This document shows positions 1 through 64,000 of a stretch of 64,000 nucleotides of DNA, in pieces. The DNA is from Opitutia bacterium (GTDB taxonomy: Bacteria > Verrucomicrobiota > Verrucomicrobiia > Opitutales > Opitutaceae). Numbering within the stretch: the stretch's first letter is position 1; the number at the start of each line of letters is the position of its first letter. The stretch is taken from NCBI GenBank assembly GCA_947475065.1, contig CANJLB010000003.1, forward strand, positions 20,214 to 84,213, in the 5' to 3' direction. Below the pieces are notes generated by a model that worked only from the letters and a program-made list of their open reading frames with translations, was not told where the DNA came from and did not search any database. The translations under genes were made by a program, and so were the position numbers.

Positions 1-1153
1 GCACTTCCCGAAATGAAGGATAGCCGCCGAACAGCTCGTCGCCACCAAGCCCCGAAAGCGCGACGGTGACACCGCCGGCTCGTGCGGCCTGGCTGACGTA
101 GTAGGTGTTGATGCCGTCGCCAGTCGGCTGGTCGAGCGTGGCGATGAGGGTGCTGATATCCGCGGCGACGCGGTGGCCCGTGAGTACGGTCGGGTGGTGT
201 TCGGCGCCGAGATGACGTGCGTTGGCGGCGGCGGCCTCGGCCTCCGAGTAGCCGGCTTCGTCGAAACCGAGGGAAAATGTCTTGAGGCGAGAACCGCCGA
301 GCTTCGTCATCAGCGCGACAACGGCGGTGGAGTCGAGCCCACCGGAAAGAAACGCACCCACGGGTACATCGGCAAGCAGGTGCGCACGGATGGTCCCTTC
401 CAGCTGGCCGCGCAGACCGGCGATGAACTCGCTCCGCGAGCTGCACGCAGTGAGACCGGCTGCCGCGTCGGCGGCGTCGCGCACGCTCCAGTAGATTTTT
501 TGCCGGAGCTGGCCGTCGCGCCAGATGGCGCTTTCGCCGGGACGCAGACTGAAGACGTTACGCCAGATCGTTTGGGGTGCAGGCACGGCCAGCCAGGCGA
601 GATAGGCGGCGGCGGCGGCCGGATCAATCGTGGCTGGCACACGGCCGGAGGCGAGCAGGGCGTTGAGTTCGGAGGCGAAGAGCAGTGTGCCGTCAGCCCC
701 CGTGGCGTAGTAGAGCGGTTTGATGCCAAAGGGATCGCGCGCGAGAAGAAGCGTCTGCTCGCGCATGTCCCACGCGGCAAAGGCAAACATCCCGCGCAGG
801 CGCGGTAACGCGGCTTCTCCCCACTCGGCCACGGCGGCGAGGAGAATTTCGGTATCGCATTGGGTGTGGAAAACGCAACCGGCCGACTCAAGCTGCGCGC
901 GTAGTTCACGGAAGTTGTAGATCGCGCCATTGAACACGATGTGCCAGCGGCCGTCAGGCGTGCTCATCGGCTGCCGGCCGTTGGCAGGGTCGAAGATGGC
1001 GAGCCGCCGCATGCCGAGCGTGGCCGGCCCCCACGAACTCAGGCCGCTGTCGTCGGGACCGCGGTGGAGCATGGCCGCATTCATGCGTGCGACGGCCATG
1101 GCACGCTCGGCAGGGGCGATATTGGCACTGAGAAATCCTGCTATGCCGCACAT
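1..1153 (-). CDS. asnB: asparagine synthase (glutamine-hydrolysing), partial; 3' end lies beyond window start
   Basis: Minus-strand translation from ATG (rc of cat 1151-1153) reads MCGIAGF... (N-terminal Cys of a class-II glutamine amidotransferase). Downstream it contains the SGGLDS PP-loop motif (rc of ~330-350). It is not in the ORF track because it has no stop inside the window. Confidence 0.85.
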   Translation of the reverse strand, partial: MCGIAGFLSANIAPAERAMAVARMNAAMLHRGPDDSGLSSWGPATLGMRRLAIFDPANGRQPMSTPDGRWHIVFNGAIYNFRELRAQLESAGCVFHTQCDTEILLAAVAEWGEAALPRLRGMFAFAAWDMREQTLLLARDPFGIKPLYYATGADGTLLFASELNALLASGRVPATIDPAAAAAYLAWLAVPAPQTIWRNVFSLRPGESAIWRDGQLRQKIYWSVRDAADAAAGLTACSSRSEFIAGLRGQLEGTIRAHLLADVPVGAFLSGGLDSTAVVALMTKLGGSRLKTFSLGFDEAGYSEAEAAAANARHLGAEHHPTVLTGHRVAADISTLIATLDQPTGDGINTYYVSQAARAGGVTVALSGLGGDELFGGYPSFREV

Positions 1154-1373
1154 GTGATGGAAGTGGGAAAGCGGCAGACCTGAGGCAAAGCCATGAAAAA
1201 TGGAGCAGGCTTCGCCCGGTCGCTTCCCGAGGAAGAAACCAGAAAAACTTTTGAACGATGTCTGCCCGTCACGGGTGTTTGATGGCTGGGGTTTTTACCC
1301 TAGCCGAAACAAAGAGAGAGCGTCCCGTCTGAAAGGTGCAATGCCATTGTGTGGCGCAGGTTGGACTGCGAAG

Positions 1374-1916
1374 TCATGGGGCGCAGATGGACGCGGCAAT
1401 TTCACGTGATTTTTCCAGTGAGAAAATTTTTTCCACGAGCAGCATGCCGAAATCAGTCGCCGTGCCGGCCCCGCGTGCAGTGAGCAGCCGGCCATCGGCC
1501 ACGGTGCGTTCGGCGGTGAGGATCGCCGGGAGCTCGGCGGCGACGGAAAAATGGGCCGTGTAGCGCCGGCCGGCGAGCAGGCCGGCGTCATGGAGCACGG
1601 TCGGCGCTGCGCAAATGGCGGCGAGCCAGCGGCCGGCCGCGTCGTGGCGTAGCACTGTGTCACGCACGCGCGGGTCGGCGCGGAGGTGTTGCACGCCGGG
1701 ACCGCCAGGCAGGACGAGTGCGTCGAACAGTTTTTCGCCGACGGCGGCCAAAGTGGTGTCGGCGTGGACCGTGAGGCCGTTCCGCCCGGTGACATGGATG
1801 CCGTCGCCTAGCGCGGCGGTGACGACTTCCGCACCGGCGCGGCGCAGCAGGTCTATGGGCGCCACCGCCTCCAATTCCTCAAATCCCTCTGGCAAGATGA
1901 TGAGTACCGTGGGCAT
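1374..1916 (-). CDS. DJ-1/PfpI (ThiJ) family protein
   Basis: 180-aa ORF starting MPTVLIILPEGFEELEAVAPIDLLRRAG..., with the conserved nucleophile-elbow Cys in AICAAP. This layout is typical of DJ-1/PfpI. Confidence 0.8.
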   Translation of the reverse strand: MPTVLIILPEGFEELEAVAPIDLLRRAGAEVVTAALGDGIHVTGRNGLTVHADTTLAAVGEKLFDALVLPGGPGVQHLRADPRVRDTVLRHDAAGRWLAAICAAPTVLHDAGLLAGRRYTAHFSVAAELPAILTAERTVADGRLLTARGAGTATDFGMLLVEKIFSLEKSREIAASICAP

Positions 1917-1974
1917 GGATAGGGATTGAAGCCACTAATGTCTGCTAAGGAACACAAATTTTCCGAGGCCTATC

Positions 1975-2799
1975 GTGGCCACCACGACTGCCTTGGTGCA
2001 AAACGGAAAGGCGGGCCTGCGCAATTTTCTGGTTCCTGTTTTTCCCGATACGCTATTACTTCCCGTCGTGTCTGACGCCAAATCCAAGCCGGAAAACCTG
2101 CTGCTCAATCTCGCCTGCAATGTCGGCGCGCCGTTTGCCATCCTCACTTGGTTGAGTGGCGCGCATCGGCTGGGGCCGAAATGGGGGCTGCTCGTCGCGC
2201 TGGCGTTTCCGCTCGCCTACGGCGTGCATGACTTCGCCAAACGGCGTCGGACCAATTTTATTTCCGTGCTCGGCTTTGCGAGCGTGCTCATCACGGGCGG
2301 CTTCGGGCTGATGAAGGTGGATGTATTCTGGTTCGCGGTGAAGGACGCGGCCATCCCGGCCGCCATCGGGCTCGCGGTGCTGGCCTCGGTCCGGACTAAA
2401 ACGCCGCTGGTACAGGAGCTGTTGTGCAACCCGCAGGTGATTGATGTGGAGCGTGTGGACGCCGCCCTGGCCGCACGCGGCACGCGGTCTGGCTTCGAGC
2501 GCAAGCTGCGGGAGGCTGGCTGGCTGCTGGCGGCGGCGTTTGGCGCGAGCGCAGGGCTGAATTATTTTCTCGCCCGCCACATCATCCGAAGCCCGCTGGG
2601 CACCGAGCTGTCGAACCAGGAGCTCGCGCGCATGCACTGGATGAGCCTGCTGGTGATCGGCTTGCCGAGCATGGCGGTCATGGCGTTTGCGCTCTGGCGG
2701 CTGCTCGATGGCCTCAAGGCGCTCACCGGCCTCACGCTGGATGAGATTTTACGGGCGGAACCGCCCAAGCCGCCACCCACCGGTGCCGGCAGCAATTGA
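1975..2799 (+). CDS. hypothetical polytopic inner-membrane protein
   Basis: 274-aa ORF with several hydrophobic helices (LLVALAFPLAYGV, VLITGGFGLM, AIGLAVLASV, LLVIGLPSMAVMAFALW). No recognisable catalytic motif. The true start may be internal. Confidence 0.5.
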   Translation: MATTTALVQNGKAGLRNFLVPVFPDTLLLPVVSDAKSKPENLLLNLACNVGAPFAILTWLSGAHRLGPKWGLLVALAFPLAYGVHDFAKRRRTNFISVLGFASVLITGGFGLMKVDVFWFAVKDAAIPAAIGLAVLASVRTKTPLVQELLCNPQVIDVERVDAALAARGTRSGFERKLREAGWLLAAAFGASAGLNYFLARHIIRSPLGTELSNQELARMHWMSLLVIGLPSMAVMAFALWRLLDGLKALTGLTLDEILRAEPPKPPPTGAGSN

Positions 2800-2893
2800 G
2801 TTTCACCGGCCCGGCTGAACAAAGCGGTGTCAACTGCGCTCACATGCAGAGCGACAAAATTGAAGAACTCCATTTGCCTTGCCTGCTGTGTGC

Positions 2894-2903
2894 GGGGGGG
2901 GGG
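2894..2903. repeat. G10 homopolymer tract in a convergent intergenic region
   Basis: tgcgggggggggggaagaag lies between the stop of the 1975-2799 ORF and the stop of proB. Confidence 0.6.
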
Positions 2904-2923
2904 AAGAAGCCCCGCGATCCGCC

Positions 2924-4036
2924 TTACAACAACACGAGATCGTTGCGGTGGACGACTTCGAGACGCTTGCGGCCGGGGTAGAGCGGATTGAGCTGGCCGC
3001 TGTTTTTGCCTGCGATGGTGGCAATCTCACCGTCGGCAAACGCCGTCTCGCCGCGCGCGAAGACCTTGCCGTCGGGGCCGGCGATGTCCACAACGTCGCC
3101 GGCGGCGAAGGTGCCCGCGCAGCCGGTCACGCCCACGGGCAGCAGGCTGCGTCCCTGCTCGCGCAGGACGGGGATGGCGGCGGCGTTGACGCGGATCGTG
3201 CCGGCCGGACGCTGGTAATAGGCCAGCCAGCGTTTGCGCGATTCCAACGGCAGGCCGCTGGGCACGAAGAAGGTGCCAGGATTGCGCCCGCTGAAAATCC
3301 TGGCGAGGATGTCGGGCTCCGCGCCGCTGGCGATGAACACGCCGCAGCCGGCCCGGGTGGCAAGGCGTGCGGCGGAAATTTTCGTCGCCATGCCCCCGAC
3401 GGCGGTTTCGCTGGCAGTGCCGCCGGCCATCGCCTCGATGGCGGGGGTGATTTTCTCCACGACGGGAATGATCGCGCCAGTGCCTTTCAGATCCATCAGG
3501 CCAGAAGCGGTGGAAAGGATGACGAGGTGCTGGGCGGCGACGAGGCTGGCGACCATCGCGGAGAGCGTGTCGTTGTCACCGACCTTGATCTCAGCGGCGC
3601 TCACCGTGTCGTTTTCGTTGATAATCGGAATGGCACCGTAGCCGATGATCTCGGCTAGCGCGGCCTTGACGCCTAGGTGTCTGGCGCGCTCGCGCAGGTC
3701 GTCGTGGGTGAGGAGCACCTGCGCGACGGTCAGGCCGTGCGGCTCGAAGCCGCGCTGCCACGTCTGCATGAGCAGGGACTGGCCGATCGCGGCGCAGGCC
3801 TGTTTCTGCGCCAGGGCCGAGGGACGTTTTTTCAGGCCGAGCCGGCCCATGCCTAGCCCGACCGCGCCGGAGGAAACGACGATGACCTCGGAGCCGGCGC
3901 GGCGCAACGCGGCGAGTTCGGCGCACACGGCGGCGATGCGCGCCGTGTCGAGCTGGCCGATGCCCGAGGTGAGCACACCCGTGCCGAGCTTGATGACGAC
4001 GCGTCGTGGGGCGGTGGCTGAATTAGTTCTCGACAC
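2924..4036 (-). CDS. proB: glutamate 5-kinase with C-terminal PUA domain
   Basis: RVVIKLGTGVL... ATP-binding N-terminus, amino-acid kinase fold, and a C-terminal PUA-like region (GEIATIAGKNSG...). The ORF-track start at 4240 adds an implausible P/S-rich 68-aa extension, so I chose the in-frame GTG at 4036 (370 aa). The start is uncertain. Confidence 0.8.
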   Translation of the reverse strand: MSRTNSATAPRRVVIKLGTGVLTSGIGQLDTARIAAVCAELAALRRAGSEVIVVSSGAVGLGMGRLGLKKRPSALAQKQACAAIGQSLLMQTWQRGFEPHGLTVAQVLLTHDDLRERARHLGVKAALAEIIGYGAIPIINENDTVSAAEIKVGDNDTLSAMVASLVAAQHLVILSTASGLMDLKGTGAIIPVVEKITPAIEAMAGGTASETAVGGMATKISAARLATRAGCGVFIASGAEPDILARIFSGRNPGTFFVPSGLPLESRKRWLAYYQRPAGTIRVNAAAIPVLREQGRSLLPVGVTGCAGTFAAGDVVDIAGPDGKVFARGETAFADGEIATIAGKNSGQLNPLYPGRKRLEVVHRNDLVLL

Positions 4037-4091
4037 GGAGGAGACGGAGATTGGGCCGGGAGGACCCGACGATGGGAGGCCAGGCCTGCGC

Positions 4092-4637
4092 TTATACCGC
4101 GAGCAGCTCCTTTTCCTTATGGGCGAGGTGCTGGGCGATGTCGGCAATGGACTTGTCGGTGAGGGTCTGGATTTCCTTTTCAGTCCGCTTGGACTCGTCC
4201 TCGGGGAGCTTGGCTTTCTTGAGGGTCTCGAGGGCGTCACGGCGGACGTTGCGGACGTGGACGCGGCCTTCCTCGGCGAGGCGGTTGGCGACTTTTACAA
4301 ACTCCTGCCGGCGTTCCCGGCTCATGTCGGGGAGGGGGATGCGGATGACCTTGCCATCAGGGATCGGGTTGAAACCTAGATTGGCCTCCTGGATACCCTT
4401 GATGATGGCTTTGACCAAGGAGGCGTCCCATGGTTGGACTTGGATGAGCCGGGCATCGGGTGTGGAGATGGCGGCGCAGCTTTTCAGCGGCTGCATCGAG
4501 CCGTAGGCCTCGACCATCACGCCTTCCACCATCCCCGGCGTGGCCTTGCCGGTGTGGATGCCGCTGAACTCGTGCAGCGTGTGGTCAACGGCTTTTTTCA
4601 TTTGGGCGGTGGCGGTGGTGACGACGGGATGTGGCAT
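4092..4637 (-). CDS. frr: ribosome recycling factor
   Basis: MPHPVVTTATAQMKKAVDHTLHEF...RRDALETLKK...IQTLTDKSIADI. This is the canonical RRF sequence and length (~181 aa) when started at the internal Met, residue 37 of the ORF-track ORF. Confidence 0.9.
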   Translation of the reverse strand: MPHPVVTTATAQMKKAVDHTLHEFSGIHTGKATPGMVEGVMVEAYGSMQPLKSCAAISTPDARLIQVQPWDASLVKAIIKGIQEANLGFNPIPDGKVIRIPLPDMSRERRQEFVKVANRLAEEGRVHVRNVRRDALETLKKAKLPEDESKRTEKEIQTLTDKSIADIAQHLAHKEKELLAV

Positions 4638-4764
4638 GGTGGCGGGATGGCTGGAGTTGAAGGGTGCAGGGCGTGGATTGAAAGACCGGAGTGTTGCGCC
4701 GACGGCAGTGAATTGAGGCCAAGGCTTCGTGCCTTCAGCTTTCATTCTTCAAGCGTCTGCAACC

Positions 4765-5526
4765 TCAGTTGTGGACCAGTGTGCCGACTTTTTCTCCGAG
4801 TACGGCGCGGCGGATGGTGTGGGGCGCGTTAAGGTCGAACACGAGGATGGGGACATGGTTGTCCTGGCAGAGGGAAAATGCGGTCGAATCCATGACATTG
4901 AGGCGCTGGCGCAGCGCTTCGGCAAAGGTGAGCTCGTCGTAGCGCACGGCATCGGCGTGTTTTTTCGGGTCCTTGTTGTACACACCATCCACTTTGGTGG
5001 CCTTGAGGATGATGTCGGCGCGCAGTTCGGAGGCGCGGAGCGCGGCGGTGGTGTCGGTCGAGAAGTAAGGATTGCCCGTGCCGGCGGCGAAAATGACGAC
5101 CCGGCCTTTCTCAAGGTGGCGCACGGCGCGGCGCATGATGAACGGCTCGGCGATCTGTTCCATCGGGATGGCGCTCTGCACGCGCGTGCTGACGCCCATT
5201 TTTTCGAGGCAGTCCATGAGCGCAAGGCTGTTGATGACCGTGGCGAGCATCCCCATGTAATCACCGGTGGTGCGGTCCACACCGCGCTGCGAGCCGGCGA
5301 GACCGCGGAAGATGTTCCCGCCGCCAATGACGACGCTCACTTGCACGCCGAGTTCGTGGATGCCCTTGATGTCGGCGCAGATGCGCTCAAGCACGGCGGC
5401 GTCAATGGGGTCGGCGGACTTTCCGCGCAACACCTCGCCGGAAAGCTTGAGCACGATGCGCCGGTATTTGACGGCGGATGGGGCGACGGGTGTGGCGGCT
5501 GAGGAAGCCGGGAAAGATTCTGGCAT
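4765..5526 (-). CDS. pyrH: UMP kinase
   Basis: [14 protein letters not shown]...[10 protein letters not shown]...[16 protein letters not shown] are amino-acid-kinase family motifs of PyrH. The start was chosen at the internal Met (MPESFPAS...). This completes the pyrH-frr pair. Confidence 0.9.
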
Positions 5527-5742
5527 GAAGCGAGAAAAGGTCCCGGTGCGGGCGGCGTCAATGCCGGGATGTGTGCCGGCAAATGCCACCCTGTGGTTTC
5601 ATGGTTCGTCCGTCCAGGGTCTTGCCCCGCCGTTGGCGCACGGGAAGTTTCTCCAACCAAACGCCGTGCCTGGGTTTGCCCAGCTCGATTCGGACAAATG
5701 CATGACGAGCCAGCTCGGGCGCGAAATTCGTACGGGCCCATT

Positions 5743-5949
5743 TCAGGGTTTGTAATCGGGGAAATCAAATCCGAAGCGATAGCCGGCCGGAATCGGCTTG
5801 AGATCCAGATAGCGGCCATCGCGCCAGATCTTCAGCGCAATGGGTTCATCCGGGGCCAGATCACGGATCAGCGTATACCGGTTGCCATCAGTGACCGCGT
5901 AGCCCCGTTCCCTCACAATCACGTCGCCTGTTTTGAGCCCGGCATCCAC
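5743..5949 (-). pseudogene. orphan PDZ-domain fragment (possible remnant of an HtrA/PDZ protein)
   Basis: 68-codon ORF (GTG start) reading ...GLKTGDVIVRERGYAVTDGN..., which is PDZ-like. An in-frame TGA lies immediately upstream and the upstream frames are non-protein-like. A GGGGG run at ~5990 is a possible frameshift site. Confidence 0.3.
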
Positions 5950-6262
5950 GACTGTCCGAATGGTTCCGGTCGCACCGGGCGGCGGTCACGGGGGTGCCGC
6001 CGCGCCAGGCGGAGACAGAATTTTCCCGCGCGCCGTTTCCGCACTGGTTCGCCCTCACCGGCTGCGGCTGGCTCATGGCTACGGAGGCGCTGACTGGCTG
6101 CTGGTATGCCTGGCACGAAAGCCGGGTGCCGCCGGCCGTGGCCTGGCATGTGGCCTGGCCGAAAACGGCCGCGCATTTTAAGCAGGGTGAATTCGCGGAA
6201 CGCACGCTTGCGTTGCTTAAGTTCAACGATGGCGCCACCGCCTCCTGGGCGGCGGACGGGGG

Positions 6263-7030
6263 TTAAGACTCATTTGCAACGCCGTTCGCGTAGATTTCGA
6301 CGAGCCTCGCAAACCGGTCGCGCTGCACCTGTGACGGTGTGGGCGAACGATGCACGAGAACCTTCGGCGTTTTCGTTTTCACCAGGAAGACGAGCTCGCT
6401 GCCCGGGCTGGGCTCTCCCGTCGCATCCTCGATGAGGAGCGCGTACAGGGTGAGCTGCACCTTATGCTGCCAGGCTTCGAGCTCAAGTTTGGGCGTGGCA
6501 CCGATCGTCTTGTAATCGACGGCCCGGCGGTCGGCTTTCACGAGGTCGATGATGCCGAGGAGCGGCAGCGCCAGTCCCTGCACCTCGGCCGAGAGTCGCA
6601 CCTCGACGCCCATCGGCTGGGGCTCGATGACGTGCTGCTGATGCGTGAGGAACGCGCTCAGCAAGACCTCGCCCTTCGCTTTCATCTCTGCTTCCTCGTC
6701 GGGCTCGTCCCACGCCACGGTTTTGTTGTCCTCCGGGTGAGCGAAGGCTTCGGCGAACGCGGACAGGACGGCAGGCTCCGAGGCGTCGCCGCCGCGCCAC
6801 CTCGCCTTGTTGTAGTGCTGGATCCCGGCGTGGACGGCTTTGCCGAAGTGGAGCTTCGGTGCCAGCGGCCGCGGCAGGGCCAGCACTTTCTCGAAGTAGA
6901 ACCGCAACCGGCACGAGAGGAAGTTCTTCAGCCTTGAGGGGCTGACGTATTCCAAAGGGTCGGTGCTTTTCTGCTCCGGGATGTGCTTGGCCGTGCCGTT
7001 GGATCCCGGTGGTGAGGCCGGGGCGATCAT
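6263..7030 (-). CDS. PD-(D/E)XK nuclease superfamily protein (Cas4/RecB-like N-terminal motif, no Fe-S cysteines)
   Basis: YVSPSRLKNFLSCRLRFYFEKVL matches the Cas4/AddB N-terminal motif. GIIDLVK (motif II Asp) and VDYKT (motif III D-x-K) follow. The start was chosen at the internal Met so that the ATGA overlaps the upstream gene's stop. The ORF-track N-terminal 72 aa are Arg-rich junk. Confidence 0.65.
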   Translation of the reverse strand: MIAPASPPGSNGTAKHIPEQKSTDPLEYVSPSRLKNFLSCRLRFYFEKVLALPRPLAPKLHFGKAVHAGIQHYNKARWRGGDASEPAVLSAFAEAFAHPEDNKTVAWDEPDEEAEMKAKGEVLLSAFLTHQQHVIEPQPMGVEVRLSAEVQGLALPLLGIIDLVKADRRAVDYKTIGATPKLELEAWQHKVQLTLYALLIEDATGEPSPGSELVFLVKTKTPKVLVHRSPTPSQVQRDRFARLVEIYANGVANES

Positions 7031-7533
7031 CGGCCCCTCCCGGAGTAGGCGGGCCGGCGATCGCGACGCTGACCTTGCCGCTGGTGCGTCTCGATCAGCT
7101 CGTCGATCAACGACGAGGCCTGGAGCTTGTTGAGCTGACGCAAGCCGGTGCCGAACCGCTCCTTTGCGAGCGTCTCGATGTTGGCGATGTCGAGCTGGCT
7201 TTCGCGGATGATCTTCTCGATGAGTTCGCGCTGCTTCGGCGAGCACTGCCAGGTGTCGTCCGTGGCGGGACGGCTGGCCGGGCTGGCAGTGGCCGGCGCG
7301 GACGTGGTGGGGGCGGGCAGGCGACCGGCTGGGGCCGTCTCACCGGGCAGGTGGCCGGCGTTGACGATCTGCGAGTCCACCGAGGCCTGGATGCGCTGGT
7401 AGAGATCGGCGTTGGTTTTCTCGAGCTGGCTGAGGTCGCTTAGCTCGACGCGGAGCGTGACCGAGTGCGAGTGCGACGAATAGTTGGGCAGGCCCACTTT
7501 CTTCGAGTAATTGACTTCAAGGATGACAGACAT
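7027..7533 (-). CDS. hypothetical two-domain protein, translationally coupled to the nuclease
   Basis: 169 aa: MSVILEVNYSKKVGLPNYSSHSHSVTLRVELSD..., then a P/A/T-rich linker, then a helical C-terminal domain (SPKQRELIEKIIRESQLDIANIETLAKERFG...). aaagga sits upstream of the ATG. Its stop overlaps the nuclease start (ATGA). Confidence 0.5.
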   Translation of the reverse strand: MSVILEVNYSKKVGLPNYSSHSHSVTLRVELSDLSQLEKTNADLYQRIQASVDSQIVNAGHLPGETAPAGRLPAPTTSAPATASPASRPATDDTWQCSPKQRELIEKIIRESQLDIANIETLAKERFGTGLRQLNKLQASSLIDELIETHQRQGQRRDRRPAYSGRGR

Positions 7534-7572
7534 GGTTGTCCTTTCGTGCCGACCGCTGGACATGAAACACCC

Positions 7573-7600
7573 CGGCTGCGGTCGGCAGGCCGGGGCGGAT
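7573..7600 (-). terminator. putative intrinsic terminator after the 281-aa ORF
   Basis: On the minus strand: ccccggcctgccgaccgcagccgggg followed by tgttt. Confidence 0.35.
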
Positions 7601-7649
7601 GAGAGGACAGGACGCCCTTACTCAAGGGTATGTAGCACGGATCAGGGGG

Positions 7650-8495
7650 CTATTGCGGGGGGTGCTTGACTATCCATTCGCGGAGCCACTTGAATCTTTT
7701 GAGGGTTGTTCGCCGGACGTTTCCAAAGCCGGAAAGCCGGTAACTACCGCCAGCCGTTCTGAATTGGGGTAGGTCGCGCAAGGCCGGATCGTCTGGTCGA
7801 TCCTGTTGCCAACGGGAACAATCCCATGCCTCAAGGAGTTCCATTTTGCGTGGCACTGCTCGCGGACCACCTTTTTTCGTCTTGGTGATGTTGGCGGCAG
7901 CCTTCAATTTTCTGATTTCAAGGCGCAGCTCATCCATGATGGTTGCTTCCGGCTGCTTCAAATTCAGGACACAAAAAAACGGTGCGGAAAAACAGCCGCC
8001 GTTCTCGATCCTGAATTCAGGCTCAAAAAACCAAGGATCAAGACACGGTTGAGGATGACGGTATGGCTCCATGATCACTCCGTCCGCATTGCCTTCACTC
8101 GCTGTGATCCCGGACTGGGTGAGAAACTCTCGAATTTCTTCCGAGCTTAGCATCGGGAATGGTTTCCCGTAGGGATAAGCCCCAGAGCATCTTGCGATGG
8201 CTTCATACGAATAGGCCAGTTCGACCCCGCCATCCTCCATGTGAGCGATGCTGTTCATGGCCCAAAAATCAACCATTTTGGGCCTCCGTCCCCAGCCGTC
8301 CGTCCACCACCAGACCTGACGGAGATGGTTTTGCAGATCGAAAGAAGCCGACTTTTTCTTGCCGCAAAAAACCTTCTCCAAGTAGTCATACTTGAGGCCA
8401 TCGAGCACACCATGGACGCCACGTTTCTGCTTCACCACGAAAAGCGATGGGAAGCGGACCTTGCCGGCAAGCAAATCTGGGTGCGGAATTGGCAC
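7650..8495 (-). CDS. hypothetical protein (orphan, lower-GC)
   Basis: 281-aa ORF (MPIPHPDLLAGKVRFPSLFVVKQKRGVHGVLDGLKYDYLEKVF...WWWTDGWGRRPKMVDFW...). Local GC is ~52% versus ~65% in the flanks. I recognise no motif. Confidence 0.5.
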   Translation of the reverse strand: MPIPHPDLLAGKVRFPSLFVVKQKRGVHGVLDGLKYDYLEKVFCGKKKSASFDLQNHLRQVWWWTDGWGRRPKMVDFWAMNSIAHMEDGGVELAYSYEAIARCSGAYPYGKPFPMLSSEEIREFLTQSGITASEGNADGVIMEPYRHPQPCLDPWFFEPEFRIENGGCFSAPFFCVLNLKQPEATIMDELRLEIRKLKAAANITKTKKGGPRAVPRKMELLEAWDCSRWQQDRPDDPALRDLPQFRTAGGSYRLSGFGNVRRTTLKRFKWLREWIVKHPPQ

Positions 8496-8688
8496 AAATC
8501 AGGTCGAACAACGGCCGCATCTAGTGTGGCCTTCGCTTCCTGTCAGCACAGTTATCAGCGTCGAATTGGGTCGAATTCGCCCCAAGCACTAGAGTTGGGG
8601 ACTTAGGCGCATTCACACCCTGCCAAACAGCCCTTAATGGGTGAATGCTGTGTGCATATCGTGTGCGGTTTATGCTCTCCTATGAGAT

Positions 8689-8762
8689 TGGTGCGCCGAG
8701 AGGGAATCGAACCCTCCTCTCAAGCTTGGGAAGCTCACGTTCTACCGATGAACTACCGGCGC
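8689..8762 (-). tRNA. tRNA-Gly (anticodon CCC)
   Basis: The rc reads GCGCCGGTAGTTCATCGGTAGAACGTGAGCTTCCCAAGCTTGAGAGGAGGGTTCGATTCCCTCTCGGCGCACCA. It has a 7-bp acceptor stem, D and T arms (GGTTCGATTCC), anticodon loop TTCCCAA and an encoded CCA. Confidence 0.9.
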
Positions 8763-8825
8763 AATTCAGACTGGTCCGCAGCCTGCAGTCTCCGAACAGC
8801 CACGACAAGCCCAAATCGGAGGGCG

Positions 8826-9419
8826 TTACACATACTCCCGCCGCGCCTCCAGCGCGCTTTTTAGCGTCACCGGGTCGGCGTAGAGCACGCCGCCACCGCT
8901 GGGCAGGCCGAAACCGATCCGCGAGACCTTTACCCTGCCGCCGGGCGGCAGGTGCTGTGTCACATAGTGGCAGGTCGCCTCGCCTTCAACGTCGTTGCCC
9001 AGCGCGAGGATCAGCTCACGCACGTCGCCCCCCGCAACGCGCGCCAGCAGCGAGGCGAGATTGAGCTGCTCCGGGCCGACGCCGTGGATGGGCGAGAGCC
9101 GGCCGTGGAGGACATGATAGGCGCCGCGATAGGCGCCCGCCCGCTCGACGGCCACGAGGTCGGGCACCTGCTCGACCACGCACACGACCGAGTGTTCGCG
9201 CCGTTCGTCCGCACAAATCGCGCAGAGCTCGGCTTCGGCCAGATGACCGCAGCGCGCGCAGCGCCGCACGCTTTGCGCCGCCGCCTCCAGCGCTGCGACG
9301 AGCGCGGGCAGCTTGCCGGGTTTCTCCACGAGCAGGTGCAAGGCGATTCGCTCCGCCGAGCGGTAGCCGAGGCCGGGCAGCTGCTTGAGTTGCTGCTGGA
9401 GCTGCTCGAAGGAGGACAT
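8826..9419 (-). CDS. recR: recombination protein RecR
   Basis: HhH motif (LPGLGYRSAERIALHLL), C4 zinc finger (CARCGHLAEAELCAICAD) and Toprim domain. 197 aa. Confidence 0.95.
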   Translation of the reverse strand: MSSFEQLQQQLKQLPGLGYRSAERIALHLLVEKPGKLPALVAALEAAAQSVRRCARCGHLAEAELCAICADERREHSVVCVVEQVPDLVAVERAGAYRGAYHVLHGRLSPIHGVGPEQLNLASLLARVAGGDVRELILALGNDVEGEATCHYVTQHLPPGGRVKVSRIGFGLPSGGGVLYADPVTLKSALEARREYV

Positions 9420-9426
9420 GGGAAAT

Positions 9427-9541
9427 ACGGATTGCGGATTGTGGAGTGCGGAATTTTCGGAGGTGAAAAAGTGGGCGCCGCCGTGAAAATTTTCAGCGGG
9501 TTCGCGTCATCTCATTCCGCACTCCGAATTCCGCAATCCGC
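9427..9541. repeat. imperfect ~29-bp inverted repeat with ~57-nt spacer between ybaB and recR
   Basis: tacggattgcggattgtggagtgcggaat (9427-9455) pairs with attccgcactccgaattccgcaatccgca (9513-9541). Each arm contains a tandem cggattg heptamer. Confidence 0.6.
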
Positions 9542-9544
9542 ATT

Positions 9545-9853
9545 TCAAAACATCCCCGGCATCTGGAACTGGCTCGTGACTTTCTGCATCTCTGCGTCGT
9601 GGTGCGCCTTGGCCTGCTGGGCCGCGTCCTGCACGGCGGCGAGCACGGTGTCGGCCACGAGCTTGGCGTCCTCCTTGAGGAATTCCGGATCTAGCGTGAG
9701 TGCGAGAAACTTGCCGCCGCCGCTGATTTTCACGCGCACCGCCCCGCCGCCGCTCGTGACTTCGATTTCCTTGGCGTCGAGCTGCGCTTGGAGCGACTCG
9801 ATGCCGCGCTGCATTTTCTGGGCTTGTTTGAGAAGTTTGCCAACGCCAGCCAT
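9545..9853 (-). CDS. ybaB: YbaB/EbfC nucleoid-associated protein
   Basis: 102 aa: MAGVGKLLKQAQKMQ...VTSGGGAVRVKISGGGKF...MPGMF. This is the canonical YbaB sequence, and ybaB-recR synteny is preserved. Confidence 0.9.
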   Translation of the reverse strand: MAGVGKLLKQAQKMQRGIESLQAQLDAKEIEVTSGGGAVRVKISGGGKFLALTLDPEFLKEDAKLVADTVLAAVQDAAQQAKAHHDAEMQKVTSQFQMPGMF

Positions 9854-9942
9854 GATAAAAGAAGGTAAAGGGTTTCGCTAAAAAATGACGGCGGCTGTGA
9901 ATACAGGCCGCCGTCGGGGAGGGTGGGGGAGAGTGCGGTGGT

Positions 9943-10920
9943 TCAGGCCTTGCGGATCAAGTCGTCAATGTTGTCGCTTTCGACGCTCACGTCGGCGAAG
10001 AGCCACGTGGAGAGATAGCGCTCGGTGCTCGACGGGACGACAATGACGATCTGCTTGCCCTTGTTTTCGGGGCGCTTGGCTAGCTGGAGCCCGGCCCAGA
10101 TCATTGCGCCGGACGAGATCCCGACCGGGATGCCGTCGAGCTGGTTGACCTGCTTCGACACGGGACCGGCATCGGCTTCTTTCACCCGGATGACCTCGTC
10201 ATAAATCTTGGTGTTAAGCACCCCGGGGATGAAGCCGGCGCCGATGCCCTGCAGCTTGTGCGGGCCGGGCGCGCCGCCGGAGAGGACGGGGGACGAGTCG
10301 GGCTCGACAGCGACGATTTTCACCCCGGGCTTGCGGGCCTTGAGCACCTCGCCGACGCCGGTGATGGTGCCGCCGGTGCCGATGCCGGCGACGACAATGT
10401 CCACCTTGCCGTCGGTGTCGCGCCAGATTTCTTCGGCGGTCGTGCGGCGGTGCACCGCCGGGTTGGAGGGGTTTTCAAACTGCTGGAGGATGACGCTGCC
10501 GGGGATCTGCTGCTGGAGTTCGACGGCCCTGGCGATGGCACCCTTCATGCCCTTCGGCCCCTCGGTGAGGACCAGTCGTGCCCCGAGTATTTTCAGGAGC
10601 TTACGGCGTTCGGTGCTCATCGTCTCGGGCATCGTGAGAATCAGCTTGAGCCCTTTGGCGGCGGCGACAAATGCGAGCGCGATACCGGTGTTACCGCTGG
10701 TCGGCTCGATGAGGACTGTATCCTGGGTGATTCTGCCGGACTTAAGGGCATCATCTATCATGGCAAAGCCGATGCGATCCTTCACACTGGAAAGCGGATT
10801 GAAGAACTCAAGCTTGAGGAGCACCTCGGCCTGCGCGCCGTGGAGGGCGGCAGTACGATTGAGGCGGACAAGCGGGGTATTGCCAATGGTTTCGGTGATG
10901 TCGTTGAGAATGCGGGCCAT
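9943..10920 (-). CDS. cysK: cysteine synthase A (O-acetylserine sulfhydrylase)
   Basis: [21 protein letters not shown]..., PLP-lysine motif SVKDRIG and GTGGTITG glycine loop. The start was chosen at the internal Met, residue 34 of the ORF-track ORF. Confidence 0.9.
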
Positions 10921-11147
10921 AATGGAGGTGGTTGAGGGTTGAGTGGGTGAAGATGTGAAAACCGCGCCATGCTTGCGAAGGTCGCCTGACTTTGTTAAGG
11001 CGGCGACAGGCGAGGGCAAACAGAAATTTGGGTGGTGCCAGAATGCAGCTGTGCCACAGAGGTGATCACTCTGCCCTGATCAAATCGGCATCGCCGCTGC
11101 GGCTTGACCTGCGGCAGGCGGGACGGCATCACCAGCCGATCCCCCCT

Positions 11148-12359
11148 ATGAACACACCCCGCCTTGCCGTGTTTTTGCTTGCCCTCGTCTCCGCCGGCCT
11201 GGCCTGCGCGCAGCCGGCCACCAACGCCGCCAACGGCGCCGTGCAGGTCGTTTCGCCCGAAGTGGCGGCCGACCGCTCGATCACCTTCCGCCTCTATGCG
11301 CCCAACGCCCAGTCGGTCACGCTCAATGGCGATTTTTTTGCCAGCAACAACAGCAACGGCCCCGCTTTGACCAAAGCATCCAATGGCGTCTGGTCACACA
11401 CCGTTCCGCCCCAGCCGCCGGGTGTCCATGGCTATTATTTTCGGATGGACGGCCTGCGCCTGCCCGACCCAAGCAACCTGCTGGTCTCGTCCAGCACCGA
11501 ATTTCTCAAAAGCTACGTCGAGGTGCCCGGCGACGCCACGCAGTTCACGGCCGTGCGCGAGGTGCCGCACGGCCAGTTGCACGAGGTCTGGTATAAAAAC
11601 GCCTCCCTCGGCCAGCGCCGCGTCGTCATCTACACGCCGCCCGGCTACGACCCCGCCGCCGCCCGCGCCTACCCAGCCATCTACCTCCTGCACTCTACCA
11701 CCGACAACGAGACCTTCTGGTCGCGCATCGGCCGCGTGAACTTCATCTTGGACAATCTTCTCGCCGACGGAAAGGCCAAGCCCATGCTGCTGGTCATGCC
11801 GTTCGGCCATGTCTCTGTGCCGCGCGGCCCCGAGGAAGGCGCCGGCGGCAACGACCTCTACGACGTAGCCGTCATCGGCAAGGACATCGTCGAAAACATC
11901 ATCCCCTTCGTCGAAAAACAATTTCATGCCGGCAGGTCTCCCGCCGACCGCGCCATCTTCGGCATGGCGATGGGTGGCTACCAAGCCATCACCATCGGGA
12001 TGAACTACGCCGGCACGTTCAGCTACGTCACAGCGACGAGCGCCAATTTCCGAGCCAACATGGATCTGGCCGCCAATTTCAAGAATTTGAATGTGGATGC
12101 CGCCAAGCGCGACATCAAATACCTCACCATGATGGCCGGCAACGCCGAATCCGGCAGCTTCCCGCAAAGCACGCGCGTGATCGAGTACTTTACCGGTCTC
12201 GGCTTAAAGAACGAGTGGATGACCCCGGAGGGCACGCATACGTGGCACAGCTGGCGCGGCTACATCCGTGAGATGTTCGAACGCAAATTTTTCTCCGACG
12301 ATCCCTATGCCGCACCGAAAATCACGGGTGGGCCCGCCGCCAACGCACCCGCGCGCTGA
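11148..12359 (+). CDS. secreted esterase (PF00756 'putative esterase'/CE1-like) with N-terminal CBM48-like domain
   Basis: Signal peptide MNTPRLAVFLLALVSAGLACAQP. N-terminal domain FRLYAPNAQSVTLNGDF...NGVWS, then the esterase core (YLLHSTTDNETFW...GMAMGGYQA). Paralogous to 29348 and 47505. Confidence 0.8.
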   Translation: MNTPRLAVFLLALVSAGLACAQPATNAANGAVQVVSPEVAADRSITFRLYAPNAQSVTLNGDFFASNNSNGPALTKASNGVWSHTVPPQPPGVHGYYFRMDGLRLPDPSNLLVSSSTEFLKSYVEVPGDATQFTAVREVPHGQLHEVWYKNASLGQRRVVIYTPPGYDPAAARAYPAIYLLHSTTDNETFWSRIGRVNFILDNLLADGKAKPMLLVMPFGHVSVPRGPEEGAGGNDLYDVAVIGKDIVENIIPFVEKQFHAGRSPADRAIFGMAMGGYQAITIGMNYAGTFSYVTATSANFRANMDLAANFKNLNVDAAKRDIKYLTMMAGNAESGSFPQSTRVIEYFTGLGLKNEWMTPEGTHTWHSWRGYIREMFERKFFSDDPYAAPKITGGPAANAPAR

Positions 12360-12362
12360 GTT

Positions 12363-12393
12363 TCAGCCCCCTCTATGTCTGGGGCTTATTTCA
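12363..12393 (+). terminator. putative intrinsic terminator
   Basis: agccccctctatgtctggggcttattt directly after the esterase stop. Confidence 0.4.
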
Positions 12394-12454
12394 AACCGGA
12401 GACAGCCGTGCGATTCACACTAGACAACGCGGATGAATATGCCTAGCTGGTGGC

Positions 12455-15277
12455 ATGAGCCGATTGCCACCTGCCTTTCCCCTCACAGTGCGATATGGAA
12501 TCTTCCGGCCTGCGCGGTTGGTCCCGGCGTTGGTTGCCGTGCTGCTGGCCGGGTTGCCGGCGCGCGGCACGGAACTGCCCAAGGAGGCGCGGCCCTTCAT
12601 CGAGAAAAATTGTTCCGACTGTCATGATGCTGAGACCAAGAAGGGCGGGCTCGATCTGATGGGCCTGAAATACGACGCGCAGGACGCGGCCAATTTTGCA
12701 CTCTGGGCGAAAATCCACGACCGGGTGAAGGGAGGAGAGATGCCGCCGAAGAACGAGCCTCGGCCCGTGGCGGCGGATTTGTCCGCCTTCGTCGGCGGAC
12801 TGGCATCCACACTGACTGCCGATGACCGGGCCATGATCGGGCAGGAGGGAGGGCGCGCGGTGCAGCGCCGGCTCAACCGCTACGAATACGAGAACGCGTT
12901 GCGCGACCTGCTCAACGTGCCGTGGGCGCAGGTGAAGGACAAGCTGCCACTCGACGGCGAGCGCTATGGCTTCAACAAGAGCGCCGAGGCACTGGATGTC
13001 TCGTTTGTGCAGATGGAGCGTTACCTGACCGCCTCCGACTACGCGATGCGGCAGGCGATGGCGGCGGCGTTTGAGCGGCCGGAGAAAACGGTGCGGAAAA
13101 TTTACGCGCGCGACTCCGGCGGCGGCTACCAGCCGCGCGAAAACGGCACTCTGCCGGACCGCCTGGCGTTTCCCGTGCTCGACTCGCATGCGCAGATTGA
13201 CGTGCGCTACGCCCGCGCGCCCAACACCAGCGATGATACGCGCGAGCGCGAGGCGGTGGGCCGGGTTTCCAGCATTTTCAGCGACGCCGGCGGCTACACG
13301 TGGGGCTACACCGCGCCGACCGCCGGGCGCTACCGCATCCGCCTGAAGGGCTATTCCATCTGGGTCAGTGGCGGCGGCATCGGCCGCTGGCTGTTCGACG
13401 GCCAGGGCGCGGCGAAAGTGCCGACCTACTGGCTTCCGGTCTGGCACCGCCCCAACGCCGACGAGGTCTGGCCGGGCCGCAACAACGAGCCCATCGGTTT
13501 CTATGCCTCCAGCACAGGACAGACGCGCCCCATCGGTGTGGGGGATTTTTCGCCGGAGCCTGCCGTCATCGAAATCGAGGCGCAGCTCACGGGCGGTGAG
13601 AGCATCCGCACGGACGCGATGCGGTTTTTCCGCACGCGCGTCAACGGGACCGACGAGCAATATGTCAACCCCCTCGCTACCATGGACGGCATGCCCGGCT
13701 ACGCCGTGCAATGGCTGGAGGTCGAGGGGCCGCTGCCCGATGAAGCGGCGACCGTGGGCTACAAGCTTTTGTTTGGCGACCTGCCGATGCGGCGTCTCGA
13801 CGCGGGCGCGGACGGCGGCGTGCCACTGGAGGGTATTGCAGTGGGCGGCGGCGGGCGCGGCGCGGTAGGCGGGGCTCGTGGCGGCGGTGCCGCACCGGCG
13901 AGGGGCGGGAGGGCTGGGGGCGGTGGCGGGGGCAGGGGAGGCCGAGGCGGCGGGGGTGGCGGAGGACTGATGGTTGATGTCTTCACCGAAAATCCGAGAA
14001 ATGACGCCGAACGGCTGCTGCGCGGCTTCATGCAGCGCGCCTACCGGCGGCCGGTGCAGGAGGAGGACGTGAAACTGTTTCTCGGCCTGTTTGACCGCGA
14101 GTATGACCTCGGTTCCGGTTTCGCGCGCTCCATGCTCACCGCCTACACCGGCGTGCTGGCCTCACCCGGCTTTGTGTTTGTCGCAGAGCAGCCCGGCAAG
14201 CTCGACGACCTGGCGCTCGCAACGCGGCTGTCGCTATTTCTCTGGAACTCCACGCCCGACGCCGCCCTGCGTGCGCGCGCCGAGAAGGGCGAGCTGCACC
14301 AGCCGGCGGTGCTGCGGGCCGAGACCGAGCGCCTGCTCAACGACCCACGCTCCGCCCGTTTCACCGAGGCGTTTACCGACTACTGGCTCGACCTCCGCAA
14401 GATTGACGACACTTCGCCGTCCTCGACCATTTACAACGACTATGAGATGGACGACCCACTCAAGCTCGCCGCCCTGGAAGAGACGCGGCTGTTTTTCGAT
14501 GAACTGGTGCGCGCCGATCTGCCCGCCCGCGACATTGTGGACTCGGACTTCACATACCTGAATGAGCATCTGGCCAACCATTACGGCATCCCTGGCGTGA
14601 AAGGCGCGCAGTTGCGCCGCGTCACGCTCCCGCCCGGCAGCGAGCGCGGCGGACTGATGACGATGGCCAGCGTGCTCAAGGTCACAGCCAACGGCACCAC
14701 CACTTCGCCCGTGCTCCGCGGTCACTGGATCACCGAGCGCATCCTCGGCCTGGAAACACCTCCGCCGCCGCCGGGCATCAAGGCCGTGGACCCCGACATC
14801 CGTGGCGCGGTCACCATCCGGCAGCAGCTCGAAAAACATCGTGCCGACCCGAGCTGCGCGTCATGTCACAACAAGATGGATCCGCCGGGCTTTGCGCTGG
14901 AGAGTTTCGACGTGATGGGCGGCCGCCGCGACCGCTACCGCGCCGTGTCCGATGATGTGAAGCCCGTGCGCGGCTTCGGAATGAGTGGGCAGGCATTCGC
15001 CTTTCACTACGGTCTGCCGGTGGACAGCGCTGGTGCACTGCCTGACGGCCGCACCTACCAGGACGTGCGCGAGTTCAAGAATCTGATCGTGAAGGATGAG
15101 GTGCCCGTGGCACGCAACCTCGCCAAGCAGCTCGTGGTCTTTGCCACCGGTTCACCTGTGCGCTTCAGCGACCGCGAGGAGCTGGAGAAGGTTTTGCAGA
15201 ATGCCGCCGCCAAGCACTACGGCGTCCGCACCCTGGTCCAGGAGCTCGTGCAGAGTGAGCTGTTCCAGGCTAAATGA
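12455..15277 (+). CDS. PSCyt/PSD1 family protein (DUF1587/DUF1592/DUF1595/DUF1588/DUF1553-type, Planctomycete cytochrome-c-like domains)
   Basis: 940 aa with an N-terminal signal, an N-terminal CSDCHD (CxxCH) and a C-terminal CASCHNKMDPPGFALESFD (CxxCH). This architecture is typical of the uncharacterised PVC-superphylum family that pairs with DUF1501. It contains an internal Gly/Arg-rich low-complexity tract. Confidence 0.8.
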   Translation: MSRLPPAFPLTVRYGIFRPARLVPALVAVLLAGLPARGTELPKEARPFIEKNCSDCHDAETKKGGLDLMGLKYDAQDAANFALWAKIHDRVKGGEMPPKNEPRPVAADLSAFVGGLASTLTADDRAMIGQEGGRAVQRRLNRYEYENALRDLLNVPWAQVKDKLPLDGERYGFNKSAEALDVSFVQMERYLTASDYAMRQAMAAAFERPEKTVRKIYARDSGGGYQPRENGTLPDRLAFPVLDSHAQIDVRYARAPNTSDDTREREAVGRVSSIFSDAGGYTWGYTAPTAGRYRIRLKGYSIWVSGGGIGRWLFDGQGAAKVPTYWLPVWHRPNADEVWPGRNNEPIGFYASSTGQTRPIGVGDFSPEPAVIEIEAQLTGGESIRTDAMRFFRTRVNGTDEQYVNPLATMDGMPGYAVQWLEVEGPLPDEAATVGYKLLFGDLPMRRLDAGADGGVPLEGIAVGGGGRGAVGGARGGGAAPARGGRAGGGGGGRGGRGGGGGGGLMVDVFTENPRNDAERLLRGFMQRAYRRPVQEEDVKLFLGLFDREYDLGSGFARSMLTAYTGVLASPGFVFVAEQPGKLDDLALATRLSLFLWNSTPDAALRARAEKGELHQPAVLRAETERLLNDPRSARFTEAFTDYWLDLRKIDDTSPSSTIYNDYEMDDPLKLAALEETRLFFDELVRADLPARDIVDSDFTYLNEHLANHYGIPGVKGAQLRRVTLPPGSERGGLMTMASVLKVTANGTTTSPVLRGHWITERILGLETPPPPPGIKAVDPDIRGAVTIRQQLEKHRADPSCASCHNKMDPPGFALESFDVMGGRRDRYRAVSDDVKPVRGFGMSGQAFAFHYGLPVDSAGALPDGRTYQDVREFKNLIVKDEVPVARNLAKQLVVFATGSPVRFSDREELEKVLQNAAAKHYGVRTLVQELVQSELFQAK

Positions 15278-15450
15278 GACGATCTGCCAGTCTCAAGCCT
15301 CCCCCAGTCTCAAATCAAAATCTCAAGTCCTGAATCAATACACCCGTTTGGATTTCCTCTTTCCGCCCGCCCTTCGCGCCTATGAAAACTTCCCCCCTTC
15401 CCCCCGGCTCCGCGTCCTCCTATCCCGTCCCCTTCATCACCACCCGCCAC

Positions 15451-16755
15451 GCGATGTCTCGCCGGAGTTTCCTCCGCCAGGCGGGCATCGTGCTGTCACT
15501 GCCGTTGCTCGACGCGATGGTGCCGCCGTTCGCCCGTGCCGCGACATCGGGTTCCCCGCTCGCACCCGGTGCGAAGCCGCGCCGGATGTTCGGCATCTGC
15601 AACAACCTCGGCCTTCGGCCCGACCTCTTTTTCCCGAAGGACAGCGGCGCGGGCTACACACCGTCGCCCCTCCTCGGCCTGCTCCAGGAGCACCGGCAGG
15701 ACTTCACGGTGTTCAGCGGCGTGTCGCATCCCAACGTGGACGGCGGCCACCCGTCGGACATCTCCTTCCTTACCGCCGCGCCGCATCCGGCGAGCAGTTC
15801 GTTCCGCAACAGCATCTCGCTCGACCAGCTCATCGCCGAGCGCATCGGCACGCTCACGCGTTTCCCGTCGCTCACGCTGGCCGTCAACGGCGGCGGACGC
15901 GCCCTTTCGTGGACGGGCACGGGTGTCGCCATCCCGCCGGAGCAGAGTGCATCGGCGGTGTTCAACCAGCTTTTCCTCCAGGGCACGCCCGAGCAGGTGG
16001 CGGCCCAGATCCGCAAGCTCGACACCGGCCGCAGCATCCTCGACGCTGTCTCCGAACAGGCCAAAAGCCTCCAGCGCAATCTCGGCGACCGCGACCGGAG
16101 CCGGCTCGACCAGTATTTCACCAGCGTGCGCGATCTGGAGCACCGGCTGCAGGAGTCCAAGGGCTGGGAGAGCAAGCCCAAGCCGGTCGTCAGCGTCGCC
16201 GCGCCGACCGATCCCGCCAACGCCGCACAATACATGGCCAAGATCAGGGTCATGTACGACCTCGTGAAGCTCGCGTTTGAGACCGACTCGACGCGTGCGG
16301 TCACCCTGATGCTCAACAGCGTCGGCACCCCCGTCATCACCGACACGGGCGAGACGCTCACCGACAGCTACCACAACCTCTCCCACCACGGGAAGGCCGA
16401 CGAGAAACTCTCTCAGCTGAAGATCATTGACGAGGGCCACATGAAGCTGCTCGCCGCCCTGTTTGCCGAGCTCAAGGCGGTGAAGGAAGGCGAGGAGACG
16501 CTGCTCGACCGCACGATGATCCTCTACGGCTCCAACCTCGGCGACGCCAACGCGCATTCGACGACCAACCTGCCCACGCTCTTTGCCGGCGGCGGCTTCC
16601 GCCACGGCCAGCACGTCTCGCTCGATCCGGCCGGCGGCATTTATCCGCTGCCGAACCTCTTCGTCTCGATGCTCCAGCGCATCGGCTTTGAGGATCAAAA
16701 ATTTGCCTCCTCCACCGGCACGATGAAAAACCTGGAGGCCAAAGCCGGTGCCTGA
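15451..16755 (+). CDS. DUF1501 family protein (sulfatase-like fold) with Tat signal
   Basis: [19 protein letters not shown] twin-arginine signal, then conserved DUF1501 blocks ([18 protein letters not shown]). The start was placed at the Met preceding the RR motif. Confidence 0.85.
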
Positions 16756-16867
16756 GCAGGCAGAAAACCGCTTGGCCGGACTCTGAATCAGTATTATGGA
16801 TACAAATCTCCACCAATCCCGATGGGCTACAGCTGCCGGCTGTAATGCAGTCACGGATTCTTTCCCC

Positions 16868-17584
16868 ATGTCGTCTCAAACTTGCGCCCGGTCATTTTTA
16901 ACTTCGCGTCGCTTCGCGTTCATTTGGGGTTCTCCATCAGTTTTTTGTGGAATTTTGCTGGCGGCCCTCTCACCCGTCACCGTTCGCGCGGCCGCGACCA
17001 CGTTCACACCCGCGCCCTCGCCGTACGCCTCGAGGCCGGCCGCCAAGGTCGCGCTGGCCGCCGTGCCGCCGCCGGCCGCCGACGAGATCGTCGTGGATTT
17101 TGAAAAGGCCGAGATCGGCCAGCCCATGCCGAGCTGGGAGGAGAAAGGCGTGAAGTTCCGCCTCTACGGCCCGCTGCAGCGCACTCCGGCCGCCCAGCCG
17201 CGCGTGATGTTTTTTCCGCACATCGCCACCGACCACAAGGGCATCCTCAACGCCATGTCCACCGACCAGAGCGTGCCGCTCGAGATGGCGATGCCGGGTG
17301 CGGGCGCGTCGTCTGTCACGCTCGTGCTGTGGGGCTCAACCGGCTGCCCGGTGCTCGTGGAGGCCTATGACAAAGACGGCAAATTGGTGGATCAAAAGTC
17401 CGTCGCCTCCGTTCCCGGCCGCAAGGCTCCCGAGGACCCGGTGCCATTTCTCACGGTCACGCTGAAGGCTCCGGCCATCGCCACCGTCTATCTCAGCGGC
17501 CCGCGCAATGGCGAGTTTCTCGCTGCCGACGAAGTACGTTTTGTCCCGGTCCCCGCAGCCACGCCAGCGGCCGCCAGCAAGTGA
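16868..17584 (+). CDS. hypothetical secreted protein
   Basis: ORF with a hydrophobic N-terminus (FAFIWGSPSVFCGILLAALSPVTVRAAA). No recognisable domain. Start uncertain. Confidence 0.4.
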   Translation: MSSQTCARSFLTSRRFAFIWGSPSVFCGILLAALSPVTVRAAATTFTPAPSPYASRPAAKVALAAVPPPAADEIVVDFEKAEIGQPMPSWEEKGVKFRLYGPLQRTPAAQPRVMFFPHIATDHKGILNAMSTDQSVPLEMAMPGAGASSVTLVLWGSTGCPVLVEAYDKDGKLVDQKSVASVPGRKAPEDPVPFLTVTLKAPAIATVYLSGPRNGEFLAADEVRFVPVPAATPAAASK

Positions 17585-17632
17585 CAGCGGCAGGTCAGCG
17601 CCGAGCTAACAAAGGTCCGTCGCAAGGCCGAT

Positions 17633-18232
17633 TCAGAACCCCTTCTTTTGCAGTTCGGCACTGAGTTTCTGCATGAAAGCCTGGCCGTCGGCCGGGGTAG
17701 GGCGGTAGCCCGGCTGGCTGATTTCAGTAAAGCCGGGGCGGCCCTGTTGGTCCACGATCCATTTGCCCGTCACGCCATCGCTGAAAATCACGGCACCGCT
17801 GGCAATGGCACCAGGGATCAGGGTAATACTGTCCACGGTGACGGTTACCGCACTAGCTCCGGCTGCTGGGAACTCTTCGGCCAAGGCTGCGTCGTCCTCC
17901 ACGTCGTCGCCGGGCGGGGTGTCGGCCGGCTCGGCGCCTCCGAGGCCGAGCTTTTCTTTCGCCTTCTCAATGAAACCCTTTTTTTCCGGTGGGGCAGGGC
18001 GGGCCGCGGTTGCCGTGCTGCCGCTCGGACTGGCGGCGGCCGGCTTGGCGGGCTCCGGTTTGGGCGGAGGATCCTTTATCTGGAGATTCAGGTCATCCAC
18101 GAGAAAGCGGACGTCCATGTAGGTGAGTGCCACCCCGAACTGATCGCGGAGCTTTTTCTGGACTTGGGAAAGGTTGTCGCCGGCGGCCAGCCAGCTGGCC
18201 ACGGTGGCGGTTTGTTCGGGCGTCAAGGTCAT
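17633..18232 (-). CDS. hypothetical protein
   Basis: ORF starting MTLTPEQTATVASWLAAGDNLSQVQKKLRDQFG..., with a Pro/Ala-rich linker and a C-terminal domain. No recognised motif. Confidence 0.4.
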   Translation of the reverse strand: MTLTPEQTATVASWLAAGDNLSQVQKKLRDQFGVALTYMDVRFLVDDLNLQIKDPPPKPEPAKPAAASPSGSTATAARPAPPEKKGFIEKAKEKLGLGGAEPADTPPGDDVEDDAALAEEFPAAGASAVTVTVDSITLIPGAIASGAVIFSDGVTGKWIVDQQGRPGFTEISQPGYRPTPADGQAFMQKLSAELQKKGF

Positions 18233-18378
18233 GGTGAAAAGAAACATTAAAGCAAAAAACTCAGAATTGCGACGGATAAAAATATTTCGCCAAGGCCACA
18301 GGCGAAAAATAGCGCTTGCATTAATCGTTAGGAAGCTAACTGTCAGCCACCTTATCGATTCAAAGCTCACGATCTGTC

Positions 18379-18951
18379 ATGCCGCTCCTCCTGCTCAAAG
18401 AACTTCCGCGCTACGAGTGCTTGCTCGAGGCTGCGAAGCAGTTCCCCGACCTTGACCCGTCGGCGGCGGAGGCGTTTCTGCACCTCATGCGAACCGGTGA
18501 CGAGGCCTTCCGCGTGGTTGAGACCAACCTGGCCGGGCATCATCTCACGCAGGGCCGGTTCGGGGTGTTGATGGCGTTGTGGGGCCGCTGCCGTGCGGAG
18601 GATAAACGTGACGCGCCGCTCAGCCCGGCCGAGTTGGCCGAGCATACGGGAGTCACCCGCGCGACCATGACCGGCCTTGTGGACACGCTGGAGCGTGACG
18701 GTCTCGTGACCCGCACGCCCGACCCGGATGATCGCAGGATGCTCGCGGTGGGCCTCACGCCACGTGGTGAGAAATTGCTCCAGAAGGTGCTGCCTTCCCA
18801 TTTTCGCCAGCTGGCGCAGCTCATGGAGCCGTTGTCCGAGCCCGAGCGGAAGACGCTCGTGCGCCTGCTAACCAAGGTGCTTCAACGCGCCTCCGAAATC
18901 GCGCCCGACGGTGGCAAAAGCGCTGAATCCCTCGCCCTCGCCAGCCACTAA
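18379..18951 (+). CDS. MarR family transcriptional regulator
   Basis: Winged-helix region LSPAELAEHTGVTRATMTGLVDTLERDGLVTRTPDPDDRRMLAVGLTPRGEKLL. It lies directly upstream of the efflux operon. Confidence 0.85.
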   Translation: MPLLLLKELPRYECLLEAAKQFPDLDPSAAEAFLHLMRTGDEAFRVVETNLAGHHLTQGRFGVLMALWGRCRAEDKRDAPLSPAELAEHTGVTRATMTGLVDTLERDGLVTRTPDPDDRRMLAVGLTPRGEKLLQKVLPSHFRQLAQLMEPLSEPERKTLVRLLTKVLQRASEIAPDGGKSAESLALASH

Positions 18952-18991
18952 CCGTCCATTTTCAATTATTTCCAAACCTGTTTTTCCCGCC

Positions 18992-20122
18992 ATGATCCTA
19001 CGATTCATCCTCACCCTCATCGGTGTAGCCGCCCTCATCGCAGCCATTGTCTTTGTCAAAGGCACCCAATTCTCCGCCATGGGCGCTGCCCAGGCTGCCA
19101 TGGTCATGCCGCCCGACGTGGTGAGCGCCGCCACGGTGAATGAGGACACATGGGAGGACAGCCTTGCCGCCACCGGCACACTGGTCGCGGTGCAGGGCGT
19201 CACCGTCAGCGCCGAGGTAGCGGGTAAGATCACGCGCATCACGTTCGAGCCGGGTGCGACGGCCGCCGCCGGCGACCTGCTCGTGCAGCTCGACACATCG
19301 ACCGAGGAGGCGCAGCTCGCCTCCACCGAGGCCACGGTCGCACTCGCCGAGCTCAATCTCCGCCGCCAGCGCGACCTCCGTGATCAAAAAACCAACTCCC
19401 CTTCCGATCTCGACAGCGCCGAAGCCCAGAGCAAACAAGCCGCGGCGGCCGCCGCCGCCATCCGCGCCGTCATCGCCAAGAAGTCCATCCGCGCACCCTT
19501 CGCCGGTCGCCTCGGTTTGCGCTACGTCAACCTCGGCCAAAACCTGAACGCCGGCGACGCCATCAGCAGCCTCCAGACGCTCGACCCAATCTACGTCAAT
19601 TTCTCCGTACCGCAGCAAAAACTGTCCCTCCTCAAGGCCGGCGGTGCTGTCCGGCTTTCGAGCGACGTCGCGCCGGGCGAGAAGTTCGAGGGCCGTATCA
19701 ACGCCATCAGCCCGGAGGTTGACCAAGCTACCCGCAGCGTACGCGTGCAGGCCACGCTCGCCAACCCGTCGGAGAGGCTCCGCCCCGGCGTTTTTGCCAG
19801 CGTCGAGATCGTGCTCCCGAGCGTTCAGCGGGTGCTCGCCATCCCTGCCACGGCGATCCTCTACTCACCCTCCGGCGACTCGGTTTTTGTCATCGAGGAG
19901 AAGAAGGACGCCAAGACCGGCAAGCCAACCATGACTCTCCGCCAGCAGTTCGTGCAGCTTGGCTCGACCCGCGGTGATTTCGTCAACGTGACCTCGGGCC
20001 TCAAGGCCGGAGAGCAAATCGTGACCAGTGGCGTGTTCAAGCTCCACTCCGGCGGGGCGGTTGTGATTGATAACACCTACGCGCCTAACGCGCAGCCGAC
20101 GCCCAAGCCCGCCAATTCCTAA
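18992..20122 (+). CDS. efflux RND transporter periplasmic adaptor subunit (HlyD/MFP family)
   Basis: N-terminal TM helix MILRFILTLIGVAALIAAIVFV, coiled-coil region and beta-barrel (IRAPFAGRLGLRYVNLGQ). Started at the internal Met. Confidence 0.9.
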   Translation: MILRFILTLIGVAALIAAIVFVKGTQFSAMGAAQAAMVMPPDVVSAATVNEDTWEDSLAATGTLVAVQGVTVSAEVAGKITRITFEPGATAAAGDLLVQLDTSTEEAQLASTEATVALAELNLRRQRDLRDQKTNSPSDLDSAEAQSKQAAAAAAAIRAVIAKKSIRAPFAGRLGLRYVNLGQNLNAGDAISSLQTLDPIYVNFSVPQQKLSLLKAGGAVRLSSDVAPGEKFEGRINAISPEVDQATRSVRVQATLANPSERLRPGVFASVEIVLPSVQRVLAIPATAILYSPSGDSVFVIEEKKDAKTGKPTMTLRQQFVQLGSTRGDFVNVTSGLKAGEQIVTSGVFKLHSGGAVVIDNTYAPNAQPTPKPANS

Positions 20123-20164
20123 TCGTTGCCCCGATCGCTGTTCCTGCCCGCGCGCCTTCGCACC

Positions 20165-23100
20165 ATGAAAGCCATTACAGATCTTTTTATCCGCAAGCCA
20201 GTCCTGGCGATCGTCGTCAGCCTCGTAATCGTCATCGCCGGCCTGCAGGCGATGAAATCCCTCAACATTCGCCAGTATCCCCGCAGCGACAACGCCTCGG
20301 TCACGGTCGGCACTGTCTACGTCGGGGCAAGCGCGGAGCTGGTGCGTGGCTTCGTCACCACGCCGATCGAGCAGGCTGTCGCCTCGGCCGACGGCATTGA
20401 CTATGTCGAGTCGTCCAGCATGCAGGGCTTTTCCATCGTCACCGCCCGCCTCAAGCTCAATTACGACCCGCTTAAAGCGCTTGCGGAGATCACCTCCAAG
20501 GTCAACCAGGTCCGGAACAACTTGCCGCCCGAGGCGGAGGTTCCGTCCATCACCGTGCAGTCGGCCGACTCGCAGATTGCATCCTGCTACCTGAGTTTCT
20601 CCTCGAAAATTCTCTCCCAAGCGCAAATCACCGACTACCTCGTGCGCGTGGTGCAGCCGCGCCTCGCCGCCCTTCAAGGTGTGCAGCGAGCCGACATCAT
20701 GGGTGCGCGAACCTTCGCCATGCGCGTATGGCTCAAGCCCGACCGGATGGCCGCGCTCAACATCAGTCCCTCGCAAGCTCGCGCCGCGCTCGGCAGCAAT
20801 AACTATCTTTCCGCGGTCGGCTCCACCAAGGGCTCGCTAGTGCAGGTCAACCTCACGGCGAACACGAACCTGCACACCGTGGACGACTTCAAGCGCCTCG
20901 TCATCCGCAACCAGAACGACACTATCGTCCGCCTCGCCGACATCGCCGACGTGGAGCTGGGCGCCGAGGACTATGATACCGAGGTGCGGTTCACCGGCCA
21001 GACCGCCGTCTTCATGGCGATCTATCCGCTGCCCAACGCCAACGTCCTCGACGTGGTCGGTCGTGCGCGCACCGCGCTGGAGGACATCAAGCACAACCTA
21101 CCCGCCGGGCTCGATGCCATCGTCGGCTACGACGCCTCAGCCTATGTCGCGAACGCCATCCATGATGTTACCCACACGCTGGTCGAGACGCTTCTTATTG
21201 TTGTCGTGGTCATCTTTCTCTTCCTCGGCTCGTGGCGCTCGGTGCTCGTGCCGGTGCTCGCCATTCCTGTCTCCCTCATCGGCGGAATCTTCCTGATGCA
21301 GCTCTTCGGTTTTACGCTCAACCTGCTCACGCTGCTCGCCATCGTGCTTTCTGTTGGTTTGGTCGTGGACGACGCCATCGTCATCGTCGAAAATGTGGAA
21401 CGCCATCTACGCGAAGGACGCACACCGATGGACGCAGCCCTCGTCGGCGCACGCGAGCTAGTCGGTCCTATCATCGCCATGACTGTGACGTTGGCTGCGG
21501 TCTATGCACCCATCGGGCTGCAAGGCGGGCTTACCGGCACGTTGTTCCGGGAGTTCGCACTCACGCTATCGGGGGCGGTGGTGATCTCCGGCATCGTCGC
21601 CCTCACGCTTTCGCCCATGATGGCGTCGCGACTTCTGCGCAGCGCCGCGGAAGAGGAGAAAGGCTTCACCGGCTGGGTGAACCATCAGTTCGACAAGCTC
21701 CGCCGCTCCTATGGCCATGCGCTCGATGGGACATTGCGGAACCGTCCGGCTGTTTATGCGGTCTGGATCATCCTCTTCCTGGCGACGTTCCCCATGTTCC
21801 TGTTCTCGCCCGTGGAATTGGCCCCCGCCGAAGATCAGGGTGTGGTCTTTGGCATCATCACCAGCGCCGCCAACGCCACCGGCGACCAAAAGAGCGCCTT
21901 CGGACGTGCCACCGAGAAAGTGTTCATGGACATACCGGAGCGTGATCTCACGTTCCAGATCATGTTTCCTCCGTCGAACCCTGTCGGTCGGGCCGCTGCC
22001 GGTGCCGACGGCTTTAGCGGCATGGTCGTCAAACCGTGGCACAATCCCCGCAGCCGCACCATTTTTGAGATCAAAAACGAGGTGTCAGGTAAACTCGCTA
22101 CGGTGCCCGGTTTCCAAGCGTTCGCCGCGACCCCGGCGGCCCTGCCGGGTGGCAGCACATTCCCGGTTGAAGTGGTAATCGCAGGCACTGCCGAGGCCGA
22201 CCAGTTGCTGGGATTCACCCAGCAAATATACACTAAGGCGATAGCGACCGGGCTCTTCCCATTCCTTCAGATTGACACCAAGATTGACCAGCCGCAGTCC
22301 GAGGTCGTGCTTGATCGCGAAAAGGTCGCGGCCCTCGGCCTGAATCTCTCGCAGGTAGGTGCCGACCTCTCAGCAGCGCTCGGCGGCAACTACGTCAACC
22401 GCTTCGATATTGCGGGCCGCAGTTACAAGGTCATCCCGCAGATTCAGCGCTCAGACCGGTTGAATCCCGACCAGCTCAAGGATATCTATGTGTCGGGACC
22501 CAACGGTCAGGTCGTGCCGCTCAGTGCCATTGCGACCCTTAAAAGCACAGCCGTGCCGCGCTCCCTTGGCCGTTTCCAGCAGATGAACGCCGTCAAGCTA
22601 TCCGGTGCGACCAGCCGCACGCTCGACGAGGCGCTCACCGCGCTAGAGGGCATCGCCCGTGAGGTGCTGCCGCCCGGCTACAAACTCGATTACACTGGCG
22701 AGTCGCGCCAGCTCCGCCAGGAGGGCAACAAGTTCCTGCCGGCTTTCAGTCTCGCCGTCGTGATGATTTTTCTCGTGCTCGCGGTGCAGTTCAACTCGTT
22801 CCGCGATGCCATTGTCATTCTCCTCGGATCGGTGCCGCTGGCTTTGTTTGGCGCGCTCATCTTCACTGTGCTGAAGATGCCCAACCCCAACATGCCGTTC
22901 TGGACCGACGGGTGGACAACCACGCTCAACATCTACGCGCAGGTCGGCCTCGTCACCCTGGTTGGCCTTGTGGCGAAAAACGGCATCCTCATCGTCGAGT
23001 TCGCCAACAAGCTTCAGGAGCAGGGCCATGACAAGGTTTCCGCCGTGCGAGAGGCTGCCATGACCCGGCTCCGCCCCGTGCTCATGACCTCGGTGGCGAC

Positions 23101-23332
23101 CGTCGCCGGCCATTTCCCCCTCACGCTCGTCACCGGCGCGGGTGCGGCGGCCCGCAACTCCATCGGACTCGTGCTCGTTGGCGGCATGACTGTCGGCACG
23201 ATTTTCACGCTGTTTGTCGTCCCATCTGTCTACATTCTAATCGCTAAGAACCACGCCAAGGAGCCTGTACGGAAACCCGCCGCACCCGCCCCTGCCCTTG
23301 CTTCCGGCTCGACTCCGGCCCTCGCCAAATGA
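20165..23332 (+). CDS. efflux RND transporter permease subunit (AcrB/MexB family)
   Basis: ~1055 aa with 12 TM helices: MKAITDLFIRKPVLAIVVSLVIVIAGL..., and conserved AcrB motifs (VVDDAIVIVENVERH). Confidence 0.95.
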   Translation: MKAITDLFIRKPVLAIVVSLVIVIAGLQAMKSLNIRQYPRSDNASVTVGTVYVGASAELVRGFVTTPIEQAVASADGIDYVESSSMQGFSIVTARLKLNYDPLKALAEITSKVNQVRNNLPPEAEVPSITVQSADSQIASCYLSFSSKILSQAQITDYLVRVVQPRLAALQGVQRADIMGARTFAMRVWLKPDRMAALNISPSQARAALGSNNYLSAVGSTKGSLVQVNLTANTNLHTVDDFKRLVIRNQNDTIVRLADIADVELGAEDYDTEVRFTGQTAVFMAIYPLPNANVLDVVGRARTALEDIKHNLPAGLDAIVGYDASAYVANAIHDVTHTLVETLLIVVVVIFLFLGSWRSVLVPVLAIPVSLIGGIFLMQLFGFTLNLLTLLAIVLSVGLVVDDAIVIVENVERHLREGRTPMDAALVGARELVGPIIAMTVTLAAVYAPIGLQGGLTGTLFREFALTLSGAVVISGIVALTLSPMMASRLLRSAAEEEKGFTGWVNHQFDKLRRSYGHALDGTLRNRPAVYAVWIILFLATFPMFLFSPVELAPAEDQGVVFGIITSAANATGDQKSAFGRATEKVFMDIPERDLTFQIMFPPSNPVGRAAAGADGFSGMVVKPWHNPRSRTIFEIKNEVSGKLATVPGFQAFAATPAALPGGSTFPVEVVIAGTAEADQLLGFTQQIYTKAIATGLFPFLQIDTKIDQPQSEVVLDREKVAALGLNLSQVGADLSAALGGNYVNRFDIAGRSYKVIPQIQRSDRLNPDQLKDIYVSGPNGQVVPLSAIATLKSTAVPRSLGRFQQMNAVKLSGATSRTLDEALTALEGIAREVLPPGYKLDYTGESRQLRQEGNKFLPAFSLAVVMIFLVLAVQFNSFRDAIVILLGSVPLALFGALIFTVLKMPNPNMPFWTDGWTTTLNIYAQVGLVTLVGLVAKNGILIVEFANKLQEQGHDKVSAVREAAMTRLRPVLMTSVATVAGHFPLTLVTGAGAAARNSIGLVLVGGMTVGTIFTLFVVPSVYILIAKNHAKEPVRKPAAPAPALASGSTPALAK

Positions 23333-24723
23333 AATTTCCTGCCATGAAAATCGTCTTTCACGCCCTCCTTGGGTCCCTTGTGCCGCTCGTGTTGCTGGCC
23401 GTTGGCCTGCATTACTTCAGCCCTACAGCGCTGGCGGCGGTGCGGCCTGCCCTCACGCCTACTGCTCCACCCGTGCCCGACACACTCGACCTCGAGACTG
23501 CCGTCAAATACGCCGTCGAGCACAGCTTCACCATCCAGCAGGCCCGTGAGCGCATCCGCGAGCAGGAGGGCCTCATCGTTGCGGTCAGGGCGCAGGCGTT
23601 GCCGACGCTTTCGCTTGACGGCAGCTACACGCGCAACGATCCGGGTCTTGGCGGCGGCACCCCGCCCACCTATCAGAACTGGAGCATCGCCCTCGATGTC
23701 CGTCAGACCCTCTACGCCGGCGGCGCGATCACCAGCGCGCTCGACGCCCAGCGCTATGCCCGTGAGTCTGCGTTGCTCGACCTGCGCAGCACTATCAATC
23801 AGGCCTTGCTCGGGGTGCGGACGAAGTTCTACGCTGTTCTCTTCTCCCGCGAACAGATCAAGGTGCAGGAGCAGAGCGTCGATCTGCTGCAGGAGCAGCT
23901 CCGCAACGCCCAAAACCGCCGTGCCGCCGGCACCGTCTCCGACTTTGAGGTGCTCCGTGCCGAGGTCGAGCTCGCCAACGCCCAGCCTCCGCTCATCACC
24001 GCGCGTAACAACTACCGCCTCGCCATAGACGAGCTCCGCCAGTCCCTCGGCTATGACAACCGCACGCCGGACAATTTGAAAAAAACCCCCGAGTTCACGG
24101 GCACGCTCGACGTCACGCCCGCCACCTACGAGCTGCAGTCTGCACTCGACGCCGCCCGCCTGCACCGCCCCGAACTCCAGCGCCTCGCCAAAGTTGAGCA
24201 GGCACGCGGCGCGGCCATCCGTAACGCGCAGGCCGGCTACCGTCCCGAAGTTGCACTCGTCGGCGGGCTCGAATATAAAAAGGCCTTTGGCTCCAACAGC
24301 TTTGGTGACAGCGCGCACGGCTGGACGCTCGGGGTGCAGTCGAGCTGGGCGATCTTTGACGGTCACCTGACCGACGGCCGGGTCGCGCAGGCCCGCTCGC
24401 AGCTTGCACAGGCCCGGCTGGCGCGCGACGAGCAGACGCTGGCTGTCGAGGTGGAGGTGCGCCGCGCCCTCTCCTCGTTGCAGGAGGCCGCCGAACTCGT
24501 GGCGGCTGCGTCGCAGGTCGTGCGACAGGCTGAGGAAGCGCTCCGCCTCGCCACTGTTCGCAACCTTGCCGGGACGGCCACCCAGCTCGATGTGCTCTCG
24601 ACGCAGGTCGCGTTGACGCAGGCCCGTAACAACCAGCTCTCGGCCAACTACCGCCATGCCGTCGCCCTCGCCACCCTCCGGACGTCGCTCGGCGAGGCAG
24701 ATGCCTATGCGTCGGGCAACTGA
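23329..24723 (+). CDS. TolC-family outer-membrane efflux protein
   Basis: Signal peptide followed by two OEP repeats (LDLETAVKYAVEHSFTIQQA...; LQSALDAARLHRPELQ...). Its start overlaps the RND permease stop (operon). Confidence 0.9.
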   Translation: MKFPAMKIVFHALLGSLVPLVLLAVGLHYFSPTALAAVRPALTPTAPPVPDTLDLETAVKYAVEHSFTIQQARERIREQEGLIVAVRAQALPTLSLDGSYTRNDPGLGGGTPPTYQNWSIALDVRQTLYAGGAITSALDAQRYARESALLDLRSTINQALLGVRTKFYAVLFSREQIKVQEQSVDLLQEQLRNAQNRRAAGTVSDFEVLRAEVELANAQPPLITARNNYRLAIDELRQSLGYDNRTPDNLKKTPEFTGTLDVTPATYELQSALDAARLHRPELQRLAKVEQARGAAIRNAQAGYRPEVALVGGLEYKKAFGSNSFGDSAHGWTLGVQSSWAIFDGHLTDGRVAQARSQLAQARLARDEQTLAVEVEVRRALSSLQEAAELVAAASQVVRQAEEALRLATVRNLAGTATQLDVLSTQVALTQARNNQLSANYRHAVALATLRTSLGEADAYASGN

Positions 24724-24811
24724 GGCCCGGCCCGGTTTGTCCGCTGTGTGGCAATAGGATTGCGAAGCTGGGTCCGAGGTGATTTACCCTTCTGCCGTAT
24801 CCAACTGCCCT

Positions 24812-25630
24812 ATGAAACATCATCACATCGCATCCGCCTCGGGTATCGCCTTGTTTCTTGTCTGCACCGCCCTGCATGCGGCCGGCCAGCCCGCCGTCCC
24901 TGCGCCGGCACTCGCTTTGCCAACCGTGGCCGTCCCCCCCACGCTCAACGCGCTGACCGCAGCAGAAAAGGCTGCCGGCTGGGTTTTGCTTTTCGACGGC
25001 CAGACTCTTCAAAACTGGCGCGGCTACCGTGTGCAAGGTCCGCCGGCCGCCGGCTGGGAAATCAAGGACGGTTTGCTCAAGACCGTGCCGCGCGTGCGAG
25101 GGAGTGAGCTCATCACCCAGCGACAGTACACCGACTTTGAGCTGAGCTGGGAATGGCGCGTGGCCGAAGGCGCAAACAACGGCGTGAAATATTTTGTCAC
25201 CGAGGAGCGGCCCGGCGCTCCCGGCCCCGAATACCAGATGATTGACGATGCCCGGCATTCCGATGCCAAACGCGGTCCGCTTTACCAGACCGGCGCATTT
25301 TATGACGTGCTTCCGCCCGCCGCCGACAAGCCGCTCAAACCTGCCGGTGAGTGGAACTCGTCGCGGCTCTTGGTGCAGGGCTCCCATATCGAGCACTGGC
25401 TGAACGGTCAAAAAATCCTCGCATACGAATTGGGCAGCCCCGAGGTGAAGGCAGGTCTGGCCCGAAGCAAATTCAAAGATCAGCCTGGCTTTGGAGACAA
25501 AATCACCGGCCATATCATGCTCACGTATCACGACGACGAGTGCTGGTTTCGCAATTTCAAGGTGCGTGAGCTGCCCCTGGCCGCGCCGGCAGCTCCGGTG
25601 GTGCAACCGGCCGCTCGGCCAAAAACCTGA
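24812..25630 (+). CDS. DUF1080 (3-keto-disaccharide hydrolase-like, concanavalin fold) secreted protein
   Basis: Signal peptide, then GWVLLFDGQTLQNWRGY...GWEIKDGLL...ANNGVKYFV...HIMLTYHDDECWFRNFKV, which is the canonical DUF1080 sequence. Confidence 0.8.
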   Translation: MKHHHIASASGIALFLVCTALHAAGQPAVPAPALALPTVAVPPTLNALTAAEKAAGWVLLFDGQTLQNWRGYRVQGPPAAGWEIKDGLLKTVPRVRGSELITQRQYTDFELSWEWRVAEGANNGVKYFVTEERPGAPGPEYQMIDDARHSDAKRGPLYQTGAFYDVLPPAADKPLKPAGEWNSSRLLVQGSHIEHWLNGQKILAYELGSPEVKAGLARSKFKDQPGFGDKITGHIMLTYHDDECWFRNFKVRELPLAAPAAPVVQPAARPKT

Positions 25631-25711
25631 GAAACCCGGGTACGCCTCCCGTCCGGCCGGGCAAGATTTTCGTTTTTCCCGGCTTGGCGTTCGTCTGCCT
25701 CTGCCTTTCAG

Positions 25712-26176
25712 TTGGAAACCATGTCCGCTGTCACCGATCTCATTCCCCACCGTCCGCCGTTCCTGTTTGTTGACGACATTCTGACCGAGTCCGCCGACAG
25801 CCTCACTGCGCGCCGCACATGGCGCGCCGACGAGGACTTTTACCGCGGCCATTATCCCGCTGCGCCGATCACGCCCGGCGTGCTCCTGTGTGAGGCGGTG
25901 TTTCAGACGGGCGCGCTCTTCATGGCTCGGCAGGCGCAGGCGGCGGGCGGCCAGCCCGGCGAGGGCGTGCCGCTGCTGGCGAAGATCAGCGACGTGCGCT
26001 TCCGCAACCCCGTTTATCCCGGCGACGAAACCCTCATCGAGGTGAAAAAAAAGGAGGCGCTCGGCGGCTTCACGATGATGAGCGGAGCCATCAAGAAGGC
26101 CGACGGCACCCGTGTGCTGACCGTGGATTTCGCCGTCGCGTGGAAGACGCCCATGGGCGGCCAGACCAAGCCCTGA
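25712..26176 (+). CDS. FabA/FabZ-like hotdog-fold dehydratase
   Basis: HRPPFLFVDDI...YRGHYPAAPITPGVLLCEAVFQTGA is the (3R)-hydroxyacyl-ACP dehydratase signature. Confidence 0.8.
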   Translation: METMSAVTDLIPHRPPFLFVDDILTESADSLTARRTWRADEDFYRGHYPAAPITPGVLLCEAVFQTGALFMARQAQAAGGQPGEGVPLLAKISDVRFRNPVYPGDETLIEVKKKEALGGFTMMSGAIKKADGTRVLTVDFAVAWKTPMGGQTKP

Positions 26177-26222
26177 GAAATTTATGCAGGAAGCCATAAA
26201 CCCCGGAATTTTGATTTCAGCC

Positions 26223-26253
26223 TTCTTGGCTTCCTGGTTTCCTGCTTAATTAT
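26223..26253 (+). repeat. partial copy of the TTTCTTGG-periodic module of repeat family A
   Basis: cttcttggcttcctggtttcctgcttaatta lies just upstream of the FabI-like start. Compare 48611-48633 and 50530-50553. Confidence 0.45.
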
Positions 26254-26266
26254 TTTCCCGTCTCTC

Positions 26267-27091
26267 ATGACCGATTTCCTCCAGCTCACCGGCAAAACTT
26301 TTCTCGTCCTGGGTGTCGCCAACCGCAAGAGTGTCGCGTGGTTTGTCGCGAAGTCGCTGGAGGAGCAGGGCGCGCGCGTCATTTACGGCATCCGCTCCGA
26401 GGCGCGCAAGCAAGCCCTCGGCACCCAGCTCGCCGGTAAGTCAGTCTTTGTGTGCGACGTGGAGCAGGAGGGCGCGGCGGAGCGGCTCGCGGCCGAGGTC
26501 GCTGCGGCCGGCCACGCGCCACTGCACGGCCTTGTTCATTCCATCGCGTTTGCCAATTACAGCGAGGGCTTCCAGCCGTTTCACGCGACGAAGCGGAAGG
26601 ATTTTCTGCAGGCCACCGCGGTCTCGGCCTTTTCACTTGTCGAGCTGGCCCACGCCTTCAAGCCGCACTTCGCGCGCGACGCCTCGGTTGTGACGATCGG
26701 CATCTCGTCTCTGCTCGTCACGCCGGACAATTACGGCTACATGGGCCCGATCAAGGCCGCGCTGGAATCGGCCACGCGGTTTCTTGCCAAATCGTTCAGT
26801 ACCGACAGCGAGGTGCGCTTTAATGTCATTGGCAGCGGTCCGCTCAAGACCAGCGCGTCGGCAGGCATCCCCGGATATCTTGAAAGCTACCTCTATGCCG
26901 AGAAAATGACCTTCCGCAAACGCGCCCTTGGCACCGCCGAGGTCGCCAACGTCGCGCTGTTTCTCCTCAGCGAGCGCAGCAGTGGCGTAACCGGCACCAC
27001 CCTGGTGGTGGATGCCGGGCTGGGGCTGAACTATTTCGACCAGGAAATCATCCGCCTCGCCATGCGGCCCGAAGCGAAGAACAGAGGCTAA
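26267..27091 (+). CDS. enoyl-ACP reductase FabI-like (SDR family)
   Basis: LVLGVANRKSVAWFVAKSLEEQGARV (GxxxxxSxA FabI-type nucleotide motif) and Y/K catalytic region. 274 aa. Confidence 0.8.
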   Translation: MTDFLQLTGKTFLVLGVANRKSVAWFVAKSLEEQGARVIYGIRSEARKQALGTQLAGKSVFVCDVEQEGAAERLAAEVAAAGHAPLHGLVHSIAFANYSEGFQPFHATKRKDFLQATAVSAFSLVELAHAFKPHFARDASVVTIGISSLLVTPDNYGYMGPIKAALESATRFLAKSFSTDSEVRFNVIGSGPLKTSASAGIPGYLESYLYAEKMTFRKRALGTAEVANVALFLLSERSSGVTGTTLVVDAGLGLNYFDQEIIRLAMRPEAKNRG

Positions 27092-27100
27092 AATTCTTCG

Positions 27101-28135
27101 ATGATTTTCAAAAACACCTGCATCGAGTCTCTCGCTGTCACTCTGCCGGATGAGATTCTCACCTCGGCGGAGATCGAGAAACGGCTGCGCCCGTTATACG
27201 AACGGCTGAAATTGCCCGAAGGCCGGCTGGAGCTGATGACAGGCATCCGCGAGCGGCGTGTCTGGCCGACCGGCACACGGCCATCCGACGCGAGTGCCGC
27301 CGCCGGCCGCGCCGTGCTGGCGCAGTCGGCGTTGCGTGCGGATCAGGTTGAACTGTTCATCCACGCGGCGGTGTGCCGCGACATGCTGGAGCCGGCGACG
27401 GCGGCGTTTGCCCACCGCAAGATCGGTCTGCCGGCGACGGCGCAGATCTTCGATGTGTCCAACGCCTGCCTCGGCTTCCTCAACTCGCTCACCATCGCGG
27501 CGGGCCTGATTGAGTCAGGACAGATCAGGTGCGCGCTCGTCGCCGCGGGCGAAAACGGGGGGCCGCTCGTCGAGCAGACGCTGCACACGCTTCTCACCCA
27601 ACCGCTCGATCGCAACGGCATCAAGCCGTACTTTGCAAACCTCACCATCGGCTCCGGCGCGGTGGCGGCTGTCGTCTGCCATCGCGATCTCGTCCAAGGC
27701 CCTGCGCACCGGCTGATCGGCGGCGTGGCGCGCGCGGCCACGCGGCATAGCGAGCTTTGCCAGGGCGACACGCATGGCGCGGACTCGTTGGCGATGCAGA
27801 CCGACAGCGAGGCGCTGCTCATCGCCGGCCTTGAGCTCGCGCAGGAAACATGGCGCGACTTTACGGCGCTGACGGGCTGGAGCGCGGCGGGCGTGGGTCG
27901 CATTGTCTGCCATCAGGTCGGCAGCACGCACCGGCGGAAGCTTTACGAGGCGCTTGGGCTGGAGGTGGTGAAGGATTTTTCGACATTTGAGACGCTCGGC
28001 AACACCGGCTCGGTCGCCTTGCCGGCCACGCTGGCCGCCGCCATCGCGGCGGGCGCGGTGAAAAACGGCGACAAGGTCGCGCTGCTCGGCATCGGCAGCG
28101 GCCTGAACTCACTGATGCTCGCGCTGGAATGGTGA
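27101..28135 (+). CDS. 3-oxoacyl-ACP synthase III (FabH-like, thiolase fold)
   Basis: Active-site Cys in FDVSNACLGFLNSL, C-terminal His/Asn region (CHQVGSTHRRKL...GNTGSVALP). 344 aa. Confidence 0.85.
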   Translation: MIFKNTCIESLAVTLPDEILTSAEIEKRLRPLYERLKLPEGRLELMTGIRERRVWPTGTRPSDASAAAGRAVLAQSALRADQVELFIHAAVCRDMLEPATAAFAHRKIGLPATAQIFDVSNACLGFLNSLTIAAGLIESGQIRCALVAAGENGGPLVEQTLHTLLTQPLDRNGIKPYFANLTIGSGAVAAVVCHRDLVQGPAHRLIGGVARAATRHSELCQGDTHGADSLAMQTDSEALLIAGLELAQETWRDFTALTGWSAAGVGRIVCHQVGSTHRRKLYEALGLEVVKDFSTFETLGNTGSVALPATLAAAIAAGAVKNGDKVALLGIGSGLNSLMLALEW

Positions 28136-28217
28136 ACGCGCGGCACAACCGTCCCTGCGCTCACGCGCAGGGCCACGAGGACCGGCGTAGCCCGCTCCGT
28201 GAGGAGCGGGACAAACC

Positions 28218-29114
28218 ATGAGCACCGCCGCTTCCTTCCCCGACTGGCTCCGGCCGCTCTATCCCTTCACTCCACAGGTGTTCACCACGCCGCGCGGCGC
28301 ACGGATGAGCTATCTCGACGAAGGCCCGCGCGCCGACGAGGCCGTGATCATGCTGCATGGCAACCCGACGTGGTCATTTTACTACCGCCGGCTGGTCTCT
28401 GCCCTCGCTCTGAAGCTTCGCTGCGTCGTGCCCGACCACATCGGCATGGGACTCTCCGAGAAGCCGCAGGACTATCCCTACACGCTGGCGACGCGCATTG
28501 ACGACGTGATGGCGCTGGTCGCGTCACTCGGGCTGAAAAAAATCCACCTTGTTGTCCACGACTGGGGAGGAGCGATTGGCTTCGGCCTGGCGGCGCGGTG
28601 TCCTGAGCTGATCGGCCGGCTGGTCATGCTGAATACGGCGGCCTTTCCTTCGCCGCATATCCCGGCGCGCATCGCACTCTGCAAGACGCCTTTCCCTGGT
28701 ACGGCCATCGTGCGCGGCCTGAACGGCTTCGCCGGCCCGGCCGTATGCATGAGTATGAACCGCCGCCAGCTCACGGCCGAAGAGCGAGGTGGCTATCTCT
28801 TTCCCTACGACTCCTGGGCGAACCGCGTGGCGGTGGATGCTTTTGTGAAAGATATCCCGATGGACGCGGCGCATGCGAGTTGGGGGGAGCTGGAGATGGC
28901 GGCGGCAGGGCTGAGCAAATTTTCCGATCGGCCTGCGCTCATCGTGTGGGGAGGCAAGGATTTTTGCTTCCACGACTGGTATTTCGCCGAATGGAAACGC
29001 CGGCTGCCGCAAGCCGCCACCCACTATCTGGGCGATGCCGGCCATTATGTGCTTGAGGACGCTGACACGGAGGTCGTGCCATTGATCGCGAAGTTTCTTC
29101 TGGCCTATGACTAA
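28218..29114 (+). CDS. alpha/beta hydrolase (haloalkane-dehalogenase-like fold)
   Basis: HGNPTWSFYYR...VVHDWGGAIGF (nucleophile elbow)...GHYVLED. Confidence 0.85.
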   Translation: MSTAASFPDWLRPLYPFTPQVFTTPRGARMSYLDEGPRADEAVIMLHGNPTWSFYYRRLVSALALKLRCVVPDHIGMGLSEKPQDYPYTLATRIDDVMALVASLGLKKIHLVVHDWGGAIGFGLAARCPELIGRLVMLNTAAFPSPHIPARIALCKTPFPGTAIVRGLNGFAGPAVCMSMNRRQLTAEERGGYLFPYDSWANRVAVDAFVKDIPMDAAHASWGELEMAAAGLSKFSDRPALIVWGGKDFCFHDWYFAEWKRRLPQAATHYLGDAGHYVLEDADTEVVPLIAKFLLAYD

Positions 29115-29301
29115 AACTGTATTGTTGTAGCAATGAATCATATGGGAGTTTGGTTTGGCTAGGACATAGCACAGGAGTGTCACCTATGTACCCAGATCAA
29201 CCCCGGCCTAGCCCTTCCGGCCGACGACAAAACTTTCTCTCGCCCCGCGCCCCGCGCCATGGTTAAACTCAGCCCCGTTCTCACCGCATTTCGTTTCTCC
29301 T

Positions 29302-29311
29302 CCCCCCCCCC
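29302..29311. repeat. C10 homopolymer tract ~36 bp upstream of the esterase start
   Basis: ttctcctccccccccccgagtc, in the 5' leader of the 29348 gene. Confidence 0.65.
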
Positions 29312-29347
29312 GAGTCTCCGTCCCCGTCATCGCATTCCCTTTCCGTC

Positions 29348-30577
29348 ATGTCCACGCTCACCGCCTCCCGTCGCCTCGCCGCCGCCCTGCTCGCCGCCGT
29401 CTGCGCCCTCCCGCTGCCTGCCCAGCCGGCCGCTCCCGCCCCCGCGCCAGCGGCCCCGCCTGCGCGTGGTCCCGGGCCCGGCGGCGGCCGGGGCGGTCGC
29501 GGTGGGGGTGGTGGCGCGCTCAACTCTCCCGAGGTCAACGCCGCCGAGCGCACCTTCACCGTGCGCTTTCGCGCACCCAACGCCCAGACCGTCACCGTCA
29601 TCGGTGAGCTCGACGGACGGGAGCACCCCATGACCAAGGCCGACAACGGCGTCTGGTCAGCCACCATCGGTCCCCTCGCGCCCGACACCTACAACTACCA
29701 GTTTCGCGTGGACGGCATCGTCGCCATGGACCCCGCCAACCCCAATGTGAAGCTCGGCTTCGGCTCGTTCCCGCCCGCCAATCTCGTCGAGATCCCCGGC
29801 AGCGAGACCGCCTTTCAGGACACGCGCGATGTGCCGCACGGCACCGTTCGCCTCGAGACCTACCACGCCAAATCCCTTGGCGGTGCGGCCCGCACGCTCT
29901 GGATCTACACCCCGCCCGGCTACGACGCCCGCACGGACCGCTACCCCGTGTTCTACCTTCTGCACGGCTCCGGCAACACCGATTCGAGCTGGTTCCTCAC
30001 CGGCCGCGAGAACACCATTCTCGACAACCTCATCGCCGACGGCAAGGCCCGGCCCATGATCCTCGTCAACCCCCTCGGCTATGCCCGCACCGGCATCGGC
30101 ACCGGCCCCGACCGCCCGCTTAACGCCGAGGCCGCCGGCCCCGGCTTCTGGTTCGAGCGCGAGGTCTTGCAGGACATCATCCCTTATGTGGACGGCAAGT
30201 TCCGCACCCTCGCCGATGCCGACCACCGCGCGCTCGGCGGCCTCTCGATGGGCGGCGGCCACACCATCCAGATCGGCTTCCCCAACCTCGACACTTTTCA
30301 CTCCCTTGTCATCATGAGCTACGGCGTCGCCAACTCCGACCAGACCTATCCTGCCTTCTTCGCCGACTCCGCCGCGACCAACCAGAAGCTGAAGTTCCTC
30401 TGGCTTGGCGTCGGCTCCGACGACACCCTCGTGGGCAACGGTGCCCGCGCGCTGGAGGCCACGCTCACCGCCCGGGGGATCAAACACGCGCCGTTCTGGG
30501 TGCTGCCCGGCGCGCGCCACGAATGGGTCGTCTGGCGTTACGCCCTGCGCGACGTCGCGCCGCAGTTGTTCCGCTGA
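29348..30577 (+). CDS. secreted esterase (PF00756-like) with CBM48-like N-domain, paralog 2
   Basis: Signal peptide, Gly/Arg-rich tract, FRAPNAQTVTVIGEL...NGVWS, esterase core (YLLHGSGNTDSSWF...GLSMGGGH). Paralogous to 11148 and 47505. Confidence 0.8.
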   Translation: MSTLTASRRLAAALLAAVCALPLPAQPAAPAPAPAAPPARGPGPGGGRGGRGGGGGALNSPEVNAAERTFTVRFRAPNAQTVTVIGELDGREHPMTKADNGVWSATIGPLAPDTYNYQFRVDGIVAMDPANPNVKLGFGSFPPANLVEIPGSETAFQDTRDVPHGTVRLETYHAKSLGGAARTLWIYTPPGYDARTDRYPVFYLLHGSGNTDSSWFLTGRENTILDNLIADGKARPMILVNPLGYARTGIGTGPDRPLNAEAAGPGFWFEREVLQDIIPYVDGKFRTLADADHRALGGLSMGGGHTIQIGFPNLDTFHSLVIMSYGVANSDQTYPAFFADSAATNQKLKFLWLGVGSDDTLVGNGARALEATLTARGIKHAPFWVLPGARHEWVVWRYALRDVAPQLFR

Positions 30578-30579
30578 TA

Positions 30580-30642
30580 TTTCTGATTCCACGACTGGTA
30601 TCTTGTCGAATGGGTCGTGACATTGATCGCGAAGTAACTTCA
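30580..30642 (+). pseudogene. decayed partial copy of the 3' end of the alpha/beta-hydrolase gene
   Basis: ttccacgactggtatcttgtcgaatgg + gtcgtgacattgatcgcgaagt matches 28968-28994 + 29073-29094 of the hydrolase gene. An exact 78-bp internal deletion and a few substitutions separate them. Confidence 0.6.
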
Positions 30643-31051
30643 TCACGCCTGGCGTTCACAGGAATTATCGTGCGCATCTGACCTGAAAAAAGCGAGTTGC
30701 GAAAACTAGGGTGTCGGGATGCTTGATCGCCGGAGCCGTGTCCCCATGTTCGCTTCCGTCTGAGTTCTTTCACCGCCTAAGGCGACGCCGCTTCCTCGGC
30801 GTCAACACGGGGGAACCAATATCCGCTGCGCTCTCTCGCGGCGGACGGGGCGAACGGACGCAGGCGACTGCGCCCAAGGTCACTTCCTAGGACCAAGCCC
30901 GTCAGCTAACCTCGTCGGCAATGGGAAGGGTGATCCACTAGGGCTCCCGCCTCGGCGGGATGTCCCCACGGTCGCTCCAACGCAATCGCACCGTCGTGTG
31001 CATACGGGAATACCGTGTGTGCCGCCGGGGCACTTCACGGAGATTAATCCT

Positions 31052-32950
31052 ATGACCGCCTTGTTCTCATCCCCCTCGGATGTCGTGCGCCTGCTCGCGC
31101 ACCTCTTGCTCATCGGCGCGGGCCTCGTGCTCGTGGGCTTCGCCTGTCAGAGCCGCCGCCCTGCCGCCCGCCTCTGCTTCGGTGCGGTGGCGCTCGCCTT
31201 TGCCGTCGCCGCGATCCTGCTGGCCGAGAGTTGGCCGGAGCGCGCGCTGCTGCTCTCCGGCGGCCTGATCTTCGCACCGGCGCTGCTCGGCCTGGTGGTC
31301 ATTCGCGAAAGCCAGGTCGGCGTCGTCATCAAGAAGTTTTCCCCGCGTTCGCTGCCTGCCGGCCAGTTCATCGCGCTCGACGGCGAGGCTGGCTACCAGG
31401 CCGACACGCTCCCGCCCGGGGTGCATTTCGGCCGCTGGTTCTGGCAGTTTTCCATCGTGAAATTTCCGGTGGTGGTCGTACCGCAGGGCGAGGTGGCGCT
31501 CGTGGTCGCCGCCGCCGGCATACCCATCCCCGCCGAGCGCATCCTCGCCAAAGTGGTCGCCTGCGACAGCTTTCAGGACGCCCGCAAGTTTCTGCTCGGC
31601 GGCGGCGAGAAAGGCCGCCAGCTCGGCCTGCTTACCGCCGGCACCTACCGGATCAACCCGGCAATGTTTCAGGTCATTACCGGCCGTCCGATCACGCTCA
31701 TCCAGCCGGATCAGGTTGGCATCGTCACGACGCTCGACGGACGCCCGATTGACCCTGGCGAGATCGCCGGGCCGTTATTGGGCGGTCACGAAAACTTCCA
31801 AAATGCCCAGGCGTTCATCGCGGGCGGCGGCCGGCGCGGGCTGCAGGAACAGGTGCTGCTCTCCGGCTCCTGGAACCTCAACCCGTGGTTCGCGCAGGTC
31901 GAGCAGGTGCCGATGCTCAGCATCCCCATCGGCTCCGTCGGCGTGGTCATCTCCTTTGTCGGCCTGGCACACGAGGATGTGAGCGGCGCGGCCTTCAAGC
32001 ATGGTGATCTTGTCAACGTGGGCCACAAGGGCGTGTGGGTTTCGCCGCTCTATCCCGGCAAGCACCCGGTCAACACCCGCGTGATGCGCGTCGAGCTCGT
32101 GCCCACCACCAACATCGTCCTCAACTGGGCCAACCGCACGGAGTCGCACCACTTCGATGAAAAGCTCAGCTCCATCACGGTCCGCTCCAAGGATGGCTTT
32201 GCGTTCAACCTCGATGTGGCGCAGATCATCCATGTCGGCGCGCCCGACGCGCCCAAGGTCATCTCGCGCATCGGCTCGATGCAGAACCTGGTGGACCATG
32301 CCCTCCAGCCGATTGTTGGAAACTACTTCCGCAATTCCGCGCAACACCACACCGTGCTGGATTTCCTCAATGCCCGGAGCGACCGCCAGGCCGAGGCTTC
32401 GGCCCATATCCGCATCGCGCTCGCTGCCTATGACGTGCAGGCCATTGACACGCTCATCGGGGACATCACGCCGCCCGCCGAACTGATGAAAACCCAGACC
32501 GACCGCAAGATCGCCGAGGAGGAAAGGAAGACCTATGAGACGCAGGAGGCCGCTCAACGCCAGCGGCAGGAACTCGTGAAAGCCACCGCACTCGCCAACA
32601 TCCAGCAGCAGATGGTGGACGCCGACCAGGGCGTGCGCATCGCCGAGCTGCATGCGCAATCCGCCATCCGCTGCGCCAACGGCGAGGCCGAGTCCACGAA
32701 GCTCCGCGCACTGGGTGAGGCCGACGCCATCCGGGCCACTGGCAACGCCAAGGCCGAGGCCTACCGCGCCGGGGTCGAGGCGATCGGCGGCGCGAACTAC
32801 ACGCTCATGCAGCTCACGCAGACGCTCGCCGAACGAAACATGCGCATCGTGCCCGACGTGTCGGTCACTGGTGCGCAAGGCGGCAACGGCCTGCTCGACT
32901 CGATGCTTGCGCTGCTCGCACGGGAGAAAACCGACCGGAAGGCCGCCTGA
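31052..32950 (+). CDS. SPFH/band-7 (flotillin-like) membrane protein
   Basis: Two N-terminal TM helices, SPFH core and a long C-terminal coiled coil rich in EA repeats (flotillin-like). Started at the internal Met. Confidence 0.75.
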   Translation: MTALFSSPSDVVRLLAHLLLIGAGLVLVGFACQSRRPAARLCFGAVALAFAVAAILLAESWPERALLLSGGLIFAPALLGLVVIRESQVGVVIKKFSPRSLPAGQFIALDGEAGYQADTLPPGVHFGRWFWQFSIVKFPVVVVPQGEVALVVAAAGIPIPAERILAKVVACDSFQDARKFLLGGGEKGRQLGLLTAGTYRINPAMFQVITGRPITLIQPDQVGIVTTLDGRPIDPGEIAGPLLGGHENFQNAQAFIAGGGRRGLQEQVLLSGSWNLNPWFAQVEQVPMLSIPIGSVGVVISFVGLAHEDVSGAAFKHGDLVNVGHKGVWVSPLYPGKHPVNTRVMRVELVPTTNIVLNWANRTESHHFDEKLSSITVRSKDGFAFNLDVAQIIHVGAPDAPKVISRIGSMQNLVDHALQPIVGNYFRNSAQHHTVLDFLNARSDRQAEASAHIRIALAAYDVQAIDTLIGDITPPAELMKTQTDRKIAEEERKTYETQEAAQRQRQELVKATALANIQQQMVDADQGVRIAELHAQSAIRCANGEAESTKLRALGEADAIRATGNAKAEAYRAGVEAIGGANYTLMQLTQTLAERNMRIVPDVSVTGAQGGNGLLDSMLALLAREKTDRKAA

Positions 32951-32971
32951 GATCCGTCCCGCACCGCAGAC

Positions 32972-32996
32972 CTGCCCGCAAGGGCAGGGCTTTCCC
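32972..32996. terminator. putative bidirectional intrinsic terminator between convergent genes
   Basis: cctgcccgcaagggcagggcttt hairpin between the flotillin and malQ stops. Confidence 0.4.
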
Positions 32997-33135
32997 GGGC
33001 ACCCGCGTCTCTCCCTCCATTTCTATCATCATCGGCCGTGTCCCTGAGGACGCGGAAACGGCATACTCTGCGGTGCAGCTGGTTCGGGTCGGTTTTCAAT
33101 TCGCGCGACCCGTGCCTCGAACTCGGCGTTTTCGT

Positions 33136-34764
33136 TTAAGATGAGGTGGTGCGTGCGGCAAAGGGCAGGCGGCCGTAGAGGCGGCCGAGTTCGCGAAGAT
33201 ACGGCGCGCTTTCCCGATGAAGTTTTTCAAGCTGCCCGGGAGCGTAGCGCCATTGCCAGTTGCCATCGGGTTTGCCCGGCAGATTGAAGCGAGCCTCACT
33301 GCCGAGGCCAAGGCAGTCTTGCAGCGGAATCACCGCGAGGTTGCTCACGGCCGTGTAGGCGGCACGGATGAAATCCCAGCCGACCTCGCCGCCGCTGACG
33401 CGCAGATAACGGCGGAGATGGTCGCGGGTTTTTTCGTCGGACGCCGCATACCAGCCGGGGGTGGTGTCGTTGTCATGGCTTCCGGGATAGATGACGCTGT
33501 TGGCACGGAGATTGTGGGGCAGATAGGCGTTGTCACTGCTGCCGCCAAAAGCGAACTGAAGGATCACCATGCCGGGCAGGCCCGTGGCGTCGCGCAGGGC
33601 GAGCACACCCGGCGTGAGGTCACCAAGATCTTCGGCAATGAGGCGCGCTTCCGGCAGGGCGGCGCGCACAGCGCGGAAGAACGCGAGACCGGGGCCAGGT
33701 TTCCACTGGCCGGTGCGCGCGGTGGGCGCACCGGCGGGGATTGACCAATAGGAGTCGAAGGCCCGGAAATGGTCAATGCGGACAATGTCGCAGAGCGCGA
33801 AGTTGGCGCGCAGGCGGGCGAGCCACCACGAATAATTATCAGCGGCATGGGCGGACCACTCGTAGAGCGGGTTGCCCCAGAGCTGGCCGTCGGCCGAGAA
33901 ATAGTCGGGCGGCACCCCGGCGACAGCGAGCGGGCGGCCGGTCTTTTGGTCGAGCTGGAAAAGCTCGGGACGTGACCATGCGTCGGCGCTGTCGAGAGCG
34001 GCGAAGATGGGCGCGTCACCGATAAGCGCGACTCCGGCGTCGCGCGCCTTGGCGCGCACCTGCGCCCACTGACCGAAGAAGAGGTATTGCACGAAAGCGT
34101 AGGCTTCGGCGCGTTCGAGGAGGGTGGCGGCAAGCGGGCTGGCCTTGGCGCGGGCATAAAAACGGATATCCTCCGGCCAGGTCCACCACGGCTGGCCGTT
34201 CCGGTGATCCTTGAACGCCATGTAGAGCACATAGGCGTCGAGCCAGTGCGCGTGCGCGGCCCGAAACGCGGCAAAATCGCCGTAGGGTTGGGCACCACGT
34301 GCACGAAAGTTTTTATGGGCCCGAAACAGCACGGGCCATTTCGCGGCGTAAAGCCAGCCGTAGTCTACACGGTCGCTGGGCAGTGCGCGCAGCGGCGCAA
34401 GGTCGGCGTCGGTCAGCAACCCGGCGGAGACGAGCGGCCGTAGATCAATGAGGTAGGGGTTACCGGCAAACGCTGAAAAGCATTGGTAAGGCGAGTCGCC
34501 ATACCCAGTTGGCCCGAGCGGGCAGACCTGCCAGTGGCCGATGCCCGCGTCGCGCAGAAATGCGATCCAATTGTCCACCGCGCCATCGAGCACGCCAACG
34601 CCTTGGTCGGACGGAAAGGACGTGGGATGCAGAAGCGCGCCGGCACTTCGTGCGGAGAGCCAGTCGAAAAGTTTTGAGGCGACGTCCGGCGATGTTACAG
34701 GATTCACAGGTAGGGATGGGGTGTAGCCTCCAAGTTTCCCAGAAGCAACCGATTCCTCGATCAA
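33136..34764 (-). CDS. malQ: 4-alpha-glucanotransferase (amylomaltase, GH77)
   Basis: GALLHPTSFPSDQGVGVLDG N-terminal motif and GH77 catalytic regions (GDAPIFAALDSAD, WGNPLYEW). 542 aa. Confidence 0.9.
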   Translation of the reverse strand: MIEESVASGKLGGYTPSLPVNPVTSPDVASKLFDWLSARSAGALLHPTSFPSDQGVGVLDGAVDNWIAFLRDAGIGHWQVCPLGPTGYGDSPYQCFSAFAGNPYLIDLRPLVSAGLLTDADLAPLRALPSDRVDYGWLYAAKWPVLFRAHKNFRARGAQPYGDFAAFRAAHAHWLDAYVLYMAFKDHRNGQPWWTWPEDIRFYARAKASPLAATLLERAEAYAFVQYLFFGQWAQVRAKARDAGVALIGDAPIFAALDSADAWSRPELFQLDQKTGRPLAVAGVPPDYFSADGQLWGNPLYEWSAHAADNYSWWLARLRANFALCDIVRIDHFRAFDSYWSIPAGAPTARTGQWKPGPGLAFFRAVRAALPEARLIAEDLGDLTPGVLALRDATGLPGMVILQFAFGGSSDNAYLPHNLRANSVIYPGSHDNDTTPGWYAASDEKTRDHLRRYLRVSGGEVGWDFIRAAYTAVSNLAVIPLQDCLGLGSEARFNLPGKPDGNWQWRYAPGQLEKLHRESAPYLRELGRLYGRLPFAARTTSS

Positions 34765-34838
34765 GATACGTATTAGACATAATGTTTATTGTGCGTAGTA
34801 TTATACAAGATGCGGCTTGCACCGCTCCAGCTGAAGGG

Positions 34839-37547
34839 ATGGATATATCTCCTTCATCCCCTATGTCTGAAACGCCCGCACCTTCTGCATCTGCCGCCTC
34901 CTTTCTTCCGCGCCCACTGGTCTGGCTTGTCGCCTGCCTGCTCCTCGCGGGCTACGGGGGAATGTGCCTCAAAATCGCGAACACCACATCGCCGACGTTT
35001 GACGAACCCGACCATCTGGCGGTCGGATACTATGCCTTGGTGACGGGTTACCGCCCCTACACCAACATCAATCTGACATTTACCCAGATGTGGTCCGCGC
35101 TGCCGCTGGTGCTGGCCAAGACGCCGCCGGAGATTGAGCTGCCGCCCAACCCGGCTGCCCCGGCTCCACCGCCGTTGCTCAGCAAGCTGGGCAGTGACCC
35201 TGGGGCGCCGAAATATCGGCCCGTCAGCCTGCCCGTCCGGATGATCCGTGCCCTGGTGCCATTCACCTTGTTTGACAAAGCACCCCATTTTCCCACCGCA
35301 GCGGAACAGCTGGCTGGAAGTGCCACCGGAATCAATTACGGCCGGCTGTTTTATTTCGACTCCCGCAACGACACGGAAAAAATCGTCTTTTGGAGCCGGG
35401 CCATGATCACGATTCTTGCCGTCGCTCTCGGCGCGGTGCTGTTCCTGTGGGCGCGACGCCTCTGGGGCGATTTGGCCGGTCTGGTGACACTCGTGTTTTA
35501 CTGTCTTAATCCGCAGACCATTGCGCTCGGTTCGTTTGCAACGACGGATATTGCCTCGACGCTGTTCTTCACCCTGGCGATCGCTGCCGTCTGGCGGCTG
35601 CTGCACCGGGTGAGCCTGCTCAATATCGTGCTGACCGGCCTCGCGGCCGGGGTGCTGGGCGCGACCAAGATCAGCAGTCTGATCATTATCCCCGTCACAG
35701 GGTTGCTGCTCATTGTTCGTGTGTATGACGGCCGGGCGTTGGAATATAAACTGCCGGGGCTGGCTCCCGTGACGGGGCCGCATGGACGGTGGGCCCGGTT
35801 CAGAATGCTTTTGCTCGCACTGGCATGCGCCGTGGCCGTCGCCTATGTGACGCTCTGGGCTTTTTACGGCTTTCGCTACACTGCCATCTCCCAAGAGTCG
35901 CTCGAAGAAAACTGGAGGGCTAACGCCATGGTCCAGGCCCATCTCGCGCCCGCATTGATCAAATTTAGCCGTGCGCATCACCTGCTGCCCGAGGCCTACC
36001 TCTTCGACCTGCATCAGTTCACCACCACCGGCAGCATCCGGCGCGCCTTTCTCATGGGCGAGTATTCGGTGGACGGCTGGTGGTATTTTTTCCCGATGGC
36101 ATGGCTCTTCAAGACCCCGCTGCCCTTCATGTTCGCGCTGGGCGTGGGTGTCGTGCTGCTGTGGCGGGCACGGCGCGAGCAGGCGGCGGCGCTCTGGTCG
36201 CTCGCGCCGCTGCTGGGGTTCAGTTTGGTCTATGGCATGAGCGCGGTGGCGGGCAATCTCAACATCGGGGCACGCCACCTGCTGCCGATTTATCCGGTGT
36301 TGTTTCTGCTGGCTGGTTTTGCCACGCGCCTCCGGCTGGGGCCGATGTGGCGGCCGGTGTGGATCGCCGGCGTATGTCTCTGGTCGGCGGCCGAGGCAGC
36401 GACGGTGCATCCGCACTATCTCGCTTATTTCAACGAGCTGGCCGGCGGTTCCGTGCACGGCCACCGCATCCTGGTGGACAGCTCCTATGAGTGGGGCGAG
36501 GGCCTGCCCGAGGTAAAGCGCTGGCTGGCCGCACGCGAGGCGAGGGCGACGGAGGGCAAGCCGAATTTGCCGGTCTATATGTCCTACTTCGGCGTTGCCG
36601 ACCTGCCCCACTATGGGATCCATCCGATTTGGGGCGCCGGCGACAAGGGCAATGTCGTCATGCTCCCGTCGTTCTACGACCAGCGCCCGGTTCGTCCTTA
36701 CGACCTCGGAGCCGGCACCTACATTATCAGTGCCACGATGCTTAAGAGCGTTTATGGGGCGAAGGTCTTTGGGCCGTGGCGGCCTTCGTGTGAGGATAGA
36801 TTTCAAGCGCTTGCCCCTGAAATGGTCCGGCTCCGGCTGTTGCTGACCACGACCGACCAGGCCACCCGTAACGAACTGCTGGAAAAAGACGGACGCAATT
36901 TTGTCAAACAGACGGCGCTGCAAAAGCTCGCCGATGCCGACAACCCCGCCAAGCTCTCACGTGAGCGGGCGATCGCCTTCGCCAAAAGCATTCTCGAACA
37001 GCAGAACAAAACTGCTGAATTTACCAAGCAATTTCCCGACCCGGTGGGGCTGGATAACGCCTTGGATCGGGCTGGCCGGGACGTGGTCAAGCAGCAGGCC
37101 CAACAGCAAATCGCCACGGCCGGGACCATCACCCTGTCGCGCGAACAGGCCATCCAGTCTGCCATGGAGGCGGCTGCCCAGCAGGGCAAAACGGACGAAG
37201 TGGCCAAGATCTACCCCGATGCAGCCGCCCGTAACAATTTCTACGAGCAGAAGGGTCAGGAACTGTTCGTACAGCTCAAGCAGCAGTTCATCCAGCTCGC
37301 CGACCAAACTTGGCTGCAAGAGATCGCTGAGTACGATCAGTTGCGGTTCTTCCGGTTGTGCGCCTACCTCCGCGCCCGCGAGCCGGAGGCGCGCATCGGC
37401 TATGGTATCCTCGTCTTCGAGTTGACGGCGGAAGAGGTCAACGAGGCCATTTCGCCCACCAGCGCCCCGAAGGAGCTGCGTCGCGGCTACTTGGTCAAGG
37501 GGACAGAGACCCGCACCGAGCCGGGTCAGATAGACTTCATTCGCTGA
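34839..37547 (+). CDS. GT39/ArnT-like (PMT family) membrane glycosyltransferase with ~320-aa C-terminal helical domain
   Basis: Started at the internal Met (MDISPSS...). Multiple TM helices with the DEPDH-type loop (FDEPDHLAVGYY) characteristic of GT-C/PMT family transferases. The C-terminal domain is Gln/Ala-rich and predicted helical. Confidence 0.65.
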   Translation: MDISPSSPMSETPAPSASAASFLPRPLVWLVACLLLAGYGGMCLKIANTTSPTFDEPDHLAVGYYALVTGYRPYTNINLTFTQMWSALPLVLAKTPPEIELPPNPAAPAPPPLLSKLGSDPGAPKYRPVSLPVRMIRALVPFTLFDKAPHFPTAAEQLAGSATGINYGRLFYFDSRNDTEKIVFWSRAMITILAVALGAVLFLWARRLWGDLAGLVTLVFYCLNPQTIALGSFATTDIASTLFFTLAIAAVWRLLHRVSLLNIVLTGLAAGVLGATKISSLIIIPVTGLLLIVRVYDGRALEYKLPGLAPVTGPHGRWARFRMLLLALACAVAVAYVTLWAFYGFRYTAISQESLEENWRANAMVQAHLAPALIKFSRAHHLLPEAYLFDLHQFTTTGSIRRAFLMGEYSVDGWWYFFPMAWLFKTPLPFMFALGVGVVLLWRARREQAAALWSLAPLLGFSLVYGMSAVAGNLNIGARHLLPIYPVLFLLAGFATRLRLGPMWRPVWIAGVCLWSAAEAATVHPHYLAYFNELAGGSVHGHRILVDSSYEWGEGLPEVKRWLAAREARATEGKPNLPVYMSYFGVADLPHYGIHPIWGAGDKGNVVMLPSFYDQRPVRPYDLGAGTYIISATMLKSVYGAKVFGPWRPSCEDRFQALAPEMVRLRLLLTTTDQATRNELLEKDGRNFVKQTALQKLADADNPAKLSRERAIAFAKSILEQQNKTAEFTKQFPDPVGLDNALDRAGRDVVKQQAQQQIATAGTITLSREQAIQSAMEAAAQQGKTDEVAKIYPDAAARNNFYEQKGQELFVQLKQQFIQLADQTWLQEIAEYDQLRFFRLCAYLRAREPEARIGYGILVFELTAEEVNEAISPTSAPKELRRGYLVKGTETRTEPGQIDFIR

Positions 37548-37614
37548 GGTGCGCCAAGTTAGCGCCAGCAGAGCGGTGCGCTACTCGTGCCAGCCGGCCG
37601 TGGGAGCTACCGCC

Positions 37615-40551
37615 TCACTGGCCGAGCACGCCTTTGAGCAAACCGCTGGCGCCTTGCTGCAAGAGTGAGCCGGCACCCTTGGTCGCAGCACCGACGCCGC
37701 CGATGACCGCCCGCTCCGTCAGCCGCCCATAAAACGCCGTGGTGTCCGGTGCGCCCAACGTGCCACCGAGTTCGGGCAAGTCCACCGCCAGGGGAAAATA
37801 GCCCAGGCTGTCCGGCTGAGCGCTGACCAAACCGATGCTTTTCATCGCATCGCCCAGATTGCCGCGCGCTGCCACCTGAAATTGCAACGTTAGCGGCAGG
37901 GCGGCCAGCTCCTTGCCTTCGACATGGCGGACGCGCCCGTGACCGGCGAGGCGCACCTCGGGGGCGATGAGCGTGAGCTCTTCGAGCACCAGATCGTTGG
38001 TGGCGCCCCGCGACAGCGTCACACTGAGCTGATCGAAGTGAATTTCGTGCAGCAAATCAGAAATACGTGTAATGACCTTGGCCACATTGCCGGCCGTGCT
38101 ACTGACGCCACCCAGCAATCCGGCCACAGTGCCGACAATCGCCGCCCCGGTGCCCGCCACCGATGGTTTGCCGTCACTCGCTGCCAGCAGCCGGGTGACG
38201 CCACCCTTGCTGGTGAATTGGATTTTGCCCTGCGTCTGCGCGATCAGCGCATCAATGGAGGCCGCCCGGCCGGTGAGTGACACCGTCAGGTTCACATTGG
38301 CTTCCAGCGTGTGCTGCAGCGCCGCGAGAGTAAAGTCGGTCAGCGTCGCGTCGGTCATGAACGCGTAGGGTGTCGCCGTACCCGGCGTATGCGTCAGGCC
38401 ACCTTTGAGCACGAACGGCGAGGCCGGCGTGCCATCGAGCGTGCCATGTGCCTCGACCTGAGGGCCGCTGCCGTCAAAGAACATCGTGCCGGCGAAGCTG
38501 CTCGCGCGGTCCGGCGAGAAGACGATTTTCTTGAAAGCAAATTTCACCGTCCCTTTCACGCCCGCCCAAGGCGGCGGGGTGCTCGGCGCGGAAACAGGGG
38601 CGGTCCCGGGCTTCAGGTCGGCGAATGCCCCGATATCCTGGGCATAGAGCAAATCGCCCACCGCTTGCGCATCAATCTGCCAGCCACCGGCGTTGGTCGG
38701 GGTGAACTTGCCGCCCAGTGTGAGGTCGGATTTCTGCGTGCCGCGGGTGACGGTGACCGGCGCGTTCAATGCGATGCTTCCGTCGGCGGCGATGTCCGCG
38801 CGTAGATCGAGGGTGGCGTCGGGCAGCGCTTGCTTGGTCGGGGCGGCCACCAAACCGCTGACGGCGAGCTTGGCCGCGATCTCCTTTTTGTCACCGAGAC
38901 TCGCGGTGAAACTGAGGTTGGCCAGACCGGCTGAAACAGGCACCTGGGCGCCGAATACGGGCGATAACGCGGGCAATAACGCCAGATTTGGCATCTCCGC
39001 CAAGCCGGTGACTTTGAGCGGCTCCCGGGCGGCTGAACCCTGGCTGATTTGCACTCCCCTCAACGTCAGGCCAGCCACCGTCGGTGGTGGCGCAGTGACC
39101 GTCACGGCTGGCACCGTTGCCCTCCAGCCTTCCTTCGAATACTCGGCCGCAGCGGCGGGGAGCGTGATACTGCCCTGCCAGAGCGTCTGCCCTTCTTGCG
39201 TGACCACGCCGGCAACATCCAGTGCCTTCACGTTCAGAGTCACGACGCCACCATCCCGTGTCCCGGCTTCGATCAGGCCATTCACCCGGCCCTGGCTGAT
39301 TTTCAGGTCTTTGACCCACGGCTGCGCCCATGCCAGCGGCAGGTCCTTCAGCTCGATGCGCGCGAGCGCGACGGCAGGATTGGCGGCTGTCACCGAGAGT
39401 TTGTCGCGGTTAAATTCAAAACCCTGCAGCGCCTCCAGGATGATGACTGGCTGAGCCGCGCCGATGCGGACACTGAGCCGCGTTACGCTGACCAGGTCGC
39501 CACGCGAACGCAGGTCAAAGTCGGTGGTAAAGTCCATCTGACCCAATACACCCGTCAATTCGGGACGCAGGGCCTCAAGTTTCTCCACGTGGCCGTCCAG
39601 TTTTCCAACCGCCGTGATCTCCTTGAAATCACGACTGAGCCTCAGGGTCCCCTGCCCTTTCGCCTGAAACACCGGCAGCGGCATGCCGGCCAGAAACTGC
39701 CGGAACGGCACCAGATCAGCATCGCTGGCATCCAGCATCCATTTGCCGGTGAACGGCTGGCCATCGGCCGGGAGCTGTGCCTCCACGTTCACGAGCTCGC
39801 GGCTACCGGAACTTACGATGGCCGTGTAGCTCTCGCCCGTCGCGTCGCGCCCGGCCCGGACAGTGAGGTGTGTTTTCGTGCCGTCGGGGAATTTGGGACC
39901 GCTGGCGATGGCATCGGCGTTGAGGGCAAAACTCTGGATGGCATCGGGTGCATCCATGCGGATCAGGAGTTCGGCATTGGCCGCCGCTGTTTTGACCGGT
40001 GCGTCGGCGGTACTGGCTTCGTGACGGGTGGTTATTTTGAAAATCGCCTCCTTGCCGGAACCGAGGCCGCCGCCGCTCACCGTGAGGTGCGTGTGCCCGC
40101 CTGCTTGGATGACATCGCCCTCAATTTCGGCGGTGGTGAGCGACAGGGCGAAGGGCAACTTGAGCCGCTTGAAGATGCCATCGAACGCGGTGGCCGGGGT
40201 TGTGTTGGCCGGCGCCGCTGGCGTTGAAGTCAGGTCAACCGTCCAGCCTTTTGCGGTGAGACGGGCGATGTCAATTTGACCGCGCGCAGCGGCCAGCACC
40301 GGCAGTTCGACGTCGGCTGCGGGCAGCGTGAGCACGAGGCCGGACTGCGTGACGCGGATATTCTCCAGATGCACCGCGTGCAGGCCGATGGCTGCACGGC
40401 CGATCTCAATCTTAGCCCCCGGCACATTGGCGACAGCGCGGCGCACGGCCCAAGTTTGCACGGCGGGCGTGAAGGCGAGACCGACAAGCACCGCCACCAG
40501 CATCGCGCTTGCGCCAAGGAGGAGGAGCAAAATCCTAACGGGCTTTTTCAT
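37615..40551 (-). CDS. AsmA-family (AsmA/TamB-like) envelope protein
   Basis: Started at MKKPVRILLLLLGASAMLVAVLVG (N-terminal anchor). ~980 aa, Ala/Gly/Thr/Val-rich beta-rich sequence of AsmA-like type. The ORF-track N-terminal 63 aa are read through a MITE. Confidence 0.7.
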   Translation of the reverse strand: MKKPVRILLLLLGASAMLVAVLVGLAFTPAVQTWAVRRAVANVPGAKIEIGRAAIGLHAVHLENIRVTQSGLVLTLPAADVELPVLAAARGQIDIARLTAKGWTVDLTSTPAAPANTTPATAFDGIFKRLKLPFALSLTTAEIEGDVIQAGGHTHLTVSGGGLGSGKEAIFKITTRHEASTADAPVKTAAANAELLIRMDAPDAIQSFALNADAIASGPKFPDGTKTHLTVRAGRDATGESYTAIVSSGSRELVNVEAQLPADGQPFTGKWMLDASDADLVPFRQFLAGMPLPVFQAKGQGTLRLSRDFKEITAVGKLDGHVEKLEALRPELTGVLGQMDFTTDFDLRSRGDLVSVTRLSVRIGAAQPVIILEALQGFEFNRDKLSVTAANPAVALARIELKDLPLAWAQPWVKDLKISQGRVNGLIEAGTRDGGVVTLNVKALDVAGVVTQEGQTLWQGSITLPAAAAEYSKEGWRATVPAVTVTAPPPTVAGLTLRGVQISQGSAAREPLKVTGLAEMPNLALLPALSPVFGAQVPVSAGLANLSFTASLGDKKEIAAKLAVSGLVAAPTKQALPDATLDLRADIAADGSIALNAPVTVTRGTQKSDLTLGGKFTPTNAGGWQIDAQAVGDLLYAQDIGAFADLKPGTAPVSAPSTPPPWAGVKGTVKFAFKKIVFSPDRASSFAGTMFFDGSGPQVEAHGTLDGTPASPFVLKGGLTHTPGTATPYAFMTDATLTDFTLAALQHTLEANVNLTVSLTGRAASIDALIAQTQGKIQFTSKGGVTRLLAASDGKPSVAGTGAAIVGTVAGLLGGVSSTAGNVAKVITRISDLLHEIHFDQLSVTLSRGATNDLVLEELTLIAPEVRLAGHGRVRHVEGKELAALPLTLQFQVAARGNLGDAMKSIGLVSAQPDSLGYFPLAVDLPELGGTLGAPDTTAFYGRLTERAVIGGVGAATKGAGSLLQQGASGLLKGVLGQ

Positions 40552-40602
40552 GCCGGGAGCAAAGCCGGGACAATGGCGAAGGCAAGCCGGGTGGTCGTTG
40601 GG

Positions 40603-40723
40603 TAGTGGTATAGTTTTGGTCGGTGGTAGGTTGCGCGCTCGCCGCGCAACTCCGGCGACAGAGGGCAAACGTGGCGTGACGAGCACGCCACCTACCCCGG
40701 AAAATTCAAACTGTACCACTACC
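40603..40723. mobile_element. BIME/MITE-like element (REP-A + REP-B palindromes) flanked by 10-bp direct repeat GGTCGTTGGG
   Basis: The target-site-like duplication lies at 40593-40602 and 40724-40733. Terminal inverted repeats tagtggtatagtttt / aaactgtaccacta. Internal palindromes gtaggttgcgcgctcgccgcgcaac and gtggcgtgacgagcacgccacctac are the same units that flank the RAYT at 60 kb. Confidence 0.65.
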
Positions 40724-41116
40724 GGTCGTTGGGCGATCACCGGGACCGGTTCCAGCTCCTTCAGGCATCCCTTCCCACCGGCGTCTTGAACTCGGCGCTG
40801 AACGTTCGTCTGTGTTTTGGCATGGAGGACTCTGCCCCATCAATCCGTCCCCCGCCTTCGGCAAAGGCTGCGCCGCTACGCTTCCCCTGGCTCACAACAA
40901 CTCACAAAAATCGGCCTGCCCCCTCGGCTTGGCCGCCGCCCGCGCGCGGGCCGCAAGCGGCCTGGCGTCCGTTTTTCGTCACAACGATAGCCCAATGCGA
41001 AAGATTTTCCGAGGGATTCGGGCGGCAGCGGGCGTCTTTGGGGTGAAGCCCATCCACCCGACCACATAAACCTGCATCCTTCTCCCTTCAAAATTTTCAC
41101 CACCCAAGTTGCCTTC

Positions 41117-42298
41117 GTGCTGCTCGCATTTGCCTGCACCGCCAACGCGGCGACCCCCACCACCGCGACCAACGCGCGACTGGCAGCATTTGGACGGGTG
41201 AACCCCACCACCGGGGCCAACGCGCCACCCTACTCGCCTTACCACCCGCTGGCGGTCGCCCAACGCGATCTTCAAGGCATGGAGGCCAGCCTTGGCAGCC
41301 TCGCTCCGCAGTCGCCCGAGCGAAAAGCGCTGGAGGAGCGTGCCGCGCAATTGCGTGCCAAGATTGACGAGTCGTTCGTCATCTTCGGGCCAGGCATTCA
41401 AAAGCCAGGGCTTTATCCGGCCAAGCCAGGTCTCACCGTTTCCGAGGCCATCAAGCTGGCCGGCGGCATGGCACCCGATGCCGCCCCAGATTTATTTCTC
41501 ACCTTTGCCATACCGCATGCAAGAGGGTTGAAGGCGGCACGGCTGAACTGGGCCGGGAAGCTGGAGCCTGAGCCGCCTTTCGATCCCGCTCTCGCACCCC
41601 GCCGAGGGCAACCCGGAGCCGGCGTTGGCCCTCCCGGTGGTTCGCCAACTACAGGAGGAGGAGGGCCGGCCGGCCCCGGCCCCAGGGTTAGCTACGATTT
41701 CACCATCGCGGCCGGAGACTTGATCAGAACCTCGGCCAACGAATTCACTTTTTCGGGAGGAATCCCTCGCGATTTTCTTGACGCCCTTGACGCACACTTC
41801 GTGCTCGATTTTCAGGGGCACGCCGTCGTGCCGCCGGAGCTGGCCGAGGTGAAAGTGCCACGCATCCGGGTGGCCAACAAAAATCCCGGCGAAATCCTCA
41901 ACCTCTACAACGCGCTGTCCGAAGGCCAGCCTGCGCTTGGGCGCTGGAGACTTGAGGGCACTGCGGAAAAACCTGACTTGCTCGCGCTCTTTAAGAGCCG
42001 CCCCATGACGGTCGCCGGCCTGGCGGATGGTCAGCCCCTCCGCGCCAAGGCCGTGTCGCTCGGTGCCGTCCGGCAGTCGCAGTGGGAAAAACTGCCGGGA
42101 ATCATCACCGACAGCGTCGCCCTGCTGGCGCAAAAGCTGGACGCCGCCGAAGCCGAAAAATTTCACCAGCAGTTCGGCGGCAGCGTGCAGGTGAACACCA
42201 CCACCCGCATGCTGCTGATCATCGGCTCGCCGGCCTACATCGAGTTCGTCGAGTCCGTCCTCGCGGCGGAACAAGCCAACAACCCGCGCCAGTTTTGA
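41117..42298 (+). CDS. hypothetical secreted protein with Gly/Pro-rich segment
   Basis: 393-aa ORF (GTG start) with a hydrophobic N-terminus and GQPGAGVGPPGGSPTTGGGGPAGPGP low-complexity. No recognised domain. It lies upstream of the ECF sigma gene. Confidence 0.4.
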   Translation: MLLAFACTANAATPTTATNARLAAFGRVNPTTGANAPPYSPYHPLAVAQRDLQGMEASLGSLAPQSPERKALEERAAQLRAKIDESFVIFGPGIQKPGLYPAKPGLTVSEAIKLAGGMAPDAAPDLFLTFAIPHARGLKAARLNWAGKLEPEPPFDPALAPRRGQPGAGVGPPGGSPTTGGGGPAGPGPRVSYDFTIAAGDLIRTSANEFTFSGGIPRDFLDALDAHFVLDFQGHAVVPPELAEVKVPRIRVANKNPGEILNLYNALSEGQPALGRWRLEGTAEKPDLLALFKSRPMTVAGLADGQPLRAKAVSLGAVRQSQWEKLPGIITDSVALLAQKLDAAEAEKFHQQFGGSVQVNTTTRMLLIIGSPAYIEFVESVLAAEQANNPRQF

Positions 42299-42364
42299 CC
42301 ATTCCGGCCCGCACCAGCGATGAAACCGGTGGACACACCGCCTGCGCCGGTTGACCATACCAGC

Positions 42365-42988
42365 ATGAAAGCCGCCGCATGGAGCGCCTCCGACGTGTTG
42401 CCGTCCGCCAGCGCGCCCGCGTTCCACGCCACCGGGGCCGGCACGGCGGCAGGCGAGCTTCGCCGGCTCACGGAGGCCGTCCGGCGCGGCGATGAGGCGG
42501 CGTTTGCCGAGTTTTACGACCGCCACAGCCTGCGCCTCTACCAGCACATCCTCGCGCTCGCCCGGGGCGACGAGCCGCAGGCGCGCGAGGTTTTTCAGAC
42601 CGTCGCGCTCAAGCTCGCACGAAAGATGGAAGTCTTCGACGACGAGGCGCGGCTCCGCGCGTGGCTCGCCACCCTCGCGCGCCATGCCTTCCTCGACCAC
42701 TGCCGCGCCCGTGCCCGCCGCGATCGGCTGGTTGCGCCGCTGTCCGACAACCTCGCTGTCGAGGCCTCCCGCCCCGGCTGGACGGACGCGCTGCCGCACG
42801 CGCTCGCCCAGCTCGCACCCGCCGACCGCGAGCTGCTCCAATCCGCCTACACCGACGGACGCCCGCTCGGCGAGCTGGCCGCCGAGCGCGGCGAGACCTA
42901 CAAGGCCATCGAGGGCCGACTTGCCCGCCTGCGCCAAAAAACCAAGGCCGCCCTGCTGAAATTTCTGCGCCATGAAAACGCCCCCTGA
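42365..42988 (+). CDS. RNA polymerase ECF-type sigma factor
   Basis: Region 2 (FAEFYDRHSLRLYQHILALARGDEPQAREVFQTVALKL) and region 4 HTH (LLQSAYTDGRPLGELAAERGETYKAIEGRLARLRQK). The start is uncertain (42320 or 42365). Confidence 0.8.
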   Translation: MKAAAWSASDVLPSASAPAFHATGAGTAAGELRRLTEAVRRGDEAAFAEFYDRHSLRLYQHILALARGDEPQAREVFQTVALKLARKMEVFDDEARLRAWLATLARHAFLDHCRARARRDRLVAPLSDNLAVEASRPGWTDALPHALAQLAPADRELLQSAYTDGRPLGELAAERGETYKAIEGRLARLRQKTKAALLKFLRHENAP

Positions 42989-43376
42989 CGACCCCCACGG
43001 CCACCCGCTCCTCGACGGCTTGCTCGCCGACGACGACTGGCACGCACTCAACGCCGCCACCAGAGAGCGCGCGCTCGGCGCGTTGCGCGCCCGCCGCCGC
43101 CAACGCGCGCTGCTCACCTGGGGCGGCTCCGGCGTGGCCGGTTGCGCGCTGGCGCTCGCCCTGATGAATTTTTTCCCGCCGACGGACGGCAGCGCCCCCA
43201 CTGCCGCCGCGCCCGTGCCGCGCTCCGGCCCGATCTACATCACCGAGGAGCAGCTGATGGCGTATTTTCCTCCGGGGAGCTGCACGATCGCGGAGATAGA
43301 CGGCGAGCGGCGGCTTATCATCCTCGACCCTGAAATCGCCGCCCACGGCGTGCTGCTGGCCGAAGCCGCGCCCTGA
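42972..43376 (+). CDS. putative membrane-anchored anti-sigma factor
   Basis: 134-aa ORF overlapping the sigma-factor stop, with a single TM segment (GSGVAGCALALALMNFF). Position and size are typical of a cognate anti-sigma. Confidence 0.45.
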   Translation: MKTPPDDPHGHPLLDGLLADDDWHALNAATRERALGALRARRRQRALLTWGGSGVAGCALALALMNFFPPTDGSAPTAAAPVPRSGPIYITEEQLMAYFPPGSCTIAEIDGERRLIILDPEIAAHGVLLAEAAP

Positions 43377-43457
43377 GTCACCCCTGCGCTGGCAGCACGA
43401 AGATGCCCGGCATATCGGCCAGGGCGCGGCACCGCCCAGGTTTGCACAGCGGTTGTC

Positions 43458-43562
43458 CGGTGGTAGGTTGCGCGCTCGCCGCGCAACTCGGGCGACAGAG
43501 GGCAAACGTGGCGTGACGAGCACGCCACCTACCCCGGAAAATTCAAACTGTGCCACCACCGG
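43458..43562. mobile_element. BIME/MITE-like element, second copy (~95% identical core to 40621-40723)
   Basis: cggtggtaggttgcgcgctcgccgcgcaactcgggcgacagagggcaaacgtggcgtgacgagcacgccacctaccccggaaaattcaaactgtgccaccaccgg. Confidence 0.65.
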
Positions 43563-43900
43563 CCGGCGGCGGCACCATCACATGGCCCATGACAGCGGCG
43601 AACAGGGTTTCAGATTATTCAAGAGTGGAGGACCGAATCCTGTCCCGGAAGGCTCGTTGCCCGTACCGCATCAAGTTATGCCAACGTCTGTTAACATTGG
43701 GACGATGGGCCCGATAGCGCCGGGAAGGTTCGGTCCCGGCTCTCCCGAGCCTTTTGGGCTACACTGAGCGGCGCGCCCAGCGGGCACGCCCTACCTTGGG
43801 ATCACCCGATTAGTCTGTAGCTCAGCAAAATCCCCGTCTCCGCAGCCTGAGCCCCTTGGGCGGCTCCCCTGCCCTGCCGGCCATCCAGCCGCCTCACGCC

Positions 43901-46900
43901 TCACGTCGTGCGCGGGGCGACGAGCGCGGGGTCGAGGCCGAGAGTGCCGGTCAGGCGTGGCAGATAATCGGACGAGGCGGCGTCCTTGGCGGAGGCGAGG
44001 GTCTGGGCGAGACGCTCGCGGATGCCGAGCTTTTGGGCGACGTCGGTGTAGTTGGGACGGGTCAGAAATTTTTCGAGATAACGGGCCTGCGATTCGAATG
44101 CGGTGACGTCGCGGCGCTGCTGAGCCTGGAGACGCGCCCGATACCAGTCGCTCGCGAGCAAATTTTCGCGGGTGAAGAGTGCGCGGAAGGCCGGGTCGCT
44201 GGCGCTCCGGCACTCCACCGCACCGTCGCGCATGAGTTCCAGCAACGCGCGGAGCGGCGGCACAGCCAGCTCAACCGAGCCGTCGGCGAAATAGCTCCCG
44301 GCGGCGGTGTGCATCGTGGCGACAATGTTGTCCATGCCGTCGGCGAAGACGTCGCGATCCTGTTTTTCCGGCTGGAGAAACTCCTCGTCAAACACGGCGC
44401 TGGGATTGCCGAACACCCGGCCGCAGAAGGTCTGCACAAAGCGCGCGGTGATGCGCCACCCGAGGCGGCTGGCGAGGACGGTCCTGCCGTTGTGCTCGAA
44501 ATCGGCGCAGCGCTCAAGGTGGCCTTCCTTGATGAGATAGGCGGGCTCGCGCTCGGACGGGGTCATACGGCACCAGATTTCCGGCACCAGCAGGCTGATA
44601 TCGTGATCCACGCGGTGGTGCGGCCCGACCCAGCCGGCGGCGGTCGAGAAAATGTGCAGCCCCGTCAGGACATAGGATACAAACGCGGCGTTGAGGTCGT
44701 GGATGGGCGGAAGGGCGTTGAACGGCCCCTTGGTTAGCGCGCCCTCGGAGCCCGCGCCGGTGGTCGAGGGCGACTTGCCCGTGAGGCTGGCGATGAGGTC
44801 CATGAACGCTTCCGGCACTTCCTGACAGTGGATCGGACCATAGACGCAGAGCGGGCGCACGCCCGGCTCGGGCGGATTGAGCCGTCGGCCCATGAGCACG
44901 GAGCCAACGGGAAAGGGCGCCGGCGAACTCGCGCCGAGCCTTCGGTAAAGCCGCGCCCCGGTCTGCGCGAGATAGGTGGCGCGCGGGTCCTCCAGGTCGG
45001 GACGGTTTTGCAGATAGCGCGGATTTTTGGAGGGCTTGCCCTCCACGAGGCGCGGGTGGGACGGCGACACGAGGTGAGCGGGACGGCCGGCGGCGAGGAA
45101 ACCGCCAAACATTTTTTGCATCGGCTCCGTGAAGGCCTCGAAGCCGACGGCGTCCTCGACGATGCCACGCGCGGCGGCGTGGCTGAGCGGCTCGTAATTG
45201 GAAAAAAAGTGGCCCGTGCTGCCGAAGTCGCGCTCGGTCCGCCGGTCGTAGCCGCGCACGATGGCGTCGTCCGGCCGCTGAAAGAGCCGCTGCTCGCAGT
45301 TGTGGACGAACTTGAGCGAGGGCTCCGTGACCCACGCCGGCAGGCCCGGCACCTGGCTGCGCGGCGCGACGGCGGAAGCGGTGATGTCGTCCTCGGTCTG
45401 GATTTTTTCGGCGGGATAAAAGTCCGAGCGCAGCGTGAACGTGCGCCAGCCGCCCTCGCGGGTATAGCCCACGCGCAAGTAGTGGGTGAGGAGTTTTTCG
45501 GTGTGGTGCTTGAGCTCGTGGCCGGGGCGGGCGTTGATGGTGTCTACGCTGAACTGCGCGCGCCAATCTTCGCCCCACTCGGGCTTATAGAGCCGTTTGA
45601 GGAGGAGCACGAGGTCGCGGACGGAGCGCGGGATGGTGGCGAGCCAGGCGTTGAACTCCTCGGTGTAGTCGGGGCTGCGGCTGAGGAGCTTGACGACAGA
45701 GCCCAGCGAGCGCTCCGGGCTGAGGATGGAGCGCGCACGTCCGCCCTGGCTCAGCGGCCGCCGAAAACGCCCGCTGTAGTCACGGCGCAGGATCGCCTCG
45801 ACGGCGTCGAGGTCGCCCACGAGATCATTGACATAGACCGGTCCGGAAAACATCGCGTCGGAGATGGGCTTGGAGATTTCCGATTTGCCGCCGCCGGAGA
45901 CGGTGCAGGGCTTGTGGCAGAGCAGGCCTTCCGCAGTGGTGCCGCGCAGGCACCAGCGGTGGCTGTCGTCGGGCTTGGCCATTTCGACCTTATACCCGGA
46001 GGGCAGAACATAAGTCGTGCCCGGGAGCAGTTTCAGCGTCTGTTCCGCACCGGTGGTGTCGCGCCAGGCAATGCGCTGGGTGCGCAGGTCGAAACGTGCG
46101 TCAGCCGGCACATAGCTGATGCCGGGAAAAGCGGTGTCACGCGCCCAGCCGCCGGGCTGCAGATCGGCTGTGCCGCCGAGCCGGGCCAGCGACTCGGCGA
46201 AAGTGTGGTTCACATCGGGCCGGTTGGTCGCAAGCTGAAACGTTTCCCCGAGGTTGTAACTGGGAAAAACAATGGCGCCGCCGGCGTGTTCCTCTTCGCA
46301 GCGGCCGTGGAGATTGGCCGCGAAACTGAGCTGCGTCTTCACTTCCTTTTTGCAGTAGCCGAAATAATTGTCGGAAATAAAGGTGACGATCACGCCCGAG
46401 GCATCGCGTGCAGTGAGTTTGAAGGCGCCGCCATCGTTGTAGGGTTCGCCTTCGGTCTTCCAGCACATCCCGTCGCGGCGCTGGCGCGGAGTGGCGTCGG
46501 CCCACTTCGGCAGGCCGAGCTCACGTTTCGTGAACCGGTTCAGGTGCGGGGCCAGAATGACGCAGCCGGTGTGGCCGCTCCAGTGCCCGGGATCAAGGGC
46601 GGCGTCGTTTTCGGGCAGATGCGGGTCGCCGGCGTTGCCGAAGATGCGCTCGATGAAATCCAGGTTGGCCACCAGCGCGCCGGGCACAAAGAAACGTGTC
46701 TCCATCGCGCGCTGGGGCGAAAAGCCGGGCACCTCCGGGCAGACCACCGGGCGCAGATAAAGTGAGACGAAACACTCGGCGGATACCGCCGCCCCCGTCG
46801 TAAAGGGCAGGCGCAGCAGCTCCGGCGGCGGAGTCAGGGCGGCGCTCAGCAGGCGCCCATAGACGGCGGCGGGCACGGCCTTCTTATCGTCGGGGATCGG

Positions 46901-47350
46901 CAGCCCGCCTTCGGCGACGTGGAAAATGCCCTGCGTGGTGCGGCGGTCGCTGCGCGGGTTGTGCAGCACGCCCTGGCGGACACGGTAGGAGGAGAGGATG
47001 TCGCTTTCGTGACGGTCGCCGTCGGGTGGCAGCGACAGCAGCCGCGCGAGCCCGGGCCGGTCGAGCACGAGCGTGGACGAGGGCAGGCGCGGCACCTCGT
47101 CCTGGCCGTCGAGCTGGTCGTAGAGAAAATTCTGAATGCGCTGGTCCACCGGGCAAAGATGGCGCGCCAGCGCACGGTCTTTTTCCCGGCTCAGCGCGAG
47201 AAAATGATCCACCAGCGGCGCGAGGCCGTCGGTGGTGCCGGAGCTGAACGGTACTCCCGGCTGGCCGATCTCGTGCAGCTTGAGATTCAAATATGCGACC
47301 AGTTGGCCGTCAGCGTCGGGGATGTCAGTTAAAGGGAGGGACGTGGTCAT
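43901..47350 (-). CDS. large conserved hypothetical cytoplasmic protein (1149 aa)
   Basis: Uninterrupted 1149-codon ORF with non-repetitive, globular-looking composition and no signal peptide. It has a P-loop-like CTVSGGGKSE segment. Its size and the absence of any other assignable family raise the possibility of a PPi-type PEP carboxykinase homolog. That is unverified. Confidence 0.6.
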   Translation of the reverse strand: MTTSLPLTDIPDADGQLVAYLNLKLHEIGQPGVPFSSGTTDGLAPLVDHFLALSREKDRALARHLCPVDQRIQNFLYDQLDGQDEVPRLPSSTLVLDRPGLARLLSLPPDGDRHESDILSSYRVRQGVLHNPRSDRRTTQGIFHVAEGGLPIPDDKKAVPAAVYGRLLSAALTPPPELLRLPFTTGAAVSAECFVSLYLRPVVCPEVPGFSPQRAMETRFFVPGALVANLDFIERIFGNAGDPHLPENDAALDPGHWSGHTGCVILAPHLNRFTKRELGLPKWADATPRQRRDGMCWKTEGEPYNDGGAFKLTARDASGVIVTFISDNYFGYCKKEVKTQLSFAANLHGRCEEEHAGGAIVFPSYNLGETFQLATNRPDVNHTFAESLARLGGTADLQPGGWARDTAFPGISYVPADARFDLRTQRIAWRDTTGAEQTLKLLPGTTYVLPSGYKVEMAKPDDSHRWCLRGTTAEGLLCHKPCTVSGGGKSEISKPISDAMFSGPVYVNDLVGDLDAVEAILRRDYSGRFRRPLSQGGRARSILSPERSLGSVVKLLSRSPDYTEEFNAWLATIPRSVRDLVLLLKRLYKPEWGEDWRAQFSVDTINARPGHELKHHTEKLLTHYLRVGYTREGGWRTFTLRSDFYPAEKIQTEDDITASAVAPRSQVPGLPAWVTEPSLKFVHNCEQRLFQRPDDAIVRGYDRRTERDFGSTGHFFSNYEPLSHAAARGIVEDAVGFEAFTEPMQKMFGGFLAAGRPAHLVSPSHPRLVEGKPSKNPRYLQNRPDLEDPRATYLAQTGARLYRRLGASSPAPFPVGSVLMGRRLNPPEPGVRPLCVYGPIHCQEVPEAFMDLIASLTGKSPSTTGAGSEGALTKGPFNALPPIHDLNAAFVSYVLTGLHIFSTAAGWVGPHHRVDHDISLLVPEIWCRMTPSEREPAYLIKEGHLERCADFEHNGRTVLASRLGWRITARFVQTFCGRVFGNPSAVFDEEFLQPEKQDRDVFADGMDNIVATMHTAAGSYFADGSVELAVPPLRALLELMRDGAVECRSASDPAFRALFTRENLLASDWYRARLQAQQRRDVTAFESQARYLEKFLTRPNYTDVAQKLGIRERLAQTLASAKDAASSDYLPRLTGTLGLDPALVAPRTT

Positions 47351-47504
47351 GATGCGGCACAGTTATCCATGGAACAGCTTGCCTAGCAAAGCCCGCACCA
47401 AAACCGACGCAATCATGGAAAGAATGTCCGGACAACATCGCGACAAATTGGCTCGCGCCGCCGCGTGCGGGCATTTTGCTGCTGTCCTGCTTTTCCCCTC
47501 CCCC

Positions 47505-48575
47505 ATGAAACTTGCCTTGTTTTCCTGCCTGCCTCTCCTTCTCGGTGTGGTCGCTCCGCTCCTCGCCGCCGACAACCCTCCGGCTGCCGCCCCGCGTGGC
47601 GCAGCCGCCCCGCCGGCAACCCCTCCGGCCGCCCCACCCTTTCCCGGCAAGCGCACCACCGGCCCCTACGCCCACGGCCCGGATTCGAAGCCGCAGGATG
47701 GGGTGCCCAAAGGTCGCCTGGAAGGACCGTTTGAGTTCAAGAGCCAGATCATTGCCGGCACCGTGCGCCGGTATTGGATTTTTGTCCCGGCCCAATACAC
47801 GCCAGCCCAGGCCGCGTGCCTGCTGGTGTTTCAGGACGGCCAGCGCGCCACCAACCCCGCGCCCGACGCTTCGCTCCGCATCCCGCAGGTAATGGAAAAC
47901 CTCATCGCCAAAAAAGAGATGCCCGTGACCATTGGCCTGTTCATCACGCCGGGCAACCTCAGTGACACCTATCCCGACAACCTCGGAATCGGCAACCCCG
48001 GCAACCGGGCGCAGGAGTATGACGCCGTCAACGACACTTATGCCCGGTTTCTCATCGAGGAGATGCTGCCCGAGCTGAAGAAAAAGTATAACATCACCGA
48101 CGACCCCGAGGGCCGGGTCATCGGCGGCACGAGCAGCGGCGCGATCTGCGCTTTCACCGTCGCGTGGAACCGGCCCGACCAGTTTCGCAAGGTCATCAGC
48201 ATGATCGGCAGCTTTACCTCGATCGGCTGGCGGCCCGCGCAGAACGGCCAGCCGGCCGTGCCGGGCGGCGAAAGCTACCCGACGATGATTCGGAAAACGC
48301 CGCCCAAGCCACTCCGGGTCTTTTTGCAGGACGGCTCCAACGACCTCGACAACGAGCATGGCAACTGGTTTCTCTCCAACCAGCAGATGCTCGCCGCATT
48401 TGCCTATGCCAACGCCAACCCTGCCGGTGTCCGTCGCGGCGGCGGTGCCGGCGGCACCCCGCTCGCCCGCTACGACGTGAGCTACGAATGGGGCGACCAC
48501 ATGCACTCCGATTTGCACGGCGGCACCATCCTGCCCGACATCCTTCGATGGATGTGGCGCGACTACGCGAAGTGA
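47505..48575 (+). CDS. secreted esterase (PF00756-like), paralog 3
   Basis: Signal peptide MKLALFSCLPLLLGVVAPLLA. Esterase core (GGTSSGAICAF nucleophile elbow). Started at the internal Met. Confidence 0.8.
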   Translation: MKLALFSCLPLLLGVVAPLLAADNPPAAAPRGAAAPPATPPAAPPFPGKRTTGPYAHGPDSKPQDGVPKGRLEGPFEFKSQIIAGTVRRYWIFVPAQYTPAQAACLLVFQDGQRATNPAPDASLRIPQVMENLIAKKEMPVTIGLFITPGNLSDTYPDNLGIGNPGNRAQEYDAVNDTYARFLIEEMLPELKKKYNITDDPEGRVIGGTSSGAICAFTVAWNRPDQFRKVISMIGSFTSIGWRPAQNGQPAVPGGESYPTMIRKTPPKPLRVFLQDGSNDLDNEHGNWFLSNQQMLAAFAYANANPAGVRRGGGAGGTPLARYDVSYEWGDHMHSDLHGGTILPDILRWMWRDYAK

Positions 48576-48584
48576 ACTGAGGTT

Positions 48585-48830
48585 TGGTGCTTGGTTCCTA
48601 GTTCGGGATTCCTGGTTTCTTGGTTTCTGAATTACGACCGGATTTTGAATGGCTGATGTCGGCCTGCGGCCTCGGTAACAGAAGCCAGGAAGCCAGGAGG
48701 GAAAAGCTGTTACCGAGCGAAGCGACAGGCAAGTCGCACGCCAAAGCTGAAAGGCTGAAAGCTGAGGCAGGAGGCCAGAGGTCAGAGGCCCGAGGAGGCG
48801 GAGGACGTGGGCATCTTGCGATGCTGTGAG
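48585..48830. repeat. intergenic repeat family A, copy L
   Basis: Modules: cctggtttcttggtttctgaatt (48611-48633); gaatggctgatgtcggcctgcggcctcggtaacagaagccagga (48647-48690) with internal hairpin ctcggtaacag/ctgttaccgag (48671-48717); aaagctgaaaggctgaaagctgag (48743-48766). Confidence 0.55.
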
Positions 48831-48973
48831 GCGAAACTAATCTCATTCTGTCGTCCCCATCCGTGCCTATCCGTGGTTTCAACTGCGTTGTTTAGGTTCA
48901 AAATCGCCTCGCGGCGATGGCGCAAAACGCTTGCGTCCAGGCGGACGGTGTTTTCACATGACCGTTCTCCCTC

Positions 48974-50443
48974 ATGGCATATGACTGGCTCAAAGGTGCG
49001 GCAGATGAATACGACGTGATCGTCATTGGCAGCGGGTTGGGCGGCCTCACCGGCGCCAACGTGCTCGCCAAGGCCGGCCACCGCGTCCTCGTACTGGAGC
49101 ACCACTATCAGTTTGGCGGGCTCGCCACGTGGTTCACCCGCAAGGGCGGGCACACTTTCGACATCTCGTTGCACGGCTTTCCCGCCGGCATGATCAAGTC
49201 CTGCCGCAAATACTGGACGAAGGAGATCGCAGACTCGATCGTGCCGCTGAAGGACATCCGCTTCATCAACCCGCAGATGGACGTGTGGACGACTTTCACG
49301 CGCGAGGACTACACCCGCGTGCTCACCGAGCAGTTCAAGCTCGACCGTGCCGAGGTGGAAAAGTTTTACGATCACCTGCGGGCGATGAATTTTTACGACG
49401 ACAACCGCGAGACCACCGGCGAGATGTTTGAGCGGTTTTTTCCCGGCCGGCCCGACGTCCACCGGCTGCTCATGGAACCCATCGCCTATGCCAACGGCTC
49501 GACGACCGACGACCCGGCGATCACCTATGGCATCGTGTTTTCCAACTTCATGGGCGCGGGCGTCTTCACCTTCCGCGGCGGCTCCGACCTCCTCATCGAA
49601 AAAATGGTCGCTGAGCTGAAAAAGAACGGGGTCGAGCTGCGGAAGAAAGTTCTCGTCGAAAAAATCCTGGTCGAGGAGCACGACGGACGGAAAATCGCCT
49701 GCGGCATCGTGGCCAAGGGCGGGCGCGTCATCCGCGCCAAGGCCGTGCTGTCCAACGCCAGCATCAAAAACACCGTGCTCCGTCTGGCCGGCGAGGAAAG
49801 CTTCCTGCCGGCGCATCCCGGCTATGTGGCGGCGGCCAAAGCCGTGCGCATCAACCACAGCTCCTGCCAGGTCTATCTTGGCATCCGGCAGGGCGAGAGC
49901 ATCCCGCATATCGGCGACCTCGTGTTCACCTCGGCTTCGCCGGCGTTCAGCAGCGCGGCCCTCACGGATTTCCACACCACCAGCCGCACCTTTTCGGTCT
50001 ATTACCCGGATACGCGCCCCGGTTCCGGCCGCTACACCGTCGTCGTCTCGCTGAACAGCAATTACGCGGACTGGACGCGGCTTTCCGAAGCGGATTACGA
50101 ACGGGAGAAGACACGGCTCATTGAAGAGTCCCTCACGGCGCTGGAGGGCTATATCCCCGGGGTGCGCGCAAAGATTGACTGGATGGAGGCGGCGACACCG
50201 CGCACCATTGAACGCTACACAACGCATCTCGGCGGCACGTCGTTCGGCACGAAGTTCGAGGGGCTGAAAGTCTCGATGGATTTGCCCGAAAACCTGCCCG
50301 GCCTGTTCCACGCCGGCAGCGTGGGCATCATCATGTCCGGCTGGCTTGGCACCATCAATTATGGCGTCATCACGGCGAACAAGATTGATCGCCATCTGGC
50401 TGCGCTGCAGCGGATGTCAGGTTTGAATGGCGGAAAAAGCTGA
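48974..50443 (+). CDS. FAD-dependent oxidoreductase of the phytoene desaturase (CrtI)/amine-oxidase family
   Basis: N-terminal dinucleotide fold [29 protein letters not shown]. 489 aa. Confidence 0.85.
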
Positions 50444-50715
50444 GAGCTGAGAGCTGGCGGAAAAGCTGAGAGCTGAAAGGCTGAAAGCTGAAATCGGAGG
50501 CTAGGAATCGGAGGGCAGCGTGCTTGCTTCTTGGTTTCTTGGCTTCTGAATTTTACCGTCTGGATTGGTCGGAGGGATCGCGGAAATCGGAGAAGATAAT
50601 GGCTGATGTCGGCCTTGCGGCCTCGGTGACAGAAGCCAGGAGACCGAAGACGGAGGGTGCATCGCGGAGAAGTGGAACGGCGGAAAAGCTGAGAGGCGAG
50701 ATCGAGATCGGATGA
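50436..50715. repeat. intergenic repeat family A, copy R (same modules as L, begins at the CrtI-like stop codon)
   Basis: gctgagagctgagagctgg...gctgaaaggctgaaagctgaaat; cttggtttcttggcttctgaatttt (50530-50553); aatggctgatgtcggccttgcggcctcggtgacagaagccaggag (50598-50642). Confidence 0.55.
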
Positions 50716-50956
50716 ACGCGCTACGAGCAGACCGCCGACCCAGCTGCAAGAAACTGAGATGCACCCAGCGGGTTCGGCACGCCAGTTTGGCCTTGATCAG
50801 ACTTCGGGCCAAGGCCAGCATCAGCCAACTGAAACGGATGGATCACCGCAGCCTCGACGCCGCCTGGTGCCACGCTGCGGAAGCTTGGCTCGTCTGCTAA
50901 GGCCTGATCACCGTCTCCTCAACCCAAAAAAGTGTTACCCTATTATCCTAAACTTT

Positions 50957-51532
50957 ATGAAATATTTAATCATACTTTTAATTGCAATCAACACGTTATC
51001 TCGAGGCGAGTCCATTTCAAGCAACGATGTTCATGGTGAAGCAGTCCAATCTGGCTCGATTTCATGGAAAATTAGTTCTAGCGCCAATAGTTTATATTTT
51101 CTATACGAACTCAGTTCGGATGATTACTTAATTATATCGATAAGCAATGTTTCAAGCAAACCGGTAACTGTTCCTGCTGAAATGAACATAGTCAAAAGAT
51201 GGGACCAAATATTTTATGACAGACCTTTGCTTTTTTTACATTATAAAAATGGAAATGGAGACACTATCGGTGAATATTCTGTAGTGTCTAGTTTTTTAAT
51301 AAACATGAGCGATCCCAGATCTTCGTTTGTTCTTTTGCCGGGAACAACAATATCAGCGAGATATGATCTTTCGCTTGTTTTTCCCCTTAATCGCAAGAGG
51401 GATTTTTTTTCCAAATCTTCCCTGGACCTTTGTTCATATATGATTGAAGTTCTATTGCCTGATGCAACTTTTAAAAGTCTTGTGAAGCAAGATTCGAAAT
51501 GGAAAAACTTTAGCTCAAGAATAAAGTTATAA
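50957..51532 (+). CDS. hypothetical secreted protein encoded in a ~33% GC islet
   Basis: 192-aa ORF, MKYLIILLIAINTLSRGES signal-like N-terminus, Ser/Asn/Ile-rich. GC ~33% versus ~65% genome-wide. No homology is recognisable by eye. Confidence 0.55.
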   Translation: MKYLIILLIAINTLSRGESISSNDVHGEAVQSGSISWKISSSANSLYFLYELSSDDYLIISISNVSSKPVTVPAEMNIVKRWDQIFYDRPLLFLHYKNGNGDTIGEYSVVSSFLINMSDPRSSFVLLPGTTISARYDLSLVFPLNRKRDFFSKSSLDLCSYMIEVLLPDATFKSLVKQDSKWKNFSSRIKL

Positions 51533-51676
51533 AACTATGTTTTGCGTGTCAAAAATCATATCCCGCCCGAATACAAGCGTTATATTGAAAGATATGCGAA
51601 CCGTTGACGCTGTATTAAAAACGCATTCTTGTCTGTTATCATGCATTAATGTCTCCGCAGGGCGCTATGCGTGAGA

Positions 51677-51865
51677 TCATGGCTGCGACGCGCGGTGCCG
51701 GAGCCGGTCGAGGACGGTGGCCGCGATGATAATGCCGCCGGTGACGATCTCCTGCACCGAGTTGGAAAGGCCGAGCTTGGTGCAGCCTTTGGCCACGACA
51801 CTCATAATTAGTGCGCCGACGAGCGTGCCGACGACAGTGCCCTGGCTGGCGGCGGTTTGCCGAAC
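51677..51865 (-). pseudogene. 3' remnant of a second RbsC-type ABC permease gene
   Basis: Minus-strand translation ...[56 protein letters not shown] matches the C-terminus of RbsC-type permeases and of the intact neighbour (52009-53010). There is no room for the N-terminal ~250 aa. Confidence 0.5.
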
Positions 51866-52008
51866 ACGGGACCCGGGCCGAGACGATGCGCAAGGCTGTG
51901 CGCTTCGGCGTGCCTTCCGGCTCAGTGTGAACGGCCTGACGTTTCCGCCTTCGCCTTCAATGCCGCGCCAAAATCAGGAGCGCCGAGCCGAAGCATGGGC
52001 TGGGTGCG

Positions 52009-53010
52009 TCAGTTTTCACGGCCCTGCCGCAGGCGGTCGAAATAGACGGCCACGATGATCACGAGGCCGATGATGATCTCCTGAAAATAATTCGGCCACT
52101 CCATCGCCTGCGTGCCGGTGCGGAGCACCGCCATAAGCAGCGCGCCGATCATTGAGCCGAGCACCGTGCCCACCCCGCCGTTCAGGCTCGCGCCGCCCAC
52201 GATCACCGCCGCGATGATGTCGAGCTCCAGCCCGACGGCCGCCGTCGGGTCGCCGAGGCTCAAGCGCGAGAGCTGAAACAGCCCGGCGAGGCCAAAGAGG
52301 CACCCCGCCAGCCCATAGATCAGGATTTTCAGCCGCACGGTGGGCAGGCCGCAGAGGCGGGCGGTCTGCTCGTTGGAGCCGATGGCGAAGACGTGCCGGC
52401 CAAACACCGTGCGGCACAGCAGCAGCGCGACGAGCAGGGCGAGCGCCAGCACCACCCACACACCCACCGGCAGGGCCATGCCGTCCGGGTCGGCCGTGGT
52501 CATCCAATCGTCAACCGGCGTGTGCCAGTCCGCGTTGGCGGCCTTTTGCAGCGGGGTCGGGTAGTTGACGGTCTGGTTTTCCGCGAGCCACTTGGCCGTG
52601 CCACGCACGATGCCGAGCGTGCCGAGCGTGACGATGAACGGCACCATCCGCAGCCCGGCGATGAGCGTGCCGTTGAGCAGGCCGATGAGCGCGCCGCCGG
52701 CCACCATCGCCAGGACCGCCACGCCCGCCGGCCAGTCGTGCTGGAGCAGCCGCGCGCCGATGACGCTGGTGAGCGCGATGGTCGAGCCGACCGACAGGTC
52801 AATGCCGCCGCTCACGATGATCATGGTCATGCCCAGCGCGCCGACCGCCACGATGACCGTCTGCGTGAAAATGATCTTGAAGTTGTGGTAGGTGAAAAAA
52901 TTCCCGTGGTGGGTCACGAGCGGGACCGCGATGGAAAAAAACGCGATCACGAGGATCAGCCCGATGAACGGGCCGCCCTTGAGGAGGATTCTTTTCAAGC
53001 TGGCTTTCAT
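52009..53010 (-). CDS. sugar ABC transporter permease (RbsC/XylH-like)
   Basis: Started at MKASLKRILLKGGPFIGL. ~10 TM helices. C-terminal GGASLNGGVGTVLGSMIGALLMAVL...FDRLRQ. Confidence 0.9.
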   Translation of the reverse strand: MKASLKRILLKGGPFIGLILVIAFFSIAVPLVTHHGNFFTYHNFKIIFTQTVIVAVGALGMTMIIVSGGIDLSVGSTIALTSVIGARLLQHDWPAGVAVLAMVAGGALIGLLNGTLIAGLRMVPFIVTLGTLGIVRGTAKWLAENQTVNYPTPLQKAANADWHTPVDDWMTTADPDGMALPVGVWVVLALALLVALLLCRTVFGRHVFAIGSNEQTARLCGLPTVRLKILIYGLAGCLFGLAGLFQLSRLSLGDPTAAVGLELDIIAAVIVGGASLNGGVGTVLGSMIGALLMAVLRTGTQAMEWPNYFQEIIIGLVIIVAVYFDRLRQGREN

Positions 53011-53020
53011 GGGCAAGGGC

Positions 53021-54526
53021 TCACTCGCCGCCGGTGGCGACGCGCATGACACCGGCCTCGGTCCACTCCGCGCGCGGGCGCACGGCGGCCAGCTCGCCCC
53101 GGCACATCACGCCGATGGTGTCGCACAGCCCGAGCAGCTCGGGCAGGTAGGAGCTGACGACGACGACGGCCTTGCCCGACGCGGCGAGGTCGCCGATGAG
53201 CTGGTAAATCTGGGCCTTGCTCCCCACGTCAATGCCGCGCGTCGGCTCGTCGAGCAGGAAAATTTTCGCGGGGTGCTCCAGCAGGCGCGCGAAGGCGACC
53301 TTCTGCTGGTTGCCGCCGGAGAGCTCGCCGATGGGTTGCGCAGCGTCGCGGCATTTCACCCGCAGCTCGTCCACCCAGCGCTGCGCGGTCGCGCGCTGGC
53401 GCCCGCCGCTGATGAAGCCGAAGCGGCCGAAGCGATCCTGTTTCGTGAGCGTCAGGTTGTCGGCGATGGACTGCGAAAGCATCAGCCCCTCCTCCTTGCG
53501 GTTCTCGCTCAGAAAGCCGACGCCCTCCGTCCAACGCGCGCGCGGCGTGGAACGGCCGGCGGGCGCCCCGACGACGCAGACCTCGCCAGCGGCCAGTTCG
53601 TCCAACGAGAAAATCGCGCGCAGCAAATCCGTGCGGCCCGCGCCGATCAGCCCGCCGAGGCCGAAAATCTCGCCCGCCCGCACCTGCAAGGTGGCGCACC
53701 TGAGGCGCGGCGGGCTGACGGCGGCCCTGACCTCCAGCACGACCGCGCCGGTGGCGTGCGCGGCGCGCGGGTAGAGGTCTTTCACCTCGCGGCCGGTCAT
53801 CAGCGTGACGAGGTGGTCGAGCGTCGCGCCCTTCATCTCGCCGGAGCCGACGGTCTCGCCGTCCTTGAGCACGGTGTAGCGGTCGGCGATCCGGCGGCAT
53901 TCCTCCAGAAAATGGCTGATGTAGATGACGCCGACGCCCTGCGCGCGCAGGCGGCCAATGGTGGCGAAGAGCTTTTCGGTGTCGGCCTGCGTGAGGCTGC
54001 TCGTCGGCTCGTCCATGATGAGAATTTTGGGCTGCTTGAGGAGCGCGCGGGCGATCTCGATGACCTGCTGCTCCGCGATGGAAAATGCTCCCGCCGGGCG
54101 GCCGAGGTCGAGCGCCTCGTGGCCGAGCTGCGCAAGCGCGGCGCGGGCGCGCTCGCGGGAGGCCGCACGGTTGATCCAGCCGGCACGGGCGGACTCGTCG
54201 CCGAGCAGGATGTTCTCCTGCGCGCTGAGGTGCAGCGCGAGGTTGAGCTCCTGGTAGATCATGGCGACGCCCTTGAGCCGGGCATCGTGCGGGTTCTCCG
54301 GCAGGTAGGGCCGGCCGGCGAGCTCCATCGAGCCGGCGTCGGCCCGGTGCGCGCCGCTGAGGATTTTCATCAGCGTGCTCTTGCCCGCGCCGTTCTCGCC
54401 GATGAGCGCGTGAACCTCGCCGGGCGCGATGCCGAAGGAAACCCCGCGCAGCGCGTGGGTGGCGCCGAAGCTCTTGCGGATGCCCGCCAGCCGGAGGCTC
54501 GCGGCGGTGGTGAGAGGGTTTGTCAT
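53021..54526 (-). CDS. sugar ABC transporter ATP-binding protein with two NBDs (RbsA/XylG-like)
   Basis: Two Walker A motifs (GENGAGKST; GLIGAGRT), two ABC signatures (LSGGNQQKV etc.), 501 aa. Its ATG start codon lies inside a 33-bp repeat copy. Confidence 0.9.
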   Translation of the reverse strand: MTNPLTTAASLRLAGIRKSFGATHALRGVSFGIAPGEVHALIGENGAGKSTLMKILSGAHRADAGSMELAGRPYLPENPHDARLKGVAMIYQELNLALHLSAQENILLGDESARAGWINRAASRERARAALAQLGHEALDLGRPAGAFSIAEQQVIEIARALLKQPKILIMDEPTSSLTQADTEKLFATIGRLRAQGVGVIYISHFLEECRRIADRYTVLKDGETVGSGEMKGATLDHLVTLMTGREVKDLYPRAAHATGAVVLEVRAAVSPPRLRCATLQVRAGEIFGLGGLIGAGRTDLLRAIFSLDELAAGEVCVVGAPAGRSTPRARWTEGVGFLSENRKEEGLMLSQSIADNLTLTKQDRFGRFGFISGGRQRATAQRWVDELRVKCRDAAQPIGELSGGNQQKVAFARLLEHPAKIFLLDEPTRGIDVGSKAQIYQLIGDLAASGKAVVVVSSYLPELLGLCDTIGVMCRGELAAVRPRAEWTEAGVMRVATGGE

Positions 54527-54553
54527 TCTGAGCGCAGCGAAGAATCCAGTGCG
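54521..54553. repeat. 33-bp repeat copy 1 (tgtcattctgagcgcagcgaagaatccagtgcg)
   Basis: Overlaps both the GIY-YIG stop/C-terminal 10 codons and the ABC ATPase start codon. It is identical to copy 2 at 54893-54925. Confidence 0.8.
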
Positions 54554-54870
54554 GTGTTGGCATCCACTGAAACATCATGCCACCCCTCGGCCAAGTCTTT
54601 CCAAAGGGGATTTTCCTGCTGGATCAGAGCGATCTTCCGATCACGCCGCCAACCCTTCAGCTCGGTTTCACGGCGGATGGCGTTGGTCACATCGCGGAAC
54701 TCCTCAAAATAGACCAGCCGGTGAAGGCCGTAGCGCTTGGCAAAACCATCCTTGGCCCCGGTCTTGTGCTGCCAAGTGCGTCGTTCGAGAGAATTGGTGA
54801 CACCGATGTAAAGCGTGCCGTGCGGCTTGTTGGACAGGATATAGACCCAGTAGCTGCGGTAGGTGGACAT
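54523..54870 (-). CDS. GIY-YIG nuclease family protein (small, standalone)
   Basis: YILSNKPHGTLYIGVTNSLERRTWQH...GWRRDRKIAL is the GIY-YIG catalytic module. 115 aa. It is inserted between the ABC substrate-binding and ATPase genes. Confidence 0.85.
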   Translation of the reverse strand: MSTYRSYWVYILSNKPHGTLYIGVTNSLERRTWQHKTGAKDGFAKRYGLHRLVYFEEFRDVTNAIRRETELKGWRRDRKIALIQQENPLWKDLAEGWHDVSVDANTALDSSLRSE

Positions 54871-54892
54871 CTTGAAAGGGCGGAAAAAGGCA

Positions 54893-54977
54893 TGTCATTC
54901 TGAGCGCAGCGAAGAATCCAGTGCGAATCTCGATGGCGGACATCCAACTGGATTCTTCGCTGCGCTCAGAATGACAA
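54893..54977. repeat. 33-bp repeat copy 2 plus inverted copy 3 forming a ~30-bp-stem hairpin upstream of GIY-YIG
   Basis: tgtcattctgagcgcagcgaagaatccagtgcg (54893-54925), a 22-nt loop, then ctggattcttcgctgcgctcagaatgaca (54948-54977), the perfect reverse complement. Confidence 0.8.
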
Positions 54978-55039
54978 ACTGGGGGGCGTGCGCTCGGATT
55001 ACGCAGGCATTTCGGCTCTCCCAAACGGGCGCGCGCGGG

Positions 55040-56050
55040 TCATTTCAGGTATTTGTCGAGCGGCGGGTGGACGATCTCGGCCATCTCCGGGGCGTCGAAA
55101 TTTGCCTTGGTCACGAAGCCGACGCCGGTGTCAATGCGCGCCTCGACTTTCTGGCCCTTGATCGCGGCGACGGCGTTCTTCACGCCGAGGTAGCCCATGT
55201 TCATCGGGTTCTGGACGACGAAGCCCTGCACCTCGCCTTTCTGGAGGCCGTCGTTGAGCGTCTCGCTGGAGTCGAAGGCGACGAACGTCAGCTTGCCGGC
55301 GAGCTTGGCGTCGCGCAGGGCGAGCAGCATGCCGGAGGCGGCGGACTCGTTGCAGGCGAAGATGCCGTTGACCTGGGCGCCAAACTTGGTGAGCAGGTTT
55401 TCCGAGGCGGTCTTGGCCGAGTCGCGGGTCGCGCCGGCGTGCTGGTCGGTGGAGAGCAGCTTGATGGCAGGGAAGTCCTTCGCCATGACTTCGAGGAAGC
55501 CTTCCTCGCGCTCCTCGGTGCTGGCCGAGCCGACGAGAAAGCGGAGCATGATGACGTTGCCCTTGCCGCCGAGAATCTTGCCCAGCTCGCGGGCGGCGAT
55601 GCGGCCGCCCTCCTTGTTGTCGGTGGCGATGAAGCTAGTGAGCGCCTTCGACTGGAGGCCGGAGTCAATGACGATGACGGGGATCTTGCCCTTCACGGCG
55701 GTCTCGACCGGGGCGACGAGCGCCTTGCTGTCGAGCGGGGCGACGACGATGGCGTCAACGTGCTGGCCGATGAAGTTTTCGACGACCTGGATCTGCTGCT
55801 CGCGGTCGTCCTCCCGGAGCGGGCCTTTCCAGAGGACGTTGACCTTGATGCCCTGCGCGGCGAGCTCCAACTGGGCCTTCATGGCGCCGGCGTGGATGGA
55901 TTTCCAGAACTCGTGCGTGGTGCCTTTCGGGATGACGGCGATCTGGAGCACGCCGGCAGCGGGGGCGGCACCGGCGGCGGGCTGGTCGCTGGGAGCTTTG
56001 GAGCAAGCGCTGAGCGCGAGCAAGGTGAGGGCGGCAAAGAGGCGTTTCAT
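55040..56050 (-). CDS. sugar ABC transporter substrate-binding lipoprotein (RbsB-like, periplasmic binding protein type I)
   Basis: Started at MKRLFAALTLLALSACS (lipobox). PBP-I fold motifs (IAVIPKGTTHEFW, VDAIVVAPLD). Confidence 0.9.
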   Translation of the reverse strand: MKRLFAALTLLALSACSKAPSDQPAAGAAPAAGVLQIAVIPKGTTHEFWKSIHAGAMKAQLELAAQGIKVNVLWKGPLREDDREQQIQVVENFIGQHVDAIVVAPLDSKALVAPVETAVKGKIPVIVIDSGLQSKALTSFIATDNKEGGRIAARELGKILGGKGNVIMLRFLVGSASTEEREEGFLEVMAKDFPAIKLLSTDQHAGATRDSAKTASENLLTKFGAQVNGIFACNESAASGMLLALRDAKLAGKLTFVAFDSSETLNDGLQKGEVQGFVVQNPMNMGYLGVKNAVAAIKGQKVEARIDTGVGFVTKANFDAPEMAEIVHPPLDKYLK

Positions 56051-56424
56051 GGGAGGCGGAGGGAAGGGTCGGGGTGGAGGGGAAGGGAGCTGGGAGAACG
56101 GCAAGAAAATGGGGCCGCGTCAACGCCCTTCACGGGCCGTAGGCGGCGACGGCGGTGCCGCCAAAAATGCGCGCCTGCTCGGCGGCGGTGAGCGGAGCCG
56201 TCCAGCCGCGCACGAGGGCGTGCCACCGCGCGTAGCTGGCGGCGACCGAGCGCCGCCCTCCGAAAAAGAAATCTGATTCTCTCGAGAGATTGTAATCAGA
56301 CGATGGGAGAATAGTTTCATGCCCTCAGGCACACCAGAAATCAGCCCTTCCCCTGAGCCTCTCTGTCCCATTTCCCCAACTTGGAAAGGAGGTCAGGACC
56401 CCTTTCAAAGCTGAATCGCAGCCC

Positions 56425-57780
56425 TCATGCTTTGGAAAGCAGTTTCTGCCAGACCGCGCCGGCCGGATAGGTGTGGTCGGCAAGCGAGGCGGCTTTCATG
56501 GTGATGCTGGCGCCGGTCGCGCGGGGCGTCTGGTAGCGGCCATTTTTGACCACGCATGGATCGAGAAAATGCTCGTGCAGGTGGTCAACGAATTCGGTGA
56601 TACGCCCTTCCAGCGAGCCGCTCACACACACGAAGTCGAAGATAGACTCGTGCTGCACATATTCGCAGAGGCCGACGCCGCCGGCGTGCGGGCAGACTGG
56701 CACGCCGAACTTGGCCGCGAGCAGCAGCACGGCCACGACCTCGTTGACGCCGCCAAGGCGGCAGGAATCTATCTGGCAATAGGCCATGGCCCGTGCCTGG
56801 AGGAGTTGCTTGAACATGACGCGATTGTGGCAGTGCTCGCCCGTGGCGACACCGATACCAAACGGCTCCAGCCCGCGCGCGATCGCGGCGTGGCCGAGCA
56901 CGTCGTCCGGCGAGGTCGGTTCCTCGATCCAGAGCGGCTTGAAGGGTGCGAGCTCCTTCGTCCACGCGATGGCGGTGCCGACATCCCAACGCTGATTGGC
57001 GTCAACCATGAAACCGCGTTCCGGCCCGATGGCCTCGCGCATGATGGCCGCGCGCCGGAGGTCGTCCGCCAGGTCGGCGCCGACTTTCATCTTGAAATGG
57101 GTGAAGCCCGCCACGATTCCCTCGTGGCAGAGGCGGCGGATTTTCTCGTCGGGATAACCGAGCCAGCCGGCGGAAGTCGTGTAGGCGGGATAGCCGTCCC
57201 GCCGCATTTCGGCCTCGCGGGCAGCGCGTGTCGGCAGGAGTTTTTCCAACATGGCCTGAGCCTCGGCCGGTGTGAGCGCGTCGGTGAGGTAGCGCCAGTC
57301 CACCATCTCCACGATCTGCGCGGGCGTGAGGTCGCAGAGCAACTTCCAAAGCGGCTTCCTCTCCAGCTTGGCCCAGAGGTCCCAGAGCGCATTGACGACG
57401 GCGGCGGTGGCGAGGTGGATGACGCCCTTCTCCGGCCCGATCCAGCGGAGTTGCGAATCCCCGGTGAGGTGTTTCCAAAATGCGCCCGGCGCGGAGGTGA
57501 ATGCTGCCACCGGCTGGCCGACGACGAGCGGGCGCAGCGCCTCAATGGCGACGGCCACGATGTCGTTGCCCCGGCCGATGGTGAACGTGAGGCCGTGGCC
57601 CTCGATACCATCGCCGCGGTCGGTAGTGAGCACGACGTAGGCGGCAGAGTAGTCCGGGTCGGGGTTCATCGCGTCCGATCCGTCGAGTGACAACGAAGTG
57701 GGGAAACGCACGTCGAGGACGCGGAGGCCAGTGATGTGGCCCGCATGATGCGGGCCGGGGGAAATCGTGAAATCGGGCAT
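56425..57780 (-). CDS. enolase-superfamily dehydratase (L-fuconate/mandelate-racemase-like)
   Basis: Started at MPDFTISPG. MR/MLE signature regions (FKMKVGADLADD; IEEPTSPDD; CQIDSCRLGG). The ORF-track N-terminal ~210 aa are out-of-gene read-through. Confidence 0.85.
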   Translation of the reverse strand: MPDFTISPGPHHAGHITGLRVLDVRFPTSLSLDGSDAMNPDPDYSAAYVVLTTDRGDGIEGHGLTFTIGRGNDIVAVAIEALRPLVVGQPVAAFTSAPGAFWKHLTGDSQLRWIGPEKGVIHLATAAVVNALWDLWAKLERKPLWKLLCDLTPAQIVEMVDWRYLTDALTPAEAQAMLEKLLPTRAAREAEMRRDGYPAYTTSAGWLGYPDEKIRRLCHEGIVAGFTHFKMKVGADLADDLRRAAIMREAIGPERGFMVDANQRWDVGTAIAWTKELAPFKPLWIEEPTSPDDVLGHAAIARGLEPFGIGVATGEHCHNRVMFKQLLQARAMAYCQIDSCRLGGVNEVVAVLLLAAKFGVPVCPHAGGVGLCEYVQHESIFDFVCVSGSLEGRITEFVDHLHEHFLDPCVVKNGRYQTPRATGASITMKAASLADHTYPAGAVWQKLLSKA

Positions 57781-57859
57781 CGGGTAATCGCAGAGGGAGA
57801 ATGGCAGAGGGGAATCGTGTTCCGAGCGCAGCGACCAACTGACAATCGGGCAACTGATA

Positions 57860-57967
57860 ATCGGGAATCTTGAAATTGGACATGAGCGGCCTTCGCCGCG
57901 CGGAGAGGGATTTTCAGTTTCTCGATGCCCGATCAGGCTGATGTCGCTTCGCTCGGTACAGTTTTCG
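57860..57967. repeat. intergenic repeat family B, copy B1
   Basis: aatcgggaatcttgaaattgg (57860-57880) and ttttcagtttctcgatgcccgatcaggctgatgtcgcttcgctcggtacagttttcg (57911-57967). It shares the ggctgatgtcg...ctcggtacag core with family A. Confidence 0.5.
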
Positions 57968-57989
57968 CGATGTCGGGGGAGAACATGGT

Positions 57990-58832
57990 TCAGGCGAGCC
58001 GATAGACGCGGAGTGCGTTGCGTCGGAAGATGGCGTCCTGGTCGGCGGCAGAAAGATGGGAGACGAGCCCGCGCGCTGTCGCGAGCCAGCGTGGATAGGG
58101 GCTGGCGAGCTTGGCAACCGGCCAGTCGCCGCCGAAAAGCAGACGGCCGGGGCCGAAAGCGGCGAGGGCGTGATCCACGTAAGGTTTGAGGTCGGCAGGT
58201 TGCCACGCGACGTGGTCCGCCTCGGTGATGAGTCCGGAGAGCTTGCAGTCCACGTTGGGCAGCGCGGCCAGCTCGCTCAGATGCGCACGCCACGGGTCGA
58301 GCAGCCTGCCGCGGATGCCGGGCTTGCCAAAGTGGTCCAGGACAAAGCGCGTGCCCGGGCAGGCCCGCACGAGGCGGACGGCCGCCGACATCTGATGGTG
58401 AAAGCAACACAGGTCAAAACTCAGCCCCGCCGCGCCGACCGCCTGCACTCCGGCGATAAATTCGGGCCGGGCACAGAAATCCGGGTCCGGCTCATGCTGG
58501 ATGAGGTGGCGCACGCCGCGCACCAGCGGATGGTGCCTCAGTTGGGCGAGATAGTCCGCCGTTGTAGCGCCCTCGTTCATCATGCACTTGGCGACGATGC
58601 CGGCAATGCGCGGCTCGGCGGCGGCCAGCCGCTCCACCCATTTCGCCTCGTCGAGCCACGGTGCGCCGCACTCGACGAAGACGATCTTTTCGGGGAATTG
58701 GCCACCCGTCTCCACGCGCAGCTCATCGGGCGTGTGCGGACCGGCGATGGCCGGCACTTCCGCCAACCAAGGATAGGGCAGCGTACGCTGATCCCAGAAG
58801 TGAACGTGTGAATCTACGAAGGAGAAGCTCAT
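57990..58832 (-). CDS. amidohydrolase-2 family protein (lactonase-like)
   Basis: FVDSHVHFWD N-terminal metal-binding motif, TIM-barrel amidohydrolase_2 features. 280 aa. Confidence 0.85.
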   Translation of the reverse strand: MSFSFVDSHVHFWDQRTLPYPWLAEVPAIAGPHTPDELRVETGGQFPEKIVFVECGAPWLDEAKWVERLAAAEPRIAGIVAKCMMNEGATTADYLAQLRHHPLVRGVRHLIQHEPDPDFCARPEFIAGVQAVGAAGLSFDLCCFHHQMSAAVRLVRACPGTRFVLDHFGKPGIRGRLLDPWRAHLSELAALPNVDCKLSGLITEADHVAWQPADLKPYVDHALAAFGPGRLLFGGDWPVAKLASPYPRWLATARGLVSHLSAADQDAIFRRNALRVYRLA

Positions 58833-58867
58833 CGGAAGGTGGGGAATCGTGAAATCAGAAAACTGAA

Positions 58868-58980
58868 AATCGGGAATCTTAAAATTGGCGACGGGCTATC
58901 TGGCGCGGGGTTGCAGGGAACTTTTCAGTTTAACGATGCCCGATTTGGCTGATGTCGCTTCGCTCGGAACAGTTTGCAAG
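58868..58980. repeat. intergenic repeat family B, copy B2
   Basis: aatcgggaatcttaaaattgg (58868-58888) and ttttcagtttaacgatgcccgatttggctgatgtcgcttcgctcggaacagtttgcaag (58922-58980). Confidence 0.5.
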
Positions 58981-58988
58981 TTTCCGTT

Positions 58989-59783
58989 TCAGGTCGAGGC
59001 CTTCGTCGTGCAGGCACGGTCGAGATGCACATAGCCGCCGTCCACATGGAGGATCTGGCCGGTGGTGTGCGATGAACGGGGCGAAGCGACAAACACCACG
59101 GTGTCGGCTATCTCCTCGGCCGTGGTCATGCGGCGTTCCAGCGGAATCGTGGCTTTGATCGCGTCGAGCGAGGCGGCGGGATCGGGGCGTTTCTCAAGCC
59201 AGCGAGAGTAGAGCGGTGTCATCACCTCGGCGGGCAGCACGCAGTTCACGCGGATGCCGTATTGGGCGAGGTCGAGCGCCCATTCGCGGGTCAGGCCGTT
59301 CATCGCGCCCTTGGCGGCCACATAGCCGCTGGTGCCGCCCTGGCCGGTGACGGAGCACTTGGAGCCGATGTTGATGATGGTGCCCTGGCTGGCGATGAGC
59401 GCGTCGAGCGCGGCCTGCACGAGCACAAAGCACTGGATGATGTTTGTTTCGAGCGACGCGCGGAAATCCGCCACCGGCGCGCGCAGGCCCACGCCGTCGT
59501 TCACGCCGGCGTTGTTCACCAGGCAGTCAATTCGGCCGTGCTTCGCCCACACGGCGGCGACGGCGGCGCGCACGGCGGCCTCGTCAGTCATCTCGCAATG
59601 GAAGGTGTCGGCCTTGCGGCCCGAGGCGGAAATCTCGCCCACGAGCACGGCAGCCTCCTCGCGGTTACGGCCAAAAATGCAGACGGTCGCGCCTTCGGCG
59701 GCAAACGCGCGCGTGATGGCCGCGCCGATACCCTTCGCGCCACCGGTGACGATAACGACCTTGTGATCGAGTTCGAGTTTCAT
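58989..59783 (-). CDS. SDR family oxidoreductase
   Basis: VVIVTGGAKGIGAAI (TGxxxGxG), NNAG, catalytic YVAAK. 264 aa. Confidence 0.9.
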   Translation of the reverse strand: MKLELDHKVVIVTGGAKGIGAAITRAFAAEGATVCIFGRNREEAAVLVGEISASGRKADTFHCEMTDEAAVRAAVAAVWAKHGRIDCLVNNAGVNDGVGLRAPVADFRASLETNIIQCFVLVQAALDALIASQGTIINIGSKCSVTGQGGTSGYVAAKGAMNGLTREWALDLAQYGIRVNCVLPAEVMTPLYSRWLEKRPDPAASLDAIKATIPLERRMTTAEEIADTVVFVASPRSSHTTGQILHVDGGYVHLDRACTTKAST

Positions 59784-59890
59784 TGCGGGAAAGTGGGGCC
59801 ACGCACACGGCCCGTGGCAAGCCGGATGACTGCCGTGTGATCAGTCCCGCGTGGCAACATGCGGAGAGCGCAACCGACGCGGAATTCCCG

Positions 59891-60035
59891 GAGTTGCGCG
59901 ACGAACGCGCAACCTACACGGATCGGACGTAGGTGGCGTGTTTGCCGCGCCTCGTTTGTCCTGGCGTAGGTTGCGCGCTGGTCGCGCAACGTTTTTCCCC
60001 AGGCCCCGGAGTTGCGCGACGAGCGCGCAACCTAC
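59891..60035. repeat. REP array (three palindromic units in alternating orientation) 10 bp downstream of the RAYT stop
   Basis: gagttgcgcgacgaacgcgcaacctac (59891-59917), gtaggttgcgcgctggtcgcgcaac (59966-59990), gagttgcgcgacgagcgcgcaacctac (60009-60035). Confidence 0.8.
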
Positions 60036-60044
60036 ACGGACCAA

Positions 60045-60563
60045 TCACCCCAGCCACTCGGGGAATGGCTGGCCGTTGTCGGTCAGGTCGCGTAACCACT
60101 CCCAGTCTTCGTCGCGGCAGTAAAAATATGGCCACGTTTCCCCCTCCGCCACCAGCCCTGCCCGGGGCGGGTTCAGCCAGAGGTAGCGGATCACGCTCTC
60201 CGCCGAATCCTCCGGGCGGAGCCGATGGTCGTAGAAATTCTCCTGCCAGCCGGCGCCCTGCGGGCGCAGGAGCGCCTGCGTCTTGGTCTTGAGCCGCGCC
60301 ATGGCCTGCGAGAGCGTGAGCCGTGCGCCCAGCGTGAAAAACAGGTGCGCGTGGTCGGGCATCACGGTCAGGCAGCGCAGCGCCCACGCGCCGTCGGCGG
60401 TCAGGCGGTGCGTCTCGGCGAGCAGAGCGGGGGCGATGCCGGGGACGAGCACGGGCAGGCGCGGTTGAACGCAGACCGTCACGAAATAGTCCGCGTGCGG
60501 CACAGAGGCGCGGCCCCGGCGCAAGGCGTTGGGTCCAGTATTCCGTTTCGGCGGCGGGGCCAT
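60045..60563 (-). mobile_element. REP-associated tyrosine transposase (RAYT, IS200/IS605 TnpA-like)
   Basis: 172 aa from the internal Met. HxH motif in MPDHAHLFF and catalytic Tyr in ENFYDHRL. It is flanked on both sides by REP palindrome arrays, the defining RAYT context. Confidence 0.8.
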
Positions 60564-60575
60564 GCGGGGATTGTG

Positions 60576-60702
60576 GTAGGTTGCGCGCTCGTCGCGCAAC
60601 GTTTGGTTGTCCGGCGTAGCAACAAGGTGGCGTGCTCGTCGCGCCACGGTTGTCATCCGCCGACCCCTGATCCCTGAGTTGCGCGACGAGCGCGCAACCT
60701 AC
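60576..60702. repeat. REP array upstream of the RAYT (REP-A, REP-B variant, REP-A inverted)
   Basis: gtaggttgcgcgctcgtcgcgcaac (60576-60600), gtggcgtgctcgtcgcgccac (60627-60647), gagttgcgcgacgagcgcgcaacctac (60676-60702). The first two lie within the ORF-track N-terminal extension of the RAYT ORF. Confidence 0.8.
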
Positions 60703-60725
60703 TCCGGAGTCCGGGCCAGTTCAGC

Positions 60726-61742
60726 TCACGGCACCTCGATCATGGCTTTCAGCACGGCGGAGTTGCCAGCGATGTCCCTTGGAAAAACGACGGGCGTGTC
60801 GGCGAGCTTGAAGCGGTGGGTGATCCACGGGCGGGTGTCCACCTCCCCGTCCTCGACGAGACGGATGACCTCACGAAATGTGGCCGGCAGGGCGTTGCGG
60901 CTGCCCATGACGGTCAGCTCGCGACGGTGGAAGTTGGGGTCGTTGAACGTCACATCGCCCTGGAAGAGACCGACGAAGACAATACGCCCGCCGTGCGCAG
61001 GCAGGTCGAAGCAGCCCATCATCGAGCCGGGGTTGCCCGTGGCATCAATCACGCAGGTTGGCAGATCGCCGGCGCCAATGCGCCTCAGCTCGTCCGCCGC
61101 GCCGGGGCCGGGCCTGAGGGTGTGCTGAATGCCAAGCTGTTTCCGGCAAAAGTCGAGGCGCGTGTCACTCACGTCCATCACCGCGAGTTTCGCACCGGAG
61201 ACTTTGGCAAACTGGATCACGCTGAGCCCGATCGGACCGGCGCCGATCACGAGGATAAAATCGTCCTTGGTGGGCGCGGCGCGCTCCACGGCGTGGGCGC
61301 CGATGCCGAGCGTCTCGACCAGCGCGAGCTGCTCGTAGTCGAGCTTGGCGGACGTGTGCAGCTTATGGGTGGGGATGCGCAGAAACGGCGCCATGCCGCC
61401 GTCAATGTGGACGCCCAGCACCTGCAGCGAAGTGCAGCAGTTTGGCTTGTTGCGGCGGCAGGCAATACAGGTGCCGCAGTTCAGATAGGGCTCGACCGCG
61501 CAGCGGTCGCCGGCCTGCAGGCCGCAAGGCTTGTCGCCGGGATCGAGCACCTCGACTCCAAGCTCATGGCCGAGGACACGTGGGTAGGTGAAGAAAGGTT
61601 GCCTGCCGGCGAAAGCGTGAAGGTCAGTGCCACAGATACCGATGCGGTGAACGCGCACGAGGGCGCTGCCCGACGTGGCGGTGGGCATCGGGTGGTCAGC
61701 GGTGACAAACAAACCAGGATGTTCCAGGACGATGGTGAGCAT
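60726..61742 (-). CDS. zinc-dependent alcohol dehydrogenase (MDR family, sugar/polyol dehydrogenase-like)
   Basis: GHELGVEV (catalytic Zn), structural-Zn Cys cluster CGTCIACRRNKPNCC, GAGPIGL Rossmann motif. 338 aa. Confidence 0.9.
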   Translation of the reverse strand: MLTIVLEHPGLFVTADHPMPTATSGSALVRVHRIGICGTDLHAFAGRQPFFTYPRVLGHELGVEVLDPGDKPCGLQAGDRCAVEPYLNCGTCIACRRNKPNCCTSLQVLGVHIDGGMAPFLRIPTHKLHTSAKLDYEQLALVETLGIGAHAVERAAPTKDDFILVIGAGPIGLSVIQFAKVSGAKLAVMDVSDTRLDFCRKQLGIQHTLRPGPGAADELRRIGAGDLPTCVIDATGNPGSMMGCFDLPAHGGRIVFVGLFQGDVTFNDPNFHRRELTVMGSRNALPATFREVIRLVEDGEVDTRPWITHRFKLADTPVVFPRDIAGNSAVLKAMIEVP

Positions 61743-61809
61743 AGTCAGACAGTAGAAGCCGCCATTCAGGGTAAGAAGAGCAAGCTCAATGGTGTTTAGC
61801 CGGGCAATC

Positions 61810-61950
61810 CGGAAGGCTTCGCGGCTTCTGTTACCGAGGCCACAAGGCCGACATCAGCCATTCGTCAGAACAGAACATTTAAGAAGGCTTCCTCCTAAAA
61901 ACATCCGTCTGCCTCCGCTTTCATCTCTAATTTTCAGCTCTCAGCGTGGT
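61810..61950. repeat. intergenic repeat family A, copy 3 (reverse orientation)
   Basis: ccgaggccacaaggccgacatcagccattc (61834-61863) is the rc of gaatggctgatgtcggccttgtggcctcgg. aattttcagctctcagcg (~61929-61946) is the rc of cgctgagagctgaaaatt. Confidence 0.5.
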
Positions 61951-62184
61951 GTCTGGCCAGTTGCAGCATGATTTCCATCAACCATGGCAAGGGGCGGCAA
62001 GAATCGGCAATAATATCCATCCTCAAGCTCGATCTTTCCATTGGAATGGCTTTGCGTTGCTGTCCAAATTCTCGCCCCTTTATCCATTTACCAGTCCGCT
62101 GAGCTTATCCGCAAAGCATTGGGGAAAAATTGCTGGTGAACTCAACCCTTACCCTTTAGTCATTCGGCTTCACCTGTTCACCCC

Positions 62185-63657
62185 ATGCACCCCCACGACC
62201 ACGATTGTTCCGGCCACGATCATCGCCATGAGCCGTTGCTGAACCGCCGCAGTTTCATCGGCCTTGGGTTGGGCGGGCTCGCCCACCTCAGTGGATTTGG
62301 CAGTCTGCCCTCCGCACTTGCAGCCGCCGCCGGGCCAGCCCGCAGGGGCCGTGCGAAACAGGTGCTTGTGCTCTTTGAGCAGGGCGGTGTGTCGCAGATG
62401 GACAGCTGGGATCCGAAACCCGACGCCCCCACGGAGCACCGCAGCCCGTTCAAGCCAATCTCCACGGTGGTGCCAGGCATGCAGTTCACCGAGCTGCTGA
62501 CGAAAACTTCCAAGGTCGCGGACCGGCTGACCGTCGTCCGCTGCATGACCCAGCCCACCCCAGGCATCGGCGACTCGCACCCGAAGGGCTCGCAATACAT
62601 CTTCTCGGGCGAGGCGCCCGGCGGCCCCGTCGAGCGGCCCGACATCAGCTCCATCGTGGCCTCAATCATGGGCACGCCGGCCGAGTATCTGCCGAGCAAC
62701 ATCCTCGTGCCCGGCACGAGCGAGCAGGCGTCGACCTCGCGGGTCGGGTTTTTGCCGCCGGGCTACGCGGTGTTCAAAACCGGCGGCAATCTTGCCGACC
62801 CGAACTGGCAGGTGCCCAACCTCGGCCTCATGGCGGACATCGCCCCCGAGCGTTTCCAACAACGGCGCGATTTGCTGAGCAACCTTGATGTCGGCTTCGC
62901 CCACGGGGGCGACACGAAGGATGTCTCCGCCATGCAGTCCCTGCTCCAGCAGGCGGAGAACATGCTCACCAACCCACAGACACGCGCGGCCTTTGACCTG
63001 GGCCGCGAGTCGGAGGCCACGCGCACGCGCTACGGCACCGGCCACCGCGGCCAGTGCTATCTGCTCGGGCGGAAGCTTATCGAGTCCGGCGTGCGCTTTG
63101 TGACGGTGGACGTGCGCGAGCCGCGCCAGTCGTGGGTGGACGGACAGAGCAAATTTTACGATGGCGGCTCCAACATGAACTGGGATCACCACGACGACAT
63201 CTACGCCGACGGCACCACCAACAATGTCCCCGGCAGCGGGCCGGGTTCCAACCGCTGGGGCATCCACACCTGGCCGATGATGGGCTCGACCGACCAGGCG
63301 TTCTCCGCGCTCATCGAGGACATGCACCAGCGCGGGCTGCTGGACGAGACACTGGTGTGCTTCGTCACCGAGTTTGGCCGCACGCCGAAGATCAACAACC
63401 GCCGGGGCCGCGACCACTGGACGCACTCCTTCAGCTTCGCCTTCGCGGGGGCGGGCGTGCCGGGCGGGCAGATCGTCGGATCGACCGACCGCGATGGCGG
63501 CTACATCACCAGCTCGATGGCCTACACAATCGAGGACTACGCCGCGACCATCTACGAGAAGCTCGGCATTGATCGCGCCAAGCCGTTGCACAATGCGGCC
63601 GGACGACCGATCATCCTTACGCCAAAGGGCCGGCCGATCCCGGAGCTTTTCGTCTGA
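62185..63657 (+). CDS. DUF1501 family protein with Tat signal (second copy)
   Basis: NRRSFIGLGLGGLAHL twin-arginine signal, then conserved DUF1501 blocks (RGRDHWTHSFSFAFAGAGVPGG). 490 aa. Confidence 0.85.
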   Translation: MHPHDHDCSGHDHRHEPLLNRRSFIGLGLGGLAHLSGFGSLPSALAAAAGPARRGRAKQVLVLFEQGGVSQMDSWDPKPDAPTEHRSPFKPISTVVPGMQFTELLTKTSKVADRLTVVRCMTQPTPGIGDSHPKGSQYIFSGEAPGGPVERPDISSIVASIMGTPAEYLPSNILVPGTSEQASTSRVGFLPPGYAVFKTGGNLADPNWQVPNLGLMADIAPERFQQRRDLLSNLDVGFAHGGDTKDVSAMQSLLQQAENMLTNPQTRAAFDLGRESEATRTRYGTGHRGQCYLLGRKLIESGVRFVTVDVREPRQSWVDGQSKFYDGGSNMNWDHHDDIYADGTTNNVPGSGPGSNRWGIHTWPMMGSTDQAFSALIEDMHQRGLLDETLVCFVTEFGRTPKINNRRGRDHWTHSFSFAFAGAGVPGGQIVGSTDRDGGYITSSMAYTIEDYAATIYEKLGIDRAKPLHNAAGRPIILTPKGRPIPELFV

Positions 63658-63676
63658 GGCCGCACGCTTTTCCCGT

Positions 63677-64000
63677 ATGAAACCGTCCCTTCAGCGTCTG
63701 CCCTTGATTTTGATTCTTGGCCTGACGGCCATCGGCTTCGTCGCGTGCGTCATGCCGGAGTCGAAACCGGGGGCAATGGCACTCTCCGCCCCGACACCGC
63801 TGGCAACGGCCCCAATGCCCTTGAACGCTTCGGCGACCCGGCTCGAGGTATATCCGACCGATTTGAAACTTGAGAGCCGCCGCGCCGCCCGCCAGCTCGT
63901 CGTCACGGCCGTGGTGGATGGCGAGCTCCGCGACGTCACGCACCTCGCGACATTTCGCAGCAGCAATGAACAGGTGGTGCACGTCGCGCATGGCGCGGCG
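63677..64000 (+). CDS. PSCyt2/PSD1 (DUF1549/DUF1553-type) protein, 5' partial
   Basis: MKPSLQRLPLILILGLTAIGFVAC signal/lipobox, then a Big_2-like segment (LEVYPTDLKLESRRAARQLVVTAVVDGEL). It continues beyond the window end. Confidence 0.55.
   Translation, partial: MKPSLQRLPLILILGLTAIGFVACVMPESKPGAMALSAPTPLATAPMPLNASATRLEVYPTDLKLESRRAARQLVVTAVVDGELRDVTHLATFRSSNEQVVHVAHGAA

Follow-up and report, generated by a model that had tools for sequence, protein, structure and literature searches.

A small partner protein and a Cas4/AddB-type nuclease form a conserved gene pair of Verrucomicrobiota integrative elements: a putative lambda-Red-like module and its truncated copy in an Opitutia bacterium

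The exonuclease of phage lambda, Exo, forms a toroidal trimer and has no iron-sulfur cluster. The annealing domain of its partner Red-beta consists of about 177–188 residues (PMC9512822, PMC8303780), and the C-terminal domain (CTD) of Red-beta binds Exo and the C-terminal tail of SSB (PMC6393309). The function of single-strand annealing proteins (SSAPs) depends on the match to the SSB tail of the host (PMC6393309, PMC12054835, PMC13490951). Pairs of this kind are not restricted to phages. The SXT proteins are an alkaline exonuclease and a lambda Red-type SSAP (PMC3118119), and the Bet/Exo pairs of ICEs repair double-strand breaks, including those introduced by host CRISPR-Cas at entry, and make hybrid elements (PMC2786100, PMC3118119, PMC7498323). 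Unknown genes located beside those for RecE-like exonucleases have proved to encode recombinases (PMC2896510).

The window analysed here is a stretch of 64,000 nucleotides from an Opitutia bacterium (contig CANJLB010000003.1, positions 20,214 to 84,213). It contains a small gene of no recognised family, termed the partner gene, followed by a nuclease gene. The features of this locus are as follows, with positions counted from the first letter of the window.

6258..6270, no strand: apparent deletion breakpoint and right-hand edge of the remnant (DNA alignment with locus L008; homology ends at the nuclease stop codon)
6263..7030, minus strand: nuclease gene, PD-(D/E)XK nuclease of the Cas4/AddB type, 255 aa (PF12705, phrog_69, alignment of homologues)
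7027..7030, minus strand: ATGA junction, overlap of the partner stop and the nuclease start (translational coupling)
7027..7533, minus strand: partner gene, 168 aa plus stop (ORF and start call)
7030..7083, minus strand: basic Arg/Gly-rich tail of the partner, residues 151–168 (alignment, charge), overlapping the Shine-Dalgarno-like site of the nuclease
7084..7254, minus strand: C-domain of the partner, residues 94–150 (three-helix bundle)
7255..7344, minus strand: disordered linker of the partner rich in Pro, Ala, Gly and Thr, residues 64–93 (pLDDT, alignment gaps, composition)
7345..7533, minus strand: N-domain of the partner, residues 1–63 (alignment invariants, AF2 model)
7650..8495, minus strand: orphan ORF of 281 aa with a low GC content (0.53), between the tRNA gene and the pair
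8689..8762, minus strand: tRNA-Gly(CCC) (ARAGORN; Rfam 61.3 bits)

The nuclease ATG (7030–7028) overlaps the partner TGA (7029–7027) as ATGA. The partner start is preceded by a Shine-Dalgarno-like GAAAGGA at 7545..7539, and the nuclease start by a Shine-Dalgarno-like GGGAGGGG at 7041..7034, which lies in the basic-tail codons at the 3' end of the partner gene. In 55 of 80 related loci, GGAG or GAGG is located 5–20 nt upstream of the nuclease start, again within the partner 3' end. The start Met of the partner is common to all 40 aligned homologues. Initiation at the upstream ATG 7563 is ruled out, because these homologues begin at the 7533 Met. For the nuclease, the Met of the ATGA junction is where each of the 22 aligned homologues starts, which rules out a GTG-extended reading of 327 aa (start at 7246). 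The plus-strand ORFs of the region are regarded as shadows of the GC-rich coding sequence, with antisense clusters that track the conserved genes; the 90-aa plus-strand ORF (5994–6266) and other ORFs at the junction match no family. A scan of 5900–8900 for promoters and terminators gives nothing above shuffled expectation.

This arrangement is highly conserved among 80 related loci, nearly all of which are labelled Verrucomicrobiota. The nuclease gene directly follows the partner gene in 77 of the 77 cases in which at least 900 nt of downstream sequence is available. Of the 78 junctions in related loci, 72 read ATGA and 6 read GTGA, and no other type is found. The partner-nuclease arrangement is repeated in seven independently retrieved genomic contexts. 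The pairing is far beyond chance, because every adjacency (77/77) and every start/stop overlap (78/78, each of 4 bp) recurs in other genomes, and the two genes are co-oriented, adjacent and co-translated, as in a lambda-Red-type pair of exonuclease and partner. The initial annotation, made from the DNA letters of the window, had described a translationally coupled two-gene module with an ATGA overlap and had proposed an analysis of its co-occurrence across genomes. The module is borne out, on the minus strand, and it recurs in every relative with enough downstream sequence. The 169-aa ORF of that annotation holds as 169 codons, which encode 168 aa plus the stop.

The partner family comprises 182 homologues, and 1,335 clusters at 50% identity (E ≤ 1e-3). 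Its members come nearly all from genomes labelled Verrucomicrobiota; some relatives are MAGs with the labels Akkermansia and Akkermansiaceae, although bin labels of this kind are not entirely dependable. The partner has no match in Pfam, PHROG, PADLOC or NCBIfam. When 40 members are compared with Pfam and PHROGs at E ≤ 10, no recognised SSAP family (RecT/Red-beta, Erf, Rad52/Sak, Sak4 or Gp2.5) is found, and the only signals are unnamed PHROGs and a weak DUF3072 similarity, which 12 of the 40 show in the C-domain (best E 0.01); PF04404 (ERF) matches none of the 40. Profile comparison with hhalign, which covered only Bet and Erf among the SSAPs, gives probabilities of 0.1% for lambda Bet, 0.2% for P22 Erf and 0.07% for an alignment of nine Erf sequences. 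A sequence search against solved structures gives chance-level matches only (RadA, E 0.14). No member of the family is found among 2.9 million viral contigs, 50,697 phage records or 72,556 plasmids.

The AF2 model of the partner (mean pLDDT 72) consists of two structured domains joined by a linker. The N-domain, with pLDDT values of 71–88 per 10-residue block, is modelled as a β-hairpin (strands 3–13 and 21–31) followed by a long helix (34–60). It is only about 60 residues long and slightly acidic (net charge about −1), and its hairpin loop carries the conserved motif YSKKxGLPxYSSH. The pLDDT falls below 50 for residues 61–92, and the linker varies in length across the family. The C-domain contains the motifs WxCSxKQxxLI and LNKLQASxLIxEL, and the tail has a median charge of +5 in the family. 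When the model is compared with the PDB by Foldseek, chains of the Red-beta CTD are the sole matches with a probability above 0.2 (0.69–0.93, with E-values of about 1). As modelled, the fold of the C-domain resembles that of the lambda Red-beta CTD; a three-helix bundle is a simple fold, and this qualifies the likeness. Among viral models, the top Foldseek match is an Erf 'essential recombination function' protein (E 5e-4, probability 0.99), which is aligned over 186 columns with TM-scores of 0.19–0.27, and another ERF protein ranks 14th. The score of the Erf match may be partly owed to a shared domain-linker-domain layout. The linker and the helical C-domain of the initial annotation are seen in the model, the linker as a disordered segment. 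The N-domain, which had been called β-rich, deserves this term only in part, because it consists of two strands and a long helix, and a helix-turn-helix-like identity of the C-domain is unsupported, the model showing a three-helix bundle.

The nuclease matches PDDEXK_1 (PF12705) over residues 29–250 with 90.7 bits (cut-off 22; E 1.9e-25). It also matches PHROG 'exonuclease' families, among them phrog_69 (2.7e-18); a sequence search against the PDB gives no relative. The N-terminal motif SPSRLKNFLSC (residues 30–40) is invariant in the family, and the catalytic residues E143, D162, D172-Y-K174 and Q192xxxY196 are present and invariant in 23 sequences. Thus, the Cas4/AddB-type N-terminal motif and the D and D-x-K core that had been read from the window are both present and conserved, and the profile score and the catalytic core with its RecB-type QxxxY both assign the protein to PDDEXK_1. 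Some homologues also match PF01930, the Cas4 RecB-like domain. The TIGR00372 Cas4 equivalog gives 30.8 bits against a cut-off of 65, over residues 142–205 only, and neither a CRISPR-like tandem array nor a cas family among the annotated neighbour gene clusters is found. A CRISPR-associated Cas4 is ruled out by this score and this context. The four iron-sulfur ligand positions of the family are the N-terminal Cys40 and a C-terminal CxxCx5C. The C-terminal motif P.PG..C.WC..R..C..W.G is carried by 22 of 22 aligned homologues, and a C-terminal Cys motif is present in 68 of 77 complete homologues. The family therefore possesses the four ligands of the Cas4/AddB cluster, whereas the protein of the window keeps only Cys40.

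We consider it somewhat probable that the pair is a lambda-Red-like two-component module for recombination and double-strand-break repair, with the partner as its putative annealing or mediator subunit. Resection of DNA ends would be the task of the downstream gene product, a Cas4/AddB-type PD-(D/E)XK exonuclease that normally contains a four-Cys iron-sulfur cluster. The upstream gene would supply a small protein in fixed proportion to the nuclease through the ATGA stop/start overlap. The hairpin-helix N-domain and the basic tail of this protein would engage the single strand exposed by resection, and either anneal it or hand it over. In elements that encode their own ligase and DnaN-like clamp, these would complete the repair. 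The analysis demonstrates the linkage of the genes, the signals for coupling, the family and catalytic motifs of the nuclease, the similarity in fold of the C-domain, the setting in an element and the truncation. We infer a contact between the two proteins, the binding or annealing of single-stranded DNA, the polarity of resection and the role of the pair in the life cycle of the element. A more specific version, which we offer tentatively, is that the partner family represents an unrecognised minimal SSAP, in which a DNA-handling core of about 60 residues is combined with a Red-beta-like docking domain and works with an iron-sulfur Cas4-type exonuclease. Known annealing cores consist of 120–180 residues. 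Against the Red-like reading stand the size and slight acidity of the N-domain, the lack of any sequence or profile similarity between the partner and an SSAP family, the simplicity of the three-helix fold together with the weak PDB E-values and Erf TM-scores, and the absence of the family from the viral, phage and plasmid collections.

The small size of the N-domain, its lack of basic character and the failure of every SSAP profile to match the partner are also consistent with a recombination mediator or adaptor rather than an annealase. Such a protein, similar to lambda Orf (NinB), would do no more than link the nuclease with SSB-coated DNA or with the element's clamp and ligase, which often neighbour the pair, and hand the resected strand to host RecA, so that the pair would serve as a RecA-dependent recombination and repair module. 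This alternative is rather unlikely. The Erf match is not limited to the C-domain, because it spans 186 alignment columns, and the gene order and junction are those of an SSAP-exonuclease pair. The conserved residues of the hairpin loop (KK, Tyr and His) and the basic tail suggest that the partner contacts nucleic acid directly.

The genes around the pair point to a mobile element. Among the 52 loci for which 6 kb or more of sequence downstream of the pair is available, a DnaN-like clamp (phrog_947, 1.6e-26) is present in 28, an ATP-dependent ligase, as a protein with WGR and ATP-dependent ligase domains, in 27, DUF932 in 21, RadC in 12 and DUF3150 in 10. DUF932, RadC and DUF3150 domains are common on conjugative elements and plasmids; conjugation genes are not identified within the examined 10-kb flanks of the Verrucomicrobial elements. 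Related elements lie next to tRNA genes together with an integrase, as seen for L004 (Opitutaceae TAV5; PF00589 integrase, tRNA-Lys) and for L008 (phrog_1 integrase, 1.2e-18, tRNA-Glu), the nearest full-length copy, in which the intact pair occupies 10001–10522 and 10519–11364. Of 44 further loci, 12 have a tRNA gene upstream of the pair and 4 have an integrase adjacent to a tRNA gene. The pair is thus the conserved core of a family of integrative mobile elements that is almost confined to Verrucomicrobiota, with several members beside tRNA genes. These widespread elements, for which no prior description was found, are outlined here by an integrase, the pair, the DnaN-like clamp, the WGR-ligase, DUF932, RadC and DUF3150. 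The phage modules among which the initial annotation had placed such pairs are replaced by an integrative mobile element, because the family is not found in phage or viral collections.

The same neighbourhood raises the alternative that the element uses the pair to replicate or establish itself and not to recombine. Flaps or ends on its incoming or replicating DNA would be trimmed by the nuclease, in the manner of Dna2 or FEN, together with the clamp and ligase that lie downstream in about half of the loci, with the partner as a processivity or targeting subunit; the nearby DUF932, RadC and DUF3150 genes are compatible with this role. It is nevertheless improbable. Clamp and ligase are missing from 22 of the 52 loci, while the pair is invariant, and the best match of the C-domain is specifically to the domain of an annealase that binds exonuclease and SSB.

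A function in anti-phage or anti-plasmid defence or in abortive infection, with the nuclease as effector and the partner as sensor or regulator, is less probable still. It draws on sub-threshold similarities of the nuclease in PADLOC to Cas4 (5.5e-8, partial) and DruK (5.4e-5), and on defence-like cargo near the pair in some related elements, which includes Type I R-M subunits, an M78 peptidase, a Multi_ubiq/ThiF/BubE set and large helicases. However, the partner matches no PADLOC model, so that no two-component system of PADLOC-DB is recognised, the Cas4 equivalog score is far below its cut-off, and CRISPR arrays and cas genes are lacking. The constant neighbours (clamp, ligase, DUF932 and integrase) are core genes of the element and not variable cargo. 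Of the two contexts suggested at the outset, the recombination module is therefore retained, in agreement with the Red-beta-CTD-like domain, the bet-exo-like order and junction and the neighbours of the pair, and the defence island is not supported by the PADLOC results.

In the window, a larger element has been reduced to a fixed and decayed remnant of three genes, with the part that begins at the nuclease 3' end deleted. The nuclease stops about 26 aa before the C-terminal CxxCx5C, which holds three of the four iron-sulfur ligands, and the DNA can be aligned with L008 only as far as about 6265. The missing cysteines reflect a 3' truncation at a deletion breakpoint and not an iron-sulfur-free variant, because the homologues carry the Cys motif and the homology with L008 ends at the stop codon; for these two reasons the window is taken to hold a decayed remnant. 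The absence of these cysteines had been noted from the window and is confirmed by the alignment of 22 homologues, but its origin in a truncated remnant had been missed. Homologues of the clamp, DUF932 and the small ORFs of the element are not found past the breakpoint, and tblastn detects no remnant of the integrase or the small ORFs in 5000–9000. The integrase, clamp, ligase and DUF932 are gone from this element. The window nuclease is probably crippled, because three of its four predicted iron-sulfur ligands are lost, and as a consequence of the truncation the activity of the family may no longer occur here. Between the window and L008 copies, dN/dS is 0.27 in the partner gene and 0.20 in the nuclease gene.

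The left-hand edge of the remnant is marked by tRNA-Gly(CCC), which confirms the tRNA noted beside the pair and is the probable former integration site. The window contains this tRNA gene without an integrase or an integrase remnant; the slot held by the integrase in L008 is occupied by the orphan ORF of 281 aa. This ORF has no family match and no homologue in the related elements, and a search of 5.8 billion proteins gives nothing beyond its own cluster, the representative of which is 99% identical. It was first described as downstream of the pair, but on the coding strand it precedes the pair. The pair was also thought to sit in a lower-GC islet, but its GC content is 0.63–0.68, as in the rest of the window, and it merely adjoins the one low-GC stretch (7500–8750, which contains the 281-aa ORF, 0.53–0.56). 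Direct repeats of the 3' part of the tRNA gene, of the att type, are found neither in the window nor in the retrieved parts of L004 and L008; the far ends of these intact elements may fall outside the retrieved DNA. The arrangement is identical in all contigs of the species, and a search for an empty-site allele by way of the neighbouring RecR protein finds none, the island being present in every species contig that extends past the tRNA gene.

Type II toxin-antitoxin operons typically begin with the small gene and have a 4-bp overlap, as seen here, and the partner is intact in the window while the nuclease is truncated, yet a toxin-antitoxin or nuclease-inhibitor pair, in which the upstream small protein would neutralise a potentially toxic nuclease and so stabilise the element, is very improbable: no toxin-antitoxin family is matched in Pfam or NCBIfam, the long disordered linker and Red-beta-CTD-like bundle of the partner fit no antitoxin fold known to us, the nuclease belongs to the Cas4/AddB exonuclease group and to no known toxin family, and the finding that the nuclease is the broken member in other decayed copies too fits neutral decay as well as toxin loss.

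For the window itself the result is modest, namely a decayed three-gene remnant with a nuclease shorn of iron-sulfur ligands. The family has wider implications, which depend on the function of the partner. If the partner anneals or mediates, a new and very small family joins the few recombinase partners of phage- and ICE-type exonucleases, and the docking domain at the C-terminus of Red-beta is a portable module that extends beyond the RecT/Red-beta family. If the partner is in fact a minimal annealase, it would have the smallest known architecture of this kind, and the pair would be a native 'Red system' of Verrucomicrobiota mobile elements and a ready-made, host-matched recombineering pair for this phylum. 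To our knowledge, Verrucomicrobiota are without such tools. A native Verrucomicrobial exonuclease-partner pair would be a rational starting point for recombineering, because SSAPs need a matching SSB tail.

Compared with known systems, the nuclease family shares with the Cas4/AddB nuclease domain the S.S..K..L.C motif, the catalytic D, DxK and QxxxY, and the C-terminal CxxCx5C, but the nuclease is a free-standing protein of about 280 aa, unlike the C-terminal domain of AddB. [quoted passage not shown] Erf SSAPs (P22 Erf, PF04404) resemble the partner in having a structured N-domain and a C-terminal module, which is swappable in P22 Erf: its C-terminal 70 residues are found joined to different N-domains in other phages. 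In P22 itself, the annotation shows no exonuclease gene next to erf. The likeness to lambda Red lies in a smaller partner gene (bet) upstream of a gene for a PD-(D/E)XK exonuclease (exo) with an ATGA overlap. The differences are that no sequence or profile similarity between the partner and Bet is detectable, that a hairpin-helix N-domain of about 60 residues stands in place of the larger annealing domain of Red-beta, that the nuclease is of the Cas4/AddB type with an N-terminal Cys and a C-terminal CxxCx5C, and that the carrier is an integrative element of Verrucomicrobiota and not a known phage. The Bet/Exo pair (s065/s066) of SXT/R391 ICEs and IncC plasmids differs in that the partner described here matches no SSAP family. 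It is similar in that a mobile element other than a phage carries an exonuclease together with an annealing protein, and, among the systems compared here, it is the best precedent in functional terms for an integrative element with such a pair.

The two overlapping minus-strand genes at 6263-7533 of the window, which encode a 168-aa protein (the partner) and a 255-aa PD-(D/E)XK nuclease, are read here, with modest confidence and as the best-supported interpretation, as an element-borne Red-like two-component recombination and break-repair module.

Features of the pair and its surroundings (window coordinates)
7533..7027, minus strand: partner ORF, 168 aa and stop, preceded by GAAAGGA at 7545..7539
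7030..6263, minus strand: nuclease ORF, 255 aa
7030-7027, minus strand: ATGA junction, the nuclease ATG overlapping the partner TGA
7041..7034, minus strand: GGGAGGGG, inside the last codons of the partner
8689-8762, minus strand, shared with the pair: tRNA-Gly(CCC)
7650-8495, minus strand: orphan 281-aa ORF in a stretch of GC 0.53, between tRNA-Gly and the pair

The initial annotation described a stop/start overlap of the two ORFs and a neighboring tRNA, and both are present. It also placed the pair in a lower-GC islet with an orphan gene downstream. However, low GC (0.53-0.56) is confined to 7500-8750, which corresponds to the 281-aa ORF, whereas the GC of the pair (0.63-0.68) is comparable to that of the remaining window, and on the coding strand this ORF precedes the pair. 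The 281-aa ORF matches no family and lacks homologues in the related elements, and its sole match among 5.8 billion proteins is its own cluster, with a representative 99% identical to it. As far as sequence comparison goes, it is a true orphan, and it occupies the position of the integrase in L008, the nearest full-length copy of the element. The interval from tRNA-Gly to the housekeeping genes pyrH, frr and proB contains only this ORF, the partner gene and the truncated nuclease gene. Elsewhere in the window, a second low-GC patch (50001-52000, 0.516 versus ~0.64 for the window), with short tandem repeats (periods of 15 and 26) at 50428-50493, may be another foreign insert, and a c-di-AMP riboswitch (ydaO/yuaA leader, RF00379) is detected at 30764-30935 on the plus strand (52.4 bits versus a gathering score of 38).

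In the seven contexts obtained by exact-protein look-ups, a PDDEXK_1 gene always directly follows the partner gene with a 4-bp overlap. Co-occurrence across genomes had been proposed as a check of the pair, and the nuclease gene is located immediately 3' of the partner gene in 77/77 partners for which 900 nt or more of downstream sequence is available (80 genome loci). The stop/start overlap reads ATGA at 72 and GTGA at 6 of 78 loci, and GGAG or GAGG is present 5-20 nt before the nuclease start in 55 of the 80 loci. Conservation of the ...Y.GR.. end of the partner tail (window 7034-7083, minus strand) may partly reflect a constraint at the nucleotide level, because these bases double as the GGAGG-type ribosome-binding site for the nuclease gene.

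The nuclease itself belongs to a known family and is typical of it. It scores 90.7 bits against Pfam PDDEXK_1 (cut-off 22) and matches PHROG exonuclease families (phrog_69, 2.7e-18). CRISPR Cas4 models are below threshold (TIGR00372, 30.8 bits versus 65), and the PADLOC Cas4 and DruK models give only partial, sub-threshold matches. In an alignment of the window protein with 22 homologues (42-84% identity), S30, S32, K35, C40, E143, D162, D172, K174, Q192 and Y196 do not vary and are all found in the window nuclease; among them are residues of the Cas4/AddB-type N-terminal motif and of the D / D-x-K core that the initial annotation had recognized. All 22 homologues are 272-316 aa long and have the C-terminal end P.PG..C.WC..R..C..W.G, which with Cys40 completes a four-Cys arrangement, as is typical for Cas4/AddB iron-sulfur nucleases. 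The window nuclease terminates as ...NGVANES, ~26 residues before the Cys motif in this alignment, and DNA similarity to L008, whose nuclease is 85% identical to it in amino-acid sequence, is lost at ~6265, at the nuclease stop codon. Thus, the iron-sulfur cysteines are indeed absent, as the initial annotation stated, but because of a deletion breakpoint and not because the enzyme is a cluster-free variant. The window nuclease is probably crippled, because three of the four cluster ligands are lost and the iron-sulfur cluster supports folding and DNA binding in AddB and Cas4. The Cys motif is also missing from 9/77 complete nuclease ORFs in other genomes (loci L014, L018, L027, L062, L075, L076, L077, L086 and L092), mostly visibly truncated or frameshifted, with one Cys replaced in L086 and the partner ORF still detected in all of them. 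The nuclease seems to decay repeatedly across genomes, as in the window.

The window instance is a decayed copy. No integrase remnant, att repeat, clamp gene or DUF932 gene is found in the window, and the ~670 nt from the truncated nuclease to pyrH looks like deletion debris. The arrangement is identical in every contig of the species that extends past the tRNA, and therefore the remnant is fixed. The dN/dS values against the L008 copies (0.27 for the partner and 0.20 for the nuclease) indicate past purifying selection and do not date the truncation. Two small ORFs are located nearby, one of 68 aa at 5743-5949 (minus strand) with weak PDZ_2 similarity (E 0.015), and one of 90 aa at 5994-6266 (plus strand), opposite the pair at the deletion breakpoint, with no family match. 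A weak match (E 6e-4) to an ad hoc HMM for the clamp-like protein of the element at 12600-12872 (minus strand) is probably due to a low-complexity region.

The libraries searched contain no description of the partner family: the partner lacks a match to any Pfam, PHROG, PADLOC or NCBIfam model, and 40 members scanned singly show weak DUF3072 similarity in the C-domain only (12/40, best E 0.01). The family is large all the same: a word-seeded search gives relatives in 182 clusters at 90% identity, and an exhaustive HMM search gives 1,335 clusters at 50% identity with E<=1e-3 (579 with E<=1e-10), the best 150 of which are all small proteins of 101-262 aa. A scan with one genome per species detects 257 loci, some genomes containing several copies. 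Of the 80 of these loci that are listed, almost all carry a Verrucomicrobiota label (Opitutae, Chthoniobacterales/Spartobacteria, Limisphaerales, Akkermansiaceae, Methylacidimicrobium, Cerasicoccus and Prosthecobacter), with a few bins labelled otherwise. Searches of 2.9 million viral contigs, 50,697 phage records and 72,556 plasmids give no relative.

Regions of the partner in the family alignment
Residues 1-63: N-domain, highly conserved (YSKKxGLPxYSSH, E30, Q49, V52-D53, G60, P63)
Linker: Pro/Ala/Gly/Thr-rich, variable in length
C-domain: conserved W95xCSxKQxxLI ... LNKLQASxLIxEL
Tail: Arg/Gly-rich

The median net charges of the N-domain, C-domain and tail in the family are -1, -1 and +5, respectively. 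An AlphaFold2 model (mean pLDDT 72) consists of a beta-hairpin and long helix followed by a three-helix bundle, with pLDDT of 71-88 per 10-residue block in the N-domain, 86-89 in the C-domain helices and <50 in the linker. [quoted passage not shown] Caldwell et al. 2019 (PMC6393309) describe the Red-beta CTD as a bundle of three helices, structurally akin to lambda Orf, to which lambda Exo and the SSB C-tail bind. Against viral models, the top match is an Erf 'essential recombination function' protein (E 5e-4, probability 0.99), which spans 186 columns but with TM-scores of only 0.19-0.27; a second ERF protein ranks 14th. The hhalign probability of the partner is 0.1% with lambda Bet, 0.2% with P22 Erf and 0.07% with an alignment of nine Erf sequences, and membership of the partner in the RecT/Red-beta or Erf family is rejected, because these profile tests failed. 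A rival and less likely reading is that the partner is a mediator or adaptor that does not itself anneal DNA. To our knowledge, a 60-residue N-domain joined to a docking domain of the Red-beta type is found in no characterised single-strand annealing protein (SSAP). The C-terminal domains of SSAPs appear to be exchanged as modules, because the C-terminal ~70 residues of P22 Erf (erf, 5255-5872 of record L104) recur with 63-78% identity in other phages, in matches that cover this part only.

Judged by gene content, the recurring gene set around the pair is an integrative mobile element family. The nuclease gene is followed by two or three tiny ORFs. The downstream genes at 52 loci with 6 kb or more of sequence on that side encode a ~490-aa protein with a DnaN-like sliding-clamp region (phrog_947 1.6e-26; PF02767 4e-6; 28 loci), a WGR and ATP-dependent DNA ligase protein (27), a well-conserved ~245-aa DUF932 protein (21), RadC-JAB (12) and DUF3150 (10), at least one of these five being present at 44. 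Where 6 kb or more of upstream sequence is available (44 loci), an integrase-like ORF is located upstream at 10 loci and a tRNA at 12 (tRNA-Gly and tRNA-Pro at three each, other tRNAs at one each). A PF00589 integrase adjoins tRNA-Lys at locus L004, and an integrase (phrog_1, 1.2e-18) adjoins tRNA-Glu in L008. The other upstream genes are mostly unknown and include a weak ~530-aa wHTH protein and an HD phosphohydrolase. In other Verrucomicrobial genomes, tRNA-Gly is likewise located upstream of the pair at L043, L075 and L083; L083, where it is 301 nt upstream of the partner with no integrase detected in between, resembles the window. An end- or flap-processing role of the pair alongside the clamp and ligase is unlikely. 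A defence system, with PADLOC matches to the nuclease staying below threshold, is very unlikely, and a toxin-antitoxin-like or nuclease-inhibitor pair is slightly less likely still. Defence-like cargo is located further out in related elements or flanks (L008 15638-20522; L005 1-7617; L007 18039-20516), namely an M78 peptidase with two small genes, a Multi_ubiq/ThiF/BubE set with HsdM, a 1,765-aa DEAD/MZB helicase with a SNF2 helicase, and a Type I restriction R subunit.

As a recombination and break-repair module, the pair would act through resection of DNA ends by the iron-sulfur PD-(D/E)XK exonuclease, and translational coupling would tie synthesis of the partner to that of the nuclease. 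The Red-beta-CTD-like bundle of the partner would dock on the nuclease, the SSB tail or both, the exposed strand would be engaged by the hairpin-helix domain and basic tail of the partner, and the ligase and clamp of the element would finish the repair. The analysis demonstrates the gene linkage and coupling signals, the family and motifs of the nuclease, the similarity in fold of the C-domain, the truncation and the element context; we infer contact between the two proteins, binding or annealing of single-stranded DNA, polarity and biological role. Bet/Exo of SXT/R391 and IncC elements mend breaks, including CRISPR cuts at entry, and yield hybrid elements (PMC2786100, PMC3118119, PMC7498323), and there is precedent for guilt by association in an unknown gene adjoining a RecE-like exonuclease, which turned out to be a recombinase (PMC2896510). 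The partner-nuclease family is a more useful lead than the decayed window copy, and is a host-matched recombineering candidate for Verrucomicrobiota. The pair is like lambda bet-exo both in gene order, with the annealing protein first, and in the ATGA junction, and is best filed with the exonuclease-plus-partner recombination modules of mobile elements.

Follow-up and report, generated by a model that had tools for sequence, protein, structure and literature searches.

A decayed duplicate of a hydrolase gene 3′ end next to a relocated esterase gene at a conserved Opitutaceae locus

Our data confirmed that a secreted esterase gene (EST) and its leader are bracketed by two copies of the 3′ end of an alpha/beta-hydrolase gene (HYD), one intact and one decayed, in a 64,000-nucleotide stretch of DNA from an Opitutia bacterium (the window; Table 1). 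The decayed copy arose by duplication of the hydrolase 3′ end within this same genome and is a non-functional scar. Both EST and the SPFH/Band 7 gene downstream of it are newcomers at this locus. The most economical reading, which we hold with about even confidence, is a single insertion of EST that duplicated 141 bp of its target, the downstream copy then decaying. The result is an ordinary rearrangement scar in which neither a transposase or integrase nor terminal inverted repeats or RNA structure play a part.

Table 1. Features of the locus (window coordinates)
Feature	Position	Strand	Basis
Alpha/beta-hydrolase gene (HYD, 298 aa)	28218..29114	+	Pfam Abhydrolase_1 E=2.2e-27
Intact copy of duplicated segment	28960..29100	+	Alignment to 30579-30641
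78 bp of intact copy absent from remnant	28995..29072	+	Direct sequence reading
AT-rich spacer, HYD stop to esterase 5′ region	29115..29201	.	GC 0.425
Native 5′ region of esterase gene	29202..29347	+	Conservation with orthologous loci L085, L166
Secreted esterase gene (EST, 409 aa)	29348..30577	+	Pfam, tblastn
Decayed partial copy of HYD 3′ end (pseudogene fragment)	30579..30641	+	Alignment, profile search
Unique spacer, remnant to riboswitch	30642..30763	.	
Predicted c-di-AMP (ydaO-type) riboswitch aptamer, SPFH gene leader	30764..30935	+	Rfam RF00379
SPFH/Band 7 membrane protein gene	31052..32950	+	Pfam Band_7 E=2.7e-26
GH77 4-alpha-glucanotransferase gene, ancestral convergent neighbor of HYD	33136..34764	-	Pfam E=5.4e-159

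The hydrolase remnant and its decay

A preliminary description of the sequence had reported, right after the esterase stop, a match of about 63 bp to the hydrolase 3′ end with a 78-bp deletion and a few substitutions, and this proved accurate. The copy spans 63 bp and begins two bases past the esterase stop codon (30575-30577), and it aligns to the intact copy in two collinear blocks with 56 identities over 64 bases (28960-28994 against 30579-30613, 30/35 identical, and 29072-29100 against 30613-30641, 26/29 identical). The intact segment measures 141 bp, about 47 codons, and ends 14 bp short of the HYD stop. Exactly 78 bp have been deleted from the downstream copy, either 28994-29071 or 28995-29072, the junction being ambiguous because GG is shared on both sides, as a 2-bp microhomology at 28993-94 and 29072-73.

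The shortness of the blocks is all that speaks for a chance similarity without homology between the remnant and the hydrolase end. Against such a reading, the blocks are collinear and adjacent, a 23-mer block alone yields a BLAST E-value of 3.6e-5 in a search within the 64-kb window, and the local alignment score of 45 is attained by 0/300 shuffles, the highest of which scores 26. Furthermore, an nhmmer search with a DNA profile made from the hydrolase 3′ ends of 80 relatives only, the window being left out, found 30579-30616 as its sole significant match in 29101-33140 (E = 2.9e-4), and the remnant and the intact copy have lineage-specific bases in common. The pairwise alignment proposed earlier as a check thus returned a significant similarity, and the chance reading is effectively refuted.

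No other coding-end duplicates were found in the 64-kb window. A candidate third hydrolase relic at 33039-33061, with a 19/23 match to 29048-29070, was treated as chance, because 2/300 shuffles reach it and both the protein and the DNA profiles of the HYD 3′ end miss it; 29048-29070 falls inside the stretch that the remnant lacks, and 33039-33061 lies where the ancestral HYD end would face GH77.

The remnant agrees with the best of nine relatives compared at 45/64 positions, against the 56/64 found for the intact copy of the window, and the window-specific bases common to both copies include those at 29081-82 and 29090-93. These shared lineage-specific bases identify the remnant as an intragenomic duplicate rather than foreign DNA. 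At all eight differing sites the base of the intact copy is found in most relatives, which places the changes on the remnant's branch. These eight substitutions over the 64 aligned bases (two at first, two at second and four at third codon positions) look neutral, and two of them create in-frame stops (TGC>TGA, TTT>TAA), so that the remnant reads YF*FHDWYLVEW / VVTLIAK* in the HYD frame. It has no start codon, and the upstream 247 HYD codons are missing.

It is very unlikely that the remnant has been kept for a new function, as an EST terminator, part of an SPFH promoter or a small RNA. While CACGAC (30590-95) and GTCGTG (30614-19) could form a short hairpin within it, and no other site between EST and the riboswitch looks like a terminator, the hairpin is not followed by a T-run, there is neither an Rfam match nor a promoter-like site, and the fold of 30560-30765 is not more stable than that of shuffles (z = +1.58). 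In the relatives, homology to the SPFH unit begins at the riboswitch, so they manage without the remnant sequence, and the seemingly neutral substitutions likewise count against retention. Neither in the esterase leader nor in the remnant was an RNA structure or a known RNA family found.

Two newcomers at a conserved locus

HYD is the final gene of a conserved run (dehydratase, SDR, KASIII-like, hydrolase) whose order is kept in 80 relatives, and its relatives are named in the sources as haloalkane dehalogenase or cis-3-alkyl-4-acyloxetan-2-one decarboxylase, i.e., OleB-like. A 694-aa ORF on the minus strand (24113-26197), initially used as a synteny marker, was discarded as spurious, being antisense to two real genes, a 3-keto-disaccharide hydrolase-like one (24779-25630) and a FabA/ApeI-like dehydratase gene (25712-26176). 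HYD directly abuts the convergent GH77 gene in 49 of the 73 Opitutaceae relatives that were informative, and this adjacency is the ancestral arrangement. Within 6 kb of HYD, all 80 relatives lack an esterase homolog, which upholds the earlier proposal that EST arrived in this lineage, and none has the downstream SPFH gene at the HYD locus. A similar scar, that is, a partial HYD 3′ copy downstream, occurs in 0/80 relatives, which fits a single rare event. The EST arrangement is fixed: four or more independent metagenome assemblies carry it without any difference, and identical contigs came from samples ERZ28612979, ERR12084910, ERR12084928 and ERR3761222. The search for an empty-site or intermediate allele found none, the closest hydrolase homolog among 5.8 billion proteins being 81% identical, and the pre-insertion sequence and its junction microhomologies are therefore unreadable.

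EST is a predicted PF00756 "putative esterase" with an N-terminal CBM48, its product comprising a signal peptide, a Gly/Pro-rich linker, CBM48 and the esterase domain (Pfam Esterase, 60.6 bits, cut-off 22; CBM_48, 32 bits, cut-off 22.4). It has more than 5000 homologs, many named enterochelin esterase-like by JGI, and a distant paralog (35% aa) lies at 11160-12290 in the window. Its orthologs (84-92% aa) occupy at least four other genomic contexts and have the position of the stop codon and the C terminus ...APQLFR in common. Homology to their loci is confined to about 29202/29211-30577, from about 140 bp 5′ of the ATG to the stop, and neither flanking direct repeats nor HYD-like sequence after the stop was found there. 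Since EST lies elsewhere in its orthologs' genomes, is missing here in the relatives and is homologous from about 140 bp 5′ of its start to its stop, it moved with its own 5′ region. Synteny among EST relatives is partly conserved (EST/SSF in loci L086 and L167; EST/691-aa gene in L085 and L166), which shows ordinary chromosomal rearrangement rather than a hopping cassette.

The leader of EST had been described as atypical, AT-richer and marked by a C10 tract. This holds for its first 87 bp, which are AT-rich and show no homology either to the fetched loci or to other parts of the window, but not for the other 146 bp, which have a GC content of 0.65, include the C10 tract (29302-29311) and constitute the conserved 5′ region of EST itself, presumed to be its promoter and 5′UTR. 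Phase variation at the C10 tract was considered and found to be without evidence, as four independent assemblies agree at 100% identity over the tract and the ortholog in L085 has C5TC4. The GC3 (0.89) and third-position GC skew (-0.48) of EST are the extremes of the window, although other genes reach -0.46, and composition is not decisive as a sign of foreign origin. The spacer at 30642-30763 and that after the SPFH gene likewise have no homology in the fetched loci or the rest of the window.

The second newcomer comprises the SPFH gene and a predicted c-di-AMP (ydaO) riboswitch, whose RF00379 match scores 52.4 bits against a gathering score of 38 and covers model positions 1-134 of 134. Of 17 relatives scanned, 16 also carry the riboswitch ahead of their SPFH gene. 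For the gene we adopted the ATG at 31052, which is the annotated start in the identical contig L081, whereas a GTG at 30998 opens the longest ORF. In 77 relatives the SPFH gene lies elsewhere, with HYD, EST and GH77 all absent nearby, and homology to the unit extends back to 30705 in one relative. This unit has also moved to the locus, so that the earlier picture of EST as an insertion is right in making it a newcomer but needs to be widened, EST being one of two relocated units.

Proposed history and rival routes

We propose the following history for the locus. In the ancestor, the end of the hydrolase gene would have adjoined the convergent GH77 gene, and the c-di-AMP-riboswitch/SPFH unit would have come between the two in this lineage. 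Later, in the order that we infer, EST would have been inserted near the HYD 3′ end by illegitimate (non-homologous) recombination, the insert running from about 145 bp of its own 5′ region through its stop codon and the insertion duplicating 141 bp of the target. A possible route would be a replication template switch to the esterase locus, returning 141 bp behind the point of departure; fill-in of a staggered break would be an alternative. The upstream copy would have remained joined to HYD and under selection, while the downstream copy, without start codon or function, would have decayed through eight substitutions, two stops and the 78-bp deletion. This decay would have reduced the unbroken stretches of homology shared by the repeats to 15 and 16 bp and thus may have protected EST from loss by recombination between them.

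In support of this insertion, both edges of the repeat coincide with edges of novel DNA (29100/29101 and 30578/30579), and three novel junctions therefore explain everything. That one event made both insertion and duplication, like the order of arrival and the molecular route, is a conclusion we draw from this end product. Against the insertion, the 87-bp AT-rich spacer is not accounted for, and bacterial insertions with target duplications of more than 100 bp are rare compared with tandem duplications. The end of the insert within two bases of the EST stop is a coincidence under this reading too.

The bracket alone is no proof that an insertion made the duplication, because a tandem duplication that was later partly deleted would look the same. 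Along that route, the 1619 bp of 28960-30578 would have been duplicated with EST already present beside HYD through some separate event, by unequal exchange at a joint 30578/28960, an illegitimate deletion would have taken out most of the second copy, from the equivalent of 29101 onward, so that the hydrolase fragment alone was left, and a further 78 bp would have been lost. Such a history is possible, albeit on balance doubtful. The joint at 30578/30579 is exactly what it would produce, the intragenomic remnant that it needs is seen, and the 78-bp gap at the GG microhomology demonstrates illegitimate deletion in the region. Tandem duplications, moreover, are the commonest spontaneous rearrangement in bacteria, reportedly so according to Reams and Roth. 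However, the tandem route needs about five novel junctions against three and leaves the arrival of EST unexplained, its endpoint would fall within two bases of the EST stop by chance, and tandem repeats of 1.6 kb normally collapse precisely by homologous recombination, leaving no scar. Nor does any trace of a second leader or esterase copy follow the remnant.

Direct repeats of a gene 3′ end around lineage-specific DNA are also the geometry of islands, and a site-specific integrative element could have entered at the HYD 3′ end with its own copy of that end, in the manner of integrases that target tRNA genes or gene 3′ ends; most of it, including the integrase, would have been deleted later, and EST would now lie between attL-like and attR-like repeats. 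We consider this improbable. Between HYD and GH77 there is no integrase, excisionase or other mobile-element gene, only EST and SPFH; the repeat, at 141 bp, exceeds the usual size of an att core; and the two copies have the private substitutions of the lineage in common, unlike a diverged copy borne by an element. The EST orthologs, in addition, are ordinary chromosomal genes with partly conserved synteny, and the site is used with a repeat in 0/80 relatives.

These considerations also bear on the preliminary suggestion of insertion or gene capture rather than vertical inheritance. Arrival at the locus stands; a horizontal origin of EST does not follow, since a duplicate derived from the genome's own hydrolase gene speaks for intragenomic rearrangement and is silent on where EST came from.

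Known systems and meaning of the scar

FoSTeS/MMBIR-type junctions are known, as are long target-site duplications at non-transposon insertions. Like products of illegitimate insertion or template switching (FoSTeS/MMBIR), the locus has novel DNA between direct target duplications, no element-encoded ends or enzymes, and short microhomology at the associated deletion junction; unlike in those systems, we infer the mechanism from the end product, and the microhomologies of the insertion junctions cannot be read without the pre-insertion allele. The remnant also resembles the relics of tandem duplications (Reams and Roth-type) in being a short, start-less, stop-ridden, intergenic fragment of a neighboring gene, of intragenomic origin and decayed by substitutions and small deletions, but here the hydrolase fragment alone survives and a second esterase copy is undetectable.

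As in gene-3′-end islands (attL/attR) and Campbell-type integration, the target 3′ end is present twice, once intact and once beyond the insert. Here, though, the insert consists of one housekeeping-type gene, 1.5 kb in size, with no integrase or mobility gene, and the 141-bp repeat is lineage-identical at a site that relatives do not reuse. The bracketed DNA contains no tyrosine or serine recombinase gene, Pfam finding only CBM48 and Esterase and no further ORF fitting in 29115-30578. With IS elements, transposons and integron cassettes the locus shares a single gene in differing contexts across genomes, but the duplicated target is 141 bp against the 2-15 bp of IS elements and transposons. 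The 4-kb interval between HYD and GH77 contains no transposase, no inverted repeat pairs the ends of the insert, and no attC-like structure follows the EST stop, where the fold is no better than shuffles and the region is absent from orthologous loci.

Outside annotation, these results are of little importance. They show that EST and the SPFH gene under riboswitch control arrived recently at a locus that Opitutaceae otherwise conserve, and that the proper annotation of 30579-30641 is a relic of the hydrolase gene, belonging to no gene or regulatory element. Of greater use is a side result: a c-di-AMP riboswitch is paired in a conserved manner with an SPFH-domain protein, and this hints at a possible output of c-di-AMP signaling that seems not to have been discussed. 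The scar itself is a small, clean example of single-gene reshuffling without mobile elements, and given closer genomes it could help to order rearrangement events. We tentatively suggest, while regarding it as a minority possibility, that an MMBIR-like template switch copied a promoter-bearing gene into place, leaving the 141-bp target duplication, and that the HYD/GH77 junction is a permissive landing site for two units. If this were true, the scar would record, in a naturally occurring and datable form, a gene relocation in Verrucomicrobiota that needed no mobile element, and EST and the c-di-AMP-riboswitch/SPFH unit, two regulated single-gene units, would have been accepted in succession at the convergent HYD/GH77 junction.

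The duplicated end of the hydrolase gene

The esterase gene ends at a TGA stop codon (30575-30577). The DNA behind it, read directly from the sequence, aligns with the 3' end of the hydrolase gene upstream in two collinear blocks: 30579-30613 agrees with 28960-28994 at 30 of 35 positions, and 30613-30641 with 29072-29100 at 26 of 29. Exactly 78 bp of the intact copy are missing from the remnant, and the deletion junction lies on a shared GG (28993-94 and 29072-73), a signature of illegitimate deletion at microhomology. Pairwise alignment thus bore out the preliminary description in its coordinates, its length of about 63 bp, its 78-bp deletion and its picture of an esterase gene bracketed by two copies of the hydrolase end. 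A repeat finder recovered the same blocks. One block by itself reaches a BLAST E of 3.6e-5 against the whole window; the remnant alignment scores 45, against a shuffle maximum of 26 (0 of 300 shuffles reach 45); and a DNA profile of hydrolase 3' ends, made from the 80 relatives only, finds 30579-30616 as its only significant match in the 4 kb that separate the hydrolase gene from the GH77 gene (E = 2.9e-4). These three tests exclude chance similarity.

Features of the locus and the evidence for each (L081 is a metagenome contig identical to the window)
Feature	Coordinates	Strand	Basis
3-Keto-disaccharide-hydrolase-like gene	24779-25630	+	Pfam, L081 gene calls
FabA/ApeI-like dehydratase gene	25712-26176	+	Pfam, L081 gene calls
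SDR gene	26267-27091		Pfam, L081 gene calls
KASIII-like gene	27101-28135		Pfam, L081 gene calls
Alpha/beta-hydrolase gene	28218-29114	+	Pfam, L081 gene calls
Hydrolase end, intact copy (141 bp)	28960-29100		Alignment
Predicted secreted esterase gene (CBM48 + PF00756)	29348-30577	+	Pfam, L081 gene calls
Remnant of hydrolase end	30579-30641		Alignment
c-di-AMP riboswitch	30764-30935		RF00379, 52.4 bits
SPFH/Band 7 protein gene	31052-32950		Pfam, L081 gene calls
GH77 4-alpha-glucanotransferase gene	33136-34764	-	Pfam, L081 gene calls

Over the 64 aligned positions the remnant has 56 bases in common with the window's intact copy and no more than 45 with the nearest relatives (L001-L005, whose hydrolases share 77-81% protein identity with that of the window). 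Some of its bases, such as those matching 29081-82 and 29090-93, occur in the window lineage only. The copies differ at eight positions; at each of these the intact copy has the majority base of the relatives, so the changes arose on the remnant's branch. Translated in the frame of the hydrolase, it gives YF*FHDWYLVEW / VVTLIAK*; two stop codons are new, and the substitutions fall on all codon positions. The remnant is therefore a duplicate, now in decay, of the hydrolase end in this same genome, and we are highly confident that it is a genuine intragenomic duplication scar. As a gene relic or flanking-duplication scar, the feature is of a kind already known. The duplication postdates the divergence of this lineage from its nearest sampled relatives, and the remnant has gathered about 12% substitutions since. 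A present function for it finds no support in Rfam, in promoter and terminator scans or in its folding (z = +1.58).

Relatives of the hydrolase are named haloalkane dehalogenase or OleB-type decarboxylase in the sources.

Arrival of the esterase unit

We scanned relatives at one genome per species and found the SDR/KASIII-like/hydrolase run at 80 Opitutaceae loci. Even a cut-off of E <= 1e-5 reveals no esterase or SPFH homologue within 6 kb at any of them, and at none is part of the locus's own hydrolase 3' end repeated downstream; about 4 kb (29115-33135) are therefore specific to the window's lineage and consist of two units with the relic between them. At least four independent metagenome assemblies show the arrangement with 100% identity over 2.7-5 kb, so this population is fixed for it.

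The closest esterase homologues (84-92% amino acid identity) lie in other contexts: adjoining a ferredoxin-reductase-like gene and a 691-aa unknown gene (L085, probably also L166), convergent with an SSF transporter gene with PIG-L genes near (L086, L167), between SAICAR synthase and MFS transporter genes (L088), or between a DUF3237 gene and an FAD monooxygenase gene (contig of P0009). Some of these loci are partly syntenic with one another, which marks the homologues as ordinary chromosomal genes rather than a hopping cassette. The window's "esterase paralog 1" (11160-12290) is only 35% identical. Nucleotide homology to the homologues stops exactly at the common stop codon, after a conserved C-terminus (...APQLFR*), and hydrolase-relic-like sequence after that codon is absent from all orthologous loci compared. 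Upstream, homology to two loci begins at about 29202-29211, the very point at which likeness between those two begins, so the esterase brought along some 145 bp of native 5' sequence. Of the leader, described earlier as atypical and AT richer, only 29115-29201 (GC 0.425) finds no match in the loci compared; most of it is the gene's own 5' region, including a C-rich tract (C10 here, C5TC4 in L085). This tract (29302-29311) and G10 at 2894-2903 are the window's only G or C homopolymers of at least 8; the C10 tract does not vary in length among four independent assemblies.

The edges of the repeat are also the edges of the novel DNA (29100/29101 and 30578/30579). The most economical account, requiring three novel junctions, is insertion of the esterase unit with target duplication, to which we give about an even chance. 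The unit would have entered near the hydrolase 3' end by illegitimate recombination, duplicating 141 bp of target: replication may have switched template to the esterase locus and then returned, or a staggered break may have been filled in. The upstream copy would have been kept in service as the gene end while the downstream copy decayed. Unlike insertions of IS elements or transposons, the scar has neither transposase nor terminal inverted repeats, and their duplications measure 2-15 bp; unlike integron cassettes, it has no attC. An integrase-type island at the hydrolase 3' end is unlikely: no recombinase is present, the duplicated stretch is long and lineage-identical, and the site shows no reuse among relatives. 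The main rival starts from a tandem duplication of 28960-30578, most of whose second copy would then have been lost by illegitimate deletion. It is made of commoner events, but we hold it less likely: it requires more junctions, leaves the esterase's arrival unexplained and has to evade the exact collapse by recombination through which tandem repeats normally vanish, leaving no trace.

The earlier suggestion of insertion or gene capture instead of vertical inheritance therefore holds insofar as the esterase is a lineage-specific arrival; the bracket alone is no proof of one-step capture, and the duplicate, being home-made, is silent on horizontal transfer. Because the relic stands between the esterase and the SPFH unit, we infer that the latter was probably already in place.

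The riboswitch-SPFH unit and other features of the window

Among 77 metagenomic relatives fetched for the SPFH gene, none has the hydrolase, esterase or GH77 gene nearby. At the nucleotide level they resemble the window from the riboswitch's first base onward (30764-30775; 30705 in one relative), and an Rfam c-di-AMP aptamer lies directly upstream in 16 of 17 loci scanned, so this unit, too, is a relocated, self-contained, regulated gene. The riboswitch is of the ydaO type and the protein has about 630-650 aa (window 30764-32950; loci L089-L121); in two loci (L093, L111) a further copy of the aptamer stands upstream. A full-text literature search returned no paper mentioning a c-di-AMP riboswitch together with SPFH or band 7; the pairing is a possible unreported regulon member. 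Three independent Logan contigs (L082-L084), 100% identical to the window, all stop at 30919 inside the riboswitch, likely an assembly break at sequence conserved or repeated among community members and not a biological boundary.

A REP-like intergenic palindromic family (40616-40728, 43453-43565, 59887-60040, 60576-60707; core GTAGGTTGCGCGC...GCGCGCAACCTAC, pairing partner GGTGGCGTGCTCGTCACGCCAC) includes a 113-nt composite in two copies, 95% identical and 2.8 kb apart; the longest ORFs running across these elements are probably over-extended. ORF 50759-51532 (GC 0.40, GC3 0.36; window average GC 0.64) is probably a recently acquired foreign gene, and the gene preceding it is flanked by 44-nt purine-rich direct repeats (48745-48788, 50471-50514). 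An exact 33-nt direct repeat, TGTCATTCTGAGCGCAGCGAAGAATCCAGTGCG, occurs at 54521-54553 and 54893-54925, 372 bp apart. A 54-nt direct repeat (57911-57964 and 58922-58975, 91% identity) lies immediately 3' of each of two neighbouring minus-strand genes (57990-58832, 58989-59783); it may serve both as a terminator or other 3' element, or it may mark them as tandem paralogues. The 694-aa ORF 24113-26197 (-) has no Pfam match and is spurious antisense over the two plus-strand genes that head the table, its apparent conservation in relatives being their mirror image.

The convergent junction in Opitutaceae

Enough downstream sequence was available at 73 of the 80 loci. The convergent GH77 gene directly follows the hydrolase gene in 49 (6-318 bp between matches) and comes after 0.5-3.2 kb of other DNA in 8; something else follows in 16. 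The junction varies in L001 (a small YjbQ-like ORF), L003 (a LysE-like gene), L005, and L004, L016, L020, L026 and L057 (2-3-kb inserts ahead of GH77). This variability suggests a convergent junction that is permissive to insertions. We tentatively propose that the esterase unit may have been relocated into it by template switching, free of any mobile element.

Follow-up and report, generated by a model that had tools for sequence, protein, structure and literature searches.

Positions 40601-40723 of the 64,000-nt stretch of DNA from an Opitutia bacterium analysed here (below, 'the window') very probably represent a non-autonomous miniature transposon (MITE) of the IS1 family which carries, as its cargo, a native Opitutaceae REP doublet. 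The element is a chimera of two known element types, represented by one complete and one truncated copy (Table 1). Because its ends and its target duplication belong to a group of IS1-family transposases, the MITE does not constitute evidence for movement driven by REP sequences and their REP-associated tyrosine transposase (RAYT); at most, a REP doublet has been carried by another transposon.

A sequence-only reading of the window had proposed a BIME/MITE-like REP element in the leader of an AsmA-like gene, and had taken it to indicate that the REP family is, or was, mobile as a non-autonomous unit. The miniature transposon upstream of this gene is real, with matching ends, a duplication and no open reading frame (ORF). 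The claim of REP mobility is not borne out, given that both termini and duplication belong to an IS1-family DDE group and not to a REP/RAYT system, and the term 'BIME-like' does not apply to what is a single doublet at each of two loci, without any array.

Boundaries, termini and target-site duplication

The element is delimited by inverted repeats of 16 bp, GGTAGTGGTAYAGTTT(GAATTTTCCG), which are located at 40601-16 and 40708-23 and are complementary at 15/16 positions. Terminal inverted repeats of ~14 bp had been noticed before (TAGTGGTATAGTTT at 40603-16, and TAGTGGTACAGTTT as the reverse complement of 40708-21) and are indeed present, but their actual length is 16 bp; likewise, the length of the element, previously given as 121 bp, becomes 123 bp when it is set by the ends of the family. 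The strand assigned in Table 1 was chosen to put the conserved IRL-type end first, so that the element points toward the downstream TamB-like gene.

Both termini are directly abutted by the octamer GGTCGTTG, for which an 8/8 match at fixed ends has a calculated chance of ~3e-5 at the local base composition. The longer repeat GGTCGTTGGG, from which a 10-bp duplication had been proposed, is present on both sides and found exactly twice in the 64-kb window (40593-40602 and 40724-40733; 0.14 expected by chance), but consists of the 8-bp duplication plus GG, where the left GG is the start of the terminal repeat and the right GG is ordinary flank. Since the left and right flanks outside the two GGTCGTTG copies are unrelated, the repeat does not belong to a longer native duplication, which the sequence-only reading had named as a finding that would speak against its claim. 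The predicted empty site reads GGCAAGCCGGGTGGTCGTTGGGCGATCACC.

Table 1. Features of the MITE, its second copy and the associated genes (positions in the window)
Feature	Position	Strand	Comment
MITE, 123 bp, no ORF	40601..40723	-	both ends of the IS1-family group
Left 8-bp target-site duplication GGTCGTTG	40593..40600	.	abuts terminal repeat; identical to 40724-40731
IRR-type terminal repeat GGTAGTGGTATAGTTT	40601..40616	+	15/16 identical to family consensus GGTAGTGGTACAGTTT; fits GGnnnTG
Linker TGGTCGGTG, 9 nt, terminal repeat to REP-A	40617..40625	+	8/9 identical to doublet flank in Opitutus sp. MAG locus L079
REP-A, GTAG-tagged palindrome GTAGGTTGCGCGCTCGCCGCGCAAC	40626..40650	+	7 copies with at most 3 mismatches in the window
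Doublet spacer, 20 nt	40651..40670	+	homologous to spacers of arm-less doublets L026, L079 and L094
REP-B, inverted REP variant, reverse complement GTAGGTGGCGTGCTCGTCACGCCAC	40671..40695	-	20/25 identical to REP-A
IRL-type terminal repeat, reverse complement GGTAGTGGTACAGTTTGAATTTTCCGGG	40696..40723	-	outer 26 nt: 26/26 identical to IRL of L122-L128
Right 8-bp target-site duplication GGTCGTTG	40724..40731	.	abuts terminal repeat
Copy 2, one-ended, truncated	43458..43562	-	102/105 (97%) identical to 40621-40725
AsmA/TamB-like gene, 978 aa	37615..40551	-	weak precomputed TamB_N match; homologues carry PF05170 AsmA
RAYT gene	60045..60563	-	NCBIfam NF047646 REP_Tyr_transpos, 82.7 bits (cutoff 80)
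REP cluster around RAYT gene	59893..60702	.	REP-A at 59893, 59966, 60011, 60576 and 60678; REP-B-like at 60623

Except for the 9-nt linker and two bases adjoining the IRL-type end, the interior of the MITE is the REP doublet (the junction of the IRL-type end and the doublet reads TTTCCGGGGTAGGTGGCGTG), and the inserted unit reaches 25 and 28 nt past the doublet, up to the IS1-type ends with their 8-bp duplication. The G+C content is 40% for the arms, 69% for the REP doublet and 64% for the window. As a single strand, the MITE is predicted to fold at -38.5 kcal/mol (z = -4.7 versus shuffled controls), with the termini paired to each other and with REP-A and REP-B each forming a hairpin of its own. 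A match to Rfam MIR1437, a family of long-hairpin miRNA precursors, was discarded as not meaningful (26 bits, far below the gathering score of 168); its extent coincides exactly with that of the element, on either strand, and it reflects hairpin shape only.

The termini belong to a group of probable IS1-family elements

A metagenome scan with the right arm, CGGAAAATTCAAACTGTRCCAC, as the query yielded 8 loci on contigs with ~49-56% G+C, in which GGTAGTGGTACAGTTTGAA forms the inverted termini of transposable elements that differ in size: (i) MITEs of 274 bp and 305 bp at one site (L125/L127 and L122/L123), (ii) elements of 3.5 kb which encode a transposase of 275 aa (L124 and L126, with one end in L128), and (iii) a cassette of 2.5 kb (L129) which lacks a transposase and carries a DNA methylase gene. 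The ends of the window element match those of the transposase-bearing elements L124, L126 and L128, and of the plasmid elements L133 and L134, at 26/26 and 15/16 positions, and the IS1-family elements which share these termini do not contain REPs.

The length of the duplication is likewise that of the group. In addition to GGTCGTTG in the window, five independent insertions are flanked by an exact 8-bp duplication, that is, CACTGCCG at L123/L127, GCAAAATG at L126, CGTCAGTG at L129, CGCTGGTG in the Mesorhizobium loti plasmid CP050295 and AAGCCGAG in the Acidiphilium plasmid NZ_CP041717. Among the six duplications (L123, L126, L129, L133, L134 and the window), 4/6 end in TG and the others in CG and AG, which may reflect a weak target preference of the IS1-family group.

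The best NCBIfam model for the 275-aa transposase is transpos_IS1 (E = 2e-13, 50.6 bits), its score against Pfam DDE_Tnp_IS1 is 23.9 bits (cutoff 24.1), and weaker similarity is found to IS6. Since the NCBIfam score is below the curated cutoff of 100 bits for IS1, the group represents a divergent branch of this family. Homologues with 53-55% identity on the Mesorhizobium and Acidiphilium plasmids are annotated as 'IS1 family transposase' and reside in elements of 3.4 kb and 2.6 kb with the same kind of ends. A search for homologues of the transposase returned E<=1e-40 for all 8000 scored candidates; among the 120 candidates listed, most have a precomputed match to PF03400 and roughly one in two bears the name IS1 family from a source (PGAP or JGI). 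The group is of the single-ORF, passenger-carrying type, and a similar subgroup is probably the one that ISfinder calls ISMhu11-like. In the ISfinder summary, IS1 is listed with direct repeats of 8-9 bp and with GGnnnTG ends (PMC10425158 Table 8; PMC6807381), a pattern which GGTAGTG, the start of the group's ends, fits; GGnnnTG ends and 8-bp duplications are also common to IS6/IS26 (PMC6807381).

Two members of the group exhibit features of their own. The cassette at L129:211-2688 contains an N6/N4 DNA methylase (435 aa) and an unannotated ORF of 297 aa, and has the appearance of a mobile insertion cassette in which a restriction-modification system may be carried. At L124:731-4360, the 3.5-kb element (792-4300) lies between the arms of a 60-nt inverted repeat (59/60), is not flanked by a simple duplication and has an extra internal IRL-like copy at 1028, and is probably nested inside another palindromic or mobile element.

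The REP cargo and its relatives in Opitutaceae

REP-B differs from REP-A by compensatory changes in the stem, and its reverse complement resembles REP-A; the two thus make up an inverted doublet, GTAGG…CCTAC, arranged as a GTAGG-hairpin, the spacer and a hairpin-CCTAC. As had been stated from the sequence alone, REP-A and REP-B are the palindromes found around the RAYT gene, which is flanked by five REP-A copies and one REP-B-like copy (spanning 59893-60035 and 60576-60702) and which also matches Pfam Y1_Tnp (31.3 bits, cutoff 23). Away from this gene, the only REPs in the 74 kb examined are those of the two doublet loci of the chimera. The RAYT gene, 20 kb away, accounts for the origin of the REP family but does not explain the insertion of the MITE.

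A scan of species-representative genomes with REP-A, GTAGGTTGCGCGNNNNNCGCGCAAC, as the query, in which the source species is apparently not sampled, detected REP-A at no fewer than 117 loci, apparently all in Opitutaceae or Verrucomicrobiota MAGs; this holds for all listed records in which a taxon is given, and a few bear the title 'uncultured bacterium' only. The genomes with which the source organism has its REP family and its genes in common likewise place it in the Opitutaceae (Verrucomicrobiota). GTAG-tagged REPs have been described as abundant in Opitutus terrae (PMC3733652). The flanks of the REP-A copies in relatives are mutually unrelated. An inverted partner is located within 0-55 nt for 57 of 128 REP-A copies (~45%), with spacing modes of 0 and 17-19 nt, and the 20-nt spacer in the window is near the latter mode; for the other copies of the 128, a search over 110 nt revealed no inverted partner. 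Together with its spacer, the doublet in the window can be aligned to arm-less doublets of other Opitutaceae; to judge from such sequence comparison, the REP doublet is native to this family. The similarity of the 9-nt linker to a doublet flank is weak evidence from sequence that the linker may have been brought in together with the doublet.

None of the REP-A loci from the genome scan (>=117) holds a copy of the chimera, and the terminal repeat and arms of the window element are absent from the ~0.89 Mb of fetched loci that were scanned, including the 128 REP-A copies. For 53 non-redundant doublets, flanking direct repeats were not commoner than in a permutation control. Hence, the tabulation of flanking repeats, which the sequence-only reading had put forward as a check on REP mobility, revealed for the REP copies of relatives neither repeats above chance nor arms, and this is part of what that reading had said would speak against its claim.

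Further observations concern the REP family as such. In the 128 REP-A copies (L005-L121), the two positions directly 5' of the GTAG tag are mildly enriched, -2 in C and -1 in T. The doublets at L079:1615-1725 and L094:5083-5193, both from Opitutus sp. MAG CTOTU41445, share a similar outer sequence, C/T-TCGGC-T/A-TGCTCG, beyond CCTAC, and the dispersed unit in this MAG may therefore exceed the doublet.

A truncated second copy

A core with ~95% identity had been noted at 43458-43562 and is indeed present (Table 1), although only one terminus is found there. Copy 2 comprises REP-A (43463-87), the spacer, REP-B (43508-32) and an IRL-type end (43533-43560); the REPs are exact, and the IRL-type end has 2 transitions relative to copy 1. 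On the left, the homology to copy 1 ends ~5-12 nt beyond REP-A; an IRR-type terminus was not detected there with up to 5 edits, and no clean duplication surrounds the copy. The flanks of copy 2, at 43417-43433 and 43561-43576, contain an imperfect direct repeat of 16/17 nt (GGCCAGGGCGCGGCACC / GGCCGGCGGCGGCACC), the right copy of which adjoins the IRL-type end without a gap. As a candidate long duplication around copy 2, this repeat is not significant, having a chance of ~0.05 in GC-rich DNA.

Because the same junction of IRL-type end and doublet is present in both, copies 1 and 2 share a single chimeric ancestor. Of the two, copy 1 represents the insertion of a complete MITE, and copy 2 is a truncated relic; the spread of the chimera rests on two loci, since copy 2 is devoid of one end and of a clean duplication. 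Extending the search by 10 kb beyond the right edge of the window revealed no further copy, so that one complete and one truncated copy are present in 74 kb. A scan of viral contigs gave no match to the IRL-end/REP-B junction, a blastn comparison of the element with plasmids gave none either, and an IS1-family transposase was found neither in the window nor in any of the fetched Opitutaceae loci.

Insertion upstream of the AsmA/TamB-like gene

The MITE is located 51 bp upstream of the ATG (40551) of the AsmA/TamB-like gene, for which a weak NCBIfam match to the TamB N-terminus is found as well. This start agrees with the called genes and with an orthologue of 82% identity. A longer ORF on the same strand (37615..40740, -) was rejected as an artefact; its 63 extra codons traverse the MITE and begin at a GTG in the flank, just outside the right duplication. 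For the closest orthologue (82% aa identity), the upstream DNA can be aligned over no more than ~45 bp before its ATG, and synteny is absent further out. Both members of the 90% cluster are C-terminal fragments.

No empty site was found, all contigs with an identical AsmA/TamB-like gene also carrying the element. Among the 4 contigs listed with the identical gene, 3 independent metagenome contigs end inside the element, that is, 42 nt into it, in or near the REP-A hairpin (L003:1-42 and L004:1-42), or 67 nt into it, at the boundary between the spacer and REP-B (L002:1-67). These ends are probably assembly breaks near the REP palindromes and are therefore uninformative on copy number.

A consensus scan of 40400-41250 revealed no promoter-like or terminator-like site and, for this reason, a regulatory effect of the MITE, which adds two GC-rich hairpins upstream of the AsmA/TamB-like gene, is a conjecture. 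The donation of an IS promoter by the MITE was considered and rejected: the promoters of the autonomous elements (read by eye) lie beyond the retained 26-nt IRL. Elsewhere in the window, a c-di-AMP riboswitch of the ydaO/yuaA type (30764-30935, +; 52.4 bits) and a tRNA gene (8692-8762, -; 61.3 bits) score above their Rfam gathering scores.

Discussion

Three other accounts of the element have to be weighed. If the whole unit were a REP/BIME-type element mobilised by the RAYT, its termini would be extensions of the REP structure and a 10-bp duplication would have arisen on insertion. Such an account could draw on the match between the REP-A/REP-B hairpins and those flanking the RAYT gene, on the RAYT being a bona fide member of its family, and on reports of REP dimers within longer palindromes in other phyla (PMC3733652, section 7). 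It is at odds, however, with termini that agree at 26/26 and 15/16 positions with REP-free IS1-family elements, with a duplication of the 8-bp length typical of the IS1-family group, and with the relatives, where 128 REP-A copies are devoid of arms and 53 doublets are devoid of duplications above chance. Moreover, HUH/Y1 transposases of the IS200/IS605 type are not known to generate target duplications. We thus regard mobilisation by the RAYT as largely refuted and as highly improbable. Still less probable, to the point of being negligible, is that the flanking repeat and the inverted termini arose by chance or by a local segmental duplication, in the absence of any transposition. Short repeats are common in GC-rich DNA, and the imperfect 16/17-nt repeat flanking copy 2 (chance ~0.05) might be viewed in the same light; yet both termini are immediately adjoined by GGTCGTTG (~3e-5 by chance) and have their counterparts in an external family, and the flanks outside the repeat are unrelated.

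The third account concerns the order of events, in that a very small IS1-type MITE or a full IS was present first and a RAYT then inserted the doublet, an event possibly favoured by the MITE hairpin in single-stranded DNA; alternatively, the doublet was captured by an internal deletion or by two flanking IS insertions. That doublet and spacer are a conserved unit in other Opitutaceae, that the 9-nt linker resembles the doublet flank in L079, that REP dimers inside palindromes are known elsewhere (PMC3733652) and that associations between REPs and IS elements have been described (PMC3184786) all agree with such a history. On the other hand, a REP-free form of the 123-bp MITE was found neither in the metagenome scan nor in the fetched loci, and insertion and capture end in the same structure. 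We consider this history a serious possibility which falls somewhat short of an even chance.

The reading we prefer is that of an IS1-family MITE with a REP doublet as cargo, and for this element a mechanism can be outlined. Ends and duplication length were read directly from the DNA, the assignment to IS1 is the best-scoring one for the cognate transposase, and the catalytic steps are taken from the established behaviour of IS1-type DDE enzymes. By this analogy, an IS1-family DDE transposase supplied in trans would have bound the two GGTAGTGGTAYAGTTT termini and linked them to a target opened by an 8-bp staggered cut, and gap repair would then have yielded the GGTCGTTG duplication. The arms are identical to ends in contigs of ~52% G+C; their G+C content of 40% within a window of 64% G+C suggests that a horizontally acquired IS was joined to a resident REP doublet. 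The doublet could have entered in either of two ways: by insertion just inside the IRL end through the action of a RAYT, or by being retained in a deletion that removed the remainder of the IS. Afterwards, the chimera would have spread at least once, and copy 2 would later have lost its other end.

The element shares features with several known systems. It resembles IS1-family insertion sequences and their derivatives in its GGnnnTG ends (GGTAGTG) and its 8-bp duplication, and non-autonomous derivatives which share the ends only are likewise found in the IS1-family group; in contrast to the MITE and cassette derivatives of that group, the window copy comprises 123 bp and has an interior that is not IS-derived but a REP doublet. 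The cargo, two inverted GTAG-tagged palindromes with a short spacer, resembles REPINs and GTAG REP dimers (Bertels & Rainey 2011, PMC3116915; Nunvar 2010, PMC2817692; Di Nocera 2013, PMC3733652) and, as in the REP-RAYT system, the same REPs flank the RAYT gene in the window and the family is abundant in Opitutaceae. REP doublets and RAYTs together constitute the REPIN system, which is devoid of IS-type ends and of duplications (PMC3116915, PMC2817692). Unlike a REPIN, the inserted unit is not bounded by the REPs themselves and possesses IS-type ends and a duplication, whereas the arm-less doublets in relatives do have REPs as their bounds. With E. coli BIMEs the element shares REPs in alternating orientation and an intergenic location, but it contains a single doublet, lacks all of the linker motifs conserved in BIMEs and has transposon ends as its boundaries. 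A parallel in layout is provided by GTAG-15 of Anabaena variabilis and CGTC-1 of Halothiobacillus neapolitanus, in which a REP dimer is located between mutually inverted arms (PMC3733652, section 7). These arms were described as 'target palindromes' with their origin left unexplained (PMC3733652, section 7), while the arms in the window are identified as IS1-family termini with a duplication.

The element also corrects a tempting inference, in that a target duplication beside REP palindromes is no evidence for RAYT-driven mobility. Its insertion immediately upstream of an envelope-biogenesis (AsmA/TamB-like) gene deserves attention, and an effect on the expression of this gene would be measurable. 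More generally, it indicates that REP doublets can be moved by a second, unrelated transposition system. That REP doublets in this lineage use DDE-type IS1 ends as a second vehicle, such that an HUH-dependent repeat is dispersed by an unrelated transposase, is a speculation which we consider unlikely; the finding that the only REPs away from the RAYT gene sit inside the chimera fits this idea without establishing it. For REP dimers flanked by palindromic arms, IS termini provide an explanation that is concrete and can be checked; if true, a second-vehicle origin might explain the REP dimers found in long palindromes in Anabaena and Halothiobacillus.

Follow-up and report, generated by a model that had tools for sequence, protein, structure and literature searches.

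Family A, a hairpin repeat found in the 64-kb stretch of Opitutaceae DNA analysed here (the window), has about an even chance (roughly 0.5) of being an Opitutales-restricted, diverged, REP-like repeat that is related to the hairpins of Ssn nucleases and acts as single-stranded DNA. On our best reading, it is neither an sRNA gene nor a regulator-binding array. The conserved unit, GGCTGATGTCG-[variable stem-loop]-CTCGG(T/A)(A)ACAG, is 26–32 nt long and is intergenic in all five of its copies in the window (48651, 50601, 57936, 58947 and, on the minus strand, 61859). The functional unit would be two conserved single-stranded flanks joined by a short stem-loop of variable sequence, a module that would fold when the DNA is single-stranded, as in replication, repair or uptake. 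An Ssn-type or similar hairpin-reading protein could then recognise the folded module, and this recognition would maintain or propagate the repeat and act on nearby DNA; if the transcribed palindromes affect mRNA at all, this would be a side consequence. The anatomy of family A, its covarying apical stem, its distribution, and its resemblance to and nesting with the hairpins of Ssn genes are observed, as set out below; its protein partner and any activity are inferred.

Copies A, B and C share a block of about 45 nt with an internal hairpin, AATGGCTGATGTCGGCC(T)TG(C/T)GGCCTCGGT(A/G)ACAGAAGCC, located at 48648–48692 (+), 50598–50640 (+) and 61822–61865 (−), as an earlier note made from the letters of this DNA had described. 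Its three copies are real, but two further full copies, D and E (57936–57961 and 58947–58972), and two degenerate inverted partners (48707–48730 and ~57819–57840) had been overlooked, and a fragment at 26.2 kb that it had assigned to the family contains no core according to the covariance model, being a separate hairpin made from the same octamer vocabulary. The 11-mer GGCTGATGTCG has five exact matches in the window and 13 matches when up to one mismatch is allowed, against 2.0 expected (0 of 100 shuffles reach 13). Read on the opposite strand, the unit is CTGT(T)(A)CC-GAGCGNAGCGA-CATCAGCC, laid out as CTGT(T)(A)CC-GA-[stem, GNA/GNRA-type loop, stem]-GA-CATCAGCC. The cores form REP-like inverted doublets, head-to-head or tail-to-tail, and the module is often accompanied by a decayed inverted partner.

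The distance between the two conserved halves of the core varies by 7 nt (5–12 nt) and the spacer is always a covarying stem, which argues for a folded single strand. Apical stems of GC/GC, GCC/GGC, GGCC/GGCC, GCAC/GTGC and GGTCG/CGACC were seen, with the pair 20–31 being CG in ten cases and GC in six, and the pair 21–30 being CG in four, UA in two and AU in one. The comparison of structure across copies, recommended in the earlier note, came out clearly in favour of this apical stem, with a covariation score of 0.141 versus 0.043 in shuffles, none of 500 reaching 0.141. The 1-bp indel recorded there also exists, separating copy A from B and C, and it lies in the hairpin loop. The earlier argument that the copies are non-coding is supported: the indel falls in the variable hairpin, both orientations occur and the copies fill gene spacers. 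As RNA, the isolated core folds no better than shuffles (z from −1.9 to +1.3). A lower-helix RNA model (CUG/CAG plus UGUC/GGUA) was rejected, since its pairs are nearly invariant and hence uninformative, and the isolated core lends it no energetic support.

A single 20–22 bp stem encloses the core of copies A and B, its complementary arms being the TTTCTTGG octamers and, downstream, the GAAGCCAGG octamers. Short-period arrays of TTTCTTGG and GCTGARAG had been correctly noticed before, but as separate modules, and the stem that they form went unseen. The left arm of copy A, TTCCTGGTTTCTTGGTTTCTG (48609–48629, +; TTTCTTGG octamers), pairs with the right arm, CAGAAGCCAGGAAGCCAGGAG (48679–48699, +), over 21 bp, three of them G·U, and between them lies the core, GGCTGATGTCG-GCC TGC GGC-CTCGGTAACAG (48651–48681, +; exact 11-mer, 52.3 bits with covariance model R1). 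The folding energy is −49 kcal/mol for the plus strand and −32.4 for the minus strand (z = −4.0). Head-to-head with this core stands its degenerate inverted partner, CTGTTACCGAGCGAAGCGACAGGC (48707–48730, +), with a partial R1 match at 48711–48727 (−; 19.1 bits) and of the same subtype as the nested insert found in Ssn gene tails at loci L140 and L141; purine-rich short-period arrays of GCTGAAAG and GAGGCCA lie downstream of A (48743–48800, +). Copy B consists of a left arm, GCTTCTTGGTTTCTTGGCTTCTG (50526–50548, +), the core GGTGACAG with hairpin GGCC TTGC GGCC (50601–50632, +; R1 51.7 bits) and a right arm, CAGAAGCCAGGAGACCGAAG (50630–50649, +), with folding energies of −62.8 (+) versus −40.9 kcal/mol (−) and z = −4.1. 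Upstream of it, a GCTGAGAG/GCTGAAAG array (50428–50493, +) was detected by tandem repeat finder (periods 7, 15 and 26) and pattern search. The arrays do not keep the constant order that the earlier note had given them: in B, the GCTGAGAG array is upstream of the TTCTTGG array, and in copy C the TTCTTGG arm is lost. Copy C (core 61828–61859, −; hairpin GGCC TTGT GGCC, R1 51.0 bits) has lost its long stem and sits upstream of a Zn-ADH gene (60726–61742, −). It is orthologous to positions 1306–1347 of locus L136, where 33 of 39 core positions are kept and the surrounding low-complexity DNA is unalignable, which points to long persistence of the core.

The core of A and B lies within the loop of the palindrome, whereas in D, E and relatives from other Opitutales it is a 23–26 nt insert forming a side branch of one arm, and there the host palindromes are low-complexity, 130–200 nt long and fill the gene spacer. 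Element D (57812–57968, +; −68 kcal/mol), between the fuconolactonase and MR_MLE genes, holds the D core, GGCTGATGTCG-CTTCG-CTCGGTACAG (57936–57961, +; R1 53.2 bits), a degenerate partner core (~57819–57840) and a GC-rich central hairpin. Element E (58841–58972, +), between the adh_short and fuconolactonase genes, holds the E core, GGCTGATGTCG-CTTCG-CTCGGAACAG (58947–58972, +; R1 53.9 bits), and the hairpin in both copies is GC-TTC-GC. Spacers orthologous to E in L136 and L137 contain a palindrome of the same kind without the full core. Orientation with respect to the adjacent genes is mixed: antisense for D, E, L012-1 and L012-2, sense for A, B, L012-3, L029 and L066, with C and L087 in divergent spacers.

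Four kilobases from the repeat family lies a gene for a small single-domain GIY-YIG (Ssn-like) nuclease (54523–54870, −; 115 aa; PF01541, E = 2e-14), which represents a candidate partner class. Ssn proteins are single-domain GIY-YIG nucleases of ~100 aa with genes in a repeat-gene-repeat arrangement, and they bind and cut their motifs solely as single-stranded DNA and solely on one strand (PMC11893778, Chenal et al. 2025). Residues Y10, Y21 and E68 of the window protein have the spacing of Y6, Y17 and E64, which were mutated in that study. The gene is flanked by TGTC-tagged hairpins and not by family A. One of these, TGTC-ATTCTGAGC-GCA-GCGAAGAAT-CCAG (54521–54552, +), is the 3′ end of the gene and encodes the C-terminus of the protein (...LDSSLRSE*), and an inverted pair of the same hairpin is found just upstream of the gene (54893–54976: 54893–54924 + and 54945–54976 −; inverted repeat of 30 nt, 100%). 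The protein has at least 120 homologues, and ~60% of those listed end in the same tail.

Family A resembles these hairpins in sequence: aligned, they have a common TGT head and ATC(C)AG tail, and the central 11-mer GAGCGNAGCGA has eight matches in the window (0.54 expected), seven of which belong either to copies of family A or to the three TGTC-tagged hairpins of the GIY-YIG gene. Furthermore, an inner core, TGTCG-hp-CTCGGTAAC, is nested in the 3′ hairpin of the Ssn homologues of L140 (R1 19.1 bits, E = 2e-5) and L141 (10.5 bits), and protein tails of ...SLRSVTSLRSE reflect the same nesting. None of the 120 homologues listed is flanked by a full core, the nested part being the inner one alone, and no Ssn gene was found near family A loci L012, L029, L087 and L108 within 1–8 kb of sequence each.

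Ssn-related motifs (NTS/SRM), another name for CGTC/TGTC-tagged REPs, flank small Ssn genes in other bacteria, and family A would be a diverged relative of them. Both are short hairpin repeats with an orientation; their unpaired flanks are conserved, and they occur in multiple copies that lie between genes almost without exception. On the residues next to the palindrome the picture is mixed: the C directly after it, critically needed for binding by Ssn (PMC11893778), is kept in all full family A copies (tail ...CAT-C-AG) except L012-3, but the head is CTGT/TGTT in family A and (C/T)GTC (HGTC) in Ssn-related motifs. Counting against kinship, besides this head, the positions of the canonical lower stem, ATTCT/AGAAT, are not complementary in family A, and unlike Ssn-related motifs its apical stem is free in sequence and length and it is embedded in long low-complexity palindromes. 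Ssn homologues differ in specificity, and in Neisseria SsnA a change of palindrome sequence with the structure kept abolished activity (PMC11893778), so the freely varying family A stem is unlike what that one tested enzyme reads. The published pattern HGTCWYN(0-2)YYVSBRHN(0-5)WNVSBRGN(0-2)RNCYNB has no match on either strand of the window (mean of 0.74 in mononucleotide shuffles), and the hairpins flanking the GIY-YIG gene itself likewise fail it.

CGTC-tagged REPs, which include TGTC variants, have AT-first stems and a CCA tail, occur mostly as head-to-head dimers, have no known transposase and have had no explanation of their spread (PMC3733652, Di Nocera, De Gregorio and Rocco 2013). The three hairpins at 54.5–55.0 kb display the tag, the AT-first stem of 8–9 bp, the 4–5 nt loop and the CCA-like tail of this superfamily, of which there is no report from Verrucomicrobia. 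Like the superfamily, family A bears a tag and a short tail on its stem-loop, forms inverted dimers and lacks an associated transposase, but its stem is 2–5 bp with a 3–4 nt loop, in contrast to 8–9 bp with an AT start and a 4–5 nt loop, and the GA/GA stem flanks and non-complementary outer positions set it apart from the canonical form. As strict tests of membership failed, we call family A a variant of the known hairpin repeats; its closest relatives are probably the REP-type hairpins linked to a GIY-YIG nuclease. Correia elements (Neisseria), ERIC/IRU and RUP/BOX are likewise intergenic palindromes of 100–200 nt, co-transcribed and able to form long hairpins; however, their full-length consensus is well conserved, whereas family A conserves a small core alone and has arms of copy-specific, low-complexity 7–8-mers.

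It is possible, though unlikely, that the elements are instead cis-acting RNA structures, in which transcribed palindromes would form 45–70 bp hairpins between cistrons, acting as RNase III sites, mRNA stabilisers or in stop-start coupling (the hairpin bringing the upstream stop codon beside the downstream start codon), with the core as a protein-binding side branch. Whole spacers are taken up by the palindromes, which end 0–25 nt from stop and start codons, have folding z-scores of about −4 and have G·U-rich stems. In the fucose operon, palindromes of one kind recur at orthologous spacers of the window, L136 and L137, a recurrence in three species that could alternatively suggest a role in operon transcripts; O. 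lentus has palindromes of another vocabulary there. Outer arms also covary (GGGAATCTTGAAAA/TTTTCAAGATTCCC versus GGGAATCGTGAAAA/TTTTCACGATTCCC), but hairpin-templated repair of DNA palindromes can yield arm covariation too. The strand that folds better is the one carrying the core (GGCUGAUG) in eight of ten elements, an asymmetry which we dropped as proof of RNA since it is confounded: in five of six core-less palindromes, the strand antisense to the genes also folds better (43 versus 16 G·U pairs). The antisense strand usually folds better in operon spacers (these five of six, and also D, E, L012-1 and L012-2), otherwise equivalent palindromes carry the core in 0, 1 or 2 arms, and the isolated core has no RNA fold beyond that of shuffles, all of which count against the RNA explanation.

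Core-pattern scans of three collections gave 65 matches in genome_contigs, with no more than L012, L029 and L053 looking genuine, 50 in metagenome_contigs, with L066, L087, L108, L067 and L106 looking genuine, and five in viral_contigs; most matches are isolated and in coding DNA of unrelated phyla. The family is multicopy, with three copies in 8 kb of L012 and five cores in the 64-kb window; among relatives the distribution is patchy, and family A is absent from the 20 kb sampled from each of Opitutus sp. ER46, Opitutus sp. GAS368 and O. lentus. Copies A and B do bracket the CrtI-like gene, both on the plus strand, as the earlier note had pointed out, but the arrangement is not conserved: relatives of this gene (84–94% identical protein) have no core adjoining it, which indicates that family A is not tied to it. 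Same-species contigs across A and B were all identical, showing no polymorphism, and a literature search on the core sequences returned primer-like chance matches only.

This multicopy and patchy occurrence, together with the breaking of assemblies of this organism at the repeats, would also suit classical MITEs, which derive from a TIR transposon, lack autonomy and are moved in trans by a transposase reading the TIRs, and the 130–200 nt elements do possess terminal inverted repeats with complementary, covarying arms. Decayed MITEs came nearest among the three candidates of the earlier note, in that long palindromes, covarying TIRs and core doublets are present. However, no target-site duplication or empty-site pair and no related full-length IS or parent transposon was found in the sequence examined. 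The arms are low-complexity and strongly different between copies, the conserved part being the internal core, and copies persist at orthologous sites across species, making this origin quite improbable.

Small RNA genes with transcription of their own, the first of those candidates, could account for intergenic copies with a core conserved across genera, for orientation independent of neighbouring genes and for the better folding of the GGCUGAUG-bearing strand (8/10 elements). We nevertheless consider it very improbable: even with the limit relaxed to E = 10, Rfam yields no matching family, the search for a sigma-70-like promoter was negative, terminator-like sites are about as numerous as in shuffles, several elements start <10 nt from the start codon of a neighbour, leaving no room for their own promoter, and the core by itself does not fold stably as RNA. 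Across the window, Rfam 15 at the gathering threshold detected only tRNA-Gly and a c-di-AMP riboswitch, and E-value scans over A and over D/E gave chance-level microRNA-like matches only. A hammerhead or k-turn reading of CUGAUG was rejected by inspection, the GAAA and D-box counterparts being missing. Direct octamer repeats upstream of genes had suggested duplex-DNA sites for a transcription factor such as a response regulator, an idea with next to no chance of being right given that the octamer arrays are two complementary arms of one stem, that their sequence is not conserved between orthologous sites, that the 7-nt variation in spacing of the core halves is filled by a covarying hairpin, and that copies lie after, between and before unrelated genes. 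The LexA box of Verrucomicrobia, TGTTC-N4-GAACA (PMC4951493), was rejected on the arrangement of its half sites, and a two-hexamer promoter was rejected because the gap between its would-be hexamers, the conserved halves, ranges over 5–12 nt.

Under the preferred reading of family A as an Ssn-related hairpin repeat, this Verrucomicrobial lineage carries, next to one another, a canonical cassette of nuclease and hairpins, a diverged family whose stem varies freely, and nested composites of the two. The role of Ssn nucleases and hairpin repeats outside Neisseria has been stated as unknown (PMC11893778), and the lineage offers a natural series for asking whether the nucleases recognise the flanks or the stem of a hairpin, and whether the bound repeats are of their own making. 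A bolder version, which we regard as unlikely, is that family A and the palindromes are the repeat population of a REPIN-like replicator in which a GIY-YIG (Ssn-type) single-strand nuclease takes the place of the Y1 transposase. The core would then be the hairpin that an uncharacterised specificity class of Ssn recognises, and a nick beside the folded core followed by hairpin-primed repair would make and homogenise the palindromic arms, which would leave arms copy-specific yet self-complementary and hairpins nested in one another. The elements occupy operon spacers, and metagenome assemblies of this organism break at them, hence annotators should recognise them and call no ORFs or sRNAs inside.

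GTAG REP/REPIN-RAYT systems are similar to family A in having hairpins read as single strands, inverted doublets forming long hairpins, and vertical persistence, but family A is without the GTAG tag. A different, GTAG-tagged family is present in the window, where GTAGGTTGCGCGC...GCGCAAC repeats flank a RAYT-like Y1 transposase (Y1_Tnp) gene at 60045–60656.

Direct reading of the region, with repeats computed across the whole window, confirmed the block of about 45 nt described in an earlier note, AATGGCTGATGTCGGCC(T)TG(C/T)GGCCTCGGT(A/G)ACAGAAGCC, at 48648 (+), 50598 (+) and 61862 (-). These are copies A, B and C of the hairpin repeat family A. Two additional copies, D and E, are present at 57936 and 58947 (GGCTGATGTCG-CTTCG-CTCGG(T/A)ACAG), with flanks as in the other copies and a shorter hairpin. 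The 11-mer GGCTGATGTCG has five perfect matches in the window, always in intergenic DNA, and 13 matches with ≤1 mismatch against 2.0 expected. A covariance model of the core, built from 13 copies, scores the five window copies at 51–54 bits and also picks up a partial inverted copy at 48711–48727. The family is real and more extensive than first described; the module order proposed for it fails for copies B and C, and its supposed fragment at 26.2 kb gives no covariance-model match and is a separate hairpin with the same octamer vocabulary.

The conserved halves of the core lie 5 to 12 nt apart, and the bases between them always form a stem of variable sequence and length (GC/GC, GCC/GGC, GGCC/GGCC, GCAC/GTGC and GGTCG/CGACC). 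Structure conserved across copies, which the earlier note had proposed checking, was found as covariation of the apical pairs in a 17-sequence alignment (score 0.141 vs 0.043 in shuffles, reached in 0 of 500 shuffles). Proposed lower pairs are invariant in this alignment, hence uninformative on pairing, and were not retained. Exact-pattern scans imposed invariant flanks, and true flank variation is seen in diverged copies, such as GGCGG(G/A)ATGTCG in L012, a Lacunisphaera MAG, and GGCGGCTGTCG...ACTG in L136, a sequence from another relative. On the opposite strand the core reads CTGT(T)(A)CC-GA-[stem-loop]-GA-CATCAGCC, and its loops belong to the GNA, GNRA or UUCG types. As isolated RNA, the core folds no better than shuffled sequence.

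A chance microRNA-like match in Rfam pointed to the arms of copies A and B, where upstream TTTCTTGG octamers and downstream GAAGCCAGG octamers are the two strands of a 20–22 bp stem enclosing the core. The + strand folds at -49 kcal/mol in copy A and -62.8 in copy B (z ~ -4), the other strand at -32.4 and -40.9, weaker because three pairs per stem are G.U. GGA-dense purine-rich stretches (CAGGAGGCCAGAGGTCAGAGGCCCGAGGAGGCGGAGGA) flank both copies (48766–48800 and 50560–50700) and were considered as a candidate CsrA-type sponge. Pattern scans located relatives in L012, an Opitutaceae MAG (L029), a Puniceicoccaceae MAG (L053) and three metagenome contigs (L066, L087 and L108). Unlike A and B, copies D and E and relatives in other Opitutales are palindromes of 130–200 nt, with a 5' arm formed by a run of purine-rich 7-8-mers (e.g. 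GGGGAATCTTGAAAACTGAAAATCGTGAAATC) and a complementary 3' arm. The core is a 23–26 nt insert in one arm, ~14 nt from its outer end, hence the element is predicted to fold into a long hairpin bearing a side branch. Covariation between copies is also seen in the outer arms (...CTTGAAAA/TTTTCAAG... vs ...CGTGAAAA/TTTTCACG...). Degenerate inverted partner cores adjoin copies A and D and are likewise present in L108 and a further relative, L067; the module thus forms inverted doublets. In contig L106 (~300–560, core strand), an A-like core is followed by a tandem array of a ~41-nt unit, GGCGCGCCCGGAGGTCACGCCCTACCATTGG(A/G)GCTTCG(A/G)C, which contains a GTAG-tagged hairpin on the opposite strand.

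The window also encodes a 115-aa Ssn-like protein (Ssn, small single-domain GIY-YIG ssDNA nucleases) at 54523–54870 (-), surrounded by three hairpins, TGTC-ATTCTGAGC-GCA-GCGAAGAAT-CCAG. One of these forms the 3' end of the gene (...LDSSLRSE*) and an inverted pair lies directly upstream. As the same C-terminal peptide is found in ~60% of the 120 Opitutaceae homologues listed, the hairpin travels with the gene. Gene and hairpins (54518–54979) are inserted between sugar-transporter periplasmic-binding-protein and ABC-ATPase genes, and this spacer also holds the Ssn gene in L141, a relative, and in P0274 contigs. Residues Y10, Y21 and E68 have the spacing of Y6, Y17 and E64 mutated in PMC11893778. 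Small GIY-YIG proteins of this type bind their flanking repeats and cleave a few nucleotides upstream, on single-stranded DNA only and on one strand only, with homologues differing in specificity (Chenal et al. 2025, PMC11893778); CGTC/TGTC-tagged REPs have an AT-first stem, a CCA tail and no known transposase (PMC3733652). The gene-flanking hairpins fit the descriptions of these REPs and of Ssn-related motifs (SRMs) in the two studies. The published degenerate SRM pattern has zero matches in the window, gene-flanking hairpins included. Canonical hairpins are present in Opitutus sp. GAS368 and Oleiharenicola lentus, and the 20 kb sampled per genome contained no family A.

The central GAGCGNAGCGA occurs eight times in the window against 0.54 expected, four matches being family A copies and three the hairpins around the GIY-YIG gene. 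The two groups share an alignable centre, a TGT head and an ATC(C)AG tail, but the outer stem positions of family A are not complementary. In two relatives, the TGTC hairpin at the Ssn gene 3' end has the inner core (TGTCG-hp-CTCGGTAAC) nested within it, in the subtype also seen in copy A's partner at 48707–48730; the nested core scores 19.1 bits (L140) and 10.5 bits (L141) with the covariance model. No full family A core was found flanking an Ssn gene, nor a nuclease gene in the family A loci of other organisms, which are short. By strict criteria, family A belongs to none of the SRM, CGTC-REP and GTAG-REP families, and its stems vary freely, whereas in Neisseria a swap of the stem sequence abolished SsnA activity (PMC11893778). 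The best explanation for family A is a REP-like hairpin repeat, diverged and Ssn-related, that is nested in lineage-specific palindromes and would act as folded single-stranded DNA.

The main rival explanation is that the transcribed palindromes act in operon mRNA, a role compatible with the single-stranded DNA reading. The family A elements show no uniform orientation with respect to neighbouring genes, no promoter was found for them, and terminator-like sites are not clearly more numerous than in shuffles. The core-carrying strand folds better in eight of ten elements (68 vs 30 G.U pairs); this asymmetry is confounded, since core-less intercistronic palindromes are also biased, the strand antisense to the genes folding better in five of six (43 vs 16 G.U pairs). 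The intercistronic palindromes compared were those of window D/E, 9.4 kb, and the spacers of L136, L137 and L139. Selection against over-stable mRNA hairpins, or a mutational bias between strands, could account for the antisense G.U bias. Core-less low-complexity palindromes at 9420–9548 and 26187–26246 (arms CGGATTG/CAATCCG and GGAAGCC/GGCTTCC) abut start codons, and palindromes with or without a core seem a general feature of this genome's spacers.

The CrtI-like gene, an NAD/FAD oxidoreductase 84–94% identical in many Opitutaceae, has neighbours that vary by species. Its reported bracketing by copies A and B stands for 48648 and 50598 but is a local accident, as the core is absent from the gene's flanks in L131, L132 and Opitutus sp. 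ER46. Copy C is orthologous to L136 1306–1347, with 33 of 39 core positions kept and unalignable low-complexity DNA on its flanks. The fucose-operon spacers of L136 and L137 orthologous to D and E have the same palindrome type with the core absent or a remnant. These comparisons indicate a module that is old and has been maintained, but that appears and disappears within palindromes. In the closest named relative, O. lentus (fuconolactonase 83% identical), the orthologous spacers hold different palindromes along with GTAG or TGTC hairpins, and spacer vocabulary appears specific to each lineage. Other low-complexity repeats occupy its orthologous operon spacers (L139 11597–11720 and 14990–15070), as CCACTAAT units and a ACACGGAAC palindrome.

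GTAG-tagged REPs (GTAGGTTGCGCGCTCGCCGCGCAAC and GTAGGTGGCGTG...CACGCCAC) make up another repeat family in the window, at 59879–60705, 40613–40728 and 43450–43565. They flank a Y1_Tnp (IS200-like, RAYT-type) gene at 60045–60656 (-), and at 40.6 and 43.45 kb they form a pair of 113-nt doublets with 95% identity. The arrangement has the appearance of a REPIN-RAYT system distinct from family A. A strain variant of the same organism (L117, 11532 onward) diverges at window 50505/50506, 62 nt past the CrtI-like gene and immediately left of copy B, where another contig also ends. The new sequence begins TGAAGATTGCC... and has repeated CCCCGAA-like motifs; a TniB/AAA_22 gene and a gene of 735 aa come after it. 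It probably represents the end of a Tn7/Tn5053- or Mu-like element. Upstream of a 650-aa ORF (30998–32950), a c-di-AMP riboswitch (RF00379, 52.4 bits) was also detected at 30764–30935 (+).
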